Shown: piece by piece, positions 1 to 64,000 of the stretch
Position numbering within the stretch: the stretch's first letter is position 1
How the letters are laid out: each line of letters begins with the position of its first letter
DNA from: Botryllus schlosseri
Lineage: Eukaryota
Length of the DNA: 64,000 bases
Assembly: GCA_051294905.1 (NCBI GenBank)
Contig: CM119371.1
Coordinates: forward strand, 27,282,001-27,346,000
Direction: 5' to 3'
The notes under the pieces: generated by a model
The model's database searches: none
The model's input: only the letters and a program-made list of their open reading frames with translations
Told to the model about the DNA's origin: nothing
Made by a program: the position numbers and the translations under genes

Positions 1-405
1 TACTGAACCCTAATGTCATTTGTGGTAATCATGGTGTTTGTCGACGACAATCGTCATTTACACCAGGCCGATATTTCTTATTTTTGATTCCGTAACCGTC
101 GACTTGTAGCACGGCGCACACTTCTAGGCTTTTGCAAGACACCGCTTATGCCAGGTATCGCCAAGTGCAAACGGGTCGCGGACTACTTTCAAATTTCGAG
201 GCCGCGGTCCGCATGAATTCAATATCGAGATAGCGTGGTTGTTAAACTGTGTGACCTGTCTATCTCGTCACCTACTAAACCCTAATGCCTTGATATCTTG
301 GTAAATTTTGGGTACCTGGTTTATCGAACGCCTTGAAATCTTAATGAAGGATTGCACCGTGTGTTGATTGATCAGAGAGAAGCAGACATGGTGGTGCCTG
401 TATGA

Positions 406-1140
406 CAGGGGTGGCGAACCTGCGGCCGTAGAAGCAAATTTGTGGGGCCATGGACACGTAATTCGATTAGTATGTGTTGAAATCCGTCGACATGGAATTT
501 GAATTTACGAATTTACTCCCGGTATCTTGGAAGATTTTAATTATTATTGAAATTTTCTTTGCGCCGCGAGCGTTTAAATTCGACTTCATTTTTCGATTTA
601 AATATAGTTGCGCACTTTGCAATCAGAGCCCCACAACACAGTTGCGAACAGAAGAGAAAAATGATGCACCTCATATAGAAATACCAACTCGGAATCGCGT
701 GCTCCTCACTATACTGAAAATCCTGACGGGAGGTCAAGAAATGCAATGAACAGCATGCAACAAAGTGACTCATAATAATTGGCCAGCCCGAAGATGCATC
801 ATCATTCATAACCTGCCCTATATTTTCGAAAATAGCTCTCCCTCTACTCTACAGGTGAGTCTGATCACATGGGATGAGAAATAATATGTAAAACTACTAA
901 TTTTAATGACGAAATTCATGAATGAATCTGAAAAAGTTATCGCGCTTGGCGCGACTATGAACAGCTTACATTATGTAATGGATTTGTACGGAGTTCACTG
1001 GAAATAGACATAGACACTTTAACACGAGTATTTGGCGTCCTGCCAGTCTAGTTCATTACAACTATGCCCTGGAATGCGGCTGTAGGCTATATGAGTTGTT
1101 GAAATGCGGCCTTGACTGGCAAAAAGGTTGGCAACCCCTG
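406..1140. mobile_element. Non-autonomous hAT (Charlie/Buster-like) element
   Basis: TIRs CAGGGGTGGCGAACC / GGTTGGCAACCCCTG; 8-bp TSD CTGTATGA at 398-405 and 1141-1148. Confidence 0.9.
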
Positions 1141-2518
1141 CTGTATGACCATGCTGTTCTTAAATCCACACTGTCTTCGTCATTATTGGCGAGAAATGGC
1201 TTTGAAGTTGCATTGCTGTCGTTAAAATACATTCAATAAATACGATTTATTCCTTGTATTTGTGGATAAATGGGCGAATAATGTGTCGATTCAGCAATCC
1301 GGCCCGCCAAGTACTTAATTTTCCTATATCCGGCACGACGACTGGAGAAGTTGCCCGCCCCTGCCCTAGTGCTTAGAGAAGAGAACTTAAGACGGAAAGT
1401 GCGATGTGCTTGAAACATATCCGGAATGGCGTGTGACTATATACCTTCTAGGCCAGAACTGACCCAAAATGATGAATGGCATTACATATGTAGGCTATAT
1501 AGCTGCAAGTTACTAATATAAAATCATTTATCGTTGTACAGGGGGTACTTTACTCAGTTGCGGGGACAAATTCACTCATAATGGTGATCCAAGCTAACAC
1601 ACCAAACGTATTTCCTACTTTACATAATCAGAGTAAAAAATAGGCGGTTTTGACTCGATAACCGTAGTAAGAGCGGGAGTGGCCTTAAAACCTAACCCAG
1701 TAAAAAAGCAAAACCTGCATGACCACTACGAACAAGTGATAGTCTGTCGCTGCTGACTTCATCTGTGAATATCTCTCGATTTCACTGACATGTGGAAGGC
1801 TGGTGGTGAGAGGAACATTCGAATAATAATCCATGTGTATTATTCGAAACGTTCTAAATCGATCTCCTGTCTCGTCCCGTGTACGCCTGCGATCACAAGG
1901 GTTACCATATTTTAGAAATCTGAACCTGACTTTTTATTTAACCTAATTTAAACCCTAATTTACCCAAAATTATGAAAAAATAGGACGAATTCTCTTTGGA
2001 GAGGATATATGCAGAACCGTAACTGCCGCACCCCAAACCCCCCAATTGTGGGGGAGGGGGCTCGAAGAGGACCCAAGATGATTTCGCGAATTTACATAAA
2101 TAATGAAGTAGGCTACTTCGTTAGGAATTTATGCAACTTTTTACCAAAAGTTGTTGGCGCGGCGCGCGAACCGATGTTGACAAATACCTTCAATATTGGG
2201 TGCCTTTCCCCCAACGAAAATACGCATGATTGACAGAAATTGACGCTTGGGCGTCGGCCATTACCGTGCCACGACGCACCAAGTTATCGGCCATGCTTTG
2301 ACATGCGACTGCGAGAAGCGTGCCAGAACGATCAGCAGCGAGAAGACCTTGGCCGAAAAGGACTGTCCTTGTGCGACCGAGAACTTCGATATAAATATTA
2401 TCTATACATATATGTTTAAGTGTCCATTGGCGCCTGAATGACTGGCACCGAATGTTACTGTCCTGTCGCTCTGAACCCCACAAGACAACTGCCATCGCGA
2501 AGGTAACATTATTTGCCA

Positions 2519-2728
2519 GTAAAGAAATACCAATTTGTGGGCCTTTCAGTTTAGTACGTTTCGACGATTTCAATATCTTTTGACATAGCAGATAGGTCAG
2601 GAAAACGAAGTCATTATACTATCTGCTGGTCAGGAAAACGAAGTCATTATACTATCTGCTATGTCAAAAGATATTGAAATCGTCGAAACGTACTGAACTA
2701 AAAGACGCACAAATTGGTATTTCTTTAC
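2519..2728. repeat. Palindromic element: ~77-bp inverted arms around a 2x33-bp tandem repeat
   Basis: 2519-2595 is the imperfect reverse complement of 2652-2728; GGTCAGGAAAACGAAGTCATTATACTATCTGCT at 2595 and 2628. Confidence 0.85.
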
Positions 2729-3222
2729 AGCACGGGTACGACCGAAGATGCTTAATTATTATTTAGGGGCCCTGCATTTTCCAAGACACATCCCTCAGCT
2801 CTATTACCGGTAAATTTAATTACGTGAACAGAGAGAGGATAAAAAGTTGATATCAATATATACGCAATTCCCGATCAGATTGACCGATTCATTCAGGAAT
2901 TAAAGTAATTTTTGCGCGCTTTGCGCGTCTAGCGATGTCACCTTGGTCACTAAACAGCACACCCAACGTAGCCGATATGCATGGGAAAAAAGAGTAAACC
3001 CTGAGGTGGTGTGGGGAGCGAAGCGAAGATCGAAGAAGTTCTGTTTATCATCCTATATGGAAGGGCCAAGATCAACGTTTTTTGGAGGAGGGAGCTGATC
3101 GAGTGCTGTTACGGTCGTGGACGTGTGATAAACCTACCATTGCGTCCGTAACACATTTCACCTGTCGAACAGCACATCCCACGACCAAGCGTCCTAACCA
3201 GCATTCATTTCAGTTACAGCGC

Positions 3223-4810
3223 ACATGCCTGAATGAACTGGTTACCATCAGACTTCATGCATCCTAAATCAATTCAGGCAAGCTAATGTAATGATTTACA
3301 AGGTCGGAGATGCCGTGTTACATGTGTACAATAGTGCGACCTAGCTATAAGAAAGTAGTTACTGTGACCGTTTAGTGTTTACCCATAGGTTATTGGCCAT
3401 TTAACCTGCGAGAAACACTTCGAACTCGAGCTATGAAAATGGACCCCTATCTGCAGTACTCGGCAGATTTACAACGATTACAAAGTGGAGGTCGTTGCAC
3501 AACCTGATAATCGATGATCGCTAAGATGTAATACGTCCCACACGCGAGGAATACTCCTGTATACTCCATGAACCATTTATCTACACGGCGTTGCTGCATC
3601 CGTTACCTGGCCGGCGAAAACCTCCATCTCACCACAACCGAAGAACGCGTCAGTTTTCTACCTCGTTTATTCAGACATATTCCAACACGTAAAAATTATC
3701 ATAAAATTATTAAAATACTGGAAAAGAGAAAACGGTCACAACACATTACCACGCAGAATCGCGGTATTTCACAGCGTAGAAAGTGTAAGCAAACGCAACG
3801 AGGATACCTGGCGTCGTGAATACCCGCGCCACGCGCGCAGTTTCGGAATCGGCTTGGTCGGGAAAAAACAAGTATGCGGTTATAAAGCACAGGATAATGC
3901 CAACGGCAGCACTGAAGAGTCCTTTGTAGACGTACACTGAAAATCGAGAATTGACATAATTATGATTACGTATAAGTGCCGAGATCAAATGTGTGTTTGT
4001 TGGGAGATTATTTTGTCCGTTTGAAATTTTCTTAATTCTCTTAGCGAGTAGGATAGGATGGAGTAGGACTGTTCAAAAATTTTTTTTTTCCTGAATCTTG
4101 CTGGTTACGTGATTAAATCGTTAGGTTGCCTTAAAAAAAAACGTCGGACACAAAATTTTAATTCATTCCAACCAATAATCGCTGATTTTATACAGTTTGA
4201 AAATTTTGAATTTACTTGAAGATGCAAAAAAAATGTTTAGTCAGATATTTCTGTTAACCCCATGAAATCGTTGCGCTGTCTTCAAAGACGATGCAAAACA
4301 AATTTGACTCAATTCCAACCAGTAGAAGCGGAGCTATTTGAGTTGTTCTTCGATAATTCGGTGATTATCCTAGATCGGTGGATAATCCAAGAATTATCAT
4401 CGAAAAACTCAAATAACTCCGCTTCTACTGGTTGGAATTGAGTCAAATTTGTTTTGCATCGTCTTTGAAGACAGCGCAACGATTTCATGGGGTTAACAGA
4501 AATATCTGACAAAAAATTTTTTTTGCATTTTTTTGGTAAATTCAAAATTTTCAAACTGTATGAAATCAGCGATTATTGGTTGGAATGAATTAAAATTTGG
4601 TGTGCGTCGTTTTTTAAGGCAACCTAACGATTTAATCATGTAACCAGCAACATTCGGGAAAAAAAAACTATTGTTGAACAGGCCTAGGATGGAGGCACAT
4701 GATCATAGTAGTTGAAGAGACATGCATTACATGCCTGAATGAACTGGCTACCATCAGACTTCATGCATTCTAAATCAATTGAGGTAAGCTAATGTAATGA
4801 TTTACAAGGT
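3223..4810 (+). repeat. ~82-bp dispersed direct repeat pair (3223-3304 and 4729-4810)
   Basis: ACATGCCTGAATGAACTGG...GATTTACAAGGT occurs twice with few substitutions. Confidence 0.85.
4064..4686. mobile_element. Foldback-type MITE, near-perfect ~620-bp palindrome
   Basis: ~300-bp arms are reverse complements about ~4375; TSD GGATGGAG at 4056-4063 and 4687-4694; related partial copy ~23515-23790. Confidence 0.9.
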
Positions 4811-5851
4811 GTTCATTCAACCCGGTGGTTCCCAACCTGAGGGGATTTCACCCCTTGGGGGAGTTTAGTATTGTTTAGGGGGGAAATTATACTTTAGAAT
4901 GATAAACGATTTACTAAACCTGTCGTTTGCGAACTGTCAAGTAGTCAACTAGTTATGTCCTAGCGTATGTTCCTATAGGCTGATTTTTATTTGCTGGAAG
5001 TATGTTCAGATGCTATTTGAAATCTCCGGTGACAAAACATTACAACGACATCGATTCAAGTCAAAGAGATCGCAAGTGAACTTGCTTTATTTTTAGTGAA
5101 CTGCTAACCGAGCGATAATATCATTCTAAACCTGGTGCAATGCTGCAAAAACGTGAAGTGACGAGTAATAATTTCTTGTACTATATTTATTAGCCACGGG
5201 GCAAAAGGAACCATGCCTTCCAATTCTTTAGTAGTCTTGTGTAATGAGCAACAAATACACTATTTTGGGCAAATTCATTTAACCTGTAATATTTCTTTGC
5301 ACGTTTCGCGAGATTAAGTGTCACTAGAAGACTAAAAATTAATGAAAAAGACTAAAATTGAATAAAATAACGCATTAAATACGCTTGATTTACAGAATTG
5401 AGTAAAACTGTCTTCGTAATTATGAAATCACGGTATTTTTTATTCTCGCCTGCTGCCGTAGGGATGGATCAGTCTAGAATTGCGCAGTAGGCTTGTGCAG
5501 GACCATTAGGCACGTGTATATCCGCACTAGGACACGTCACGACGTATAATCGTTTCGCAAAATCTGCGATTCCGCAAAGTGTGCTCCGAGACAGATCGAC
5601 GATGACAACACTTAGAATCCAAAATGACCGACACAAGTTTACCGAAACCGGCGATATTGATATGACTGCGCGGCTACGAATAGTCCTGCACTTGAAACCT
5701 GAGCCCAGCGATACAAATGCGACCCGAAGTGGAAAATACATCTCCCAGTCAAGAAATAAGAATTAGGAATCTTTCGAGTAGCCTATCGACAATCTTTACC
5801 GTAGGTCACAAACTAACAACATGCTTCAACAAAGCAATGTGGAGTGTGGAC

Positions 5852-7743
5852 CAGAGTTGGATCAATTACATTATTTCAGTTCAATTACAATTACAATTAC
5901 AATTACTTTCATGCATGTTTCAATTACATTACAATTACAATTACTCCATGCTAAAAATATCAAATTACAATTACAATTACAATTACTCCTTGCATGCTTC
6001 AATTACATTACAATTACAATTACAATTGCTGCTGTTGAACATTTAATTAAATAATGATAAATTCAACCGTGCTCCTTGACAACCGTGGCGTCGTAATTAA
6101 CAACAATTCAAGTATTCATGTTTCATTCATGATACGCAAATACCCGGTAATTAATAAAAGAAAAACGTTTTCGAACTATTCCAGTATGCAGTATGTCGTT
6201 GAAAAAAGTATTATAATCATGCACGGGTTGGATTTGCGTATATAGTATATAATTAAAGAAATAATATTATTTTTATCGAGGGACGTAGGAATTAGGATGA
6301 GGGGTGAAAACAAAACCGTGCTTTGTCAGATAAGACGTTATATAATATCCAGTGGTCTGGTTAGTTAGCCAGACGAAGTAACGATGCAGCATCGTGATCT
6401 GAAATCGTATTGTAGATTGCCAACCCACGGATAGATGCGCAAGATGTGAGTCACGGATGAATGCACCGACAAACGTACTGCAGAGCCGGCTAAAAGCAGC
6501 AAACTTTGTAGTCCTAGAGCTGGCGATTCAGGCGTCCAAATTTGATGCATCTGATCTTTATCGTAAGCTATTGATGCACTAATTCCGAAAATACAAATAA
6601 AATCTCGTCAGGGCAATGTAACTGCTCCAAAATAGCCATTTAAGGCCGACTGTTCTGAAAAGTGAGAGCGCCGCAGCAGCATGACCACAACAATGACCAA
6701 TTACTCCCAGCGATTGTTCAGAACAATGCCGATTCCCAGACTTTCACGACTATTTTGGGATGGTACCATTGCCTGGAAATATACTTTTATTGCGGAATCA
6801 GTGCGACACTAGCTTTCGATTAGGACCATACATATCAAATTTCGACGCTTGGATCGTTAGCTATGGGACTATCAATTCTGCTGCTTTTAGCCGCCTCAGC
6901 AGTTCGCTTCTCGGCGTATTCAATCGTGAGTCACGTGTTGCGAATCCATCCGTTGGTTAGTAATCTAATAATTGTATACAATGGCAGCCGAGGCCAGCAT
7001 AGCGGTAAAAATAAAAAACTTCGCCCGCAAGGGCGCAGTCAAGGGCTTCCGTGAATCAGAGATGAGCATGGATTAGGATTAGGTTTTGAAAAAACAGGAT
7101 TTGTGAAATTTTGTCGGATTTGGATTGGATTTGGATTAGACATTTTTTTCAGAACGGATAAGGATTTGGATTGGATTGAACTATTTTCTTGGAGATTGAA
7201 ATGTCGTGTGGCGAATGGCGACAAACTTTATTCAAATCAGTTATTAATGTACTTATGGTTACTAGATTATCTTGAATCAAGTGAATCGTTGGTTGTGAAA
7301 GAAAATTTTCGAATCCCTCCATTGCATAAATTGGTATTTTTTCTGAATGTCCAGTTGGAATCGGATTAGGATTGGACATGGACTTGAATATGAAAAGGTA
7401 TGGATTAGGATTAGGATTTGGATTTGAAGGTTCGGATTTGGACTGGATTAGGACATAGAAATTTCAAATCCGCTCATCTCTGCCGTGAATGGATCCACCA
7501 AATTCCTTGTCGACATTTAAAGAGAATACATTATAAATCAATTATTTCATGTTGTGCTTGTCAGGTCTCAATAGCAATTTAATGTAATTGAAATTGTAAT
7601 TGAGCAAAATTTTTGTCAAATTACAATTACAATTACAATTACACAAAATAAAAATGCTTCAATTACAATTACATTACAATTACATTGAAATATGTAATTA
7701 ATTACATTCAATTACATTACAAATTACAATTGATCCAACTCTG
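5852..7743. mobile_element. hAT MITE with subterminal (CAATTA)n arrays
   Basis: TIRs CAGAGTTGGATCAATT / AATTGATCCAACTCTG; TSD GTGTGGAC at 5844-5851 and 7744-7751; internal diverged inverted pair ~6420-6546 / ~6834-6958. Confidence 0.9.
7057..7482. mobile_element. hAT MITE with GGATT(A/T) motifs, nested in 5852-7743
   Basis: TIRs CAGAGATGAGC / GCTCATCTCTG; TSD CCGTGAAT at 7049-7056 and 7483-7490. Confidence 0.9.
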
Positions 7744-9056
7744 GTGTGGACCCATCCGTAACTTCAGTAACAGTCTCAACTCTGTGGCATGGGTGTCCTA
7801 AATTTCCGAAGACGACGCCATATCCATCCGCTACTACAGGACATCTGATCATTTTTGCTACATATGGATTATGAAAGTTACATATTATTGACCTAATTCA
7901 TGCATGAATTTTAAAAAAACATTCACGCGATTAGTAAATTTAAGCATACTGATTTTTCACAGCAGTTATTCTGAATTGTTAGCGAAGTTTTCCAAAAGTT
8001 GTGTTGATTGGCACAAGTAGCATTGTTTTGGGAGGTCGACAAGGTATTGTTGCGGCCCTCGACACAAACACTCTGTAGCGCCTGTCTTATTCTTCAGTCA
8101 AAAGGTGGTGCGCAAGAAAAATGATATTTTTGGATCACCGGGCTGATTTTCCCCCTCGTTAGCGAAGCCTTCCAGAAGTTGTGTTGATTGGGACAAATAC
8201 CATTGTTTTTTGGAGGTCGACCAATGAGTTGTTGCGGCCCTCCTTGACACAAATACTCTATAGCGCCCGTCTTATTCTTCAGTCAACAGGTGGTGCGCGA
8301 GAAAAAACAATGTTTTTAATAACCGGGCTGATTCCTCCTAAGGGAGAATATTGGCTCAAATTTCTGCCAAGGGGTCCACGAGATGAAGAAGGTTGGGAAC
8401 CACTGATTCAACTGGATTATGAATAACTAATTCCTTGTTTGAATTCTGCCCACCGTTGGTATACATTCTAATCCTGGCACGGGCAATCAATTCTAAACAC
8501 ATTCTAATCCTGACACGGGCGAGAAATTTTAAACTATGTCATTCGGTTACGTTAGGTTCGAAATACATATCGTTAGATGGTATGCCTAATTCAACCCAAA
8601 CATTTCTGAAGTCAAACCTCGATCGACGTCTGATGGTTTAACTGTTATTTCGCTTCAGTGAACTCAATTACAACTACGGTATGCAGGTATGCAGGTATGG
8701 TCGTAATCTGGAAACGCGCGAACTCACTGGGGACAGTTTCGAAATCTTGAAGGACATGTCGCTTTAATTGAAAAATAAATCTACGGTGCATAGACTCGTG
8801 TACATTCTTCAAATTAATTCAGTAAATTTCAACACTATGAGCTTGGCCTATTGGAATACTTGGCACCGTCCTGTAAATCACGCTGATTTTGCTTTTTATT
8901 GAACAGGAAATTGCAGGATAACTTCTACTTAGGAGTTATGTGAAAAGCTAAGACGGTTTTCTACATAATATTAGGTAGGTAATCTTCGACTGAACAATAT
9001 AACGATATTTTTTAGTATATTCGAAGCTAACGAACGAAGACGTCACAGTTCTTTCA

Positions 9057-12000
9057 TTACAAACTGAATAAACCAAATTGAGTTGTGATTTTTAACGTGA
9101 TATCTTGCAGAAACATAAATAGAATCCCACATAACAGGTATGGTATAAACCAGACATCAGCGAATTTATCATTCAATTGAAATATCCTATAATTGAAATA
9201 TCCTATATTTATTTTTCGTAAACACGCTGTGCGTATTCACATATTTCAAGACTCGAATACTGGAATCCACTGTCGTATAACTCAATGACTTCAATTCACC
9301 TGGAATTCCCACTAATCTCAATTCCTCCAAGATGCTTTTCCGTCTGCCTGGCTTAGGCGCGCGCTTCAACTGCTTCTCCACGTCATCGCCTTCGCCTTGC
9401 TTGTCGGAAGCTTCAGGACCAAAGCTCTCTCCTACGTCGTCGACGTTCCAGAAATCTCCCAACTCTCCTGTGGTCGAAGCGCTTCTCGTCCTGCGCCCGA
9501 GACCCGAATCACGGGGATCGCCACCGTCTGGTTTATCAAGTTGTGGGAGGGACGACCAACGGACTCGCCGTGTCTCCTGGATGGGATCGCCTTGATCCAG
9601 CGATTTCGATTTGGATAGACCTGAGAAATACATGGAGATCGATTCAGTCACCGGCCACGAAAAAATCGAGCGCCGAAATAGTCCTCAACTCCATTACGCA
9701 TTGCTTGTATACAACAACGACGTACTTCTACTTCGCTACTTCGATGCACACTACTCAGATTTACGACATCTTTAACTTGATCCAGTGGTTCTGTTTCCGA
9801 AGAAAAAATTTATCTGCAGTCAAGCAGCAATGAGGCTTCGGCCCTTTTTTAATATCAAAGAGGAAAAGCGCGGAAATGAAACAGTACTAAACCAAATCGC
9901 TGACCCACCGGCTTTATTGCTTTTACGGTTCCTCAAGATACCCTCCTTCGTGTGATCGGTCCCGGTAGCACCAGTTATCTTCGGTGGCCTGGCGCCGTCC
10001 GAGAGACTCGTCGATGTTGGTCCCAATTCACCTGCGGTACTTTGGCGTAAATCCCCAGCAGCGTCGGACGTTTCGCGGTTTCGCTCGCGTTGATGCGAAT
10101 CCTGGCTTATCGGCTGCTTTTCGGCATCGACGCTATGGTTTTGGGAGGCATGACGCCTCTGAGCGAAGGTGTCACGCACGAGCCGAAGTGATTCAATACC
10201 TAGAGATTGCGACCTTTGCTCACTCCTGGAAATATCCGGTGCCTCGCCACGATAGAGCGCAACTGCTGAAATAATTGGGATAATGAATACGTCAAGCTGA
10301 CATACTCCTGCGAGCGGAGGTTTTCAATGTATTTATAGTTGGTATACAAGTCACGTCTCAAAATTACAAGTAAAAGTAGATGTTGAAGCCTCGTCTCAAC
10401 AAAATAAAAATGTATTGGTGGCATTGGTGGTAGCAGTTTGCAATCATGACAATCGAGTTGACTAAATAACACTTTAGTACTCATAATAGAGTAGAGGTAC
10501 ATAGTTACTGACTACCTTCGCTTGTGCAAGACGTAGTGACGAGAGAGGATTTTTGACCTTGGCTTCCTAGTATGTAAAGACTAAAGAGTAAGCATTCTAG
10601 GCAACAAAACGAAAGTAGCAGAGATAGTGGGAAAGATTATGAACACTTGGCTATTGCAAGTAGATAAAACCTACTGCGTGCTGCTAAAAAGAAAAAAGTA
10701 TTCTATAACCGACCCCAGCTACGCGGAAGAGACATCCAAGTATTCTCGCAACTTACTCTCATACGTAGACCATGAATTGGGTCCAATAGATATAGTAAGC
10801 ATACGACAATGATTAAAGATTTTGTGTCACGTTATTGATGAAGAGACCAAGAAACGTCGAAAATCTAACAGTTATCATTACGTAAGTCGGATACAACTTT
10901 TCCAGCATACGACATGACAGCCACTTATATATTGGCCAGTGTCACTTTTTCACAAGCTGACTGCACTGGGGTTCCAACACTGAAAGCGTGCTACTGAAAT
11001 AGAAATCACCAGTTCAAGTGAAACTAGCGATCTCCCCGGGTCATATCTAGTTTCAAGTGGAAGTAGGATTGTAGGGACGGAAAAGCACTCGAAGTAGTTA
11101 AAAAGGTATGGATTTGAGGATGCGTCGCATAGTCTTGACAACCAATCGAAACTTTCTACTTTCGAAATTGTAAGACGGTATCTTCACTACTAACGAAATA
11201 TTGCTAGAAACGCTACAAATATGTGCCTTCCTCGATTGTATATTTACGATGTCTGTCTCAAGAGCTCCAGTGACGATTTCATTCATAAAAATGACGCGAA
11301 CTCGCCAGAACTCATAACCCCTTGAATAAGTGGAGAAAGGATGCCCAAGCTACTTCAGTGCTACACTCCTTCGTAGCAGAAACACTAAGGAGACTATAAA
11401 GAGCAATCGAGACTCACTTGGTTCACTATGTTTCCGAACATCTTTGAATTCAACAGCACTTGGTCGCCGTTCTAATCGCTCAAAACCAGTTTCCCCGTCT
11501 CTCCATCTGCTACCGCCATCCACGACAACACCATGGGCTGGCAATTGGTGCATCGTTATATTGCCTTGCCGGTCATCCGCCAGGGTATCGTTTCGCAACG
11601 TGTCCCTCGCAGGAATCAAGATGGTGTTTCTCTCTGCATCAAATACGGCTTCGTGTCCGACTATCTGGTGTGGGGAAAGAGCGTGCCGCATATCCGTGAT
11701 TCGCCAGCGAGACGCGTGAGAAAAGTCAGCCCCTTCCGAATAATACCTCGCTTCCGTGTCGAAGTTCCTATTATGGGTTGTGCGTTGAAGTGTGCCAGTG
11801 TTCGGTTCGGATTGCAGCCTCCATTCCCTAGTTGGGATTTGCGTCTCTTCCCTGGCTATCCCATAATCAACATCTGAGCAAAAGCAAAGGCGTTGCACAC
11901 AGAGATTGCCAGAGTTAATAGAGTGGGCACTTAATTCGAAATTAAAATAGTAGAATCATAGCAAATTCCGTCTAGGTTGTATGCAAAAGTAGTTTTAGGA

Positions 12001-15000
12001 CACATAGGAAAACCAGTGCAAGTTGAATTAGACAAGGAAATATCTATAATGTATGCAAATAAGTAGTTTCAAATGGGATCAAATAATTTTAGCGTTTGCT
12101 GGAAAGTGGCTACTTTTTATATCACCGGTTGCCATTTCGAGGCTGTCCCAAAACACCTAAGACGCCTAAAGCAGTTACAATAGAGGTAAACAAATCTGGT
12201 TACCGCGAGACATGGGCTATTTCACTAAGCTGTTATGACAATTTTACTTAAAAAGGGATGAAAACATCACAAAACTACGTTTTACTTTATGCAGTACTAC
12301 AATTAAAAACTGAGTGGAGTTACTGAGACAGATTGTAAATTTCAAGTAGTCTGTAAACCATCTATTCAGAGAGCAAGTAATGTACGCAAATACCAATTTA
12401 CTACTCAAAAGAGTATAGAAGTACTTTGTCAGTCACCACTACTGGATATAAAAGAAACTCAAACCTTCCTACAACATTTGAAAACCTCACTTGGTTGGCT
12501 GTACTTTCTGACACCTGCCCCACGTCTTGACGCAGGCCGCACAGGTCTCTCGTCAACTCTGTACACCGCAGCGTCGCCGGTCTGCTGAATGCTCAGTCGC
12601 CTTCGCCCGTCACTGTATCGATCCAGGATTTGGTCCTCCGGGTCGTATCGCGGCGATGACGACTCTCTATAGTCGGGAGTGGTGGCGCGCGGGCCAGGAT
12701 ACTCGCCGATGTCCGGCTCGTACTCGTCCACAGTGGTAGTGACAGTGCGCTTTTTGAAGATCCGCCGTAAGAGACCGATATCAGGCAGAGATCGCAGCCT
12801 GTGTTCTCTTCCGCTGCGTTCGGAGACGTGTTCATATTCCGGATTCGAGTGGTGACTGGATGCTGTCCGAAATGAGAGATCGCATTACGATATTACTCAG
12901 TCTTAGATGATCTCGCATCCACCCTATATAGGCATGACATCGAAGCAACGGAAATTCGCTCAAATTTACTCCTATTCAAATTATTAGCGGTGATAACTCG
13001 ATAAGTAACGCCTATACTTACACCAGTTGCTCAGGTGCTCATGATTTTACACTATTTTCTATTTCTACTTAAACAATTATCATTCATAACTAGACCTAGA
13101 ACGCTTACTTTCTTGGAGATCACTGCCAATACTTCTTGCACTTGAATCGAATTTTTTGACTCTACTGTTACTAGAGCAACAACGACGAGTACCTTCACCA
13201 TTACCGACCATTACCATGCACTCACTGTAAATACAGTGAGTGGTAAATAGCTTATTAATAGGGTTGGGCAAAATCGACTACCTGAGTGATTCGATTCTGA
13301 ATCACGTAATATGCTCTTGAGTCGAGTAATCGAGTATCACTCATTATGACGTCATAACAAAATGTAACGAGTCAAAGTTCAAATATGTACCTTTTATGCG
13401 TCAAGAAAGAATATAATGCTTGTTATCCATCACATTCAAGATACTTCGGTATTTCTTCGACCATATCGATTTCATTGCACTTGGTGACAATGTTGTGGGA
13501 TGATCATGACTTCGGAAATGTGCTATTTCCAGTTACGTTCGTAGCTTCGTACTACATGTTTCGTATTATAACACATGTGAATAATACATTCATGTCTCTT
13601 CTCGAAGCTTTCGTATGCTACGATACGGCCAATCAAGGTTTCAAGGCTTCAACATGGAATATTTGTAGCGAAACTACAATTCTCGTGATCAAATCAACTT
13701 TCAGTGGCGAGGAGCGTATAATTTCAGTACTCGAAAAAATCGTATTTTACTACTCGACTCGAATCATTAAATTTAATACTCGATTCAGATTCGAGTACTC
13801 GAATCATTGTGACAAGCCCTAGTTGTTAGTAGAATTTTCACTAGAGCGTATGTTGCCAACAATGTAATCAGCATTTTCCGAATTACGCTTCAACACACAC
13901 TTGCATGGGTAGAAACGTGTAAAATATACCGATCTTCATGGAGGTATTTCCGAGGCGTGCAATGGGACCCGATCAACTGTTCTAAGCTCATGGCCTTTCA
14001 AGGGTAGTCAAGAAATCACAACCTATTTCAACCCTTTAGCGGTACACAACCAATGGAATGGGCGTATGAATATCCATTAGTACCATGTGTCAGTTACGCG
14101 TTTACCTGATTGGTCAAAGCTATAGGGTCGGAGTCATTGCCGTTTAATCCAAGCTCTATCTATAAAGGTCGCATTTGACATACTTCGACTCTTAGCAAGT
14201 AAATGTAGTATAAACACTTTCAAGTTTCAACTAATGACAAGTATAATGTCCCGATAGATAATTTGTAATTTAACGTAATGCTTTCACTTATCCCAATACA
14301 CAGACAGTTTTCCACGCGAAAACGGAGCTCCTGCGTTAGCTGCGAGCTGACCTCATACTTCCGAATAACCCAGATACAACTTAACTACCCGCAACCATAT
14401 ATAAACAATACCAACTAGGGATGGTGTGAACGTGAGGTTCACGTTCGCGTTCTGTGTGTGAACCTCGGAAATTCAGAGGTTCGCGTTCACAACAGAACCT
14501 TGATAGGTTCTGCACTGTGAACCTTTTTCATATATACTTTCAATGTTCACTTCATTATGACATCTTTAGTGCAAATTTATTGCACTTCAACTGCAGGCCA
14601 CTCTGTGCATGCCGCTGGCAGCAGAAACAATCAACACAAATAAACGAATGTGCACCTTGACAATCTCAAAAATTTTACTTGCTTTGTTACAAAAATTTGC
14701 TCAAAATACCCAGATTTCCGTTTGTGAATACTTAGCGACTCTCTGCTAAGAGCTAGACTCGCAATCACACAACGTCATGAGCGAAATACACTACATGTAG
14801 TCAGCGAATGATGCTTATTCAACCAATCAATCTTGACTTTATTATTTTATTGTATCATAAAAAACGTGCGATTGGGGTGTTGGCTACTGCTGTATAACTT
14901 ATTAGTGGGATAATATCGGTAGCAAGTATAGACATCCTGTTTTACACTCTGCTCAAAATCAATGTAGCAATACTCAGACGCTGAATACATTGTCCGGTCT

Positions 15001-16684
15001 GGCCAAGACTGTTAAGGCATAAGCATATATTCCATGGCAAGTTTTCATTGTAATTGTTGGCTTATTGATTTTATGGAAGTATTATATCATTTGATTGCCT
15101 CAGTTGATACATTAAGCGACGTTTAAAACGCCAATATGCACTTCAGCATTGTGACATTATGTGGCCCGGGTCTTCGCTAGGTATCGTATACATTAATATA
15201 CGCTATCACTTCATTGAAAGATAGGGTTGGGATTAGCAATATGACGTCACGTGACGTCATGAGGTTCACGTTCGTGTTCACACAGAACCTTTCAAAAAGG
15301 TTCGCGTTCACACGAACCTGAACCTTTCAGAGGTTCACACCATCCCTAATACCAACCTCTCATTCCATCCCTCGCATGTTGACCGTACCTCACGATGTCT
15401 GTCGGGTTTTCAGCAACAGCGTAATCGAACGGAACTCTTCGGCCTGAAACGAGAACTAAGCGAGTCAAATTTTTGCTTGGAACGTATAGACCAGTGGTAA
15501 CCTGATTGATCTTACCATCTCTATATTAATATTTTTCCACAAACTCCAACAAAACGTCTCTAAACCGCAATATGTTTTTATCGGTAGGTTATTGGCAATT
15601 TTGCAATAAAATTAATTTGAACAGTAGGATATTTCGTGTCATACGATTATTCTGATGATTCGAGTAATGAGGTTTTAGCAGTTGTGGTGGAAAACTGCCT
15701 CATGCTATAACTAATTAAAAAAAGATTACAAATTAGGGTATCAATCATTTTGCAGGTTCAAGGCATCGCGGACCCCCAGGAATTACTTCGCGAACCTCTG
15801 CTAAAGACCTACCCGCTCAATTGCTCGTACCAAGTGCCAACAAACGCGTTTTGACCGCCGTATCAGGCAAGCTGTACAGTGTACACTTGGCATGAATATA
15901 GTGAAAATCAAAATTATCTGATCCAATCCGGCCGACGCTTGAGCGAGCGAAATGGCACACGATATAACCCAAACTATCAACTTTCCTTCGAGGTAGAGAA
16001 ATTATTTATAGAATCTCGTACACTAGTGCTGACAGAAACTCCAAGCCTTTTTATTACTGGCTTATTTGCATCGGCGGTATTTGTCTGCAACTGGTGTAGA
16101 CTTGAAGCGAACATTGAACATCAACTATCCTACAATAAAAAAATGACAAATGACTTTAAGTGTCGCATGCTGTACTGTCAAATGCTATTACATCGGATTC
16201 TCATATCACTACTGACCAGTATCTACGAACCAGCTTGGAAATGTCCTTACCAGAGTGCGAAATAGGCTCATCCACAGGACGCCAACACTGAAAACGAGCT
16301 GTAGGGTCAGAGTGAGGTCCAACGCCACTTCCGCGGGAGATAGGCACCAGCACACCGGGATACGCTGCAGACGCGCCCACTTCAGCTGAAGGAAACTCGG
16401 AAGGCTGATCTCGCGCTGAATATAATATGTACACCATTGTAGATAGACATCACATTACGTGCCGGCATCTGTCGACTATGTAGTTGACGACACGTATTAA
16501 CAACGTGCGGAATAGTATCCGACAAACCGCGTGACATGATTATCGCATATGGTGACAAGTATGTGAGGGCGTATACAAATTTCCAAACGCAAATGGGTTT
16601 ATCGCTTCTACCTGCTCCAGATCTTTCGTTGTTACGAGACGAGGGCGATGAATTTCTTCTTCTGTCAAATTCTCTTTCATCCAT
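9057..16684 (-). CDS. Multi-exon host gene for a low-complexity/disordered protein. Exons 16684-16612, 16415-16251, 12862-12491, 11873-11418, 10199-9909, 9620-9300; tentative 15443-15357 and hydrophobic terminal exon 9202-9057
   Basis: Internal exons have AG/GT boundaries, lengths divisible by 3 (165, 372, 456, 291, 321 nt) and stay open in phase 1; repeated ST(A/T)GELG motif; no recognised domain; model probably incomplete. Confidence 0.65.
13259..13821. mobile_element. Old MITE with CGAGTA/TACTCG motifs
   Basis: Imperfect TIR TAGGGTTGGGCAAAA / TTGTGACAAGCCCTA; TSD degraded. Confidence 0.55.
14416..15348. mobile_element. hAT MITE with GTGAAC/GTTCAC motifs; partial copies ~19406-19990, ~19997-20100, ~38645-39000, ~42913-43320
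   Basis: TIRs TAGGGATGGTGTGAAC / GTTCACACCATCCCTA; TSD ATACCAAC at 14408-14415 and 15349-15356. Confidence 0.9.
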
Positions 16685-18117
16685 GCCGATAGTCTTGTAA
16701 TTGTTACTCGAGAACTTAGTGTTTAAGGAAATAAAAGTCACTGAACGCTGCCAACAAGAAAAAGCCTTGTCATGTCAGCCCCAACAAGCAATATAACTTG
16801 CAGCACCGCGACTTAAAACAGCACTCAGACAAACTAGAATACCAAGCACGTGAATTTATCCTAATGATTCGATGCTGTTATCCCGTTAATCAACCGTTGA
16901 TTGGTTTGATTACTGACCATCGCCTCAACACTGTCTACAGCAGTGTCTGACATGACGAAACTGTGTGTACAACGCGTTGATATAAAAGTTACAGCAATAC
17001 AGCTCGTTTGTACAAATTTCCCAAAGGGTCTCGATTCTTTCATGTACAAACTAATGGCCGATTGACAGCGAACAATTGCGATGTACTATTTAACATTCCG
17101 TTACACCTTTTGATCAACCAACATGTCGGAAAAAATGGATAATTCATGCAGTGGCATAAAACGCGCAGCGAAATTGACCTATTTATCGGTGTATCCAGAT
17201 TAACCAATGACTTTGATCTTCTGGTGCAGAGGCATCATGCATCACTAGCGTATTGAAAATGCATAAAAACCTGTCAACAACAACCAAACCATATCGTCTC
17301 GTATACCCTGCCGGGATCAGAGATATTTGGTAGTGATATTTCAAGATTTGATGTTTTAAAATTGGGCTTGGAAATCCCAACCGGATCCGGAGGCGACCCT
17401 TATCACCCCCGACATTGTCGGATGCTCAGGCGACGCAACATTTCTTCACTTTTGAATCCAAATTTCACTTGCGGTTGCACCAAGCATATGTATCTCTCAG
17501 ATAAGTGGCAAGAGGTAGATTTCCGTGCTAGGCTATAAATCAGAGGTTTCAAACTCATATGTGCTCGTGGGCCAATTTCACAGTTTTTGATGACGCCGCG
17601 GGCCGCAGCATCAGCAATAAGGGTAGGCCTACTAAATGTCTTTCCAAGTAGGCCTTATTTGCCGGGATAAAATTATCCGAAGGCACAACCGACTGACATT
17701 CCACGCGCATTCCACTATAGCAATTTACTCTGGGCACTAAAACATCACATTTATAAGTATTTGAAAATTTTTCGTACTTCGTACAGAGGGAGCATAACTT
17801 ATCAAAACTATGAGCTATAGACACCATGCGAGGTGACAAATGCATTATGTCATCATAAAATCTGTCGCGTTATGATGATGCCTCTAGCGGGCATTTGACT
17901 TGCCACAGCTACAGTTAAAATATTCTAGAATTGAACAATGAACATTGATTGATATGGTGATATCACAGCATTAGGGCACTGTACAATAACCCCGGTAATC
18001 CAAGTATACTCCCGATTAAGGCTATTAATCATGTGCTTGTCAAATCCAAACAGCGTTAGCTATAGCGCCGCGGGTTTGAGAACACTGCTCTACATAGTGT
18101 CAGGAGCGAGCCAATAT

Positions 18118-18519
18118 TGGGGTTACCATACGTCCTCTTTTAAAAGGATTTGTCCTCTTTTTTTACTTTTTTGAAAGTGTCCTCTTAGGACACCCAAATG
18201 TCCTCGTTTTTGAGAGAATTCTGGTTAAATATACATCAAAATACAATAAAACAGCACTGAAGGAACGCTCGGCGGCTATTTCGGGAGCTGGGCCGGAAAG
18301 TTCACTTTTTTTTTATTTTTAGTCAACCAACTGATAATGTAAAAGAAAAACTGTATTTTCGGAGCTGAGCCAGAAAGATGACGTTTTTTTATTATTTTTA
18401 GTTAACCGACCGCGAAGTGCCAAAATTTTACCATTTTTTCAGGATTTTCCTTCGGTATTGCAAGTCTGAAAATTTTGAAAAGTGTCCTATTTTCACATTT
18501 CCAAAATATGGTAACCCTA
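18118..18519. mobile_element. hAT MITE, TAGGGTTACCATA family (related copies 20197-20633, 35730-36127, 40159-40561)
   Basis: TIR T(A/G)GGGTTACCATA / TATGGTAACCCTA; TSD GCCAATAT here, TGATATGA for the 35730-36127 copy. Confidence 0.85.
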
Positions 18520-19046
18520 GCCAATATGTTACTCCTAGGATTATTGATCATAAATTATAATATTACTGTAACATTGCGCCATTTCACAAAAATGTTCACA
18601 ATGTTGGTGGAACCTACTACGAAGGCTATTTTAAAAAATCCAACATCAGCTTTATCAAGATTCATAGCATGAACACCTGATGAACCTAACGTTCGCACCA
18701 TACCTTTTCGTCGTATCTTCATTGATATCCAGTCTTCCGAAATCAGTCCAAATAGCTAGGTACACGCCTAACGTAAGATCTTTTACAAACATTCATTTTC
18801 GTCAAATGCGCCACACCATAAAGGTTCTAACTTCACCCTTTCGAAATTCAGATCTAGCCGTTACGACAACACGCAACCATTTGGTACACTTTATTCATAC
18901 GCTTGTAAGCAAATGTTCTGATTTGATATTACATCTACGAACAGTTTGACCATAATTATGCGAGCAAAACGATTTCAAATATATTGTTATGCGTCAAAAT
19001 AACGGCAAATTATTCCGATCGCGGCGTATTTCTTCATATGTGAGCT

Positions 19047-19303
19047 TCACGCGATGTTTTCATACCGAATCTGTAGACCGGGAACTGCACAAACGCGACA
19101 GTATGATATCAATAATTCTATCGGACTCCATGAGCAACACGCAATAGGATAATGCCACCACGACGAGGGAAACGCAGAGCAGGACACCGTGCATCGAGTG
19201 TGGTTGAAACTATTTTCACGACGAGCGGTGGCGAGTTTTGAAATCGAATACCCCACGCCAACAGCTCCGAACATAGCTAACAGGAGGACAACGGCGTGTT
19301 GAG
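19047..19303 (-). pseudogene. Terminal-type exon paralogous to 23364-23114; second hydrophobic segment lies in a shifted frame
   Basis: Acceptor TTTTTCAG; phase-1 QHAVVLLLAMFGAVGVGYSISKL resembles RHIVVCLFFALGIGGIAAAVYKI; another frame gives VLLCVSLVVVALSYCVLL resembling FTGISLIVLGFCLL. Confidence 0.5.
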
Positions 19304-22300
19304 CTGAAAAATGAGATACGTTAGCAAATTCATCGTTGCCATAGTCCGATTTAGTGACTAGTGGCAGTCAGGTTTCAACTCGAATGATATATAAATCTAT
19401 ACTTAGTAGGGATGGTATGAACACGATGTTCACGTTCGCGTTCTGTGTGTGAACCTCGGAAATTTAGAGGTTCACGTTCACAAACGAACCTTCGTAAGTT
19501 CTGCACGGTAAAGCTTTTTCATATATTACAATTTTTACTTATCGCATTTCAACTGCGGGCGACTCTATGCATGGCCCATTGCAGCATAAGATAATCAACA
19601 CTAAACGAGCATGCACCTTGAAAATTTCAACAATTTTACTTTTTTTGTTACAAAAGTTTGCTGGAAATATCAACTTAACTTTTGGGAATATTTAGTGACT
19701 CTGCTGCCAGCTTGAACTGCAATCACACGGCATCAAGAGCGCAATACACCATATGCGAATGATGCTTATTAAACCAACCAATGAAATTGATATCGTTGTC
19801 TGATGTAAAAAATCTAGAAGGCGAAATGGTTGAATCGTGATTTCATATGTTTATTGTATCATAAAAACAAAATCCATGCGGTTGGGGTGTTCGCTACCAC
19901 TGTATAACCACCGTATAACTGTATAACTAACTGGGGTAATATCGGAGGCAAGTATAAAAACCCGTTTTACATTCTGCTCAATGTCAACGTAGCAATTAAG
20001 GATGGTGTGAACGCGAGGTTCACGTTCGCGTTCTGTGCGTGAACCTCAGAAATTTAGAGGTTCACGTTCTGAAACGAACCTTGGAAGGTTCTGCATTGTG
20101 AAAATTTGATGTCCACCAACTTTTAGGAAATTTAAAAATTACTTGAAGAGATGGACATCAGGGCCGACTGCTTTTTATATTGCCGAGTCTATTAGCTAGG
20201 GTTACCATACGCCCCCTACTAACCGTATTTGTCCTAATTTTTCAATTCATTGAAAGTGTCCTCAGAGGACTCCTGAATGTCCTCTTTTTGACGGTATCGT
20301 CCTCTTTTTTCTGAAAAATGCATTAAAATACGATTAAAAACTCGACTCCGACTCAGTGAACGCCATTTTTGGCATGACAATCATCGACAATACGGCGCGA
20401 CGGGTATATCGGGAATACATGATGAGAAAGATTCCCTTTTTTATTATAGTCAACACCAAGGAAGTATCGTAAAATTCAGGTAATTCGGGAGTCGAGGCGA
20501 AGTGATGACATTTTTTAGCCAACACATTGGCCGAAATATTTTCAAAATCACCAGTATTCTTTTCCGGTACTAGGACTTTCTCAGTTTTTGAAAAAGCTTC
20601 CTCCTTTTTGGATCTTAAAATATGGTAACCCTATATGAGCAATTGATAATGATTTGCTATGATTGATGACACTACAAATAGGTGAATGTTTTAGAATCAA
20701 CACCATTACCGTGGTAGAGGGGCTCTTTTTTACGCGTGACATGACTATATCACTCATAAAAGTGGTGGAAATCTGAGATAAAGTTATATTTTCCACCCAT
20801 GTGATTATAGCGACGGGCTCTGTACGGTCAAACCTACGACACAGTGGTGCCCAAAAGTTCTTTCCTTATCCGGCCACTTGTCTCCATATTCTCCAATAAC
20901 TTGAGGAATACAATACTCCATTACAACAGGCCACTTACAACTTTAACATGTCCCAATATCACGCTGAAATACAAACCGTAGTACGTACCATTCGAATATT
21001 AGCGTATCCAGTAATGGTGCAGTCCGCGAAAGCTTACGAAATGAATAATACGGCCCAGCTGGGAAGAATTTGGGCGCCCCTATGTAACACTTTGCGAGGT
21101 CGCATTTTACCAATATTTCCTATAATTGAGTCCGTACACGGCTATCGATTTGTGTTACGCGTTGAGTTTACAAGTATCGTTTATTTGAAACCGGGTCACG
21201 AAATGGCATTTATTGTCTCCTTTATGAGAAGGCAATTCCGAATTTCTTTTCGTGTTACCTTCTATGGCGCAACCTGGGCTCACATGAACCCCCCTGGAGT
21301 GAAAACTCTGCTGCTTTCGAGATTTACACTGACAGGCTTCCATTGCTTTTTCGAATGCCGTAAGTATTGCCTAACTATCGTTAACGAACGGAAACTTTAG
21401 AAAGAATATACATGTCTTGCATTATCGACTTTAAACGTAAAATTGACCTTAAAAGGCAGAGAAATACCTATATGCGCAACTTCACCGTTTAGAGCACGGT
21501 AGATTCACGTTATGATCCCTCGCTTTCAGCCAGGCGAGATGTCTGAGCTATGGCGTAATTACCTCACCCGGATGATGATGATAGCCGTAAGATTGCCTAG
21601 GTATCATTAACTTGAGCTACTGATTCCTAATCCTTTTAATTTCGACCCAAAATCGAGATTTACACGCGTCTGATGACCCAAGCTTCGAGCATCGGAATAC
21701 AATGTTTATTGTTGACATGTTATGTTGTTCGTTAATGTCCGAAATAGAGAAGGCAATAGGCAACCACTAGTGCAGTGTCAGCAGGTATATTTTAGTGAGC
21801 GAATGCAAAAGTTTCGCCTAACCTAAACAATTCCCGCTTACTACTTGCAGAAAATTTACAAGTTCACGAAACACAAAATCCTTCTAAGTTGACGCCAACG
21901 CAGGACTCCTAGCGGTAGCTGAGACCGCACGAAACGTGAACAATTGTTTTGAAAATATATACTCCATTTGCAAGAATCATTGCGTGAGAGCGACATCTAT
22001 ATATCGTGTTCCACTGGTTCTTGACATTTGCTCATTAAATTAGATTTTGCTTGGCTGTATTGGCACCGGTCACGGTGCCTCATTACATTTGCCATAAACT
22101 GAAGAAACCTTATATACATTAAATTCTATCTTTTTCATCCCATTATTTTGGTAACAATGTGTATTAGTTGTCCTTACGTTGAGTTGAACTTGTGACTGTA
22201 TCTTAAAACATGTGTTATTGTATCCAAGGGAATATTTCCGTTCTATGATTAACCTATTCAACGTTCATCTTCCTCTCAGTACCGTTTAAACGTCACACAG

Positions 22301-23113
22301 CGTGCCGCTTGTGAATCAAAGGTATATTACCCAAATGGCAACGGCAGGCAAGAGCCTCACGGGCACTAGTAGCTCTGGCTTCTAACGCTTCCGAATGCCG
22401 AGCATCGGACATGCCCCCGATATTGTTTACATGAATTAGAGTTACCTGACATATCTTCGCAATTTTTCTCCACCTCGTTCCTTCTACTTCGTGTGTCCCT
22501 GCATCACCGAATCTTTTTGAACTACCCTTGTGAGCGACCAAATGCGATCCACCAGGGTCGAATCCCGCAAAATACCTTCTAAATATCCAGTTTGGAGTAC
22601 CTACTTCATTCTTCCACTAGATGACAAGGAAGTACCCTTTGCATTACGTCATTACATAAAGTAGTTCACGTCCTGGCTATTCTTATATTAGCTTTCACCC
22701 GCGTCCACTAAAATAGACCAGCGCCGCGGCGGTCGAGCCCAATATGACAACCCACATTGAAAACAACTATCGGTCAACAAATCAATTACGGCGTTTATTC
22801 ATCGCTATTGGTAAAACGGGAACCTATTCCCAGGTAGGCATTCTGCTCGTAGTGGAATTTCATTCTCAAATTCAGATCAGTAAAATTCATTCATCACAAT
22901 AATAGGCTACAATTACTCTAAAATCACAGCGAGGCCATATGTTACTTATATTACTGCACCAAGGAATCACGAAATAGTGTTAATAGAACACACATTAGAA
23001 TTTCTAATATTACTATTATTCCACCGCCATAAAATGGTTCAATGATACAATTAAAATCACGTATATGTGAAAGTCAATTCAATCCACGTTGCACGCATGA
23101 ACCGCGCATAAAA

Positions 23114-25598
23114 TCATTTTTTTACGAGATCACGCAGTAAGCAAAAACCCAATACGATAAGCGATATGCCGGTAAAGAGCATGACATAGTACCCGGTCAT
23201 TCTGTGCGGAGGAACTTTTTCCGGTATGCTGGCTGGCGTTGTCACCCAATTCTTCTGGGAGTCGACGTTGTCATTGTGACGAACATCGGTGTGAATTTTG
23301 TATACCGCAGCCGCAATCCCGCCTATTCCGAGCGCGAAAAATAAGCAGACCACAATGTGACGACCTGGAATGTAATTGAATTCGTCAGCTCCAAGGTTGC
23401 GATGTCAGACTCCGTCATTAGCAGTCGTGAAGCGTGGGGACCAATTACCGATTCTTTGTTTATTTATTATAGTTGTGCTCACCGTAAATACTATTTCATT
23501 CAAATCCAAATTTTTCGACGCCAATAACTCCGCTTCCACTGGTTGGAATTGAACCAAATTTGGTGAGGATCGTTTCTATAGACAGCCTAACACTTAGATG
23601 GGGTGAACAGAAAATTTTCAAATTTTTTATTATTTATTTTCATATAATAAAATAGAAACTTTCTTCTCCTGTAGCAAAGCGGTTACTGGCTGGAGTTGAA
23701 CCAAATTTTGTGAGTAGGCTTAAATTAGGTAATCTAACAATTTTATCAAGTAGCCAGTACATATTTCAAATTAGGGCCTTGTTTTGAACGTGTTTGTTTT
23801 AAATTGATTTATTTTACATGCAACCCTGGGGATACATGTTCGTTAGACCGCTTGGGATTGCGCGAATTCACAAAGGGACGCGTAGCCTATACATACAGCA
23901 GTACATATACTTTGAATTGTCACATCTGGCATAATCCAGATGAGGTTATTGGGAATAAAACGTACATCGCGTGGTTCTGGAGTGATTTGAAAATCACTCT
24001 ACGAAATCATTAACACATTGATCCCATTTGCTGCTTCTTCTGATCTCGTTTCATACATGACCAAATTTACCGTACCGAGGTAGCGAGACGGATATGAACT
24101 ACTCATTAATTTATCAAATCTGCCATACTGAAGTAGCAACGGCTAAACATTACTATTAGTGGCACCGTGCAGTATGATTCAGTACAAGTGCCGCTGTGAG
24201 CATGATCTGTTTACCTTAAATTCCATTTTTCCTAGCCGCCAAATTCCATAAATTGAATCATTACATAGACGGAAACAACATGTAAAACGTAGCTCACCAT
24301 ATTTAGTTCCAAAGAGCCGCTGATTATCCGTTTCATTTACAGGAATATGTCCTGAAAATTGCATCCCGAACGGCAGCTGTTGACCTATTGCAGCCGTCTG
24401 TCTTTCGGGGTTTTGCGCCGCGCCAGTCAATCGATCAGATGTTGGTGGCACAGATGGAATTGTTGGCGAGGACATTGATGGTACTGCTGGCAAGACGCGC
24501 CGTAAAGGTCTCGAACTATCATCGCTGACCTCGGGGTTGTCACTCGAATCGGATATGACCTGCAGCGTTCCCGGTACATTGAGGCGGTACAATCCGCTGG
24601 TTTCGTGCTCGTAGCCCTGGGTTTCCGCGGAGTCGCCGCCTTCGTTTCCGCCTTCTCTGGCTCGCTTGAGTCCTGGCAACGGAACCGATCGTTCCGGCCC
24701 TTCGGTGCTTCTTCCGCCTGCCTGGCGCAGTACCAAGGCTGTATCAATATATTAGAATGCATGTCACAGAGTAGGCTGTAATTCAAGTTGATAATCACAA
24801 CGCAAATGTAAGAGTGCGAGTATATCCCAATATGACAAAGCAGTGGTGCCTATCATCACGCGAATATAATCATTTCGAAGTTAGCAACTCGACAAATTAC
24901 ACTACGGGTTCGCAGATACAAATCACGCCCTGAAATCGCGGAACGCACATCGATATTCTGTTAATTTCAAGGCCCGCCCACTCATCAGGAATTAACTATC
25001 GGATCATCAATCAACTTGCGACATCGATACATATAGTAGCTTAACCAGGTTTACAAATAATTATTTTATCGACCATTCAAGTGCGGTGTCACTAGGCCTA
25101 TATGCATATTGAATGTGATTCCGGTACTTCACTAACGCACTTAACCTTGAAAAGCCGCAGAACAAGCAACACTCAACATTCAGATAGGTATGCTGTTCTC
25201 TACGATATCAACAGAAGCGATGCATATCCGCAATATAACAATATAGTAGTTTGCGGTATATCTACGGGGAAAGCTAATGCGCGGACAAGCATAGAAACGA
25301 GCATATGCTATACCAACCTGTACAAGTACACCTTATTTGGCAGATCTAATTCTGCTAACTATCAACCTCGACAGACAATACACCCAACAGCCATACTTAC
25401 GAGGGGTTTGGCCACTTGTCTGCATTCTCTTTTCCGCAGCTCTAGCTGTAGACGTTTCCAACTCGTCGTGAATCGACAAGATCTCAACCCCATCATCAGC
25501 TTTTTTACATACAGCGGGAGTGGGTTCTTCTTTAATGGGTTCAGCAGCTGTGGGTATCTTTGGCAGCTGTCTTCTCTTACGAAATACGACAGTGGTAC
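23114..25598 (-). CDS. Multi-exon host gene, 5' end not found. Exons 25598-25401, 24738-24298 and terminal 23364-23114; disordered region followed by two predicted TM helices
   Basis: Canonical splice sites; 198- and 441-nt phase-1 exons are open; RRQLPKIP and RRVLPAVP motifs; terminal exon has two hydrophobic stretches and a stop. Confidence 0.7.
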
Positions 25599-26913
25599 CT
25601 ATATAAAGTATAGGTAGCAGCGTTGAATCCCTCGCATGTTATGGTCGTAATCGAAGAATATTGTTGAATTCATGTTTTACATTCGCTGAGCACCGAAGCC
25701 ACAACTTGATAAAACCAAATACTCCTACGGGAACGCGAAAACCAGTTATCACATTATGCGTAAAATTGACTACCCATAGTTTCACCGTACGTATAGGAAT
25801 TTCAGGACAGAGAACTCAACTTCGCATGGCGTCTTAGTACCTGTTACAACACATTCCGTGGTCCCAAGCTGTGCGCTAGATGCAGACGGTCGCTCCTTCG
25901 GAGATTTATCTCGTCCTTTTTCCATTTCTTCAGCGTGCACGAAGTCGAATTACTGCTACCGTATGGGATACTTTAAAATCACTTGGACAACCAAAAGCCT
26001 TGACTGCAAACGAACAACTGAACACCAGCACGCAGACAACTATACCTTCGCAACAGCTATTGCGGGCCACGGCTAATAAGTAGCTCGCCTTGCTAATAAT
26101 GACGTTTCCAAGATAACCAAGGCACGATTGCTGTAAGTAAGGCTTAGAATTTTTCTATTGGCTGTATCCTTTTTTGTTAGTTTGAACATATAGTGGTGCT
26201 TCGTTTAGCTGTGTACCTCAAGTTACAGGAATAAACTCCACTTTCGTGACGCATTGAAACCTGACATTGTTACATACCGAAAGGTATTGTTTAATTCGAT
26301 TGAGGGCTAAACCAATGGAGTCTCGGAAATACAGATATAACTGTCGAAATCAATTTAGTCCAGCCCAGTGGTTCTCAAATTGTAGAGCCACTAGTGCGGT
26401 TGTTTTCAAACTGTGATACGTGTGGTCACTAGTGGTACGCCAGGCGTTTTTATGTGGTACGCGATTAGTTCGGTGATCGTTGTATTTAGTCTTCAATTTG
26501 CTGTAACAATTTGATGTAACAATATCTGCAGTTGTACAAACATTTCACGTTGATACTATTGAGTCGCATGAGATCCACACTACAGTGATTACATCGTGGG
26601 TGTCAAACTTAAATTACTTCTCGGTTCGGATTAAAACCTTCAAATCGCTCGCGGGCCGCACCAGTCCACTCATTCCAAAAGTTACCTCAAGTTTTTGCTT
26701 ATCACATGAATACTGTATTATTAGGCATACATCGATAATTATAATCATGAGCCGCGATACGACGTAATATGCTATTGCAATAATACATATGACATTGCAT
26801 CACGGTTCGTAGGGGTTTTACTCCAGCAAATAGCAACACCTCTATTCGCGAACGATGGAATTGGTCGAAATACGATGATTAGCATGTCGAGTGCAGTTAT
26901 GAACCGCTAAAAC

Positions 26914-27170
26914 CAGAGGTTCTCAAACTGGGTGGTGCGCCCCCCTTGGCGGCGTGAAAGCATCTGAATGGGGGCGCGACTTACCTCCAGCCAGCTCATG
27001 GTAATACTCTGTTTATTGTCCGAATTTCATGCTTGAGAATTATCTCATCAACAGCCATAACCTATTCTATTAGACTATCCGGTGGGACTGCTAGCATTCT
27101 GATTGCTCTCTTTAATATCTTGTGTTGTCAGGATAAAGTGGGCATGTCTAAAGAAGCTTGAAAACCGCTG
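26914..27170. mobile_element. Short hAT MITE
   Basis: Ends CAGAGGTTCTCAAAC / GCTTGAAAACCGCTG; TSD GCTAAAAC on both sides. Confidence 0.8.
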
Positions 27171-27969
27171 GCTAAAACAGTGGCGGTAACGACGATATGA
27201 GTCGGCATTCTTCTTAGCTCCCTTATCTTTCGTCATTCAACTGTAAACGGGGACGTTTGGAATTTGGTTGAAATCACGATAAATTTGTCTCTGGATTTCG
27301 GGAACCTTTTGAGTCGGAAGCGACACAGCAGTTCGGCCACACATACTCGAATTATATGACTTGAGTATCAATAACATATTCTTCATGTAACCTGCATATA
27401 AAGTTTCCGCTGTGGCGTTTTCAATTCTGTGAGTAAAAACCTTTTCGGTAATTTTCCATAAAACTAAACTAAATGTGCACTTTTTGACCTTCTCGAAATT
27501 GGGTGTCAATGTCTTCGACTTGTTCTCAGTGGTAACTAGAGTGAAACCACATCACCGCTGTCGGGTGGTTGTGGCCTGCGAACATACTCGACATTCGCTG
27601 TCCTGGAGGATTATTGAATGGAGGTATTTCTTCAAACATCTCAACATTTTTTTACGTATGTGCTTGATAAGATCAGCATTTTTTTTAAATCTACTCAGAA
27701 TTCCTTCGCGGGCCGTATGTTTGACACCTCTGGACTACATCAAGAAAAATCAATCGAGATTGAAGGCTATACTAGGGCTAACAGAGTAATTCCGCGGTCT
27801 CATAAAATGACCTCCTGATTCGAAGCATGCAGAAAAAAATAATCGGGATCACTTCATTGTCATTGGATTCTAAGCAAGGGTTATCAGCCTTGACCGCTAA
27901 GTTCTAGAGCTGGAATCTTCCAATTGAGCCTGGACATAATATGCGATGTACTGTGAGTAATGTTATTAC

Positions 27970-29005
27970 TAGGGCCATTTAAAGTCATTAAAGTCATATT
28001 TTTTTTATGCATCAGTAAGTCGTGAAATCAATTTTAACGCGAAAACCACGCCCGTAGGGGGTAGATTAAGAAAGTTATAAAGTCATATAAAGTCATATTT
28101 TCCTGGTTAGGTCATATTTGAGTTATAAAGTCATATTGTTGTATACTTTAAATAAAAAGTGCCAATTTAAGCGGTGAAGCAATTAAGCACTAAGAAAGTA
28201 AGGCAATTTCTGATTGACGAAGGCAATTTCTGATTGAACGAAGGCAAGCTGTAAGGTTAGCCTACATAACATTGCAGTAACAGGCCTATGAGGTCACACA
28301 TTTCATTATGAGTAGGACTGAAGTAGGCCGTCATTTGAAGTTCAGTCAGCGGGTAGGCAGGCTAAAGAGCGCTCTATTGGTCAACTTATATACTAATACA
28401 TTAGGATTTGAATAAAATAGTATTTACGGTGAGCACCACTATAATAAATAATTGAAGAATTGGTCACCGAAATATGCCTCCACTACAACAATATTTCAAA
28501 CTTGATACTGAAAATGGAAAGTTGTACGGAATGTACGTACATCATCGGAGAGGCTAATGCTGATCTAAATGCCCTTGATTTCAGAAAATATCCGCTTGAG
28601 CTCAAAAATTACATTAAGAAGCGATTGGACAAAAACGATGTGAAACAAATTATGGAGCTACAAAGGCAAGACATTTCATCAGCGCTGTATGCAAACCTGC
28701 AGAAGTGTCAACCCATATCAGCGTCTGTGGAGCGCTCATTTTCCTTACTAAAGTCATTTTTACGTCCAAATTGTCACTTTAAAGACTCCAACATTCAACA
28801 CTACGTGAAACTGTACTACAATTGTGGTTTAAAATAAAAATGGATGCGTATTACTGTTGTTGTATATGTTTTACTCGCCAGTTCCATGAGTGACGTCGGT
28901 TACATGTAAAAATACACTATTTTCACATAAAGTCATACAAAGTCATATTTTCCATAAAATAAAGTCATATAATTGATTTTTTAAGGTCATATAAAAATGG
29001 CCCTA
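27970..29005 (+). mobile_element. Internally deleted hAT transposon retaining the transposase C-terminal dimerisation region (28460-28837)
   Basis: TIR TAGGGCCATTT / AAATGGCCCTA; TSD GTTATTAC; AAAGTCATA subterminal repeats; ORF contains QPISASVERSFSLLK. Confidence 0.9.
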
Positions 29006-29028
29006 GTTATTACCCGGATGGAAAAGCT

Positions 29029-29612
29029 CAGGGTTGTAATGACTCGAGTCATGACTCGACTCGAGTCAGACTCGAGTCACGATTTTCGGATGACTCGACT
29101 CGACTCGAGTCATTTTCTCAAAATATGGAAATGACTCGACTCGACTCGAGTCAATCTGTGTATTGACTCGACTTGGACTCGAGTCATTGCGCATGACTCG
29201 AAGCAAGTCATTGACTCGAGATTCAGACGGCGAAGATCGACATTTCATTGTAATTTCGAAGCCAACACACTATTGGGATTTCATTTGTTGGTACTGGTGG
29301 TTGAAAATGCGACCAGAAACTGCTAAAAGTGAGGAAAATTGATATATTATAAATGCGAACCATGCAATATCACCAAACAGAGTCAAAAAAGTGGGTTTAG
29401 GAAGACTTTAACTGGAAACTGAGCAGTCAACACAATGACTTGGACCCGGACTCGAGTCATAATACCATGACTCGGACTCGATCCTCTGTTCGCTGACTTG
29501 GACTCGGACTTGACTCGGTGGGAATTGAAAATGACTCGACTTGACTCGAGTCAAAAATATAAAAGTGAGATTGACTTGTGACTCGGAACCTTGTGACTTG
29601 GTTACAACCCTG
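29029..29612. mobile_element. 584-bp hAT MITE rich in GACTCGAGTC palindromes (young copy 1)
   Basis: TIR CAGGGTTGTAA / TTACAACCCTG; TSD GAAAAGCT. Confidence 0.95.
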
Positions 29613-31227
29613 GAAAAGCTTGTACTTACTAAAAGCTTCTTATCCAAAGAAATTGTGTTTTCTTGCTGCCTGGTGATATGGTACAGTATTTTCGTCTATA
29701 TACGTGGTAAATGAAAGTGCCATTGAGTAACATAAGTCATTAGTGAACCAGACGGTACGCAGTAGCCTTAATAGTAAAAATAAATTACGCGATCGTAAAA
29801 AGTTTGAGGCAGAGTGCACTAGTGGCAGGAGGCTGAATTACTGCTACTTCCCAAACTAACTATTCATTTACCATAAACACTACCAACTGCGTCGTTAATG
29901 GTGTTTCGTCAGAGATGGCCCATGCATACAGCACGACAGAGTTGATGTCAATACACTTTAATTTTAATCATCAACACAAGATTTGAAAACATCTGCTATC
30001 CCCTCATTGAGTCCAGAATTTTCCTATCTAGAATAAAACCTACATATGTCACAGTACTGACCCTAAATCTTACCGTTCTAAAACTCGATGTCGTATTTAA
30101 GTATTAGTCGCACAATTCACCTGTGGCCATATTCTAAACGCTGTGTAAGTGAGTGAGACCGGTGATTCGGCAAAAGCATGGAAAATACTTTTTCTCGCCC
30201 TAATATTTTGAAGATATTCAAGTGCGATCTTTAAAAATAACTAACACGAGTGCGTCGTGATGTTCGGTAGGGTTAGCTGGTAAGTAGTACGTCTGTCTTA
30301 CATTTAAAACAAATTGTAGTTTGAAACACTACGTTTGAAACATGTTTTTAACAGTGTTTTAAACAAGGCCTTTTCAACAAAAATGTGTGTTTTTCAAAGT
30401 TGTATAGTGATGAAATAATCGTGTAAATAGCTACCAAAAACATGTAGTTGGAGCCTACAGACAATTACCCCCTGATATAGCCGATTTATATGATATGGGA
30501 TGGTTGGATCCATGAAAATTGCTGGTTAACAGCTATAGCTTCACGTAGATATTCCGCCAAAGGAGCTATATTTACCATATATTTTTAATTGTCAATGTCA
30601 ATTAACTATGACGTCATATTCGGATATTTGTGTACTCATGACTTAAGAAAAACAATGGAAAACTTGTTTTAAACATGTTTGTTTTGACTTGATTTTTGTT
30701 TTACCGGTAAATGCAACTTTAAGTACGCCCGGATCCGTACAATTATAGCACCTCAAAACTTGAAATTTTTCTGGGGGAACTTCGACGTAGTTCAGCGTTA
30801 TTTACTGACGCAGCAAGAAATTTAGTGTTTTATGGGAGATTTCTTCAATTTTATTTACCAACATCTGAGTAGGTACAGCAAGTAGCCTACTTCGTTAGCC
30901 TACCATCTGCGATGGTATACCTACTTACCTACTATACCTACTAAAATTGTTTCCCGTGTGTCAAGTGATTCTACGCTTAGTTCTATGTATATGTGTCAGT
31001 TCTATCCATATGTGTTATTTGCTACTCTGGTACTGCAACTACTCTATCTCATCACATCTAACTCGTAAGATATCTTGCTACAAACTACGGTAACCGACTA
31101 CACCCAAGCATCCGGTGATCCAATATGCATTCCACTTTATTCGATCTAAGAAAACTGTATAAAATACTATTAGTTTCGTAATAAAATTGCAACAGGCACG
31201 TATAAATTTTCATTGCACTGCACTTTT

Positions 31228-32684
31228 TCACTCCGTAATCGGATATAATAATGTTAAAATAGATATTGATATTGCGAAACAAGATAATAAAACTGACGTC
31301 CAGCTATCGAACGTGTCAGTGTCTTCCTCCAAGACGGAATAAAATAGAATTGTCATGCCGCAAATGACGATAGCACAGGAGATCATCCAGACTGACGTCT
31401 TCTCGTTGAAATCTGAAAAAGTATGTTTGGAAACCTTAGTTCTGAGTAGTTATGCGTTTATCGTCACGATGCGCCCTGTAAATTCGATAAGTAGTTCTGA
31501 TTAACTGGTAAAATCATGCGAAATTTACTTTTTGAAGCTATTTCAATTCAGTGGTTTTTAGACCTTCATATTTTCATTTCCTCTTCAAGTAAGTCTTGGA
31601 AATGGCTAATGATCAGTGATTTCCTACCGCGTCTCTCACAGTTGCATGTGTTACCAAGCTAGACTTCTCGCGGCTCTGTATATTCGGAATATTCCACAAA
31701 AATATAATAGACAGTTTTTGTTTGTTTCTATGAATAGTTGTAGTAAATTTCTGTATATGAATGTCAAAATAAGGGATATTTTAATGTTCAATTACGCTCA
31801 AGGCCGCATCTGAAACGGAGGAAGAGATTATTTGCAGACTAGCGTCAAACGCATGGCTCATAGTCAAGTTCAAATTGCAATATTACTAATAGACTCAGCG
31901 CATTATCCCCTTCAAACTTGTGCATCTAAGTGCTGGAATGCATGAAGAGAGCTATGATATAACGACAAATATGGTAAGCCGTAGTAATGATATGCATTTT
32001 CGGTTCATTACAATGCATAGCACACGCAAATGTTCGTCATCAATGCTAAAATAACCGATTTAAAATCTATAGCAGTCTATGTGCAATGAGCATGCTTTTC
32101 AATTAGCTGGATGATGGGATGTAGTGGTGTAAGCTTGCTGCCTTCAAATTTTCATTATAAGTACTCCAGTGTTTTCATCCGGCCTCACAAGTACTCTAAA
32201 AGTTTGAAATGCGGCTCCGACATCAAAAAAGGTTCGAAACCACTGCTAATGATACTTGTATCTACTCGCAATCAACATTTTGAAATTACAGCAGTATAGT
32301 TATCAGACCTATCAACTTCTACTTCAACTTGTAGCTTGAACATGAAACAGTATATTAATTTTAGTTAAGCAGCAAAACTGTCATAATCTTATCACCCCTG
32401 ACGAATATCAAAAATGCAATTCAATCGATTATTGAAAGTCATATTCGACTGTCATCACACACAACAATTTGCCTCACCAATGTCGTCGGTTTCTTCATTT
32501 TTACTACGTAGTCCAGCGGGTGTAGAACCTATCGTACTTTTTGGCCTTCTGTGGAAATCTGGACTAGCAGCATAGTTATCTGGATTTGGTCCCTCTTCTA
32601 TACGGCAAAGTTCGGTTTCCACAGACGAATCGCTTGGTTCGGACTGTGATATTTCGTGGTTACGCGTTCGGATTCCGGGAACAT
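31228..32684 (-). CDS. Host gene fragment: internal exon 32684-32478 and terminal two-TM exon 31412-31228
   Basis: 207-nt phase-1 exon (CAG / GTGAGG); terminal exon after TTTTTCAG reads DFNEKTSVWMISCAIVICGMTILFYSVLEEDTDTFDSWTSVLLSCFAISISILTLLYPITE*. Confidence 0.65.
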
Positions 32685-34409
32685 CTGCAAGTCGCAAATT
32701 GTGTACGGTATCATGCGTCTTGCTATGAAAAGATATCAAGGTGCACACGCGGTCAAATTGCGACACGGTGTACCTTTGGAATATATCATATTGCCCAAAA
32801 CAAGTCAACATGCTGGACAAGTCAGTAAGTGATCGCTTATGTCATCATTCTTGCAGTAAATAAAGGGAAATATGAATCGAAATGGGTAGTCACTGGTAAA
32901 AAAAAACAGTCTATGACATTTTATTTGTAAAGGTACTCCCAATTCCTTCGTTCGTACTGTACAATATACAAATTGTAAAACGTAGATGAAATTGAAAGGA
33001 GTTGAAGTACCTAACCACTTCAACCCTCTCTTCGAATATTTGTGATCCTTTATTGTAAAGCAAGAGTGGGAGCTGTGGCACATACGCTGGAAACGCCTGG
33101 TCTTAAGTCTGGTTTTGCCTACTTGTACTGGATGCACTGCTTTCTGTCAACATTCACTTATTACACTTTCGATATTGAGATTTTGAAAGTAGGCTACTTA
33201 TGTGGATATCTTCTTATTGCTTTTATGGTTGAAAATCTCATAAAACCTGAAGAAAAAATCCAGTAATGAACTTTGGCGAAACGGTCGCTGTAACTGATGA
33301 GGATGATGATGATGATGATATATTATGAAAAATCACCCCAGTTTGCCCATTCAGCAAGTGGCCCCAAGTGTTATTTTTCACAATTTCTTCTTGCAGTATA
33401 GGGAAAGGAAAACCAGGTATGGTCAGCAACGAAGTACTTCTACTATATTATTGGAGTAGACTACTCCATTCGCATACTTGCATTACCTATACAAGTGGCT
33501 ATGTCTATAGCCTGCTTCCTATCCCACTCGGCATTGTTTGTTAGGCAAAATTATATACCTCTTACACTTCTGATAAACTACAGGACATAATAATTTACTG
33601 GATATGTTTTCAGTACTAATAGGGGTAAAATTGTCTAACACCGGGTGGAAGAGCCCCTTAATGACTGTAATCGAATATGTATTCTCGAACTTCGAGCCAT
33701 ATCTGTAGTGAAATCAGTCATTTTGAACTAAAGTAGTCACCTGCGATTAACCGCTAACGGTATGCGATCGGTTGCTCGCTGAATTAGCTTTGACGTATGT
33801 TAGAAACCATTACTTCCACTTGTCCTCGATTGGAAATTTACGGCTTATCTTCAACTTCTACTCGAAAAACAACGCCTACTACTTCGCCATCTTGACACAT
33901 GCTGGCGGGCTATATCGCATGCTCCGTGAATTATAGAATGGCACTTCCACAACATTGCCCTACACATCTTGATGTACGCGCACCGTGATCATAGAGAACG
34001 CGGAAAATTTTAGAGTGATCTTAATTGCCAAGTTCAATAGCTTTTACAACGATTCAGGTCCTACCCATACCTTCTCTCTTCTCCGGTCGCCAATACGAAC
34101 CGGATTCTATCCCTGTTGGCGACAAACGTGTGGTCGTCCGCAATGGTATCATTTCATCCTCTGCCAAAATACATACTTACATCAATATTGTTATATCAGA
34201 ATATATCCGGACGACGTCGAATGTAGCCATACCGACGTTTTGTTTTCTCCAAATGTTGGTGCGTAAAATCGAGCACTATGAAGTGATACGTAATAATCCA
34301 AGAAATGCATTGCAATATCAAGTATCTTCATTCTATGCGACCGCAATGAAAAGATCAGTTACACTTTATCAAAGAATAGTTTTCAATTTTTCATCACTTT
34401 ATGCTAGGA

Positions 34410-35597
34410 CAGGGGTTCTCAAAAGGTGGGCCATGGCCCACTGGTGGGCAACAGGAGCATTAGAGGTGGGCCACAGAGGTATTTAGAAGATCGAAGAGTT
34501 AATGTAAGACAAGTTACATTTGTTATGTTAATCGCTAAAAAATATATTATCTAATTATACGTAGGCTACCTATAACTGTTCATCCGACTCTAATTAGATG
34601 TAGTGGCACGTATGGAGTCAGCATGTACAAGTCGAAAACGTTAAAAAGAAACGGCGGCTTTTACCACTGGCTATGACAACCTACTACTAACCACAACTAA
34701 AATAATTTTGAGTATATAATAACTGGGAGGTAATGCTGAAGTAAACAAGTATTTTGGCAGGTTCATATGTCGTATGCCGTTGAAAGGGGTATGCAATGAG
34801 GTGTAATCGATGTATAGATTTACTGTAATTAGGCAGTTCGTATTATTTTAAGATAAAAATCTCCATAATTGCAAATTCTGGTGGAGGTATACTGCACCAC
34901 CGCGACGCATCGTAATGGATTAAGGATTTAACGGAGAGCATTATTCTTTGGAGTCGGTTTAAAATGGCCTGCCTGCTGTGACGTAAGAGTCACATGAATT
35001 GATTGTATTATTGGATTGAATATTCTGATATCGCAACTTCATAATATATTATATTGTACATTGTACAGCATGCATATTAAAAAAAAAACTTTTTCCACTT
35101 CTCTGTACGAACCCATTCGCCAATGAAATATTTGAAGCTGGCCCAGAATGATTATAATATTCCCCACAATAGTGGAACTAAAATCCCAGACACACAGTGG
35201 TTGCAGGGATTTGATCATTGTGTTTCGCGACCCGAATGGAGCAGTGGACGATCATAATATACCCAGGAGTTTTAGCCTATGATCTACCAGGCTGTAACTG
35301 TTGCACCCAGACTCCCGACTGGGGAGCTAGAAGTGGCCCAATATTATTTCGTTAGGCGCATATTTATTTAACTTGAAAATTTCGTCGCGGATGGCGCGAT
35401 TTAGTGTCCCGGGATGTGTAGATTTAAATATCATCACCAAATTAGGTGAAAAATGCGCATATTTTAGAGAAATAGGCATATCTCCGCTGTTGATAACCAC
35501 GCATTGACAGTATTATGACTACAAGATGAGAGGTGGGCCACAGCACATTTTCAAATCGGAAAATGGGCAACGGCCCAGAAAGGGCCGAGAACCCCTG
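34410..35597. mobile_element. hAT MITE present only in duplication copy 1
   Basis: TIR CAGGGGTTCTC / GAGAACCCCTG; flanks TGCTAGGA / TACTAGGA; empty site TACTAGGA at 40027-40034. Confidence 0.92.
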
Positions 35598-36295
35598 TAC
35601 TAGGACATTACGGGTTTCTATGACAGCGGCGTGGTTCGATAAGTACTTCCCATAAATATCATTTTCGTGAATATACTTACTGCATATCTATGCGCGACAT
35701 ATGATTTGGGTACTGCAATGCTGATATGATAGGGTCAACATATTTTGGAATCGGGAAAGGAGGAATTTTTTACCAAATCACAAAAGTTAGTCGATCAAAT
35801 CTGAAAACAGCGGCTTTTGCGGAGTTGAGTAAAAAAGGTCATTTCGCTCGGCTCCATTTTACGCCCATTTTACTAAGATCGTCACATCCGTTTAATCAAA
35901 GTTGTCACTTCCGTTCAAACCACGAATTTCCCGTTCGAAAGGCAATATTAGCTATTGGCCGTCATTCATGTCGATTTTCAGTCGAACCTGTTCATTATCC
36001 TAGCTGTAAAATCTGTAACGGAGAACGACTCGCCAAAAAGCAGGAGATTTCAGGGGCCTCGCAGGAAATTTTGAAAAACTTAAAAAGGAGGCCAAATTAT
36101 CATAAAGGAGGACATAGGGTAACCCTATGATATGAAAGGGTGCGAAGCTTCAATCATTTTGAAAATAGTGCATCGAAACGTTCATTCTAAGTAATACATG
36201 TGTCTTTTTTGGTACCATGTTCAATTGTTCATAATAACGGCAGTCGAAATCGGCTCCACCGATTCGACTTGAATCAGTACAAATAACAATATTAC

Positions 36296-37766
36296 CACTG
36301 GTCAACACATATTTTTAGGCCGACAAAGTAAGAGTGGTTTTGGGGGTTCTGAAGGGCACTGATTCCGAATATGACCTTAGTTTTTCAAATTGACTCTATG
36401 TTTTGAGATAATCCATGGGCGTATATTTTGACTAAAATCTCGTTTTCGCGGTATGGGTTGATAATAAATCGGTTCGATCGTACTATAAAATTCACAAATT
36501 CAATCTACTTGTTATTTTGACACGCTTAAGACGGTTTTAAAGCAAAATACAACAACATAATTATATTTCGGGGAATCAGATTTATCATAATTGGAGACTT
36601 TCACGGATATCATGTGCATAAATAAACTTCAATCATGTACATAAGTATTTACCTAAATACTCAAAATAACGTTGCATTAATAGAATTAGTTTCATGTCAA
36701 CCACCTATTTAAAATTTAAATTATTTAGTTGGAATATAGTATTGATGACCAATCTTGGAACAAAATTGGTTTTTGTACTATTTTCGGTTTTGAGCAAGTC
36801 AGGGAAGTTTTTCGAAAGGTTCCAGCAATAGTCTGCTATAATATGTTCGTTGCTCCACCGATATCTTTCTAAAGTTGTTTTGATGTATTGGTGGAACCTT
36901 TCCCCTTTCTATTCCCACTAATCAACAATATTATCAGAAAATATATCAAGACGACTTGATAGGAAGTGCGATTTATTGCTCATGCTTGCTCCAAGGTTTC
37001 CGTATGCAGATAACAATTCTCGGATCAACTGTTTATAGTTGGGTTCTTTGTGACATTCCAAAAAAGTTTTAATCACTACATGCTAGAAAGGAGGCGATAC
37101 AGAGAGCACCTTTCTTATTATGAGATTGTAATCCTTTTTCCGTATTCGAATCTGAGATCCATCAAAGATTCCAGATTCAAGCTTCTCTCTTGATGTGGAT
37201 ACAAGGTATACCCACTTTGTTGGTGTCACGGAAAACCATCATTTTACAAATGAAAAGAGATGAGACGCATGAGTAGGCTAATCTAATTAAGCTTTCCAGG
37301 GACAAACTTGATAGTTTTATACTCCTCTGTCATCTTGGTAGAATGACCAATTGGTACAAGGAGAAAATATACTTCCATTGTGCAAAAGTACAATTTTTAG
37401 GCTTAAACAGACTGCGTTTTTAACAAACAAAGTTCTCGCATCAGGTCATGTTGATATTGATTGAATAACTGAGAACGACATGAGTGTTCATCGCAGTCAA
37501 TTATCAATTTATGCGCAGTATAAAAGTAGAAAAATCTAAAAAATCTTTCCTACCAAATGAAATAGTCAAGGGTAAATACAGTGATTTTACCCTTTTTAGG
37601 GGTATAAATCTCTTCTTTTCTAGAGCCAATCTAGTAAAACTAATGTGATATTCGTGATCAACAACCTCGAAAACCGAAAAAACGTAAAGTCTAGTCCATC
37701 AAGTTTCAAAGCGTCAAAGTCGCGACGATTATAAAAGCGAGTCAGTATAAGCCCAGTTCATGAGTG
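36296..37766 (-). mobile_element. Degenerate Chapaev3-like (CMC) DNA transposon; second copy 40722-42156
   Basis: Minus strand ~37080-36820 reads KTFLECHKEPNYKQLIRELLSAYGNLGASMSNKSHFLSSRLDIF...GERFHQYI...IADYCWNL (with stops), matching the H-F-L-x-S-H-L-D / GERFHQ / ADYCW pattern; CAC...GTG termini. Confidence 0.7.
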
Positions 37767-37894
37767 AATATGTCAAAGGTACCACGTGCGTCACCAATTA
37801 TATGATACCAAGAGATATTTCTCACGTCAAATACTTACCTCACAGGCACATTGTAATTGTAACACAAATTTGTGACATTTTTAATGCATACCAG

Positions 37895-38368
37895 CAGGGT
37901 TGTAACCGAGTCACAAGGTTCCGAGTCACAAGTCAATCCTACTTTTATAGTTGTGACTCGAGTCAAGACGAGTCATTTCCAATTCACCACCTAATCAGAG
38001 TCATATTGTTTTAAGTCATTATGTTCACTGATCAGATTTCAGTTCAATCTGGTTCAACCCACTTTTTTCAATCAGCTCTAGTGATATATAATGGCTTCAT
38101 AATATAGTATTTTTACTCGGTTGTAACAGTATCGGTCCCTATTGTCCAAGTATCAGGACTGATAGACGATGTGCCAATAATGTTGTATACTATTCTTCAA
38201 AGGTACATTGAAATGTATGTCTTGGCCGTACTAGTTTCGAGTCATATAACTTGGTTCGAGTCCTGCACAATGACTCGTGTACAAGTAGAGTCAATAAAAA
38301 AATTGACTCGAGTTGAGTCAAATCATTCAACACATTTTCAAGTCATGACTCGAGTCATTATAACCCTG
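37895..38368. mobile_element. Older GACTCGAGTC-family MITE in opposite orientation; paralogous deleted copy 42308-42636
   Basis: Same TIRs as 29029-29612; TSD CATACCAG in both duplication copies. Confidence 0.88.
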
Positions 38369-39624
38369 CATACCAGTATTCAGCGCGACTACCGAGTGTT
38401 AGTGCAACTGACCGAGATTCTCCGCAGCATGGATCCGCCTCTGCCTTGGTAGGTCATCAGAGAGTGAAACTTCGGATGGGTGGCGCGACAGTCGAAGAGT
38501 GCTACTTTCACCAACTGAATCAGATCATACGTTGACTTAAAATGTTTGACAATAGCAATATATACTAGCTTTCAACTAATACTAGATTTTCAGCTTATTT
38601 AGGCATGGTGAAGTTCAGTATTGTAAAGCTGCGAAACATTTTTATAGGGATGGTGTGAACGTGAGGTTCGTGTTCGCGTTCCGTGTGTGAACCTGTGAAA
38701 TTTTTTTATGTATTACAATTTTACACGTCAATATACCTTCTTTGGGTTGAAATTCTCTACATTTTACCTTCGCATTTCAACTGCGCCTGGCGCTGGCAGT
38801 ATCAAAAGAAATTCAGCACCAAACGAGCATGTACCGTGCCAATTTCAAAACTTATTTGCTCGAAATATTCAGCTTTTCATTTGTGAGTCTTCAGTGACTT
38901 TTTGTGGACTTTGCCCGTAATCACATGATAACAAGAAAGAAGCGCTACATGTAGTTAAGTCAGCGAATTGTGCTTGGTCAACCCATCAATGATTTAAATC
39001 AAGTAACTCGGCACTGCACCTTCAAAGGACAAAAGAAGACATACCCGTAGTGTTATTATTGCGATGGATTCTTTTGCAATCAACTGCCTCTACAATAGAA
39101 GAACATTATTCTGCATTGAATACGCTGGATTCAAATAGTAAGGTCGCGCTGTTCGAAGTAACATATTCGATTTTGAGTAATAGCTTCTTAATGCTATCCT
39201 GTGCAATGATGTTTCTCGAACCCTATTGTAATTTCCAAGCGTAGACTCAATATTATCGTATGTTTTGATGGATCGATTTTCTACCTAACACAATATTATC
39301 CTAGAGATTTTATCTCTTTCATTATGACCGGTCTAAATATACCGTGCACTGTAAATTAATTTGGTTGTTTTCGGCATGGTCTATATTTCGCGGCATGTGA
39401 ATTCTACCCTTTCTATCTTTCAGCACTTGGCGGTGCGCAATACGCAACGACAGTACAGTTTTTAATTGTCTCGCAGTCGATAAAGGTTCAGTGCCACCAT
39501 TTATACCGAGTGGCACTGTTGTACATGTTGAATATGGAATCAAAAAGTGCTGCAAAACAGTATTCTCATATCATACTTCACGAAGAAAAAAAACGGAAAA
39601 TCCACCAGGTTTATCGTTAACACT

Positions 39625-42600
39625 GAACGCGGAACATTTCAGAGTGGTCTTAATTGCCAAGTGCAGTAGCTTTTAAACGGTTCAGGCCCTCCCCATACCT
39701 TCTCTCTTCTCCGGTCGCCTATACGAACCGGATTCTATCCCTGTTGGCGACAAACGTGTGGTCGTCCGCAATGGTATCATTTCATCCTCTGCCAAAATAC
39801 ATACTCGTATCAATTTTGTGATATCAGAATATATCCGGACGACGTCGAATGTATCCATACCGACGTTTTGTTTACTCCAAATGTTGGTGCGTAAAATCGA
39901 GCACTATGAAGTGATACGTAACAACTCAAGAAATGCATTGCAATGTTAAGTATCTTCATTCTATGCGACCGCAATGAAAAGATCAGTTACACTTTATCAA
40001 TTTTTTTTCAATTCTTTATCACTCTATACTAGGACATTACGGGTTTCTATGACAGCGGTGTGGTTCGATAAGTACTTCCCATAAATATCATTTTCGTGAA
40101 TATACTTAGTGCATATCTATGCGCGACATATGATTTGGGTACTGTAATGCTGATACGATAGGGTCACCATATTTTGGAATCGGGAAAGGAGGAAATTTTT
40201 ACCAAATAACAAAAGTTAGTTGATCTAAACTCAAAACAGCGGCTTTTTGCGGAGTTGAGTAAAAAAGATCATTCATTTCGGCTCCATTTTCCGCCCTTTT
40301 TACTTAAATTTGCAGATGTTGACTAAAAAAAAATCGTCACTTCCGTTCAAACCACGAATTTCCCGTTCGAACTGCAATATTAGCTATTGTTCGTCATTTA
40401 TGTCGATTTTCAGTCGTACCTGTTCAGTATCCTAGTTGTAGAATCAGTAACGGAGGACGACTCGCCAAAATGCAGGAGATTTTCGGCGTCCTCGCAGGAC
40501 ATTTAAAAAAACATAAAATAGGAGGACAAATTATCCTAAAGGAGGACGTAGGGTAACCCTATGATATCAAAGGGTGCGAAGCTTCATTTAGTTTGAAAAT
40601 AATGCATCGAAACGTTCATTCTAAAGTGATACATGTGTCTTTTTTGTACCATGTACATAATAACGACAGTCGAAATCGGCTCGACCTATTCGGCTTGAAT
40701 CAGTACAAATAACAATATTATCACTGGTCAACACATATTTTCTGGCCGACAGAGTAAGAGTGGTTTTGGGGGTTCTGATAGGGCACTGATTCGGAATATG
40801 ACCTTATTCTTTCAAATTGGCTCTATTTTTGAAGATAATTCGGATAAAAACTCGGTTCAGTCGTACTATAAAGTTCACAAATTCAATCTACCTGGTATTT
40901 TGACACGCTTAAGAGGGTTTTAAATCAAAATACAACAACATAATTATATTTTGGGATATAAGATTCATCATAATTGGAGACTTTCACGGATATCATGTGC
41001 ATAAATAAACTTCAATCATGTATATAAGTATTTACCCAAATACTCAAAAGAACTTTGCATTAATAGAATCAGTTTCATGTCAACCACCTATTTAAAATTT
41101 AAAATAACCAGTTGGAATATACTATATAGTATTGATAACCTATATTGAAACAAAATCGGTTCTTGTACTATTTTCGGTTTTGAGCAATTCAGGGTAGTTT
41201 TTCGAAAGGTTCCAGCAATAGTCTGCTATAATATGTTCATCGCATCTCCACTGATATCTTTCTCAAGTTGTTTTGATCTATCGGTGGAACCTTTCCCCTT
41301 TCCATTCCCTCTAATCAACAATATTATCGGAAAATACATCAAGATGAGTGAATAGGAAGTGCGATTTAATGCTCATGCTTGCTCCAAGGTTTCCATATGC
41401 AGATACCAATTCTCGGATCAACTGTGGGTAGTTGGGTGCTTTGTGATCTTCCAAAAAAGTTTTGATTACTACATGCTAGAAAGGATGCCATGCAGTGAGC
41501 ACCTTTCTTATTATGAATTTGTAATCCATTGTCCGTATTCGAATCTGAGATCCATCAAAGATTCAAGATTCATGCTTCTCGTTTGATGTGGATATTAGGT
41601 ATACCGGCTTTGTTGGCGTCACGGAAAATCATCATTTTACAAATGAGAAGAGATGAGACGCATATGAGTATTTTAAATAAGCTTTCCAGGGACAAACTTC
41701 ATAGTTTTATACTCCTCTTTCATCTTGGTAGAATGACCAATTGGTACAGGAGAAAATATACTTCCATTGTGCAATTGTACAATTTTTAGGCTTGACAGAC
41801 TGCAATTTTAACAAACGAAGTTCTCGCATCAGGTCATGTTAATATTGATTGAATAACTGAGAACGACATGAGTGTTTATCGCAGTCAATTAACCATTTAT
41901 GCGCAGTATAAAAGTAGAAAAATCTGAAAAAAATACTTCCTACCAAGTGAAATAGTCAAGGGTAAATACAGTGATTTAACCCTTTTGAGGGGTATAAATC
42001 TCTTCATTTCTAGAGCCAATCTAGTAAAACTAATGTGATATCCGTGATCAGCAACCTTGAAAACCCCAAAAACGTAAAAGCTAGTCCATTAAGTTTCAAA
42101 GCGTCAAAGTCGCGACGATTATAAAAGCGAGTCAACATAAGATCAGTTCACGAGTGAATATGTCAAAGGTACCACGTTCGTCACCAATTATATGATACCA
42201 CGAGATATTTCTCACGTAAAATACTTACCTCACAAGCAGTCAAATACTTACCTCACAGGCACATTGTAATTGTAACACAAATTTGTGACATTTTTACTGC
42301 ATACCAGCAGGGTTGTAACCAAGTCACAAGGTTTCGAGTCACAACTCAATCCTACTTTTATAGTTGGTTGTAAAATTTCGGTCCTTATTGTCCAAGTATC
42401 AGGACTGATAGACGATGTAGCAATAATGTTGTATACTATTCTTCAAAGGTGCATTGAAATGTATGTCTGACCGTCCTATTTTCGAGTCATATAACTTGGT
42501 TCCAGTCCTGCACAATTACTAGTACAAGTGGAGTCAATAAAAAAATTGACTCGAGTCGAGTCAAATCAAATCAAATCCTTCAACACATATTAAAAAAGGA

Positions 42601-43731
42601 CCGAGTCGAGTCACGACTCGAGTCATTACAACCCTGCATACCAGTGTTCAGCGAGACTACCGAGTGTTAGTGCAACTGACCGAGATTCTCTTCAGCGATG
42701 ATCCGCCTCTGCCTTGGTAGGTCATCCGAGACTGAATCTTCGGATGGGTGACGCGACAGTCGAAGAGTGCTACTTTCACCAACTGAATCAGATCATATCT
42801 TGACGTTAAATTTTTGACAATAGCAATGTATACCAGCTTTCAACCAATACTAGATTTTCAGCTTTTTTAGGCATGGTGAAGTTCATTATTGTAAAGCTGC
42901 GAAACATTTTTATAGTGATGGTGTGAACGTGAGGTTTATGTTCGACTGTTCGTGTTCTGTGTGTGAACCTGTGAAAGTGAAGAGGTTCAAAAACGAACCT
43001 TTATATGTGAAGCTTTTTTATGTATTAATATTTTACAAGTCATTATACCTTCTTTGGGTTGAAATTCTTTACATTTTAACTTCGGATTTTAACTGCGCAT
43101 GGCGCTGGCAGCGTCGAATGAAATTCAGCACGAAGCGAACATGTACCGTGCCAATTTCAAAACTTAATTGCTCGAAACATTGCTCGGAATATTCAGCTTT
43201 TCGTTTGTGAGTCTTCAGTGACATTTTGTGAACTTTGCCCGTAATCACACGATAACAAGAAAGAAGCGCTACATGAAATCAAGTCAGCGAATGGTGCTTG
43301 GTCAACCAATCAATGATTCAAATCAATTAACTTGACATCGCACCCTCAAAGGACAAAAGAAGACATACCCATACGTAGTGTTATTATGGCGGTACATTCT
43401 TTTGCATTCAACTGCCTCTACAATAGAAGGAGATTATTGTGTATTGGCTACGCTGGATTCAATTAAGATCGCGCTGTCTGAAATAACATATTCGATTTTG
43501 AGTAACAGCTTCTTGATGTATACCCTGTGCAATGGTGTTTCTCGAACCCTTGTAGCAATTTCCAAGTGTAGATTCAATATGATCATATATTTTGATGGAT
43601 CGATTTTCTACCTAAACCTAACACAATATTTCCCTACCTAGAGGTTTCATCTCTTTCATTATGACCAGTCCAAATATACCGTACACTGTAAATTAATTTG
43701 GTTGTTTTCGGCATGACCTATATTTCGTGGC
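39625..43731 (+). repeat. Tandem segmental duplication, copy 2
   Basis: Colinear with 33996-39394. Confidence 0.95.
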
Positions 43732-45706
43732 GAATAAAAATATTGATATAGTTAGGTCTCCATGGTATCACCGTTAATATCGTAGCTTTATACAGTATTC
43801 ATTTACTGAAAAACGCCACAAATATATAGTTAGGATTATACTCCTACCCGCCATTTCGTACGGTCGCCTGGTGCGTGTAATTCCCAGCATTGCATATCGC
43901 CGCTCCAGCCAGTCATCTGGTGAAGAAAACGCACAACGTGTGAGATTCCATGCATAGCCAGCGTTCACTAGTTCGATATATATACATGCGCATGAGATGA
44001 AGGGAGATGTATATGTAAATATTCCCGTCTTGAAATATATCCATGCGGATTACCAATATTGAGAAAGTGTGTGTACACTACACTACACTACACTACACAG
44101 GTAGAGGCAGGACAACGCCACCAAGTTCTATCCCATTATGACCAGAGGTTGTGTTTCCAAATGCTTTAACGCTACTTCAAGTGGCAGTTCAAAAGAAGTT
44201 GTACAAGTACACAATTCAGTGGTTTCAAAGAGCAGATATCTGCAGCTAATCGGAAGTGGTTAGTTTCGCGATTGCGGTGTGCTTATTCAAGAACAAAGGA
44301 AATAATAACCACAAATATCTAATTGTCTTAAAACACTTTCAGTTAATTACCGTGATATGGTGTAATTGGTGTATGACAATCTTACTTATAAAGGTGATCC
44401 CAAGTCCTGCTTTCTACTGAACAAAACGCAACTTCAAAAGGGTAGGTAGAAATGGAGGGAGTTTGAACTAGTAACCATTCATGCGTTCTCTCAGAATATT
44501 TTTTCTCGTTTATTGTAAAGCCATAACTACCGAGCAGTGATTACTGTGGCACATACGCTGGAAACAACTGGTCTGGTCTCGACTCCCCCCGTGAGAAATA
44601 CCAATTGTTGATCACTGACCGGAGTTTTCGTCTGACGAACTACTGTCCAATACAATGAATGACGTCGGTCGTCCATGTTGCATGGATTGAATCTCCAGCG
44701 GTGCCGAGCAACCCCCACGTATCGCTGTTGACCACTGAGACGCCGTTGATTCTCGTGTCAGTGTTCTTCTACAGCGGCCTGAATAAATTGACGTCGTCCT
44801 AACTAATATCAGCTAAAAGAATCACACTACAATTATGATACATTGCACTATACACTTGGTGAGCACACCATCGAAACTGGACACCACTAACCCACTTTTA
44901 ACTTTGTGTGGTTACTTTAATGCGGAAGCCAATATCAATGATAATTCCATGATTGCACTCCGTGAATTTGTTACAATGGCATGCTGGCTGAATCTTTCCT
45001 CGCGTAGAAAAAACTTTCAACGTGCGCAAGTTACGGGGTCTCTGACAGAGGTTTTCAGTTTATAGGGGTATCAGAATTGTATCAGAACATATAATGGCAC
45101 ATATTCCATACCCTTCTTGAGTGACCTTTTTTTCGATTCATTCATAAAATTTATAGGATGGCGACTGATGATACAATAGCCAAATCAAGCAAAATTGTTG
45201 CACCAAATAATCATGCAACAACTGAAACATGCCTACATGCAGAGACTCCTCATGCAAAAATCGCCTGTGATGTTTTATCGCAATAACGAGCTATTTGGAA
45301 GTGAAGATATCGATTCACGGGCAATATGTATGTACCCTCGAATTTGTAATTTCGAGCCTAAATTGAAACGTGATTTTATGGCAAAATTTTGAGTTAATAA
45401 TTATTCTTTTATTTTTGACGGTTGCAACCAAACATTCTTCTTTATCTTACTGTAGCTTAGGTTATATCAAACAAAAAGAAAAGTTTGAACACAGTTTTTT
45501 TGAGGGTATGTCTCATTGGACCCGGGCCGTGTGCCTTTGGGACCCACAGGGTAGGGACCGATAATATGTTCGAGAAACTAATTTTTGAAGTCCTTAACTA
45601 TATAGTTTAAAAGTGCCGATATCCATGCATATATGCACCATAGGTAGAGCTTGTATGGAAGTGTTGAGCAAGCAAAAGACCTGCTGTTATCGGCGAAAGA
45701 TTTTAT

Positions 45707-46290
45707 CAGGGTTGTAATGACTCGAGTCATGACTCGACTCGAGTCAGACTCGAGTCACGATTTTCGGATGACTCGACTCGACTCGAGTCATTTTCTCAAA
45801 ATATGGAAATGACTCGACTCGACTCGAGTCAATCTGTGTATTGACTCGACTTGGACTCGAGTCATTGCGCATGACTCGAAGCAAGTCATTGACTCGAGAT
45901 TCAGACGGCGAAGATCGACATTTCATTGTAATTTCGAAGCCAACACACTATTGGGATTTCATTTGTTGGTACTGGTGGTTGAAAATGCGACCAGAAACTG
46001 CTAAAAGTGAGGAAAATTGATATATTATAAATGCGAACCATGCAATATCACCAAACAGAGTCAAAAAAGTGGGTTTAGGAAGACTTTAACTGGAAACTGA
46101 GCAGTCAACACAATGACTTGGACCCGGACTCGAGTCATAATACCATGACTCGGACTCGATCCTCTGTTCGCTGACTTGGACTCGGACTTGACTCGGTGGG
46201 AATTGAAAATGACTCGACTTGACTCGAGTCAAAAATATAAAAGTGAGATTGACTTGTGACTCGGAACCTTGTGACTTGGTTACAACCCTG
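45707..46290. mobile_element. 584-bp GACTCGAGTC hAT MITE (young copy 2)
   Basis: Appears identical to 29029-29612; different TSD GATTTTAT. Confidence 0.95.
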
Positions 46291-46951
46291 GATTTTATGG
46301 CCAGAGATCATATCCCAATTTTTGATCCATAGTTACGACATCTCCCCTATTTCGCACCGAAATATAACTGTATTGAGCACGTGTATCTATATTTCTCAGT
46401 GAGTACGAGGTGATATGAAAGGGGATATTATTTTGATTCGACTGATACCAATGTTATGAATGCGCTGTCACAAAAGAGTGACTTCATCGCCGAAAGTCAC
46501 CACTTTGTCTACTTACACCTTAAGCGGTTACGCTCCGAACTATTTTCACTCCTTATTAAGGCGATCGTAATACTGCGTCCACACTTTTGATGCTGTGAAA
46601 TAAGAACTGTCGTTGAGAAATACGTTTGAATCCCTTTTATGGGTGTGATCTTCAATTCTCCCGCGAGTACAAATGCGCTTATCTGCAGTATCGTTAGGGA
46701 TTTGTGTTTGACGTGAAAATGAGTGTTACAACTCTGTATGTAGCTTCTCACGACGAGCTGAAAATCTGCCTTCTTGAACTAATGTCCGAGTAATTTTCTT
46801 GCCTTCTTGTAGTGTTGACAGAACTTGAAAATCTCTTGTTTTATGCTTACATAGAATAGCCTTCTTAAAACTATTAAACCAACATAGTGATGATTGTCCA
46901 CATTATTCGCCTCGTTCACGCCGCATTTACTGAATCAAACTATGCACTTAC

Positions 46952-49900
46952 CGGTTATTCGATTCCTGGAATCGTCGTCTGTCGTTTGCACACGCGACGG
47001 CAGTTCACGATGCAGAACCGCGGGAACGAATTTCAGAGGCGGCTGAACTGCAACCTTCTTCCGGCCTGGATTAAGATTGTTTCCGGTGTTCGCATGATAA
47101 TGCACGGATTCAAATTATACGAGGACATGGGGGAAATTAGCAAATCAGAACGGTAGTTTTTTCGGCGTTTTGCGGGCTGGTAAATCACAAAAGTAAATGT
47201 CTCGGACCGGTGAAATCTCAGACTTCAGAAATAAACCAGAATGTAATTACGGCAAAAGTATGCAAATGAAAACTAAGTATTAAGTTTCAAGTTAGCGGTA
47301 TAGCCTATTTGTCTATCATTGATATGGTATATTATTGATATGACACATGCTATGCATAAGTCAATTGCGATTTCTACAAGTAGAAGCCTAGATCAAACCA
47401 ATAACTTGATTGTTGCGAATTTCTCGTTAAAGGAATCGATTTCTCGTGTTTGTTTGATTCTGTCATACGGCCGAATTTCGCAAAATTGCAGTTTAATTTC
47501 GTTACATTTTGTTCAGATAGTCTTCGTAGTATTCACACGAGCTTTCAGCATGGCGACGCACCGCATATGTAGAATTCGAGTTGAAACTCGCTGAAAGCGT
47601 GTACGTATATATGTGCTCTTCAACCGGCTGTATCGTACAATCTAGGGTGCACCGGAATTTTCAATGGTGTACCACTGGTGTGGGTGATGTATCAGTTACC
47701 GCGACTAGCACACAATGAAATAACAAACTTTCAAGACGGAGGCGATATAGCAGGACCTGGCGATATAGTGTCGACTTCTGTCAGTCATCACCATGCTTGC
47801 AAGACCGAATGGTAGAACCGGAAGAGAGTGTTTGAGTTCTAATAACCATTGGCTTCCGGCCCCGGCTACCAGTGAACAAAACGCGTACACTGGATGTGTA
47901 GCGTTGGTAGAAAAGTTTGATGGGTGCACCATTCGGAAGACGCGTTGAAGAGAACACTGTCGGTAACTGCGTTCATTAATTCCAAGCAACTTCGAAATTT
48001 CCCGCATAAATTATGTTAATCAAGGTACGGGTCTCCAACCTCGTTAACATTATTCGATGTAGAACAACCTTGAAATATATTTGGCAGACCAACAGGAAAG
48101 CTGACGCGATAAGGCATCTGGGTCTTCTCTAATATTTGATCTGGACGATGTTTGATGTCTTTCAAAGAGACATCAGGTATGCGGTGATCATTGGTGTGGG
48201 CCACCAAGATCCGTGATTGCGTAGGAGTGGTGAACGCTTCACAGAAAACAGTTCTGTTGTAGATTAGTCTATATGTGATAAGCCTGCTTGGATTCCGCTA
48301 CCTTTGACGAGGAGAAGTCGGATCAGATCGCAATCATAACTCAAAAATATACACTAGCCATGGGCGCAATGTGGTGAAAGATTTATTATCCATCATAAAT
48401 TCGAGATGCCCTGTTTCTATTCAAAACACCAAGGCATTTTTCGTACTATTCTCAGCTGGTACAGTCGAAGAGTTACCGTTATCTCACCTTCCATCGATGA
48501 CCCACCTTTAGTATAGTTCCCAACCGGTGTCTCGTAATTCCTTCTCGAAAGAATCTGGTGCATTGGCGGACAATCTTCGCAAGCCAACACTTTCCCGCGA
48601 TACCCTTAGGATGACAGAGATGGTTAAGCTATAGTCGGCGTTGATAATAAGAAGTAGAAGGAGATGCAATGCCGCAAAGTCCTACCCACCTACATTAGAA
48701 GTAGCGATTTTAAATGTGAAAAGACCTTGAAATGGAAGTCGCATAAATAAAGTCACGACACTCTATTAAATGATTTAAGAGTAGAATTGAGTGACCTATC
48801 AGGGAATCAGAGGTGGTCACAGAAAAAAAGTGCGTGTCGGTATACTTTTAGAGCGCACTGAGATAGGTTTTCCCACTTGCCGTATTCGGTAATGTTTCAA
48901 ATAGAATCCACTTCATTTGAATCAAAAATCATACTTCAGGCACTTTGAGACTTTTTACCGCAGTACTTAGTTTTAGTGTATGTCTGCCAAACGTTTCTGG
49001 GGTGAAATTGTTATATTACATTTGCGAAATAGTTAAGCGATGCACTGTAACTAAATATATTTTTATAGAACGCACTTATTTACAATATAAGTGGTCATTT
49101 TTCGTCGTAAGTGGGACGATTAACTTTGAATTTTCGAAAATATACCCGACCCTAATTTACTGTTTGAAGTATTCGACCCCGCGATCAACTTTAACCGTAA
49201 ATATACCATTGGACTCTGACTTGTATTGGTAGTCGAATAAAGTGTAATTCCCACTTACAATATCATCACCTAAACCAGTTTCCCGACCTGCGTCACTCTG
49301 CGTCTCATTAATAATGGAGCTGGGATGAATGAAAATCTTCATGGCCAGTTGACACTCACATGTTTGGTCTCTTGGTGCAAGAGAGTCGGGGCTTTTCATT
49401 GAAATAGGTTCCCCAGCTCTCATGCTTCGTAGTTCATCTTCAGACACCAGGTTCCTGTGAATCCGAGTCATTTCGCGAGGACCAGTATCTGATAATGTAC
49501 CACTTTTAAACAATACAGTTGATAGCTTTCAATACAACATCAATTGCAGTAGAACATTTATTAAAACTCTCCGACTTTTCCGGTGCCTCTCTCCAAGATT
49601 TAACTGCACACTAATGGGATGGAAACAGATTCATCAGCTAAACCTGGGGCCGCCAAACCGTGGCCTGCGAACCAAATGTGTCCCGCAAGAAGGTTTCAAG
49701 TGACCCGCGACGTAATTCCATAGATTAGGTTATATTATAAATTAGTTATATTATTAAAAAAAATTTCTCAGCTAATTTATTACAAACTTGCAAGCCAAAC
49801 AAAAAATTTGATTAGTCTGACTGCGAAATTCGGGTTTTTGATGACTGATATATCAGTTCCGACGAATTGGCGTAGCCAGCGGCCCGACACATTTTTCGTA

Positions 49901-52900
49901 GATCTTCGCATATGACCATAAAGTAGAATAGTTTATGCAGATTTATTTGACTTAGAAATCTTTCTCGTACTCCGCGCAATTTATTGTCACTAGAATTCAT
50001 GCTTTTATTATTGGTAGCCTGTACCGTAGGCTGCTACCCCCTCCGGATAATTAAAAATACTACACAAACGAGTCTAACTATATCCGCAATTATTAGAGAA
50101 TGTGTCGTCCAATATATAACTTCGCGCCTGCACTCGCAGAACGATCGTCGGCGATAGATCTTTTGCACAGATCGACAGATGCATGTTCTCCCAAATCTTC
50201 GATATTGATATGTACACGCCCTGAATAACCCTGTCCTTGCAAAATGAGCTCAGCGGTATACAGATGCATCCCGCAATATATGCGAGTAACAACATTATTG
50301 AGCGAATACATTCATCATCTCTGAACAAATTTCGGGCAATTTTCAGGACGTAGTTGTTATTGATTTTGATTCGTAGAGAGATAAGTCTTGTTTTCAAAAC
50401 CTAATCCGGTTCATTGCTCACGGAAGACTTAAAAAGGCGATCAAAACTGAAGCGGCCCGCGCAATGGTTCGAAAATCTAATGTGGCCCTCTGGCCGAAAA
50501 GGTTGGTCGCCTCTATCAATAAAGTGGAGTTTGACGTAACAATCATAATAACACATCATGAAATTCGCATTGTAACAATGACAACAAAATTTGAATTATA
50601 ATGTAATATAATGCACACAATGTAACTACCACGACTACACCAAGAAACAAATCAAGCTAACGTCAAATGAGCAAGTCGTTCAAAATTCCCTTTTGTTTAC
50701 ATAAAATTGGCTAGGTCAACGTAATAATTGTTGACTTTAGTACTTTTAAATGAAACAATCTGCCTCGGGCATTGACAGTGAACATTTATCGTAGTAATTT
50801 TGCGCGCAGGAAAGGTTTTCACTTGACTGCTGACCGGGCGACGAGTATAGGCCTATGCCTGATAAAATCGTCATAAGAGTCTAGCTAACTTACATAGGCA
50901 TGCAAGCTACGCGCGGTCAGCTACGCATGTTTTCGATCGAATCAATTTTGCGATGTGTTACTTTATACGCTCAAACAATCGTTCGGATTTACGTCCTACA
51001 TACCTATTATCGCAGTCGCACTTGTATTCGTAGACGGCGTTACTTATTATCGCAGTCGCACTTGTATTCGTAGACGGCGTCCGTTTGAGAGTTTGGCAAA
51101 AGGGGTCTAGTTGATTCGATCGAAGACATGCGCACCTGAACGCACGGAAATTGCACGCCAATGACGAAATCTACTTCAGAAACTATTCGATATACTGCTA
51201 CCACAGAAGTTGTATTTGTTAATTCTATTTGAGTTGAGAACGCTGACTACTTCGATCATCTTTTCCATAACCACGCAATCTCGCCCAGGCAAAATATATT
51301 TTAAAAGAATCAAGACGCGAGTCTGGACACTGGACAGCTTACTCCGGCAGATGGAAGAACTATTTTTGGGGAGTAAGACGATATACAAACGCACATGTTA
51401 CCGATAACTGTTAAGTTAGAGTTCGAATTATTGAGCACCGACCGTGGTTTTTATGAGGAGCTATCTCCTCTTTTGTCAGCGTGTCGTATCCGGGACAGCG
51501 TTCAAGTGGTGTCGCGCGCTCCCGTTCCGAAGTAGACCGGTGACTTGGCGGACTGGATTCGCAAGCCAGAACTTTCTCGCGATACCCTGAAGGTAACCAG
51601 ATGCGGTTAATGCAGGCAGGCTCGATACAGTCATGGAAGTAGCATTTACGCTTGAATGGCAAACTATATTGAAACTAGATACAAGGGTTTCAAAGACCCG
51701 TGTAAACTCCGAAAAATTAATAAATCAAATGAAGGGCTTGAAAATTATCACGTTTGTAGTTAGTAGAAGTAGTCACGGGAGGTAATCATATTTTAGAGCC
51801 CTAAAGAGGACACTTTTTTTAAAGTTTCAATAAGAGAAATATATATGGGAAGTTTATTCAGATAATGCTTGGCATCTGGTATGTTGGCTAGGATAAGAAC
51901 AGGTGAACTTCCTACGCCGGTAGCTTTGAACCGGGTTCCGTTCAGTTAACCTTCTTCCATAATCCATAAAAATCCGATTTACACGTGTACTTCGGAGCGA
52001 ATTTACTTTTTTTAGTTGTCTTCGTATGTTAACTTAACACTCGACACAAAGCAAAAAAGGACGGAGTGCGGATAAAGATATCATGTGGATGTCCTCGGGG
52101 AACATTTTAGTATTATAGAGAAAAAAGAAGAATCCTCTCGAAAGAGGTATGGTATGTGGGAATCGGTCGTGATGTAGCCTACCATAATTCTAGCAACAAA
52201 TTCGGTTATTCGCAGGGAATCAGAGACGATTAGTAACGAAGTGCCTCTTTCTTTTAATGAGTACTTGAATGGGTTTACCCTGGTAGTGTTTTTAGACCAT
52301 GTCCACTTTTGTTTCCGAAAACTACTTACCTTTTACGTTCTGGATTTGGTGAAGCGGAAAGTTTAGTTTTTTCTATGTGTTTGCATCACCTTGGGGATAA
52401 CATATGGGCGAAACCGTGCTTAGGACACGGTAATTCAATGCACACATATTTGCAGTGTCATTGATCATTGTGCCTAAGTCGGGAAGAGGCAATCTACAGT
52501 GTAGACTACTCATCCCCCAATCAACTGCTAAGTATGGGACATATATACCAAATCTATTTCCTCTAACCACTTCGGAACTATCAAGTCTTTAATCGTCTAC
52601 TCACACTTGATTAATATTGACATGTTTCGAAAATAACTACTTCTAGTTGTAATTGAGGGAAGTTAACGAGTTGAATTTTACTTCTACTAGCATACTATCC
52701 TGACTATACCTTCACCACCATTATAGCGTAAAATATATCATAAAACGCTTTGAAATATTATTGTTTGATGAAGCATAATTATTGCTTACAGCACTATCAC
52801 ATAAACAGTATCCAGACCTTTATGCTCAGTATCAATCCTGGGTACATTGGGAAGAGAATAGATATTGTTATTCAGTTGAAACTCACATGCTAAATCTCGT

Positions 52901-53015
52901 GGTGCGTCGTTATCAGCGCCTTTCGGCTCAATACATTCCCCGGCTTTCATACGCCGCAGTTCTTCTTTAGTTACCAGGTTCCTGTGAAGCCGAGTCATTT
53001 CGCGAGTATCGGTAT
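46952..53015 (-). CDS. Host exons of a duplicated multi-exon unit: 53015-52887, 51586-51443, 49488-49360, 48604-48488, 47065-46952
   Basis: AG/GT-bounded phase-1 exons of 129, 144, 129, 117 and 114 nt; paralogous pairs REMTR(L/I)HRNLV and GYR(E/G)KVLACE. Confidence 0.65.
49624..50516. mobile_element. Degenerate Charlie-like hAT non-autonomous element
   Basis: Ends resemble the 406-1140 family (GGGGCCGCCAAACCGTGGCC ... GTGGCCCTC..AAAAGGTTGGTCGCCTC); TSD not confirmed. Confidence 0.5.
50640..51400 (-). mobile_element. Penelope-like retroelement relic (GIY-YIG endonuclease fragment) with a 2x40-bp tandem duplication at 51001-51080
   Basis: SNAVYEYKCDCDNRYVGRKSERLFERIK*H matches the Penelope VY-x3-C-x-C-x3-YVG-x-T-x-R-x-L-x2-R-x2-EH pattern; boundaries approximate. 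Confidence 0.7.
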
Positions 53016-53133
53016 CTGGAATATATGGCTTTTAATGGATTAAAGTGATCAGAAACGCAGAGATCTCAATCGCCATGTAGTCATAGTGTATAGTGTCATA
53101 GTGTAACACTATGCGACCCAAACATTATGTACG

Positions 53134-54494
53134 CAGGGGTTCTCAACTTCCCATGTATAACAGACCGCATTTTAGCAGCAAAAGACGCCGCGGGCCGCAG
53201 ATTTTTATTACCATGTATTTGTTGGCTACTATTAAATTTAAGCTACTGTAGCCTATATTTGCTAGTCGTATACGGGCGTTTAGTATATTGTTATGAATTC
53301 TATGGCAATAATGGACAGCTTTCGTAAGTTCGCAGTTGCTGTTTTATGTGAGAATGTGTTTCTCCCAGCGGCGCATTATGGTAACTTCTTCGTTACTTAG
53401 AGGCCAATATCACTTTGAGCTCTCAGTGATAAGAGAAGTCTGGCGTTTCAGGGTCAGCAATAGTTACTGAAGTCAGCTTTGTCAAGTCGATGTTTTTCGC
53501 TGGTCAATATTCCCTATAATTTTTCACGAGTCTGCGCGCACTCACCAACTCACTGCACGGTCTGTTGCACAGCAGTGCATAAGGACTAAATACAAAAAGG
53601 TCATCACTTCGGATTTTTGTGCGCAGCTCAAATTTTCTGTGCGCAGCGACTGTGTCAGCACTGCGCAATTGCGCACGTGCGAAGCTTAGAGGAAACCCAT
53701 CCCCACGTTTGCCTTGCCAACATTTCCTCTGTAAACATGTCCACTCTGATAAAATGCACCCAGATAATTAGCTATGCAACGTCTGTGGAATCGATGGATT
53801 CGTCCAATGCTAGGCTAATATGGTCTACGCGGCGACGTGTAATAAGAGATCGACTGACATTGCTGCTACTCTTTTGATCACGGTTGCCTCATACAACCGT
53901 AGCTTTGAAATTTGTCATGTGATGGTATCATTGATGCTAAGTTGTGGAAACGGCGAATATTCGCACAGTATGTTATATTTTTTTTTTGGAATTACGCCTT
54001 CTCTAGCAGATTGCCTTGGTTTAGCGATATTACAACGAGTCTGTAACGTCGTCGGCAATTTTAACAATGCCTCGAAATATGGATTGTTCGGCTTGAGACA
54101 TAGCTAGCAACGTTTTTCAAGATCAGGCGATATGCATAACTCCGAAAGAAACATTCGGTACATCATTTTAAGCTTCTACCCTTTGTTACGACAATTGTTC
54201 TTCGACAAATATGACAAATCGGATTTCCATTTGTATCGGAGAAAGTAAAATAATTTTTTCACGCAGTGTGTTACAAACACAGTTGTCGCCGTTTAATTTC
54301 CCGTTCCTTTTTCTTGCTTCTGTTCAAACCATTCTCAGTGAGTGAAACACTCTTCAAAAGTGTACTGGAAACGCAGCGGGATTCTCAACCCGAGTCCAAA
54401 GAAGAATGCCAATTTAAAAAAATATAAACTCGAGAATATCTCAAGAAACCATAACACATCAAAGAATGAGTATTCAAACGACAATAGAGACGGT
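53134..54494 (-). pseudogene. Degenerate Buster/Charlie-type hAT transposon (GTF2IRD2/EPM2AIP1-like transposase relic), apparently interrupted by the Polinton
   Basis: TIR-like CAGGGGTTCTCAAC at 53134; minus-strand ISLALDESIDSTDVA*LIIWVHFI (53820-53748; cf. SLALDESTD..D.AQL) and YFTFSDTNGNPICHICRR zinc finger (~54250-54200); no partner TIR before 54495. Confidence 0.8.
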
Positions 54495-54652
54495 AGTAGT
54501 GTAATTGTGGTCCCGTGATTCGTAAAATACCGGAAACAAGAATGTTGCATTTCGGAAGTCAGAAACGGTGCATTTTGAGCTAGCTAGTGGTCGAAAATCG
54601 GCCTATGGAGCTTCGAAAAAGCGTCATTGTGCGCTTCCCGCGATCGATTTTG

Positions 54653-54915
54653 AAAACAGGTGTTTTAATGCGAAGTGACCTACATATTCTGCGGAGACAA
54701 ATGACTATGGTATCCTGTCCACTGAAATCACTACGCGAATTGCTTCCCGTGGAACAGGTTGGACTAGAAGCAATCCGTGAGCGTAAAACAGGTGTTTTAA
54801 TGCGAAGTGACCTACATATTCTGCGGAGACAAATGACTATGGTATCCTGTCCACTGAAATCACTACGCGAATTGCTCCCCGTGGAACAGGTTGTCGAAAA
54901 GCAATCGTGAGCGTA
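54653..54915 (+). repeat. 2 x 132-bp subterminal tandem repeat of the Polinton
   Basis: AAAACAGGTGTTTTAATGCG... at 54653 and 54785, nearly identical over the first ~108 bp. Confidence 0.95.
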
Positions 54916-55045
54916 CACAATCCGTAGCAAATACAACCGCTCAGGGCAAAACTGGCTCACTGTGTTAAGTATATCACGAATCACATATGACACGAAAATA
55001 TGCATCAACCATTGTGTATTGTGAAACAGTAGACACACATACATA

Positions 55046-55642
55046 TCATTCTTGTAACTCTAGAATTCGAGTTAACTGGTCAATCTTTAATCTTCCATCC
55101 TGATTTTTGACGCGCGTTAGTGCATACTTTCTCCCTTTTTTTAAACCAGGCGAGGTCCATTGATCGAGTTTGACAGTTCCGGTGTCATCGCTTAACGTAA
55201 AACTATGTAGTTTGAGGTCTTCGCCATTGACGGGGATGGATTTTTCCTCATGGTCGGTACATATCGCATTGATTGAAATATATTTTTCGCTGCCTATATT
55301 GTTACAGCTTACAACGGCGTATTCGTCTGGGGTGTGTTTTGATCTGCCATGAATAGTAACAGACGAACTGCGACCGAGTAGCAAAGTAGGTTCCCCTGAA
55401 AACTTATCGAGTCGAGCCCAGGCTGTTTTGATGAGTACTCGCTTCCGTTTCCTAAAAGCTTTTTCGATGGCTTTGAACAGTTCTTGGTTGAAACAAGTGA
55501 AGGGTATAGTATTGTTCTCGTTGTCTATAAATACACCTTTCAGGTAACTACTAACGAGCCCCTTTTTCGGGGAGGAAACAAACTTTACTGCAAGCCGCAG
55601 GTCCGATGATTTTCCAATGGCCAATCCTTGTATACTCTCCAT
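55046..55642 (-). CDS. Putative tandem OB-fold (RPA-like) ssDNA-binding protein, 198 aa
   Basis: FTLSDDTGTVKLDQW matches the OB-fold L-x-D-x-T-G-x-I-x-L-x-x-W motif; N-half has analogous FIDNENNTIPFTCF; TATAAAA ~45 nt upstream. Confidence 0.7.
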   Translation of the reverse strand: MESIQGLAIGKSSDLRLAVKFVSSPKKGLVSSYLKGVFIDNENNTIPFTCFNQELFKAIEKAFRKRKRVLIKTAWARLDKFSGEPTLLLGRSSSVTIHGRSKHTPDEYAVVSCNNIGSEKYISINAICTDHEEKSIPVNGEDLKLHSFTLSDDTGTVKLDQWTSPGLKKGRKYALTRVKNQDGRLKIDQLTRILELQE

Positions 55643-55686
55643 TGCTATGATGTCCAGATAATGATCATTGTCGCGGGTTACTCGTA

Positions 55687-55709
55687 TTTTATAGACCTAG
55701 TCACGTGAC
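55687..55709 (-). promoter_or_regulatory. Candidate promoter of the OB-fold gene: palindromic E-box GTCACGTGAC and TATAAAA
   Basis: GTCACGTGAC at 55700-55709; minus-strand TATAAAA at 55693-55687. Confidence 0.5.
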
Positions 55710-56170
55710 CATAAACGCGTAGTTACTCGGTTTAGAAGTTTGATGAATCGCCTGAACAGACTTGGTTTGAAATAATCCTTGCAGGAATTCTGTAAATAAA
55801 ATCATAGTGATAGTTTTATGATTGTGTAGTCTGAAATTCAGCATACCCAATCATTTGTCAGTGAGATAAAGTGTGTATTCAAGAATTTCGATGATACATC
55901 TGTGTACAATGAGATAGTATGAACATCACTTTTCATAGCTGCGATCGCTACAATGCACATAACACCATTCCAGTCCACACCGTACCCCAGAATCGCGTTG
56001 GTTAATGATGTGAAATCACATTTTTCGATGCTCTCAACAATTTGATCAGATATGTATAAATCAACGATATCGTGAACCAACTGTTCTGTTTCGCTCAAAT
56101 CAGGGACAGGTAAATGGTGATGGTGAAGTAGATAATTTTCTATAATCACTCGGGTATAAGTTGAGTCCAT
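55701..56170 (-). CDS. Putative viral Bcl-2-like protein, predicted two exons (56170-55847, 55790-55701), 137 aa
   Basis: BH4-like TRVIIENYL, BH1-like ILGYGVDWNGVMCIVAIA, BH2-like FISLTNDW|NSCKDYF after removing a 56-nt GTATGC...TTTTATTTACAG intron. Confidence 0.6.
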
Positions 56171-56298
56171 ATTGTGTAGTTACTGACAATAAAAACTGTG
56201 AAAATTCCGGTAATTAAGTGATCGTACATCGGAAATTAGAATGAATAAAAGGTTGTTATAATAAACAGAGTAACACGATATGAAATAGGAAGAAGGTG

Positions 56299-56336
56299 CG
56301 CGTGGCGGGAAAGAGGAAGTAGTTCTGAATAAATAG
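56299..56336. promoter_or_regulatory. Candidate bidirectional promoter: E2F-type GGCGGGAAA, ETS-type GAGGAAGT, TATA-like AATAAATA
   Basis: Motifs at 56304-56312, 56313-56320 and ~56328, between divergent ATGs at 56170 and 56422. Confidence 0.4.
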
Positions 56337-56421
56337 GTCCTCAGTAAACTGGTAAATCCCACTCGCTCATACCGAATATCATCCGTTGATCAGTATACCT
56401 CGATTTTAATTTGTGTTAATC

Positions 56422-57309
56422 ATGGCCCAGGCTCAGTTGAACAGATTTAATACCCTCGGGTATGAACCTAATTCTTTTGAACTACAATTTGAAGAGGATG
56501 CAGATATTTTGGAGGCCCTCCTACCCGAAGACCTCGTTGCTTCAACGACAGAGGTCGTTGAGTGTGATTCCACGACCCCTATCGAAAACCAACCGCCTCA
56601 CCGTGACATCACATTACAGGCATGGCTGGAATCGCGTGGTTCGAACCAAGTTGCGGTTGACAACCCGACAACCTCGGGTTCGAACTTACCCCTTCCAGAT
56701 GAACCGACAACTTCAGCTGTGTTACCAGTTGAGAAACCGTCAACTCCTCGTAAGATTTTTCCAAAATCTAGAGTTCGATCCGCGGTACCATCTGACAAAC
56801 CGACGACCTCTCGAAGGTTATTTTCTGGCCTACCAAAACCACAGATCCCAATCGAGAAACCATCAAGTTCTAGAAAGCGAGATGTACCCACAACCTCGCA
56901 ACAAACCAGTGCACCTCCGTGTAAAAAGATATGTCTCTCTAAATCGAAACAAAAAACTTTGGTTCTTAACCAGGAGAAACTCAGCGAGGGTGAAGATCGG
57001 CCGAAGACATCGCGAGGGAGACGACAAGAGGAGAAGATATGTCTGTACACCGCCAACAAAATTCGAGACCATCTCAAGACTCTTGAAGTGGTCAGACCAC
57101 ACCTAGGCGTGATTCTAGGTTTAATTGATTCCCTTACAGAAAAGAAGAAACCTTCCCTACAGAAAATCATTCTTGAAATAAAAAAGCTATTGGCTTCGGC
57201 TATTGAACGCAGTGATCTTGATCAGATTCAAAACCAACTGAACGATGCAACCAACCAATTCCTGAACCAGCTCTTAACAATTAGAACCACCTTGAAATAT
57301 AATTTGTGA
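56422..57309 (+). CDS. Polinton accessory protein (~295 aa): acidic N-terminus, disordered P/S/T-rich middle, basic NLS-like segment, helical C-terminus
   Basis: Long open frame, first ATG at 56422; repeated PTTS/PSSS/PKTS; PPCKK; leucine-periodic C-terminus. Confidence 0.8.
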   Translation: MAQAQLNRFNTLGYEPNSFELQFEEDADILEALLPEDLVASTTEVVECDSTTPIENQPPHRDITLQAWLESRGSNQVAVDNPTTSGSNLPLPDEPTTSAVLPVEKPSTPRKIFPKSRVRSAVPSDKPTTSRRLFSGLPKPQIPIEKPSSSRKRDVPTTSQQTSAPPCKKICLSKSKQKTLVLNQEKLSEGEDRPKTSRGRRQEEKICLYTANKIRDHLKTLEVVRPHLGVILGLIDSLTEKKKPSLQKIILEIKKLLASAIERSDLDQIQNQLNDATNQFLNQLLTIRTTLKYNL

Positions 57310-57520
57310 TTCAGTGTAATGTATTTATTGTGTGAATGTGAATGTTCATGTGATGTGTATGAAATTACAGATAATAGGCTTACAAACGATCTTAAATCGT
57401 GAACACTAGATGGTGCTCGCACTAGATTAATCTCGACGCAGCCAAATCGGTCTTTTCCACCTGGACGCCGCAGCGAGAGGATGTGAAATCTGCGCTCGTG
57501 AATATATTACCAATCCACGT

Positions 57521-57817
57521 GTAAGTATACACTGATCTTATTCAATAAACCAAAAGTTTGTGTTAACGTGATGTTTTCTTGCTTCATCGAAACAGAGAAA
57601 GAGAAGAATCAACCCCAATCATCGAACTTATTGCATCGGTGAGTTCTCTGTTTTTACTACCTTAAGTTGGTGAACATAATTTTGAGGAAGGTTGTTTCTT
57701 TGCTTACCAGGTGAAAAAGAACTCAAGATTTCAAGAGAAAAAATATAAGTAAGTATTACTATCTCGTTGATTACTAGAATACAGAGTGTGAAATTGAAAT
57801 CGAATTCAATGTTACAG
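57521..57817 (+). other. Three predicted short introns (57521-57595, 57639-57710, 57749-57817) upstream of polB
   Basis: Donors GTAAGT, GTGAGT, GTAAGT alternate with CAG acceptors at 75/72/69-nt spacing; last acceptor abuts the ATG at 57818. Confidence 0.6.
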
Positions 57818-60800
57818 ATGAGCCGTCGCAGAAGACACCGTATCCGTGAGGAAGATGAATTTCCACCAGATATTGGTGATGAACGTCAAGAAATTTTAAC
57901 ACAGAACTGGCAAGCCATAAAATCGTATGTAGCAAACATAGGCAGATCTCGAGTGGTGTACAATATTCGGATTATAAATCGTCAACTCTTGGCTGTTCGC
58001 GAGGACATTGAAGCGATATTCTTCTCTGAATCATATAGATTTAAAGTCAACTATTCATATGGCTGTATCCTATACCACACCGAGACTCTGAGATATCGTT
58101 ATTTTCATGCATCGTCAAATATCGATCGTGTTCTGGATATGCCATTGGCTATTTCGTCATTGATACAGTTTGAAAAATTTGTAGAATCCATTAAATTGGA
58201 AACTGCATTTGATGTATTGCGTAAAGCCCGACCTGATACTAAATCACAACCTGTTTGTCTAACAAATATACAGTTTTACATATTCCCTAGTGATCGGTTA
58301 TTGATAGGGTGTGCTGATGTTAAACTTCCTCTGTGGCTTACAAAATCGAAATGTGTCTTGACACTACTTTACGATAAAAATCGTAATCGGTATAATGATA
58401 ATCTGTGTGTATTTCGTTGCATTGGACACTCACTCGATCGTGATGCGAAATCACTGGCTCAACAGTATACCCAGGTTTATGGTGTGAACGTTGTTGGTGG
58501 TGTAACTTTTGAGATGTTACCTGACATCGAGACATTGTTTGATGTAGCTATATCTGTCTATCGTAAGACCGATGGTAAAGCTATTGCTGTCCGACGTAGT
58601 ACTTATGTAGCCACTCCTGTTTATTTACACCTCGAAAATTCTCATGCTTGCTTGATAACTCAGATCAATCGATACCTCGAAAGCTATCATTGTGAATCTT
58701 GTGGAAAATTTTTCGATATTGCAACCCATCTGACCAGGCACAACTGCATCACTGAACCTGTCGAGATATTTCCCGGCGGGATATATAGACCACCTTTGAC
58801 GGTATTTGAACGAATGGAGATTGAAGGCATAATTGTCCCAAATCATTTACGTTTTTTCAAATATCGGATTGCCTTCGATATCGAGAGTATGTTTCAACAA
58901 TGTGATTTTGATCCCTCAGCTAAAACGACTTACGAGTGGAAGCATATTCCAATTTCCGTTAGTATATCATCAAATGTAGACGGGTATTTGGAACCACAAG
59001 TAATTGTTTCGAATGGTGACCCAATTCAGTTGTGTGAAGAGATGGTAGAGATTTTTCATACAATTCAGAGTCGATCCTTCAGTCTGTTGCTAGTTGAATA
59101 CCGTCAATATCTCGATTTGTTTGAATCTAAAATCACAGAGATGAAAGTATTAGACCCCTCGGACAAGCCTTTACCATTGGAACGTTTACAAGATGAATTC
59201 ATGTGCTATCTAAGGCAAATACCAGTTATATCTTTTAATGGTGGTAGATACGATTTGAACTGTCTTAAGGTATACTTGCTGCGTTTTTTCGTTGATGAAA
59301 ACTTGAATGTTTTGAAGCGTGGTAACACATTTCTCTCGCTAACTACGAACAGGCTTCGTTTCCTCGATATCGTCAATTACTTGGCACCTGGTTTTTCTTA
59401 TGAAAAATATCTGAAAGCGTTCAAATGTAGTGGTGGAAAGGGTCATTTTCCATATGAATTTCTGACTAGTATTGAACTGTTAGATTACCCTATGCTCCCG
59501 AATCATCAGTCATTTTATAGCTCGATAAAACGTTGTAATATATCGAAAGCTGATTATGAAAACTGCCTCAAGGTTTGGAATGATCATAATATGACATCGC
59601 TTCGTGACTATCTAAAATGGTACAATGCAATTGACACACACTACTTCATTGAAGGCCTAGAAAAGCAATTCGACTCTTTCAAGTCTCAATTTAATGTGGA
59701 TATATTTAAAGAAGCTGTCTCGCTGCCGGGTGTGGTTTCGAGGCATATATTCAATTCCATTCCAAGGTACTTTACCTTGTTCAGTGAAAAGCATAAAGAT
59801 CTAGCTTTACTTTTTCGTGAAAATCTTGTCGGTGGCCCCTCAATCATCTTTAATCGGTATCAAAAAAGGGGGGAAACTCGCATAAAACAACTTTTCTATG
59901 GTAAAGATGCGGAAATAACACAGTATATAACAGGTATGGACTGCAATTCGATGTACTTGAAAGCAGTATCGATTGCGTCACCCGCAGGCTATCCCATTCA
60001 TTGGAAAAGCCTTGATAACGAGTGTTCTAAATTTAAACCGGTTAAGACTGCTCCTACCTTTGGTCATAAAGCACATGAATGGATACAGTACTATTCTCAT
60101 GTTCATGGTGTACATGTCCACCATGCTTTCAACGGGTCTGAAGTAAGAATAGGATCCAAGGGGTACCCTGCAGATGGCTTCTACCGTGACTCATCAGGTC
60201 GAGGCGTTGTGTTATCATTTCTGGGATGTTTCTACCATTCTCACAGTAAATGCCGCTTTTCGTATGACGACCCGACGCGTCGAGAACGAACAGAACGTGT
60301 ACATTCATATTACAGAAGCCTAGGGCATCGTGTTATCACGATGTGGGAATGTCACTGGGATATCTCTAAACGTGAAAACTCCGAAATCACTCAATTTATA
60401 AACAGTGTTCGACCTCGATTGATTCGCAACAAGTCACTAACAGCTCATAAGTTGATTGAAATGGTGTTAGATGGAACGTTCTTTGGGGCTTTACTGGTTG
60501 ATATTTACACTCCTTCCCATTTGAAAAGATATTTTTCTGAACTGTGTCCAATATTCAAAAACACCCTTGTCTCACGTAACGACTTGAAAGGTCACATGAA
60601 GCAATTTGCTATTGATCACAACCTATTACCAACACCAACACGTATGTTGGTTGCATCGTACTATGGCCAGAGAATTCTTTTGTCATCGACATTGATAAAA
60701 TGGTATATAGAACATGGTCTAATTGTTTCACGGGTATACGAGGCAATTGAGTTTACAAAATCAACTTGTTTTGACGGTTTCGCAAAAACTGTCTCTGACG

Positions 60801-61669
60801 CGAGACGCCTAGGGGACCGCGACCAAGACAAGGAAATTATTGCCTTGACTCATAAGCTTTCTGGGAATGTGATATATGGGAAGATGATAATGAACCCCCT
60901 CAAATTTAAACGAACCAGTTTTTGTGATAAAAGTCAATTGCGGAGAAATGTCAATGATCCGTTTTTTGTGAATGTAGAAGACTTGAGCTCCAATTTATAC
61001 GAAGTAACCAAAAGGCCTAAAAAAATAAAATGGAATACTTGCATTCACGTCGGATGGTTCGTCTATCAATACGCGAAGGAGCAATTACTATCGTTTTTTT
61101 ACGACTGTCTCTGTGCGTACTTTGATGACAGGAAATGGACTTCCTTAATGTGCGATACTGACTCGATCTACGTCGGGCATTCAGCTTCTTTCGATGATAT
61201 GCTAATCCCAGAAAAAAGATCTGAATTTTATCTGAATTACGAAAAATGGTTCCCACGCTATTTTTGTGACCAACATAGAAATGAGTTCCTGTCCAACCCA
61301 ACCTCATTCGATCGAACGAGACAATGTTGTAAAGATGTCTATGCATACTTTCTACGGGAACCAGGTTTGTTCAAGGTCGAATACGAGGATGGCACTGCAT
61401 TTTGTGGTCTCCAGTCGAAAAATTACTTTTGTGATGGTCCAAAACAAAAGTATGCCTCGAAAGGTCTTCAGAAATCTGGTCAAGTAAATTTTGAAGCATT
61501 CCTTGAAGTATTGACATCTCAAAAACCTATGGGGGGTCATAATAGAGGTTTCAGAGTTCATAATAATGGTATTTACACGTACCAGCAGCATCGCGATACC
61601 TTGTCTTATTTTTACGCCAAGCGTCATGTTCTGGACGATGGCGTCACCACTATTCCGTTGAATGTGTAA
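57818..61669 (+). CDS. polB: Protein-primed family B DNA polymerase (N-terminal/terminal-protein region, vOTU-like domain, Zn finger, 3'-5' exonuclease, Vsr-like insert, polymerase)
   Basis: Exo motifs FDIE, FNGGRYD, KGHFPY, YNAID; GGPS, DCNSMY, KLSGNVIYGK, DTDS; frame open from 57767, likely start ATG 57818 (alternative 57809). Confidence 0.97.
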   Translation: MSRRRRHRIREEDEFPPDIGDERQEILTQNWQAIKSYVANIGRSRVVYNIRIINRQLLAVREDIEAIFFSESYRFKVNYSYGCILYHTETLRYRYFHASSNIDRVLDMPLAISSLIQFEKFVESIKLETAFDVLRKARPDTKSQPVCLTNIQFYIFPSDRLLIGCADVKLPLWLTKSKCVLTLLYDKNRNRYNDNLCVFRCIGHSLDRDAKSLAQQYTQVYGVNVVGGVTFEMLPDIETLFDVAISVYRKTDGKAIAVRRSTYVATPVYLHLENSHACLITQINRYLESYHCESCGKFFDIATHLTRHNCITEPVEIFPGGIYRPPLTVFERMEIEGIIVPNHLRFFKYRIAFDIESMFQQCDFDPSAKTTYEWKHIPISVSISSNVDGYLEPQVIVSNGDPIQLCEEMVEIFHTIQSRSFSLLLVEYRQYLDLFESKITEMKVLDPSDKPLPLERLQDEFMCYLRQIPVISFNGGRYDLNCLKVYLLRFFVDENLNVLKRGNTFLSLTTNRLRFLDIVNYLAPGFSYEKYLKAFKCSGGKGHFPYEFLTSIELLDYPMLPNHQSFYSSIKRCNISKADYENCLKVWNDHNMTSLRDYLKWYNAIDTHYFIEGLEKQFDSFKSQFNVDIFKEAVSLPGVVSRHIFNSIPRYFTLFSEKHKDLALLFRENLVGGPSIIFNRYQKRGETRIKQLFYGKDAEITQYITGMDCNSMYLKAVSIASPAGYPIHWKSLDNECSKFKPVKTAPTFGHKAHEWIQYYSHVHGVHVHHAFNGSEVRIGSKGYPADGFYRDSSGRGVVLSFLGCFYHSHSKCRFSYDDPTRRERTERVHSYYRSLGHRVITMWECHWDISKRENSEITQFINSVRPRLIRNKSLTAHKLIEMVLDGTFFGALLVDIYTPSHLKRYFSELCPIFKNTLVSRNDLKGHMKQFAIDHNLLPTPTRMLVASYYGQRILLSSTLIKWYIEHGLIVSRVYEAIEFTKSTCFDGFAKTVSDARRLGDRDQDKEIIALTHKLSGNVIYGKMIMNPLKFKRTSFCDKSQLRRNVNDPFFVNVEDLSSNLYEVTKRPKKIKWNTCIHVGWFVYQYAKEQLLSFFYDCLCAYFDDRKWTSLMCDTDSIYVGHSASFDDMLIPEKRSEFYLNYEKWFPRYFCDQHRNEFLSNPTSFDRTRQCCKDVYAYFLREPGLFKVEYEDGTAFCGLQSKNYFCDGPKQKYASKGLQKSGQVNFEAFLEVLTSQKPMGGHNRGFRVHNNGIYTYQQHRDTLSYFYAKRHVLDDGVTTIPLNV

Positions 61670-61718
61670 TGTGGTTGCTTTTGTATATTTCTGATCATGT
61701 TTTTTCTTGTTTTCTCAG

Positions 61719-62261
61719 ATGAATAGTGCAAGTTCTTTCATCAAATCTGTTTTAATAGAGTTAGATCTGGATACTTTGCATAAGCAAACCATTGGCTTGG
61801 AACAGGATTTAACGCAACACTCTATTGTCGGGACCCAGGACGAACCACTCACCGGTACGATATCCGACCGTCATTACAGAGAGCGCCTGAATCAGCTCGA
61901 GCAAAGATGGAACTCTATTCGTGAAATATGCATGGAAGCACTACTACAACTCCGATTCCCAGACCGCAAGCTACCGAGTGATCACCAAGACATTTTCAAT
62001 CGAGCCAAGCTGACGAATTATGTCGTTTTGGGTAAAACCAGGACTTGGATCCCACTTTTCGATAGGGAGGAAAAAAGAGCCAACTTCAAGAATTGTATGC
62101 GTGGACGTTCGTTGCAGTTCTTTCTCGACGACCATCGTGCCGCCAACTCTCGAAAACGATCTCATTCAGATTCGGAAAGCAGTGATGCTGGAACACAACC
62201 TTCTGAATTGAGAAATGATGGCTTCCCCGATAACTATAACTGTGCCGATCCCAATTTGTGA
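61719..62261 (+). CDS. Polinton hypothetical protein A (180 aa), paralog of the next gene
   Basis: ATG directly follows TTTTTCTTGTTTTCTCAG; aligns with the spliced product of 62379-62842. Confidence 0.8.
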   Translation: MNSASSFIKSVLIELDLDTLHKQTIGLEQDLTQHSIVGTQDEPLTGTISDRHYRERLNQLEQRWNSIREICMEALLQLRFPDRKLPSDHQDIFNRAKLTNYVVLGKTRTWIPLFDREEKRANFKNCMRGRSLQFFLDDHRAANSRKRSHSDSESSDAGTQPSELRNDGFPDNYNCADPNL

Positions 62262-62378
62262 TATTTTGCTGTTTAGTGATAATGCTTATCAATTTTAAGT
62301 GTTCAAATGTAATATCTGATCGGGTTAAAGACCAGTTTTGTGCTCGGATGGTTAATGTATTTGTGTTTTGTTTTACAG

Positions 62379-62842
62379 ATGGCTACTAACTACTTAAAAT
62401 CTATACTGCAACATTCCAACCTGGATCAACTACACAACAAGACACTGCGCCGTTATCACGATCGCATTCAAGTCGTCGACATGTATTTGAGACATGATAT
62501 GTCGAATGAATTCTACAATCAATGCATTTCAAGCCAACGCGATGATTTAGAACAATGCTCCCATGGTGAGATAGCATGTATGATTTTGTGTTCTCATGGT
62601 AGACATTTTCACAAATAACTTTCTGACACAACTCTAATACCATTTCATATCTAGACTGGGAACAACTGCTCGACGACCTTCAAAAAGCCTTTGTGACCTT
62701 GCAGCTACCCCTGACGAAATTACAAGCCAGTGATGAGGACTTTGTGACACGCGGCAAACTACTGAATCGAACTTTACTGGGGTTATACATCCCACTTGAG
62801 GATGAATACAACAGTGGGTTTTCCCAGTCCGCAGACTCGTGA
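62379..62842 (+). CDS. Polinton hypothetical protein B (124 aa), two exons 62379-62565 and 62655-62842
   Basis: 89-nt phase-1 intron GTGAGA...CTCTAAT...CTAG; splicing gives a gap-free alignment with protein A across the junction. Confidence 0.8.
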
Positions 62843-62890
62843 TATATATATATAAATACATTCGTTTTTCGAGTTTGAATAAACAGCAAC

Positions 62891-63499
62891 ATGGAATTCA
62901 AGCATCCTTTCTCATTCATCCTATCTGGACCATCTCGTAGTGGTAAAACTACTTTCATCACTAAACTTATCAAGAATGCAGCCTCGATGATCAAACCTAA
63001 TATTTCTAGAATCGTGTACTGTTATAATAATTATCAGAGTATTTTTGAGACCATGCCCCAGGTTGAATTTTACAATGGATTGGAGATTTTGGAAGATCTT
63101 AAATCAAGTAATGAGGATGTATTGATAATAGTAGACGATTTTATGACTCAGACAGAAAAATTGGTAGAATATTTTATACGTATATCGCATCATAATCGAA
63201 AGTCAATAATTTTATGCACGCAGAATTTCCATCATCAGGGTAAAGGGGCTCGCGACCTTAGTCTATCAGCTATGTATGTCTGCCTGTTTAAAAATCCCAG
63301 AGATCAGAACCAAATATCCGTCTTGGGGCGTCAGATGTACCCAAAGTCTAAGTTTCTAACAGAATGTTATAGAGACGCTGTCAAGAGACCTCATTCGTAT
63401 TTGTGCCTGGATCTCACCCAAGAGTGCCCCGACGATAGACGGGTCATGACCAATATATTTCCAGGCGAAACATTGACTATTTACACTCAACCGGTATAA
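62891..63499 (+). CDS. A32/FtsK-like DNA packaging ATPase of Polintons
   Basis: HPF, Walker A GPSRSGKT, Walker B IIVDD, SHH...TQN, LFKNPRD, YLCLDL; TATA-like TATAAATA at ~62851. Confidence 0.95.
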   Translation: MEFKHPFSFILSGPSRSGKTTFITKLIKNAASMIKPNISRIVYCYNNYQSIFETMPQVEFYNGLEILEDLKSSNEDVLIIVDDFMTQTEKLVEYFIRISHHNRKSIILCTQNFHHQGKGARDLSLSAMYVCLFKNPRDQNQISVLGRQMYPKSKFLTECYRDAVKRPHSYLCLDLTQECPDDRRVMTNIFPGETLTIYTQPV

Positions 63500-63529
63500 A
63501 TACCGGAGTGTACGCTGTTCTGGTTCAAA

Positions 63530-63877
63530 ATGACTCCGATTCCGCGCAGAACAAGAGACCATTTGCCAACATTAGCATTCTTGCATCAAGCTAAACCTTC
63601 GATACGCAAGGAGATTTTATCTGGGGCTAGTGAAGGTCTAATACGTTGTATTTGTGAGTGTGCGAAAAATTTATTACACGGAAATATACCGCTATCAGCG
63701 TCCCAGAGAAAACGCTTGTGTTGCCATAGGAACATCTTGAGGAAGCTTACCAGTAAAGACGTTTCATTGCGCCGTAAAAGGACTCTTGTAACTCAAAATG
63801 GTGGGATGTTTATGTCTCTAATATCAAGTATACTCCCAGTAGTTACAGGATTACTCGGGAATTTATTTAAGAAATGA
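63530..63877 (+). CDS. Polinton PW-like basic virion protein with C-terminal GG cleavage-like site and amphipathic tail
   Basis: LIRCICECAKNLLHGNIPL and QNGGMFMSLISSILP resemble PW as recalled; follows the ATPase; TATAAATA at 63495. Confidence 0.8.
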   Translation: MTPIPRRTRDHLPTLAFLHQAKPSIRKEILSGASEGLIRCICECAKNLLHGNIPLSASQRKRLCCHRNILRKLTSKDVSLRRKRTLVTQNGGMFMSLISSILPVVTGLLGNLFKK

Positions 63878-64000
63878 CCCATTTTAAGAAAATCTACGTC
63901 ACGCCGAATCCACTGAACCATGTCGACATTCAAAAACTGAATTCGGACATCGATAAACGTATATATGAAATATTACAAATGGATATTCCACGGGGTAAAA
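63874..64000 (+). CDS. 5' part of the next Polinton ORF (probably PZ-like), truncated by the window end
   Basis: ATG overlaps the PW stop (ATGA); open to the end: MTHFKKIYVTPNPLNHVDIQKLNSDIDKRIYEILQMDIPRGK; assignment rests on synteny and weak resemblance. Confidence 0.6.
   Translation, partial: MTHFKKIYVTPNPLNHVDIQKLNSDIDKRIYEILQMDIPRGK

What the first reader, a model, noticed from the sequence alone, without database searches (positions are those of the whole stretch)
54495..64000. Apparently intact endogenous Polinton with a host-manipulation/replication accessory cassette
Seen: all main ORFs are uninterrupted, unlike the decayed TEs around them. Between the terminus and polB lie three non-core genes (OB-fold, Bcl-2-like, disordered protein), and two more unknown genes lie between polB and the ATPase. 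Known: core Polinton genes are pPolB, ATPase, integrase, protease and capsids. Inference: the left arm resembles an adenovirus early region (E1A-like effector, E1B-19K-like Bcl-2, DBP-like SSB), so this may be a young, virion-competent lineage.
Basis: partly seen in the sequence, partly recalled or inferred. Interest (0 to 1): 0.75.

Follow-up and report, generated by a model that had tools for sequence, protein, structure and literature searches.

The report
Polinton with RPA-like and spliced genes
This is the left half of a multi-copy virus-like transposon (Polinton) in an animal genome; it carries its own RPA-like single-stranded-DNA-binding gene, a fold thought to be absent from viruses that copy DNA this way, and small accessory genes, at least one of which is spliced and transcribed by the host.

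Summary
Real: a Polinton/adintovirus left end (AGTAGT at 54495), an intact 1,286-aa protein-primed polymerase and a packaging ATPase. The right half lies outside the window and no genome was held, so intactness and virion competence stay open. ORF A is a tandem OB-fold, RPA-like SSB, not an adenovirus-DBP-like protein; published surveys say protein-primed viruses lack such SSBs. ORF B's Bcl-2 likeness is not statistically significant, but it has a predicted intron right after its BH2-like tryptophan, the family's conserved junction. ORF C has no E1A motifs. The two 'unknown genes' are paralogues; the second has an 89-nt intron seen in RNA (6 reads plus one contig) and not in DNA. Accessory genes share the core genes' multi-copy depth, so they belong to the element; some copies carry frameshifts. 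Oncoid and Bcl2 genes upstream of PolB are already published, and this scan noted three-mini-exon polymerase leaders before in other genomes. Verdict: new variant of a known kind.

The parts
54489..54494 (.). 6 bp directly left of the terminus; candidate target-site duplication (right copy not in window)
   Evidence: Sequence; 6-bp TSDs define intact Mavericks (PMC8097293); unconfirmed
54495..54950 (+). Left terminus starting AGTAGT and terminal (probably TIR) region, with a 132-bp tandem duplication at 54653-54917; right boundary approximate
   Evidence: (AGT)2 is the commonest Maverick end motif; summed DNA-contig depth 5,000-6,800 here against 387-1,408 in the body; some copies have one unit only (joint 54784->54917)
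55046..55642 (-). ORF A, 198 aa: tandem OB-fold, RPA-like ssDNA-binding protein
55697..55789 (-). Predicted exon 2 of gene B (30 aa, basic, no transmembrane anchor)
   Evidence: In-frame after a phase-0 GT-AG intron; no RNA test
55790..55846 (-). Predicted 57-nt intron starting right after the BH2-like Trp108 of B
   Evidence: same junction as Bcl-2 family exon 2/3 (PMC8998228); same rule hits 0 of 33 ORFs outside the element and 11 of 587 in 80 related loci
55847..56170 (-). ORF B exon 1, 108 aa, all-helical, candidate divergent Bcl-2-fold protein (BH1-like GVDW without the NWGR Gly/Arg)
   Evidence: Helices in a low-confidence model, pLDDT 48; similarity not significant
56422..57309 (+). ORF C, 295 aa: acidic N-terminus, Pro/Ser/Thr-rich basic middle, helical-looking C-terminus; orphan, probably a regulator
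   Evidence: Composition; no LxCxE, CR1 or CxxC; no family; sense reads near its 3' end
57410..57748 (+). Three predicted mini-exons (57410-57520, 57596-57638, 57711-57748) with introns of 75, 72 and 69 nt leading to the polymerase Met at 57818; frame of pPolB but with stops at 57428 and 57746; probably a non-coding or uORF leader, or a zinc-finger relic
   Evidence: 3 GTRAGT donors, 49 of 5,000 shuffles reach 3; phases; not among the 15 joints shown
57809..61669 (+). [quoted passage not shown]
   Evidence: Pfam PF03175 E 2.7e-4, below cut-off; 885 of 7,306 candidates at E<=1e-20; motifs; tree
61719..62261 (+). ORF D, 180 aa orphan, paralogue of E
   Evidence: no family; no relative in 80 loci
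62379..62842 (+). Gene E, two exons (62379-62565, 62655-62842), 124 aa, 89-nt GT-AG intron; most highly read gene of the element in a single-cell RNA run
   Evidence: Joint in RNA-like contig (depth 33.9) and 6 raw reads with 6 starts, 0 in the DNA run; exon 2 vs D E 3e-7, exon 1 vs D E 9e-5
62891..63499 (+). A32-like packaging ATPase, 202 aa
   Evidence: Pfam Pox_A32 E 4.3e-6, above cut-off; relatives in 23 of 80 loci
63530..63877 (+). ORF F, 115 aa, conserved small basic Polinton protein that follows the ATPase in relatives
   Evidence: Hits in 24 of 80 loci; gene order
63874..64000 (+). Start of the next ORF, running off the window; relatives have a 230-310 aa gene here, then the integrase
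   Evidence: Gene order; profile test weak, 3 of 500 shuffles scored higher

Best explanation
The stretch is the left half of an autonomous-type animal Polinton (adintovirus) of a multi-copy family. Shown: terminus, polymerase, ATPase, multi-copy co-amplification of the accessory genes, splicing of E, and host transcripts over E, D, C and weakly B. Inferred mechanism: after excision or infection the element replicates in the nucleus by protein priming and strand displacement; its own tandem-OB protein A coats the displaced single strand, doing the job that non-OB SSBs do in adenovirus and phi29. A divergent promoter between B and C and a spliced leader give an early, host-Pol-II-transcribed set (B, C, D, E, polymerase). 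B is most likely a strongly diverged Bcl-2-fold protein captured from a host gene as genomic DNA (it keeps the family's BH2 intron) that damps cell death; C, D and E are orphan host-modulating or regulatory proteins, D/E arising by tandem duplication. Packaging and virion genes follow to the right, as in relatives.
For: AGTAGT end; pPolB homologues and intact catalytic motifs; Pox_A32; order POL-ATPase-F-(230-310 aa)-integrase in L003, L013, L023, L064, L075; A is RPA-like and basic, net +9, with conserved aromatics; other Polintons carry an RPA-C-like ORF (L005, E 2.7e-6, just under the cut-off) or PC4 proteins (L063) among accessory genes; accessory bins have summed DNA depth 387-859, like core bins 459-1,408; E intron in RNA only; B intron at the Bcl-2 junction; 15 of 27 listed inter-copy differences synonymous against 22% expected.
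Against: No right half, TIR pair or TSD seen. B has no significant similarity to Bcl-2: no Pfam hit, 440 of 2,000 shuffles matched its score on a 2-sequence profile, local alignment 20 of 2,000 against one viral Bcl-2 but 388 of 2,000 against the other, and adding exon 2 did not improve it; its BH1-to-BH2 Trp spacing is 41 against 49-51 in those references. The RNA contig runs unspliced across the acceptors at 61718 and 62378. None of A-E has a relative in 80 related loci, so the cassette is lineage-specific. Frameshifting indels stand in part of the copies. ssDNA binding by A is inferred from fold only.
Confidence: 0.7

Rival explanations
1. Same element, but B is not a Bcl-2 homologue: a small helical orphan whose motif likeness and splice sites are chance, so the 'anti-death' part of the cassette falls.
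For: All quantitative tests are non-significant or mixed; the BH1 Gly/Arg of NWGR are missing; the intron rule was written after seeing B and hits 11 of 587 unrelated ORFs.
Against: The best hhalign segment falls on BH1 (P 0.097); helix layout fits; the predicted donor follows a Trp at the BH2-equivalent place, the family's conserved junction; Bcl2 homologues are known in adintoviruses.
Confidence: 0.35
2. The copy is a decaying or partly deleted Polinton: left half open, right half broken or absent, no longer able to make virions; the accessory genes are transcribed leftovers.
For: Most vertebrate Maverick loci (96%) are degraded; frameshifts at depth 149-328 of 725-1,129 in other copies; two stops in the leader frame; no ATPase or F reads in the single-cell run.
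Against: Every ORF in 9.5 kb is open, including 3.9 kb of polymerase; a 206-nt contig identical to the window has depth 105 against 8.8 for a flank contig; synonymous excess.
Confidence: 0.3
3. A is recently captured cargo (host or microbial RPA fragment) with no role in replication, kept for host manipulation such as hiding ssDNA from sensors, or drifting.
For: Absent from 80 related loci and from viral contigs; closest named hits are archaeal RPA; Mavericks carry intron-bearing host cargo next to the left TIR.
Against: Full-length homologues of the same two-domain size at 54% and 29% identity point to a long-kept family; other ssDNA-binding folds recur in relatives. The genomic context of P0121, P0123 and P0127 could not be read.
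Confidence: 0.2
4. The accessory ORFs are host sequence lying outside the element.
For: No right TIR is available to close the element.
Against: They lie between the AGTAGT end and polB and share the core genes' multi-copy depth.
Confidence: 0.03

Closest known systems
Adintoviruses / animal Polintons (Starrett et al. 2021, PMC8502044; passages, results section part 1 and one supplement searched)
   Same: Divergent PolB with OTU-like region, FtsK/A32 ATPase, accessory genes upstream of PolB, Bcl2 and IAP homologues reported
   Different: No SSB or RPA gene named there ('ssb' 0, 'rpa' 0 in the stored supplement, 'splic' 0 in the text); C lacks the Oncoid motifs; D/E pair between polB and ATPase (1,222 bp gap against -103 to 723 in 13 relatives)
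Vertebrate Mavericks (Barreat and Katzourakis 2021, PMC8097293; passages)
   Same: (AGT)2 end motif, polB-ATPase module, accessory regions flanking the core
   Different: No introns were seen in genes of intact elements there; here one intron is shown in RNA and four more are predicted
VSR-bearing pPolB2 Polintons of marine molluscs and a marine nematode (Jeong et al. 2023, PMC10748475; passages)
   Same: Polymerase with a VSR-like insert (motifs at residues 789-850; homologue P0111 is named VSR by its source)
   Different: No reference pPolB2 was in my tree; nearest named relative is a Styela clava protein
Nematode Mavericks with cargo (Widen et al., 10.1101/2022.07.12.499685; passages)
   Same: Variable region next to the left TIR with intron-bearing captured genes
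   Different: Cargo there is proteases and kinases; here an SSB and a Bcl-2-like gene
Archaeo-eukaryotic RPA / SSB (OB fold)
   Same: Two OB-like domains; sequence hits to archaeal RPA
   Different: Only 198 aa, no zinc finger or trimerisation core; encoded by a protein-primed replicon, a class reported to lack OB-type SSBs (PMC4889955; Bam35/phi29 SSBs only remotely OB-like, PMC8276246)
Adenovirus early region (E1A, E1B-19K, DBP)
   Same: Functional analogy: regulator, candidate vBcl-2 and SSB beside a protein-primed polymerase, with splicing
   Different: No E1A motifs; DBP is not an OB fold; E1B small t appears only at rank 35, E 5.6, in a fold search of a poor model

Membership tests
Polinton/Maverick (adintovirus) | Protein-primed family B polymerase | tested here: met
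Polinton/Maverick (adintovirus) | A32/FtsK packaging ATPase | tested here: met
   Pox_A32 above cut-off; 23 of 80 loci
Polinton/Maverick (adintovirus) | Terminal (AGT)2 or (AG)3 motif | tested here: met
   AGTAGT at 54495, motif; left end only
Polinton/Maverick (adintovirus) | [quoted passage not shown] | not testable with these tools
   Right end outside the window, no genome held
Polinton/Maverick (adintovirus) | rve integrase, adenain protease, major and minor capsid genes | not testable with these tools
   Not in the window; expected to the right from gene order in relatives
RPA/SSB OB-fold proteins (ORF A) | OB-fold sequence or structure similarity | tested here: met
   (25.9 bits, far below the 447-bit equivalog cut-off); supportive but weak:
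RPA/SSB OB-fold proteins (ORF A) | Binds single-stranded DNA | not testable with these tools
   Only inferred from fold, charge and conserved aromatics
Bcl-2 family (ORF B) | Significant match to Bcl-2 profiles or fold | tested here: inconclusive
   No Pfam hit; shallow 2-sequence profile not significant; model pLDDT 48 too poor for fold search
Bcl-2 family (ORF B) | BH1 NWGR signature | tested here: not met
   B reads DWNG at this place; divergent members lacking the Gly exist
Bcl-2 family (ORF B) | Exon boundary after the BH2 tryptophan | tested here: inconclusive
   Predicted phase-0 intron after Trp108; not among the joints shown
E1A / Oncoid proteins (ORF C) | LxCxE, CR1 and paired CxxC motifs | tested here: not met
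   None of the patterns in C (definitions)
Adenovirus DBP (ORF A) | Non-OB DBP fold | tested here: not met
   A is OB-type; DBP is non-OB

The most novel reading that the evidence does not exclude
Animal Polintons have an overlooked SSB slot, filled independently by RPA-derived tandem-OB (this element), RPA-C-like (L005) or PC4-type (L063) proteins, which breaks the rule that protein-primed viruses lack OB-type SSBs; this lineage runs a spliced early programme in host cells, carries a Bcl-2 gene captured as genomic DNA with its ancestral BH2 intron, and supplies the replication kit for the hundreds of palindromic satellites noted in the same genome.
Probability: 0.3. Interest if true: 0.65.

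Novelty: new variant of a known kind. Interest (0 to 1): 0.45.

Why it matters
No accessory replication protein was named for animal Polintons in the papers I searched, and protein-primed viruses are described as lacking OB-type SSBs; a small RPA-like SSB next to an intact polymerase gives a concrete, testable two-protein replication system. RNA-supported splicing shows that ORF-only annotation misreads Polinton accessory genes (one 87-aa 'orphan' is half of a paralogue, another may be a clipped Bcl-2). An ancestral intron in a viral Bcl-2 would show capture from genomic DNA rather than from mRNA. The general idea of an adenovirus-like early cassette is already published, which caps the interest.

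Tried and rejected
No whole genome was held, so copy number, right half and TSD could not be read. Word-index homologue searches for B and A were blank; ESM gave no usable hit for B. Single-sequence AlphaFold models were poor (pLDDT 39 and 48); fold searches for B listed no Bcl-2 protein with meaning. PDB sequence searches for A and B were blank. Viral-contig scans found no relative of pPolB or A. No listed holder run is on record as RNA; bulk RNA run X21 laid 0 reads, no test. Rfam: 0 matches. The 101-154 aa ORFs at 54580-55044 lie in the tandem duplication and have no family: treated as non-genes. A 177-aa left-arm ORF of L040/L049 looked Bcl-2-like by eye but failed the same tests. The three-mini-exon leader was not general among relatives: 3 strong donors within 500 nt upstream in 0 of 24 polymerase starts, 2 donors in 6. 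An alternative splice from a donor in C (56750) into the mini-exons would be in phase by my reading, but is untested. The tree is the quick one, without bootstrap. Term searches for SSB/OB/RPA in five Polinton papers gave nothing relevant; library searches were made; subscription papers and bioRxiv supplements were not visible, and the Starrett supplement was cut when stored.
Full report
Observation. The element begins with AGTAGT at 54495, the commonest Maverick end motif (PMC8097293, passages). Outside the element the longest ATG ORF is 171 aa. The window holds no second copy of the terminus and no integrase or capsid gene, and no genome was held: the right half, the TIR pair and the TSD are untested.

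Core genes. The polymerase has 885 homologues at E<=1e-20 among 7,306 candidates, the best 45% identical, a weak PF03175 hit and intact exonuclease and polymerase motifs plus a VSR-like insert. In a quick tree of 35 rows it groups with two unnamed proteins and a Styela clava protein (SH-aLRT 99), a hint, no more, of a tunicate-associated clade. The ATPase passes the Pox_A32 cut-off. Of 80 related metagenome loci, 23 hit the ATPase and 24 hit F, none hit A to E. Five loci show the order polymerase, ATPase, F, a 230-310 aa gene, integrase; two of them go on to a double-jelly-roll-like gene. The window follows this order with D and E inserted.

Are the accessory genes part of the element? Contigs of a DNA run laid on 53000-64000 give summed depth 387-859 over A to C, 459-1,408 over the polymerase, 574-706 over D/E and 747-891 over ATPase/F, against 8.8 for an identical flank contig. 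The tool warns that this is no copy number, but the accessory genes clearly travel with the core. A 206-nt contig identical to the window has depth 105, so near-identical copies exist; many contigs are 90-95% alike, and frameshifting indels stand in part of the copies at 56021, 56934, 58883, 61019, 62927 and 63042 (12 rows shown, 61 hidden). Of 27 listed differences inside ORFs (from 40 rows shown, 469 hidden), 15 are synonymous against 22% expected without a transition bias. The terminal region is 5 to 10 times deeper than the body, more than two TIRs explain; earlier unchecked notes of this scan report about 54-60 polymerase-bearing loci and several hundred palindromic satellites with Polinton ends in this genome, which would fit, but I could not compare the ends.

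ORF B. No test reaches significance: Pfam none, PDB none, folds none, two-sequence viral Bcl-2 profile 440 of 2,000 shuffles, hhalign P 0.097 on BH1, local alignment 20 and 388 of 2,000 shuffles against the two Pfam-verified references. These are weak tests. The new clue is gene structure: a GT donor follows Trp108, two codons before the stop, and a pyrimidine-rich acceptor 57 nt on opens a 30-aa in-frame exon. Pro-survival Bcl-2 genes end their exon 2 at the BH2 tryptophan (PMC8998228, passages). The same rule, written after the fact, hits 0 of 33 ORFs outside the element and 11 of 587 in related loci. Against: NWGR is not kept, the BH1-BH2 spacing is shorter, and the second exon does not raise the score. 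I put Bcl-2 ancestry at about 0.6.

ORF C. No LxCxE, CR1, CxxC or PxDLS, no family. It is acidic at the start, Pro/Ser/Thr-rich and basic in the middle. A regulator is a fair guess; E1A-like is not supported.

Genes D and E, and splicing. E has a GT-AG intron at 62566-62654 (89 nt). A joint of net 89 nt stands in a contig of a probable RNA run and in 6 raw single-cell reads with 6 starts, and not in the DNA run; the letters at the exon end differ from the window, so a sister copy is the one read. Both exons align to D (E 9e-5 and 3e-7). In about 3% of the single-cell run, reads lie on one strand over 61441-62908 (depth up to 15) and 57037-57403 (3.8), on the other over 55569-55935 (1.3), and none over ATPase or F; read as 3'-end chemistry (my inference) this is sense transcription of D/E, C and B. 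Upstream of the polymerase lie three strong donors (49 of 5,000 shuffles, region chosen after the fact) and predicted introns of 75, 72 and 69 nt; the last acceptor abuts Met 57818, whose N-terminus matches the two closest homologues. The leader is in the polymerase frame but has stops at 57428 and 57746, so it is non-coding, a uORF, or a zinc-finger relic. Acceptor-like YAG also abuts the starts at 57410, 61719 and 62379, against about 2% of all ATGs, yet the RNA contig crosses the last two unspliced. Only 15 of 68 joints were shown, so the four predicted introns are untested. Five relatives show conserved peptide blocks broken by stops and phase-0 donors upstream of polB, and earlier notes of this scan describe three-mini-exon polymerase leaders in other genomes.

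Comparison and novelty. Starrett et al. already describe Oncoid genes upstream of PolB and Bcl2 and IAP homologues (PMC8502044); Widen et al. describe intron-bearing cargo beside the left TIR; vertebrate Mavericks are intronless; a review of viral Bcl-2 does not mention polintons (PMC11209288, term search). The adenovirus analogy is thus known and only functional. What is new here is the RPA-like SSB in a protein-primed replicon, the RNA-supported spliced paralogue pair, and the candidate Bcl-2 gene with its ancestral intron.

Verdict. A new variant of a known kind; interest 0.45. Intactness and virion competence remain open.

Noticed in passing
window 53000-54494: The flank left of the terminus is itself highly repeated DNA (summed depth 7,000-64,000 in the DNA run): the Polinton sits inside other repeats.
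   Followed up: no
window 55688-55707 and 56305-56312: A TATAAA box with a CACGTG E-box just upstream precedes ORF A on the minus strand, and an E2F-like site lies in the divergent B/C promoter (motif names recalled). Single motifs, no significance shown.
   Followed up: no
window 62851 and 63495: TATAAA boxes precede the ATPase and ORF F, suggesting separate late promoters.
   Followed up: no
L005:2388-2867: RPA-C-like OB/zinc ORF in the left arm of another Polinton (Pfam PF08646 E 2.7e-6).
   Followed up: partly
L063:16060-18124 and L062:2123-2755: TBP plus two PC4-type genes in L063; a PC4-looking ORF by eye in L062 without a Pfam hit.
   Followed up: partly
L035, L040, L047, L050, L027, upstream of polB: A conserved multi-exon accessory gene (at least four peptide blocks with phase-0 donors) that ORF callers would split.
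   Followed up: partly
L040:329-859, L042, L049: Conserved 177-aa helical ORF with a C-terminal hydrophobic segment next to the left end; Bcl-2-like by eye, not by test.
   Followed up: partly
window 29028-29614 and 45706-46292: Two 587-bp direct copies, 100% identical, 16.7 kb apart: a very recent insertion or duplication.
   Followed up: no
window 35595-39394 and 40024-43731: Tandem duplication of about 3.7 kb at 84-88% identity.
   Followed up: no

Follow-up and report, generated by a model that had tools for sequence, protein, structure and literature searches.

Analysis of the window (the whole stretch of 64,000 nucleotides of Botryllus schlosseri DNA that was analysed) identified a complete Polinton of 15,410 bp that begins within the window and runs past its end. 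A gene that is very probably split into two exons lies 1.2 kb in from the left end of this element. The features of the element are given below, with the exons and the intron as predicted.

54489..54494: left TSD, GACGGT, 6 bp; the right copy is at window-equivalent 69905-69910, 5,905-5,910 bases past the window end.
54495..54984: left TIR, which starts 5'-AGTAGTG and has an internal tandem duplication; inverted self-matches of 97% and 91%.
55046..55642, minus strand: 198-aa ORF of an unnamed family, the downstream neighbour of the two-exon gene, which it adjoins in both of the lineages described below.
55697..55699, minus strand: stop codon TAG of the two-exon gene, read from the sequence.
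55700..55789, minus strand: predicted exon 2, 30 codons, consisting of NSCKDYFKPSLF and an amphipathic basic helix, with no in-frame start.
55790..55846, minus strand: predicted intron, 57 nt, GTATGC...TTTTATTTACAG, with two in-frame TGA stops.
55847..56170, minus strand: predicted exon 1, 108 codons from ATG to TGG, all-helical by prediction.
56171..56421: divergent intergenic region between the two-exon gene and the 295-aa ORF, presumably holding putative promoters.
56422..57309, plus strand: 295-aa ORF of the accessory region, 5' of the polymerase.
57809..61669, plus strand: probable protein-primed family-B DNA polymerase, 1286 aa, assigned by motifs and a sub-threshold match to Pfam DNA_pol_B_2.
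61719-62261: 180-aa ORF, poorly conserved between lineages.
62891..63499, plus strand: A32/FtsK-type packaging ATPase, 202 aa (Pox_A32 4.3e-6, 26.8 bits, cut-off 22.8).
Just past the window end: rve and chromo integrase, 358-aa ORF (rve 3.3e-15, Chromo 9.8e-10).
After the integrase: a run of ORFs of 277, 225, 130, 124, 423 and 148 aa, without Pfam names.

The right TIR (window-equivalent 69551-69904, about 5.6 kb beyond the window end) has 91-97% identity to the left TIR. The ends of the element read 5'-AGTAGTG...CACTACT-3' (5'-AG..CT-3') and GACGGT is present on both flanks. These TIRs, ends and 6-bp TSD, together with the rve integrase, the A32-type ATPase and the polymerase, identified the element as an integrated, adintovirus-like Polinton. 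Comparison of the 1286-aa polymerase ORF with Pfam DNA_pol_B_2 gave an E-value of 2.7e-4 and 20.4 bits, which is under the cut-off of 25.8, and a PDB search was without match. The segments FDIES, DCNSMY, KLSGNVIYG and CDTDS are readable in its translation, and we take these to be Exo I and motifs A, B and C. The size and order of the 423-aa and 148-aa ORFs would fit a jelly-roll capsid protein and an adenain-like protease; Pfam gave no match for them at E<=0.01, and the similarity of the 148-aa ORF to the ASFV S273R protease was weak (E 0.19). For the 198-aa ORF, Pfam gave only weak, sub-threshold matches and the PDB search none; from its make-up, our guess is that it is an OB-fold DNA-binding protein. 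The LxCxE and CxxC motifs sought in the 295-aa ORF were absent.

A full element of a second lineage was identified at C7:26702709-26717857 (15.1 kb) and is collinear with that of the window. Amino-acid identities between the two elements were 55% for the 198-aa gene, 53% for the two-exon gene, 39% for the 295-aa ORF, 60.5% for the polymerase, 69% for the ATPase, 68% for the integrase, 80% for the 423-aa ORF and 70% for the 148-aa ORF. Eleven other genes are uninterrupted single ORFs with matching lengths in both lineages, and the polymerase, a single ORF in the element of the window, is split into ORFs of 478 and 698 aa in the C7 copy. The two-exon gene is the only gene of the Polinton that clearly needs a splice, and its other clearly conserved genes are intronless.

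Read without splicing, the gene is a 110-aa ORF (56170..55838, minus strand) with the C-terminus ...FISLTNDWVC and a TGA at 55840..55838. Right behind the TGG codon (55849..55847) comes GTATGC, and TTTTATTTACAG terminates at 55790. Removal of the intervening DNA would join ...TNDW to NSCKDYFKPSLFRRFIKLLNRVTTRLWSRD, after which the TAG (55699..55697) is reached, so that the intron would be in phase 0, directly after TGG and 30 codons ahead of the stop. Exon 2 is an open frame in which a start codon of its own is absent, and across 15 copies its residues N1, Y6, F7, P9, S10, L11 and F12 show no variation. A few bases 3' of the stop, before the next gene, comes a conserved TCTATAAA box. With a muH of 0.63-0.78 and a net charge of +3 to +5, the C-terminal tail of the predicted product has the character of a basic, amphipathic helix, and a TM tail sought through the hydrophobicity and moment of the tail was not found. 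The last ~20 residues would form this helix rather than a membrane anchor.

Much of this had been laid out in an initial annotation of the same DNA. Its assignment of the gene to a Polinton was correct, as were its 110-aa ORF ending in NDW-VC and stop, the GTATGC after the W codon and the lack of a TM tail. The acceptor that it named is present, but the intron measures 57 nt (55846..55790) and not 56. Likewise, its splice of FISLTNDW to NSCKDYF is in the correct frame, but the product would be 138 aa (108+30) rather than 137 and the junction 55847/55789 rather than 55847/55790, with the coding end of exon 2 at 55700.

The intron is conserved in sibling copies. At the protein level, the 495-Mb assembly to which the window belongs gave 121 matches, comprising 13 at 93-100% identity (the window copy counted), five at 80-83%, two partial copies at 86-91% and a remainder of about 100, fragments included, near 50%. 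Copies at 39-45% identity that seemed more distant proved to be decayed members of the 50% lineage. The survey of splice sites covered 49 copies (L001-L049) out of the 121 matches. The end of exon 1 was recognised by pattern in 42 of the 49; six of the other seven are truncated or decayed and the last, L011, was missed by the pattern through one residue change, its GT..AG intron of 57 nt being normal. Among the 42 scorable copies, 41 have a GT donor and one has TT. A start of exon 2 was identified 56-58 nt past the end of exon 1 in 40 copies, of which 39 have an AG acceptor and one has TG. The intron measures 57 nt in 25 of these copies, 58 nt in a further 14 and 56 nt in the remaining one. 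The frame of exon 2 is unreachable without splicing in 32 of the 40 copies, through a stop in the intron or a length that is not a multiple of three, and in 31 of the 40 exon 2 stays open for precisely 30 codons. In the 50% lineage exon 1 ends in GAY TGG, followed by GTAAG, a diverged stretch that occurs in two variants, a pyrimidine run and YAG/AAY YCN TGY. The position of the intron is common to two lineages with only ~50% amino-acid identity.

Substitution rates between the lineages, obtained from 11 x 16 intact copies, put dN/dS at 0.13 in exon 1 and at 0.32 in exon 2. Codons 1-12 of exon 2 had a pN of 0.055 versus a pS of 0.68, which indicated strong purifying selection; the last 18 codons are free to change (pN 0.49, pS 0.56), with their amphipathic and basic character kept. 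Nucleotide identity between the lineages was 0.58 for the intron, 0.67 for exon 1 and 0.69 for exon 2. The marks of a spliceosomal intron were found, namely GT..AG ends, length changes that are out of frame, exons that stay in frame and an intron that is the most diverged part of the gene. The conserved GT and AG, the varying length, the open exon 2 and the coding pattern of substitution make splicing very likely. Based on these comparisons of sequence, we are confident that the gene is real, conserved, under purifying selection and very probably spliced.

Two contig sets of guessed kind cover the genes, the intron and the intergenic DNA evenly and cross the intron unspliced. Since coverage of genes, intron and intergenic DNA is alike and unspliced, these sets are probably DNA. 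The raw RNA run X15 (of which ~6% was read) gave seven reads, all on the 198-aa gene (55301-55650). Neither X15 nor the second raw RNA run, X19, had a read on the two-exon gene itself, and X19 had zero reads in all.

The Bcl-2 genes of the same genome served as a comparator. The Pfam Bcl-2 model gave at least 150 full-length matches at ~80 bits (150 scored of 290 candidates), and 149 of the 150 copies are stop-free. In the canonical gene, LRRVGDEMF, ENWGRIV and WIVRNGGW occur in an exon of 157 aa; an intron of ~184 nt follows in phase 0 directly after TGG (...NGGW/DGFVEFF), and then comes a 37-aa exon that begins DGFVEFFDN and includes a TM tail (muH 0.20, mean hydrophobicity 0.65). The BH2 intron rule, stated in the initial annotation for animal Bcl-2 genes, holds in the source organism, and according to PMC7527217 nearly all metazoan bcl-2 genes have this intron right behind the TGG codon.

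The canonical copies sit in large near-perfect palindromes, one of which has 11.9-kb arms that are 99.9% identical, and two others of which total 15.4 kb and 6.4 kb. No ORF other than Bcl-2 is recognisable in the palindromes. The copies form subfamilies that are 73-92% alike, with pN/pS near 0.3 between them. These palindromic repeats were considered as parts of the Polinton and rejected, having no DNA or protein similarity to the element. The canonical Bcl-2 gene, which occurs hundreds of times in palindromes and evolves under purifying selection, could be the more unusual feature of this genome.

The canonical and the Polinton genes share a phase-0 intron after TGG and a short exon 2 (37 vs 30 codons). 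After the junction, the pattern W/[DN]xxx[ED][YF]F is common to the Polinton gene (W/NSCKDYF) and the canonical gene (W/DGFVEFF). Upstream, a Trp motif precedes the Trp at the intron by 41 residues in the Polinton gene (DWNG) and by 51 in the canonical gene. The two differ in their size and tail: the canonical gene encodes 157+37 aa and ends in a TM tail, whereas the Polinton gene, with an intron of 57 nt rather than ~184 nt, would encode 108+30 aa and end in the basic amphipathic tail.

Searches for sequence similarity to Bcl-2 gave results at the level of chance. No match to PF00452, the family profile that recognises the BH3-BH1-BH2 region, was obtained at E<=10 with six family members, four of which were natural read-through ORFs with exon 2 (HMMER filters may hide matches above ~E 0.1), and the canonical Bcl-2 gene of the same genome scored 8.5e-23. 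A PDB phmmer search and two family-profile searches identified no Bcl-2 match at E<=10, and when the spliced family was aligned to the canonical copies with hhalign the probability was 0.2. Smith-Waterman scores against canonical Bcl-2 were in the range of the shuffles (z -0.5 to 1.2, 1000 shuffles), as were those of profile HMMs in both directions (p 0.38 and 0.19, 2000 shuffles), with p of 0.12-0.69 in the shuffle tests overall. A BLOSUM45 local alignment placed W67 on the Trp of NWGR and W108 on the BH2 Trp, with a score still at chance. The ESM Atlas gave no Bcl-2 lead for the protein. Among 1.84 billion protein representatives there was one true relative, P0001, a 51-aa fragment with 58% identity; P0002, from the same search, is a tandem-repeat protein and was taken as spurious. 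Word-index searches and scans of metagenome and viral contigs identified no relative of the gene.

Structural comparisons were made with two AlphaFold models, one of exon 1 alone (model 1) and one of a 154-aa read-through ORF that occurs naturally in the second lineage and includes a 19-aa stretch from the intron (model 2). Model 1 is all-helical with six helices and has a pLDDT of 49.7; that of model 2 is 41.8. Foldseek searches of the PDB with both models, and of BFVD, gave nothing at E<=0.001. For model 1, PDB ranks 1-9 were all Bcl-2, A1 or Bcl-xL chains (E 1.1-2.7), and 27 of 45 among the matches listed belonged to the Bcl-2 family; the top-rank matches to this family had TM values of 0.23-0.31 and rmsd of 11.5-13.1 A and are non-significant, and every match of model 1 had an E-value of 1.1 or more. 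In BFVD, the entry "Bcl2 [Branchiostoma lancelet adintovirus]" was at rank 8 (E 3.3). Unrelated helical proteins led the matches of model 2, in which, among the matches listed, Bcl-2-family chains were only at ranks 23, 31, 37, 44 and 50 and a sheeppox Bcl-2-like entry was at a non-significant rank. Structural Z values against Bcl-2 chains were at most 3.1, which is in the range of noise, and co-folding of exon 1 and exon 2 as two chains gave an ipSAE of 0.01.

Taken together, Bcl-2 homology is not established by any significant test, and the initial annotation's reading of the protein as a Bcl-2 homologue with a Bcl-2 fold was not supported by the PF00452 and PDB-profile searches, the hhalign comparison, the shuffle tests or the models (pLDDT 50 and 42). 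The BH4-like and BH1-like segments that it pointed to are present as letters, but they were chosen by eye and after the fact, and in alignments and profiles they score no better than shuffles. The intron after Trp, the collinear motifs and the Foldseek ranks of model 1, which model 2 did not reproduce, may be read as hints of Bcl-2 ancestry.

In the Bcl-2 fold, amphipathic helices surround a hydrophobic helical hairpin at the centre; members of the family bind BH3 helices in a surface groove and influence cell death, and a C-terminal TM anchor is common among them, though not universal. The sequence-divergent viral Bcl-2-fold proteins, of poxviruses among others, are small and all-helical, their kinship to Bcl-2 is hidden at the level of sequence, and some are anchor-less; their folds are known from solved structures, whereas the Polinton product is represented by low-confidence models only. 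Closer to the element of the window are the adintoviruses, in which Bcl2 and IAP homologues were reported by Starrett et al. 2021 (PMC8502044). In the available text of that paper, the adintovirus Bcl2 is, as in our case, an accessory gene of an element with PolB, rve integrase and FtsK/A32 ATPase, and an anti-apoptotic role is proposed for it. It was named by recognisable homology, however, and the family of the window is without detectable similarity in sequence or profile. The main text of PMC8502044, as available, has "intron" once, in another context, and "splic" nowhere. The vNr-13 gene of herpesvirus of turkeys is described in the available part of PMC7199394 as a viral Bcl-2 that retains the cellular two-exon structure. 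Like the gene of the window it is virus-borne and has one intron, and its capture as cellular DNA was proposed. In contrast to the Polinton gene, for which homology is unmeasurable and which has no TM tail, vNr-13 is 64% identical to the host gene and has BH1-4 and a TM domain (PMC7199394). The available portions of the literature on Bcl-2 and Polintons, adintoviruses or Mavericks do not describe an intron in a Polinton Bcl-2-like gene.

Based on these observations, we favour the reading that this Polinton accessory gene is a diverged descendant of Bcl-2, and we give this explanation as a whole, ancestry included, a probability of about 40%. The transcript would run leftward from the divergent region 5' of the polymerase gene and would lose a spliceosomal intron of 56-58 nt that lies in phase 0 directly behind a Trp codon. 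Translation would then give an all-helical protein of 138 aa with an amphipathic basic C-terminal helix. Uptake of the gene as cellular DNA appears the most likely course because it is the sole intron-bearing gene in an intronless element, and a Bcl-2-family gene would be the single most likely source because the phase of the intron, the TGG that precedes it and the similar distance to the stop agree. The intron could, instead, have been gained inside the element. Both a host origin by capture and a cell-death function are inferences. The protein may be a viral Bcl-2-like protein that has diverged greatly and lacks an anchor. Made early in the cycle of the element, it would delay the death of the host cell by acting at membranes or on partners from the Bcl-2 family or the innate immunity of the host.

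Chance results in every formal test of Bcl-2 similarity are what would be expected if the gene encoded a lineage-specific helical accessory protein unrelated to Bcl-2, of some other host-interaction or membrane-surface type and either host-derived or born in the element. The 3D models, which are not Bcl-2-like, and the failure of model 2 to reproduce the Foldseek hint also agree with such a protein, as do the orphan status of the family, with its one 51-aa fragment among 1.84 billion representatives, and the tail, which is unlike the anchor of Bcl-2. It would, however, require several features to be coincidental: the phase-0 intron after TGG, 30 codons before the stop and followed by N-x-x-x-[DV]-Y-F; the D-W-N-G that heads a hydrophobic helix 41 residues upstream; and the Bcl-2-family chains at Foldseek ranks 1-9 of model 1. 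No alternative family can be named for it, and we consider an unrelated protein, with the Trp-intron and motifs arising by coincidence, to be rather unlikely. Less probable again, in our estimation, is a helper in replication, that is, a small helical partner of the 198-aa protein and the protein-primed polymerase (e.g., in priming or origin handling) with no link to cell death. The arrangement of the genes is suggestive of such a partnership, as the two-exon gene is in tandem with the 198-aa gene, ~55 nt apart, in both lineages, the pair is divergent from the ORFs leading into the polymerase gene, and the two have evolved at the same rate (53% vs 55% identity). Yet Pfam, PDB and ESM Atlas searches gave no DNA-binding or replication signature, the 198-aa neighbour is itself without confirmed function, palindromic derivatives retain the 198-aa gene without the two-exon gene, and a core replication gene would be unexpected as the sole carrier of an intron.

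Were there no splicing, the product would be the 110-aa ORF ending ...DWVC and "exon 2" would be conserved for some other purpose, e.g., as control sequences of the downstream gene. The TCTATAAA box just behind exon 2 would be in keeping with this, as would the contigs of two runs that cross the intron unspliced, with no spliced read or contig among them, though these contigs resemble genomic DNA. Against it, the first 12 codons of exon 2 substitute as a coding frame does, this frame has no start codon of its own, and the GT and AG have been kept in nearly every copy of an intron that can be 56, 57 or 58 nt long and is, in sequence, the most diverged part of the gene. We therefore regard an unspliced product as highly improbable.

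Polintons and adintoviruses are regarded as true animal viruses, and accessory genes are their least understood part. As the sole gene that clearly needs the splicing machinery of the host, the gene described here suggests that cellular DNA was taken up and that its function is directed at the host. Unless it is related to Bcl-2, it stands as a clean orphan that can be tested. As a hidden relative, it would be a very diverged anti-death gene in a virus group in which recognisable Bcl2 and IAP are already known, which would introduce no new principle. We tentatively suggest, with somewhat less assurance than for the favoured descent itself, that a Polinton lineage of more than 100 copies, in two branches ~50% apart, carries a Bcl-2 descendant that has become too diverged for sequence, profile and structure-prediction methods, and that only the BH2 intron and two Trp landmarks betray its origin. 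If this suggestion is correct, the position of an intron would serve as a molecular fossil for spotting captured host genes in virus-like elements and, together with the palindromic Bcl-2 family, would mean that the mobile DNA of this animal took Bcl-2 genes as genomic DNA at least twice.

Analyses of the junction between the spliced accessory gene and the 198-aa gene immediately downstream of it in the Polinton identified a conserved TCTATAAA box at window positions 55660-55695, which was found in the same place in the sibling copies. The box follows the exon 2 stop codon by a few bases, whereas the start codon (ATG) of the 198-aa gene is about 55 nt further downstream, and it may represent the TATA box of the 198-aa gene, the poly(A) signal of the spliced accessory gene, or both.

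In three sibling copies of the 80-83% sub-lineage (L014, L016 and L019), exon 2 was extended to 41 codons and ended in ...QLTRILELQE or a near variant. As the 198-aa protein terminates in QLTRILELQE, the sequences of these copies indicate a deletion through which the tail of the spliced accessory gene became joined to the 3' end of the adjacent gene.

Of 338 candidate homologues of the 198-aa gene, 150 were scored, and the homologues often formed inverted pairs with a spacing of about 11 kb. The one pair examined lies in a palindrome whose arms retained the 198-aa gene, with the spliced accessory gene and every other Polinton gene absent:

C7:17297001-17311000 (L067/L068), palindrome with 198-aa gene homologues, arms of 5.5 kb and 98% identity

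The canonical two-exon Bcl-2 gene of this genome, which is separate from the Polinton gene, was observed in at least 150 copies among 290 candidates; no stop codon interrupts 149 of the 150 that were scored. It has a PF00452 score of about 1e-22 and encodes a TM tail, and its BH2 intron is about 184 nt long. Copies are arranged as inverted pairs within near-perfect palindromes of 6-25 kb, and their subfamilies are 73-92% alike, with a pN/pS of about 0.3. Example loci are as follows:

C11:10083001-10109000 (L062-L064), canonical Bcl-2
C1:28027412-28033808 (L052/L053), canonical Bcl-2
C1:37901001-37921000 (L069/L070), canonical Bcl-2

No second recognisable ORF was identified in these palindromes, and comparison of them with the Polinton revealed nothing in common. 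The palindromes may be some kind of element, or an effect of the assembly.

Several additional ORFs were noted in the Polinton, the second set being placed by continuing the window numbering beyond its end:

54580-55044, 154-aa ORF (minus strand) and 107-aa ORF (plus strand), inside the left TIR and spanning its internal tandem duplication
65544-67440 (L065:1544-3440), ORFs of 277, 225 and 130 aa, distant paralogues

The two ORFs within the TIR are probably not genes. The other three are mutually paralogous, at 25-39% identity in cross-matches with the second lineage. The polymerase frame, a single 1286-aa ORF in the window copy, is split into ORFs of 478 and 698 aa in L071, the full C7 element of the 50% lineage.

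The sole relative of the spliced accessory gene family outside this genome was P0001, a 51-aa fragment with 58% identity to residues 1-50, encoded on a 1455-base contig from a public run assembly. This match suggests that at least one additional data set contains the family.

Follow-up and report, generated by a model that had tools for sequence, protein, structure and literature searches.

In the operons of Ciona intestinalis cistrons are juxtaposed and downstream genes are trans-spliced, according to PMC1488885. The locus described here is similar in that one host spliced leader (SL) is joined at an AG acceptor and in that its genes are co-oriented with tiny stretches of intercistronic DNA or none, but these genes belong to a multi-copy virus-like mobile element and the precursor RNA is here presumed. 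The SL1-type operons of Caenorhabditis, as described in PMC1488885, also have directly apposed cistrons and one leader for monocistronic and operon genes, although they belong to another phylum with another SL, and no mobile-element context is described there.

The element itself resembles Polinton/Maverick (adintovirus-like) elements, with which it shares terminal inverted repeats (TIRs), a protein-primed family B DNA polymerase, an rve integrase with a chromodomain and an A32-like ATPase, and from which it differs in that capsid and protease genes were not identified by Pfam. In adenoviruses one promoter gives rise to many late mRNAs, in which the major late tripartite leader is joined alternatively to different bodies. 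The likeness to this locus is several short non-coding exons with introns before a viral gene, in a lineage of protein-primed family B polymerases, whereas the leader found here appears private to polB and common to neither gene A nor gene B, to which no joint was seen, and other genes receive a leader in trans from the host. Literature searches gave no paper that connects SL trans-splicing with Polintons or Mavericks and, by title or abstract, none on introns or splicing of adintoviruses as animal elements. The explanation that, taken as a whole, we consider highly probable is that the window, a stretch of 64,000 nucleotides, carries one copy of a Polinton/Maverick that has spread to many copies within the genome of an animal with SL trans-splicing, and judging by its spliced leader this host would be a stolidobranch ascidian.

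The element and its gene block

The element copy occupies approximately 54495-69904 (15.4 kb with TIRs), its right TIR (69551-69904) lying past the end of the window. The left TIR (54495-54984) was delimited by self-BLAST on the minus strand, in which 54495-54785 matched 69616-69904 at 96.9% identity and 54785-54984 matched 69551-69746 at 90.5%. Among the features by which Polintons are recognised, TIRs, protein-primed PolB and an rve-type integrase were found; the integrase matched the Pfam families rve (E 3.3e-15) and Chromo (chromodomain, E 9.8e-10), and beside the integrase the seven ORFs of 64217-69527 matched no Pfam family.

The genes orfU, polB, A, B and the ATPase gene lie in the same orientation, on the plus strand as are all features described below. 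The distances from one gene to the acceptor that follows are 63, 49, 117 and 44 nt, and each spacer is hardly more than a T-rich tract with CAG at its end. Based on Pfam and homologues, polB (57818-61669, 1283 aa) encodes the protein-primed family B DNA polymerase: the match to DNA_pol_B_2 (E 2.7e-4) was below the cut-off, but 211 homologues at E≤1e-5 were found in marine invertebrates, many of them with PF03175, and phmmer against PDB sequences gave no matches. The polB ORF behind its leader is 3.9 kb long and otherwise intron-less. Gene A (61719-62261, 180 aa) is a paralogue of B, with colinear BLASTP matches to exon 1 (E 9e-5) and exon 2 (E 3e-7) of the latter. Gene B consists of exon 1 (62379-62565), an intron of 89 nt (GTGAGA...AG, 62566-62654) and exon 2 (62655-62842, phase 1, stop at 62840-62842), and is followed by the A32-like packaging ATPase (62891-63499, 202 aa; Pfam Pox_A32, E 4.3e-6).

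Upstream of polB, orfU (56422-57309, 295 aa) was taken from the ORF list. Codon-position bias fails to separate it from the antisense ORF 56598-57170, as the third positions coincide, and the conservation of the reading frame, open in five of the seven copies compared (281-295 aa), favours orfU as the probable gene. Neither Pfam nor PHROG gave a match for orfU, gene A, gene B or the minus-strand ORFs of the left end. The idea that orfU is a terminal-protein-like duplicate of the polB N-terminus was rejected (best BLASTP E 0.86).

Host spliced leader on genes A and B

The initial annotation had pointed out a CAG directly before the ATG of polB (57818), A (61719) and B (62379), which we could confirm; of the element's ORF starts on the plus strand, 13 in all, these three alone have CAG/ATG. 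RNA evidence came from the raw-read runs X20 and X24, of the same species label, and from the contig run X1, which was guessed to be RNA; these three were the informative runs, and X17 (organism B) gave no mapped reads. Junctions were listed from three reads upwards or on any contig, and reads could not be assigned to a single copy among at least 14 near-identical copies of the element.

Gene A starts at 61719 directly after TTTTCTCAG, at the end of a 49-nt T-rich spacer (61670-61718), and gene B at 62379 after TTTTACAG, which ends a spacer of 117 nt (62262-62378). In 288 X24 reads, loose 5' letters ending in ACATGGGG-ATTGGAGTATTTGGTTGTATTA stand directly before 62377, and in four X20 reads adapter followed by GGAGTATTTGGTTGTATTA stands directly before 61717, the leader being the same as on B. 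The aligned parts of these reads begin with the AG of CAG/ATG, so that the junction lies at a 3' splice site composed of a pyrimidine tract and AG; the AG at 62377-62378 can be assigned to SL or genome alike. The sites are also conserved, as CAG/ATG of A is present in 18/18 aligned copies despite a diverged spacer with large indels, and TTTTACAG/ATGGC of B in 18/18 copies, again behind a diverged spacer. The reads and the conservation show that the host's spliced leader, 24-25 nt long, is accepted at the CAG/ATG of A and of B, which had been the last of three alternatives in the initial annotation. Since both acceptors take the SL at the start codon, the 5'UTR of these mRNAs is the SL alone, a difference from the Ciona operons as given in PMC1488885.

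The leader on A and B is host-derived. A search of the element as far as 64000, its part within the window, did not find this leader, and the genome has it at 554 dispersed sites against none for a reversed control. Its sequence agrees in full with the SL that PMC3795323 (Table 1 and supplement files 1-2) gives for Botryllus, Halocynthia, Polyandrocarpa and Boltenia. The Herdmania SL differs from it at one position (PMC3795323). The sole match in the window, with two mismatches, is at 25707 on the minus strand. At 101 genome sites the exact leader is followed by GT; the 23 SL loci inspected have different downstream sequences, in which we could recognise no shared Sm-type unit.

Since the genome carries SL sequences by the hundred, joined to other DNA and in many cases situated where a retroelement-like repeat has its 5' end, we considered whether the SL-B reads might be transcripts of genomic retrocopies of SL-bearing mRNAs rather than products of trans-splicing of element transcripts, and judge this very improbable. 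Scoring 40 of 80 candidates revealed no intron-less B copy, the intron being kept in all 13 full-length close copies and in one partial copy. In addition, the letters ahead of ATT in the SL-B reads are, we presume, the end of a template-switch oligo; the start of the SL is therefore the 5' end of the RNA in the 288 reads, and a retrocopy read through from an upstream promoter would not give such reads. Removal of the B intron was seen in 295 X24 reads for this allele, and the allele of copies L009-L011 contributes 154 X24 reads and an X1 contig of depth 33.9; among copies the body of the intron is diverged and its splice sites are kept. Another loose end, at 62394 (34 X24 reads), was rejected as an alternative 5' exon, its 30-mer occurring at 28 genome sites with no AG before 62394; it is where a different repeat, inserted into one of the copies, ends.

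The probable mini-intron leader of polB

The 0.5-kb gap before polB is best described, with the support of conservation and thin RNA evidence, as a non-coding 5' leader that loses three mini-introns by splicing in cis. It is preceded by a T/G-rich spacer after the orfU stop (57310-57372) that ends in TTACAG (57367-57372), a candidate SL acceptor. The spacer sequence GAAATTACAGAT is unchanged in all copies aligned there, and a family with 68% identity has ...CCGTTTCAG approximately 65 nt past the homologous stop; the polB leader may start at this acceptor, whose AG ends at 57372, 63 nt past the orfU stop. Among the loose ends listed, which do not comprise every row, none shows the SL at 57372, 57595, 57710 or 57817. 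Exon 1 (57373-57520, the 5' limit being presumptive) is non-coding with two short, non-conserved upstream ATGs, and is followed by mini-intron 1 (57521-57595, 75 nt, GTAAGT...CAG), the A-rich micro-exon 2 (57596-57638, 43 nt; 42% A, 19% T, ATG absent in every copy), mini-intron 2 (57639-57710, 72 nt, GTGAGT...CAG), the A-rich micro-exon 3 (57711-57748, 38 nt, 58% A) and mini-intron 3 (57749-57817, 69 nt, GTAAGT...CAG), which has a weak pyrimidine tract and ends at the polB ATG. The donors, acceptors and lengths of introns and micro-exons are those given in the initial annotation, all confirmed in the sequence. Removal of mini-intron 3 would also take out an in-frame ATG at 57809. Like the intron of B, the mini-introns are T-rich.

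The check on splice-site conservation that had been suggested was clear: GT and AG at all six leader sites are kept in 21/21 copies, six of which are about 20% diverged, and changes in the donors are confined to GTRAG. The GTAAGT of donor 1 is itself invariant; intron 2 has GTGAGT, GTAAGT or GTAAGC as donor and CAG (20/21) or TAG (1/21) as acceptor, and intron 3 has GTAAGT (15/21) or GTAGGT (6/21) and, in all 21 copies, CAG/ATG. These motifs are more than chance would give, as GTRAGT occurs 35 times on the plus strand of 84 kb (0.42/kb), and three within 240 nt at only 291 of approximately 83,760 positions of a counting window. A family with 66-68% amino acid identity in polB, plus one copy at 61%, has four mini-introns of 60-65 nt before TTACAG/ATG, in a leader that shows no significant alignment to the present one except short islands at two donors.

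Among the junctions proposed earlier, 57638/57711 was seen in one X24 read and one X1 contig of depth 2.6 (joint 57637>57710, 'GT..AG (cut +1)'), so that removal of mini-intron 2 is observed in RNA; no junction at or above the listing threshold was obtained for introns 1 and 3, or from the leader to 61719 or 62379, in X20, X24 and X1. The polB gene is nearly unexpressed in the raw-read runs, with zero depth over 57931-61140 in X20 and X24. Another X1 contig (depth 8.9) comes from exon 1, passes donor 1 unspliced and reaches 57552 or beyond, so that part of the RNA either keeps intron 1 or ends within it. Based on the 21/21 conservation, the four-intron family and the intron 2 read and contig, the mini-introns before polB look real, and the spliced multi-exon leader of the initial annotation is to this extent upheld.

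That annotation had gone further and proposed an adenovirus-like programme, in which one promoter drives a shared leader, made of the exons of 57410-57748, and alternative cis-splicing joins this leader to polB, A or B. All three bodies do begin with CAG/ATG, and the plus strand has no GTRAGT over 57749-63654, so that the leader donors could in principle reach the acceptors of A and B. However, the SL reads described above join the host leader to both genes, the junctions listed for X20, X24 and X1 include none that links 57520, 57638 or 57748 with 61719 or 62379, and A and B are expressed in RNA where polB and its leader have almost no reads; for these libraries the programme is largely refuted, and we regard it as a very slim prospect. 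Nor did a small spliced uORF controlling polB translation, which we hold to be the least credible reading of all, fare better. The joined exons of this copy can be read as described (frame 2, in the polB frame, with TAA at the last donor), but there is a stop after six codons, and the frame is not kept among copies, in which exon 2 measures 36-46 nt and exon 3 35-38 nt, not in threes. Six diverged copies have lost a 16-nt stretch that includes the proposed ATG at 57410, and by inspection conservation is lower in the micro-exons than in the introns. As a conserved coding unit the uORF is already refuted, and the out-of-frame variation in micro-exon length indicates that the leader is non-coding.

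It is also conceivable, though in our judgement distinctly unlikely, that the leader motifs are not cis introns at all, that polB is SL trans-spliced at 57817 (or 57595 or 57710), and that the donors are idle or have another role, for example U1 binding that suppresses the AATAAA at 57544. Polinton families with 35-38% identity indeed have a donor-free acceptor of SL type before polB, a pyrimidine tract and CAG 1-17 nt ahead of the ATG; RNA support for cis-splicing is minimal; and the AATAAA lies within mini-intron 1, 23 nt behind donor 1. This signal is, however, present in only 10/21 copies, and such a reading leaves aside the alternation of donors with acceptors and their presence in every copy, the recurrence of four pairs in a family with an otherwise unalignable leader, and the junction that falls exactly at 57638/57711 in two runs, all of which argue for splicing of the polB leader in cis.

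A proposed operon-like scheme of expression

We propose that the orfU-polB-A-B-ATPase block would be transcribed in an operon-like manner. The polB mRNA would comprise SL, exons 1 to 3 and the ORF, if the leader starts at the TTACAG acceptor; the three mini-introns would be cut in cis, the last acceptor adjoining the polB AUG and the intronic ATGs being removed. The A and B mRNAs take the host SL at their start-codon acceptors, B also losing its ordinary 89-nt intron and being polyadenylated at approximately 62901. An X1 contig (61433-63525) runs from the 3' end of polB across A and spliced B to the ATPase gene, although a contig cannot prove a single molecule, and six X24 reads lie at 61496, upstream of the acceptor of A; coverage drops steeply upstream of 61460, which an internal start fits equally well. 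The ATPase gene has no coverage in X20 and X24 (depth 0 across bins 63067-64000).

The reads show by what means a virus-like transposon can express its closely spaced genes in a trans-splicing chordate. As a capped host leader is taken at start-codon acceptors, the element would need no promoter or 5'UTR for each gene. These features suggest a long co-adaptation of such elements to tunicate mRNA processing, and SL-bearing reads may serve as a practical marker of processed Polinton mRNAs. More speculatively, and with the odds well against it being so, the multi-intron leader could be a selected device of one Polinton clade and not a relic, in which minimal introns, three to four in number, separate an SL-capped exon 1 from two to three micro-exons and these from the ORF. 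Such a device may mark the transcript as 'spliced', allowing it to escape host surveillance of intron-less mobile-element RNA, or may set polB dosage relative to SL-only genes; in a replicative state its donors may feed late-gene acceptors beyond 64000, which would make it a true shared leader. Taken together with the acceptors at the start codons, such a device would mean gene expression built around host trans-splicing, and the element might then express these genes poorly in hosts that do not trans-splice. The conserved row of three to four tiny introns, which persists through complete turnover of the leader sequence, offers a clean natural case for studying the effect of 5'UTR introns in a mobile element. 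An origin of the mini-introns by tandem duplication of an intron-exon unit found no support, z being ≤2.4 for every pair in local alignments with 300 shuffles, the pairs including introns, the B intron and intergenic spacers.

The 3' end of the B mRNA is also placed as in the Ciona operons, where, according to PMC1488885, the upstream 3' end is near the downstream acceptor. In this element the AATAAA of B is at 62880-62885, a CAG follows at 62886, and 34 X24 reads run on as an A-run behind 62901, which puts the poly(A) site of B at about 62901, 11 nt into the ATPase ORF.

The element and its splice-like motifs

Based on its TIRs (54495-54984 and 69551-69904), its polymerase, its A32-like ATPase and its rve integrase with chromodomain (64217-65293), the element, 15.4 kb long in a eukaryotic assembly of 495 Mb, was identified as a Polinton/Maverick. 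Its 1283-aa polymerase has 211 homologues at E<=1e-5, many with PF03175, from marine invertebrates. At least 20 copies of its family were retrieved from the genome, and a search with the polymerase N-terminus gave at least 150 scored matches, of 271 candidates, at identities of about 95-100, 72, 63-69, 56-62, 37-39 and 35-36%. With 150 of the 271 candidates scored, the Polinton load of the genome is very large, with at least five divergence classes, and in many of the matches the frame is open over about 1294-1381 aa. Reads of run X20 and a contig of run X1 have in common an unmatched sequence that precedes 54437, a position lying 58 nt outside the limit of the TIR given by self-alignment, and the element end in other copies may lie at a different position from that in the window copy. 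Six late ORFs (65544-69527; 1544-5527 of locus L029) lie head to tail with a 4-nt ATGA overlap at four junctions; no acceptor-like site was found before their ATGs, and no Pfam family within them.

The motifs described in the initial annotation are present in the sequence: before polB (57818..61669), donors GTAAGT at 57521, GTGAGT at 57639 and GTAAGT at 57749 alternate with CAG acceptors ending at 57595, 57710 and 57817, which reproduces the intron lengths of 75, 72 and 69 nt, with micro-exons of 43 and 38 nt between them. The polB ATG adjoins the last CAG, and the ATGs of gene A (61719..62261) and gene B (62379..62842) lie immediately 3' of T-rich tracts with a terminal CAG. Over the 84 kb examined, the + strand has 35 GTRAGT motifs, and a cluster of three within 240 nt is rare, at 291 of about 83,760 positions. 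Of the element's 13 plus-strand ORF starts, those of polB, A and B alone show CAG|ATG.

Spliced leader on genes A and B

RNA evidence came from two raw-read RNA runs with the same species label (X20 and X24) and from a contig run, X1, guessed to be RNA; a run with a second species label (X17) had 0 reads aligned. The reads are not assignable to the window copy among its relatives, and all figures for joints and unmatched read ends are among those listed. In gene B, 288 X24 reads have unmatched 5' letters immediately before 62377 with the consensus ...ACATGGGG ATTGGAGTATTTGGTTGTATTA, and in its paralogue, gene A, 4 X20 reads carry adapter and GGAGTATTTGGTTGTATTA immediately before 61717. At both places the genome supplies the AG of CAG|ATG; because the leader has the same last two letters, the join is leader|ATG. 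The CAG|ATG sites of A and B are spliced leader (SL) trans-splice acceptors, as one of the alternatives first put forward had it. The letters preceding ATT in the B reads resemble the end of a template-switch oligo; if that is what they are, the 5' end of the RNA coincides with the start of the leader. Both sites are retained in 18/18 aligned copies, the spacers being diverged, and indel-rich in the distant family.

Gene B is also cis-spliced, with an 89-nt intron (62566-62654) removed in 295 X24 reads and, in an allele of copies L009-L011, in 154 further reads and one X1 contig. The X1 bin depth over this intron, 24.2, equals the single contig depth of 33.9 multiplied by the non-intron fraction (our own arithmetic), so the X1 RNA at this intron is all spliced. 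We considered that the reads might come from retrocopies, which was rejected because no intron-less B copy was found among the 40 scored of 80 candidates; the reads thus reflect splicing. At the 3' end of the B mRNA, 34 reads go into an A-run behind 62901, 16 nt past AATAAA and 11 nt within the ATPase ORF (62891..63499). Several signals overlap at 62880-62901: AATAAA, a CAG (62884-62886) that is not retained in the diverged family, the start codon of the ATPase at 62891 and the poly(A) site of B at ~62901. The ATPase has no reads in X20 or X24. At 62394, 34 X24 reads change to sequence ending ...CTGTCTAGGG, carried by 28 genome sites; the probable source is the terminus of a different transposon that had inserted into gene B in an expressed copy.

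The probable multi-exon leader of polB

All six splice dinucleotide sites of the polB leader are retained in 21/21 copies, one of them read as two pieces owing to an insertion. Donor 1 is GTAAGT throughout, donor 2 is GTGAGT in 10, GTAAGT in 5 and GTAAGC in 6 of the 21, donor 3 is GTAAGT in 15 and GTAGGT in 6, and the acceptors are CAG, except for one TAG; the introns are rich in T and the micro-exons in A. Support from RNA is thin: a single X24 read and a single X1 contig have the joint of intron 2 (57638/57711), and one X1 contig continues from exon 1 into intron 1. Expression of polB is nearly nil in X20 and X24, with zero depth from 57931 to 61140.

Splicing of several exons before polB is a probable reading, backed by the retained sites and the intron 2 joint. 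Sharing of the leader with A and B in the manner of adenovirus is unsupported, as A and B are covered (depth in X24 about 50 and about 485, summed), polB is at zero depth and no joint from a polB leader donor to A or B is among those listed in X20, X24 and X1. A small spliced uORF also fails: exon 2 varies between 36 and 46 nt and exon 3 between 35 and 38 nt, the 16-nt stretch with ATG 57410 is absent in six copies, and AATAAA 57544 is present in only 10/21; the leader is thus non-coding.

Other Polinton families, grouped by polymerase identity, provided a stronger test of the leader introns than the close copies. In four copies at 66-68% identity, and in a fifth at 61%, TTACAG|ATG is preceded by four pairs of donor and acceptor, with introns of 60-65 nt and exons of about 33-43 nt, every site being retained in 5/5. 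Their leader gave no significant alignment to that of the window element; what can be aligned is limited to the end of orfU, the start of polB and short islands at two of the donors. Families at 35-38% have no donors before polB; a pyrimidine tract and CAG stand 1-17 nt upstream of its ATG, shortly past the stop of the orfU homologue, and this site is of the A/B type. A similar acceptor is found 63-65 nt past the orfU stop in the window and 68% families, and TTACAG 57367-57372 is invariant in aligned copies; we infer that the polB mRNA may start with the SL there. The predicted acceptors in the 68%, 37% and 35% families (L055-L064) are ...CGTTTCAG, ...TTTCCAG and ...TTTTTGCAG, respectively.

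The block 55707-57938, containing orfU (56422..57309), its upstream region and the polB leader, is ~80% identical to L024-L028, the polymerase body of that family being only ~69% identical, and could represent either a recombination mosaic or unusual constraint. Over the orfU 3' end (56968-57288), first mates of X20, which looks stranded, are mainly on the + strand (2.21 vs 0.64), opposite to the A/B region, which suggests antisense transcripts; these reads all have variants of another copy.

Origin of the leader and proposed processing of the gene block

The leader was not found in the element portion within the window (to 64000); the only window match is a 19-mer with two mismatches at 25707-25725 (-), far outside the element, possibly one of the SL-bearing repeats. 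In the genome it has 554 sites at <=1 mismatch, vs 0 for a reversed control, and 101 sites have the exact leader followed by GT. It is the 'Chordata 1' SL in Table 1 of PMC3795323, whose supplement lists it for Botryllus, Halocynthia, Polyandrocarpa, Boltenia and Herdmania (one substitution in Herdmania), and the host is thus a trans-splicing, stolidobranch-type ascidian.

We propose that the gene block would be operon-like, with the host SL added at acceptors that adjoin or shortly precede the start codons, which would free and cap the cistrons; the reads show this step for A and B. A cis-spliced, non-coding, multi-exon 5'UTR would be an addition of polB in this clade, as conservation and one junction suggest. 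Such processing of a putative single precursor RNA would match the practice of tunicate operons, in which, according to PMC1488885, cistrons are juxtaposed and downstream genes trans-spliced. An internal transcription start near 61430-61460, instead of a single precursor, is also compatible with the coverage profile. Both SL-resolved gene arrays and Polintons are of known kinds; we found no literature linking Polintons or Mavericks to SL trans-splicing.

In an all-against-all comparison of 12 3-kb loci (among SL sites L031-L054), the 24-nt SL is the sole sequence common to most. The dispersed sites, for example L039, L041, L043 and L050, look like the product of frequent retroposition of SL-capped RNAs. 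In some SL-site families conservation extends to the upstream flank. A long ORF often lies within about 25-100 nt 3' of the genomic SL, two such ORFs having a Baculo_FP_2nd domain; in some copies the SL tail (GTTGTATTAAG) is repeated immediately afterwards, and in L050 poly(A) and a U1-snRNA-like piece lie immediately 5' of the SL.

Follow-up and report, generated by a model that had tools for sequence, protein, structure and literature searches.

A tandem gene pair in a Botryllus Polinton that differs by one probable intron, with a host spliced leader on the upstream gene

Introduction

The expression of the tightly packed genes of Polintons (Mavericks) is hardly known, and surveys of vertebrate elements call them intronless. 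In vertebrate Mavericks, an AGTAGT end and a one-strand module of pPolB (protein-primed family B DNA polymerase), packaging ATPase and a gene in the PM position have been described (PMC8097293); in the available part of that survey (Barreat and Katzourakis 2021) the intact elements are described as intronless, and no conserved gene is listed for the interval from ppolb to atp. In nematodes, intron-bearing non-core genes, wasp and krma, reside inside Mavericks with intronless core genes (10.1101/2022.07.12.499685, Widen et al.). According to the accessible text of that work, they occupy a cargo region flanked by the left repeat and the integrase, and they encode recognisable proteases and kinases. 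Introners have been reported from dinoflagellate Polinton-like elements (PMC12166617), and group I introns from protist Polinton-like elements (PMC12220804).

Trans-splicing as such is treated in PMC3074122. The operons of Ciona, which are resolved by spliced-leader (SL) addition, consist of closely spaced genes on one strand, with a downstream gene receiving the host leader, and are, in the part of the report at hand, mostly devoid of intercistronic DNA (PMC1488885). About 30% of transposon long reads from Hydra bear the host leader (PMC12220107), and the portion of that study available to us contains no gene-level Maverick case. Four further sources (PMC3691228, PMC8070245, 10.64898/2026.10.13.758929 and 10.1101/2023.08.22.554363), as far as their text was available, added nothing to the comparison of known and new. 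No trans-spliced or intron-bearing ascidian Polinton genes were found in the literature searched, in which subscription journals were thinly covered.

Here we describe a Polinton locus from the ascidian Botryllus schlosseri. The window, i.e. the whole stretch of DNA that was analysed, comprises 64,000 nucleotides (assembly GCA_051294905.1, contig CM119371.1, positions 27,282,001 to 27,346,000, forward strand). The locus resembles vertebrate Mavericks in its AGTAGT end and its one-strand module, but it has two paralogs, hereafter genes A and B, between pPolB and the packaging ATPase, one of them with a probable intron. With wasp and krma it shares an intron-bearing non-core gene next to intronless core genes; unlike these, A and B are part of the core module, form a tandem pair differing by an intron and could be assigned to no family. 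As in the Ciona operons, genes of the same strand follow each other closely and a host leader is found, whereas here gaps of 48-117 nt separate the genes, the ATG follows immediately on the acceptor, and the element is virus-like.

Results

The left part of a Polinton

The left part of a Polinton/Maverick makes up the final 9.5 kb of the window. Its probable left end on the plus strand, AGTAGT at 54495..54500, was assigned from the sequence and corresponds to the (AGT)2 terminal motif described for Mavericks (PMC8097293); on the right, the element continues past the end of the window. Two of the features by which Polintons/Mavericks are recognised, a protein-primed family B polymerase and an A32/FtsK-like packaging ATPase, are encoded on the plus strand. 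The pPolB ORF (57809..61669, 1286 aa) matched the Pfam family DNA_pol_B_2 at E 2.7e-4, which is weaker than the curated cut-off, and the ATPase ORF (62891..63499, 202 aa) matched Pox_A32 at E 4.3e-6, which passes the cut-off. Genes A and B sit between the two on the same strand, and the intergenic gaps from pPolB through A and B to the ATPase measure 49, 117 and 48 nt. A 115-aa ORF (63530..63877, plus strand) was assigned to the PM gene slot by position only, following the Maverick gene order pPolB-atp-pm-pz (PMC8097293); it has two unnamed homologues.

Relatives of the ATPase were confined to 2 short loci out of 33 matches in metagenomes, and in viral contigs neither the ATPase query nor the pPolB and 115-aa ORF queries retrieved a related Polinton locus. 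The two distant metagenome ATPase loci are each followed by an ORF, in L002 (505-940) and L001 (1020-1181), that looks by eye like the 115-aa ORF of the window, which supports a conserved ATPase-PM order.

Several further features were observed left of pPolB. A tandem duplication of about 130 bp lies just inside the left end (54650-54910). On the minus strand, a 198-aa ORF (55046-55642) resembles by eye an OB-fold single-strand DNA-binding protein, with sub-threshold Pfam hits only; a contig from sequencing run X1 lacks 620 nt of 55086-55707 between non-canonical ends, and with them most of this ORF; the contig is probably a deleted copy. A 110-aa ORF (55838-56170, minus strand) looks by eye like a Bcl-2 fold and contains what we take to be a BH1-like stretch. 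It had no sequence match in Pfam or the PDB. Bcl2 homologues have been reported from adintoviruses (PMC8502044). A 295-aa ORF (56422-57309, plus strand) combines a long low-complexity part with a helical C-terminus.

Genes A and B are old paralogs

Gene A (61719..62261, plus strand) is an intact, intronless ORF of 180 aa with a helical core of about 110 aa followed by a hydrophilic tail of 60 aa. Gene B, when read without splicing, runs from the ATG at 62379 to a stop at 62616-62618 and yields a product of 79 aa. Its alignment to A divides it into exon 1 (62379..62565, plus strand; 62 codons plus 1 nt) and exon 2 (62655..62842, plus strand). That A and spliced B form a paralog pair had been claimed in an earlier note on this DNA, and the claim is borne out by comparison with shuffled sequences. 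With X at the junction, the local alignment scored 115 (z 16), a value reached in 0 of 5000 shuffles (mean 30.4, maximum 58). Exon 2 matched A by itself (score 70, 0/5000 shuffles; BLASTP E 3e-7), exon 1 alone scored 54 (2/5000 shuffles), and the unspliced product of B matched A with a BLASTP E of 2e-4. Since each exon matches A separately, the similarity of A and B is independent of the splice choice. The same note had described a gap-free alignment of spliced B to A, with both continuing to a common (W/Y)IPLxD motif; the alignment is gap-free across the junction, and a 3-residue gap lies before the motif. Globally, 34 of 110 columns are identical, and at the DNA level no similarity is left between A and B, the best match being 11-13 nt. 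This degree of divergence indicates that the duplication is old. Judged by their sequences, A and B are thus real, old tandem paralogs.

The 295-aa ORF was considered as a third paralog and rejected: its score of 45 with B was reached in 24 of 2000 shuffles, in one of 12 comparisons, and that with A in 428 of 2000. The likeness to B, which is weak, concerns B's first helix.

The probable intron of gene B and its origin

The two exons of B are separated by 89 nt on the plus strand (62566..62654) that read as a phase-1 GT-AG intron, GTGAGA...CATATCTAG, and contain the in-frame stop at 62616-62618. Its removal restores the frame of B, and the GT-AG ends together with a branch-like CTAAT at 62634 are those of a spliceosomal intron. 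The GC content is 33%, compared with 40% and 48% in the exons. Among the 15 frame-keeping GT-AG pairs listed, the proposed donor and acceptor gave the best score (115; runner-up 104). Neither a flanking duplication nor a second copy of the 89 nt was found, and no repeat points to an origin from an introner or a duplication.

It follows from the alignment, as stated in the earlier note, that an intron was gained or lost in one of the two paralogs; A carries none at the corresponding position. Paralogs that differ by a single intron offer a clean case to date gain or loss. B might descend from a host gene that was captured together with its intron, A being a duplicate from which the intron was lost; this would be similar to nematode Maverick cargo. 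Intron-bearing cargo genes have indeed been described in Mavericks (10.1101/2022.07.12.499685, in its available part), and the host-type intron and the use of a host leader would fit such an origin. We nevertheless consider a capture possible but rather doubtful: a host homologue was not found in profile, sequence and PDB searches, the pair resides in the core module, away from the cargo region close to the left end, and the element has a further intron outside B (see below). Because of this further intron, gain in place is equally plausible.

Fold and possible function of the proteins

Searches with A or the A/B alignment for homologues of unchanged length confirmed 0/30 and 0/37 candidates. 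Pattern matches were likewise confirmed in 0 of 2 cases among viral contigs and in 0 of 339 among metagenome contigs. Pfam and PHROGs gave sub-threshold matches only, PDB sequences gave no match with E <0.05, and the Atlas nothing usable for A 1-125 or B exon 2. No hydrophobic segment is present in the proteins.

A model of A 1-120, for which the B exons served as rows of the alignment, reached a pLDDT of 62 and shows three long helices; a single-sequence model with a pLDDT of 48 was set aside. Foldseek returned no match to the A model at E <= 0.001, and in structural alignment the model reached a Z of about 8 to many bundles. For helical bundles, Z values below about 13 are generic. BAG1 headed the list in a second look (Z 8.5, rmsd 2.6, 92 aligned) and ranked 7 in the wide search. 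The BAG1 chains (PDB 5aqk_B, 3fzf_B and 1hx1_B) are bundles of the same size as the A model (Z 8.1-8.5, rmsd 2.6-3.0, 92-93 residues aligned, 16-19% identity), but they tie with CorA, CINP, SNARE, STAT, spectrin and other unrelated bundles, the pLDDT of the model is only 62, and neither the BAG family nor solved BAG chains appear in the Pfam and PDB sequence-search listings. The predicted complex of A with B scored 0.01, which is evidence neither way.

Our guess, to which we would give about an even chance, is that A and B act as soluble adaptors with a three-helix-bundle fold and a host protein as partner, and are not enzymes or capsid parts. The most specific candidate function suggested by the model, a BAG-like mimic of an Hsp70 co-chaperone, is a guess with a low chance of being right. 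Alternatively, the same gene structure could encode viral machinery, with A and B as cofactors of the polymerase or the packaging ATPase or as minor virion proteins, possibly in a heterodimer. Their place in the core module, in the pPolB-ATPase interval and on the same strand, would be in keeping with this, and the linkage is kept in an X1 contig (61433-63525). It is unlikely, however, given that the available survey text lists for vertebrate Mavericks no conserved gene in this interval (PMC8097293), that L001, the one related ATPase locus with upstream DNA, has there a Cys-rich ORF that by eye looks unrelated, and that no homologue was found among 1.84 billion representatives besides two long repeat proteins, which were discarded. 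The lack of A/B homologues is what would be expected of a fast-evolving accessory gene, the role that we prefer for the pair.

Contigs with and without the 89 nt

From 24 listed sequencing runs four were used, namely X1 and X10 as assembled contigs and X16 and X19 as raw RNA. The library type of X1 and X10 is unrecorded (RNA was guessed for X1), and contigs cannot separate RNA from DNA; nor does a contig that crosses several genes demonstrate a single transcript. Most mapped records are less than 99% alike to the window and hence come from sister copies or alleles.

The junction of B without the intron occurs in contigs of both assembled runs. One X10 contig skips exactly 62566-62654, from GT to AG (depth 3.3, shorter side 22 nt), while the main X10 contig (62377-64000) retains the intron at a depth of 10.6. 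Contig 7 of X1 (61433-63525, depth 33.9) skips 92 letters and has 3 others between, a net difference of 89. The X1 depth of 23.5 in the intron bin equals that of the intron-less contig spread over 209 of 301 positions (hand arithmetic), which leaves no intron-bearing X1 contig there. Over the end of pPolB, A and B exon 1, contig 7 differs from the window by 0.8%, and over B exon 2 and the ATPase by 4.2%; it is a mosaic copy or a chimeric contig. In raw RNA, 68 reads of X19 mapped with a mean depth of about 4 and no joint listed, and no read of X16 mapped.

The spliceosomal intron proposed in the earlier note is thereby supported, through the alignment and the intron-less contigs. Retention with a stop at 62618 had been named there as the outcome that would speak against it; the spliced junction is present in the X10 and X1 contigs, but the main X10 contig keeps the intron and no joint is listed for X19. 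As the contigs are blind to RNA versus DNA and retention in X10 seems common, we regard the intron of B as well supported, not proven.

The X1 intron-less contig could be a DNA copy. Extending this thought, the 89 nt would be an insertion present in some genomic copies and absent from others, so that intron-less B exists as DNA and copies like that of the window mostly encode the 79-aa stub. The unrecorded library type of both runs, the intergenic stretches that the X1 contig also crosses, the retention in the main X10 contig and the raw RNA without a listed joint are all compatible with such an insertion. It is nonetheless very unlikely in view of the canonical GT-AG ends, the branch-like site and the low GC, and neither a flanking duplication nor a second copy was found. 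Moreover, exon 2 has an intact frame, X1 has a second GT..AG joint, and X10 contains both forms as well as a 5' extension of leader length. A spliceosomal intron therefore remains the reading that we adopt.

A host leader at gene A, and probably at gene B

The earlier note had overlooked that acceptors precede both start codons and that a host leader is joined at that of A. Directly before the ATG of A, a pyrimidine tract (14/15 pyrimidines) and a CAG form an acceptor (61697..61718, plus strand). Four raw RNA reads of X19 carry sequencing adapter and 19 leader letters ahead of 61717; they represent perhaps only two molecules and come from one of the two raw RNA runs. Together with the AG, these 19 letters are identical to the final 21 nt of the leader consensus 'Chordata 1', which is 25 nt long (PMC3795323, Table 1). 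A 13-mer of the leader has no exact match within the 64-kb window; a leader-like 13-mer near 25720 (minus strand) was rejected as the leader source, the rest of the leader being absent there. The leader is thus found in RNA at an unpaired acceptor and is not encoded upstream, as in SL trans-splicing, and A is capped with the host spliced leader.

The acceptor before the ATG of B (62361..62378, plus strand) has 11/15 pyrimidines. Contig 15 of X10, the main contig, begins its fit at 62377 and has 23 unaligned 5' letters, which correspond, in length only, to the 25-nt leader minus the common AG. A host leader on B is therefore probable, as inferred from this length. A YAG preceded by at least 10/15 pyrimidines stands before 13 of the 2371 ATGs in the window, those of A and B included. 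For pPolB and the ATPase, no leader was listed in the runs examined.

A probable intron upstream of pPolB

A 72-nt GT-AG intron (57639..57710, plus strand) is indicated upstream of pPolB by a single X1 contig of depth 2.6, which has a joint at 57637/57710 with 21 nt on the shorter side. The region 57595-57818 further contains a GTAAGT close to 57749, and in it a CAG immediately precedes a second ATG of pPolB at 57818; the region is a possible multi-exon leader of pPolB, and pPolB may start at this second ATG. An adenovirus-like common viral leader, transcribed from upstream of pPolB and joined in cis to the acceptors of the two genes A and B, could draw on the intron spliced in X1 and the donor-like GTAAGT, but is highly improbable, since the four joints listed include no long-range joint to 61718 or 62378 and the letters ahead of A are those of the host leader.

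Discussion

We consider it likely that A and B have the gene structure proposed here and are expressed through the host spliceosome. Paralogy of the two genes, the leader at the ATG of A and contigs with an intron-less B were observed directly. Together, the host-type intron of B and the leader on A suggest that the element borrows host splicing.

On the proposed reading, A and B stem from an old tandem duplication, and the accessory gene concerned was inserted between pPolB and the packaging ATPase. The rightward genes would be read as a tandem, operon-like precursor RNA shared by the pair. Addition of the leader at the acceptor of A or of B would then release separate capped mRNAs ending near the AATAAA past B (62878..62883), the only AATAAA/ATTAAA on the plus strand in 61030-64000. 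B would additionally require cis-splicing of its 89-nt intron; retention would lead to the 79-aa stub, which lacks the latter half of the domain, and might serve a regulatory role. The strand bias of the X19 reads over 61020-63126 (9.2 vs 2.0) speaks for this route; its reversal over 57107-57407, a stretch that includes the 3' end of the 295-aa ORF, speaks against it. The three gaps between pPolB and the ATPase resemble the operon spacing in the available part of the Ciona report (PMC1488885) and were counted in favour of an operon-like reading.

In its most far-reaching form, the core module would be a host-style operon cut by SL addition, with intron retention setting the level of B, and A and B would represent a viral family, new to date, of BAG-like regulators of Hsp70, with a recent intron gain in an active element. 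We give this combination only a slim chance; if operon, BAG-like function and recent gain were all true, the element would be tied to hosts with trans-splicing.

The finding that a Polinton gene takes a host leader at an acceptor abutting its ATG, while its twin would need an intron removed, offers a testable expression route for Polintons, and it might account for a restriction, if there is one, of such elements to hosts that trans-splice. It also implies that annotation based on ORFs only overlooks Polinton genes of this kind.

With regard to the proteins, A and B are comparable to Oncoid and Adintoc of the adintoviruses, which are likewise accessory genes found in animal Polintons and whose function is unknown or directed at the host (PMC8502044). 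Oncoid is characterised by an LxCxE together with a CxxC motif (PMC8502044), whereas A and both B exons have neither. Every ingredient has a precedent, and intron-bearing Maverick cargo and leader-bearing transposon RNAs are already in print. We see the value of the locus in its expression route; any function of the proteins is a guess.
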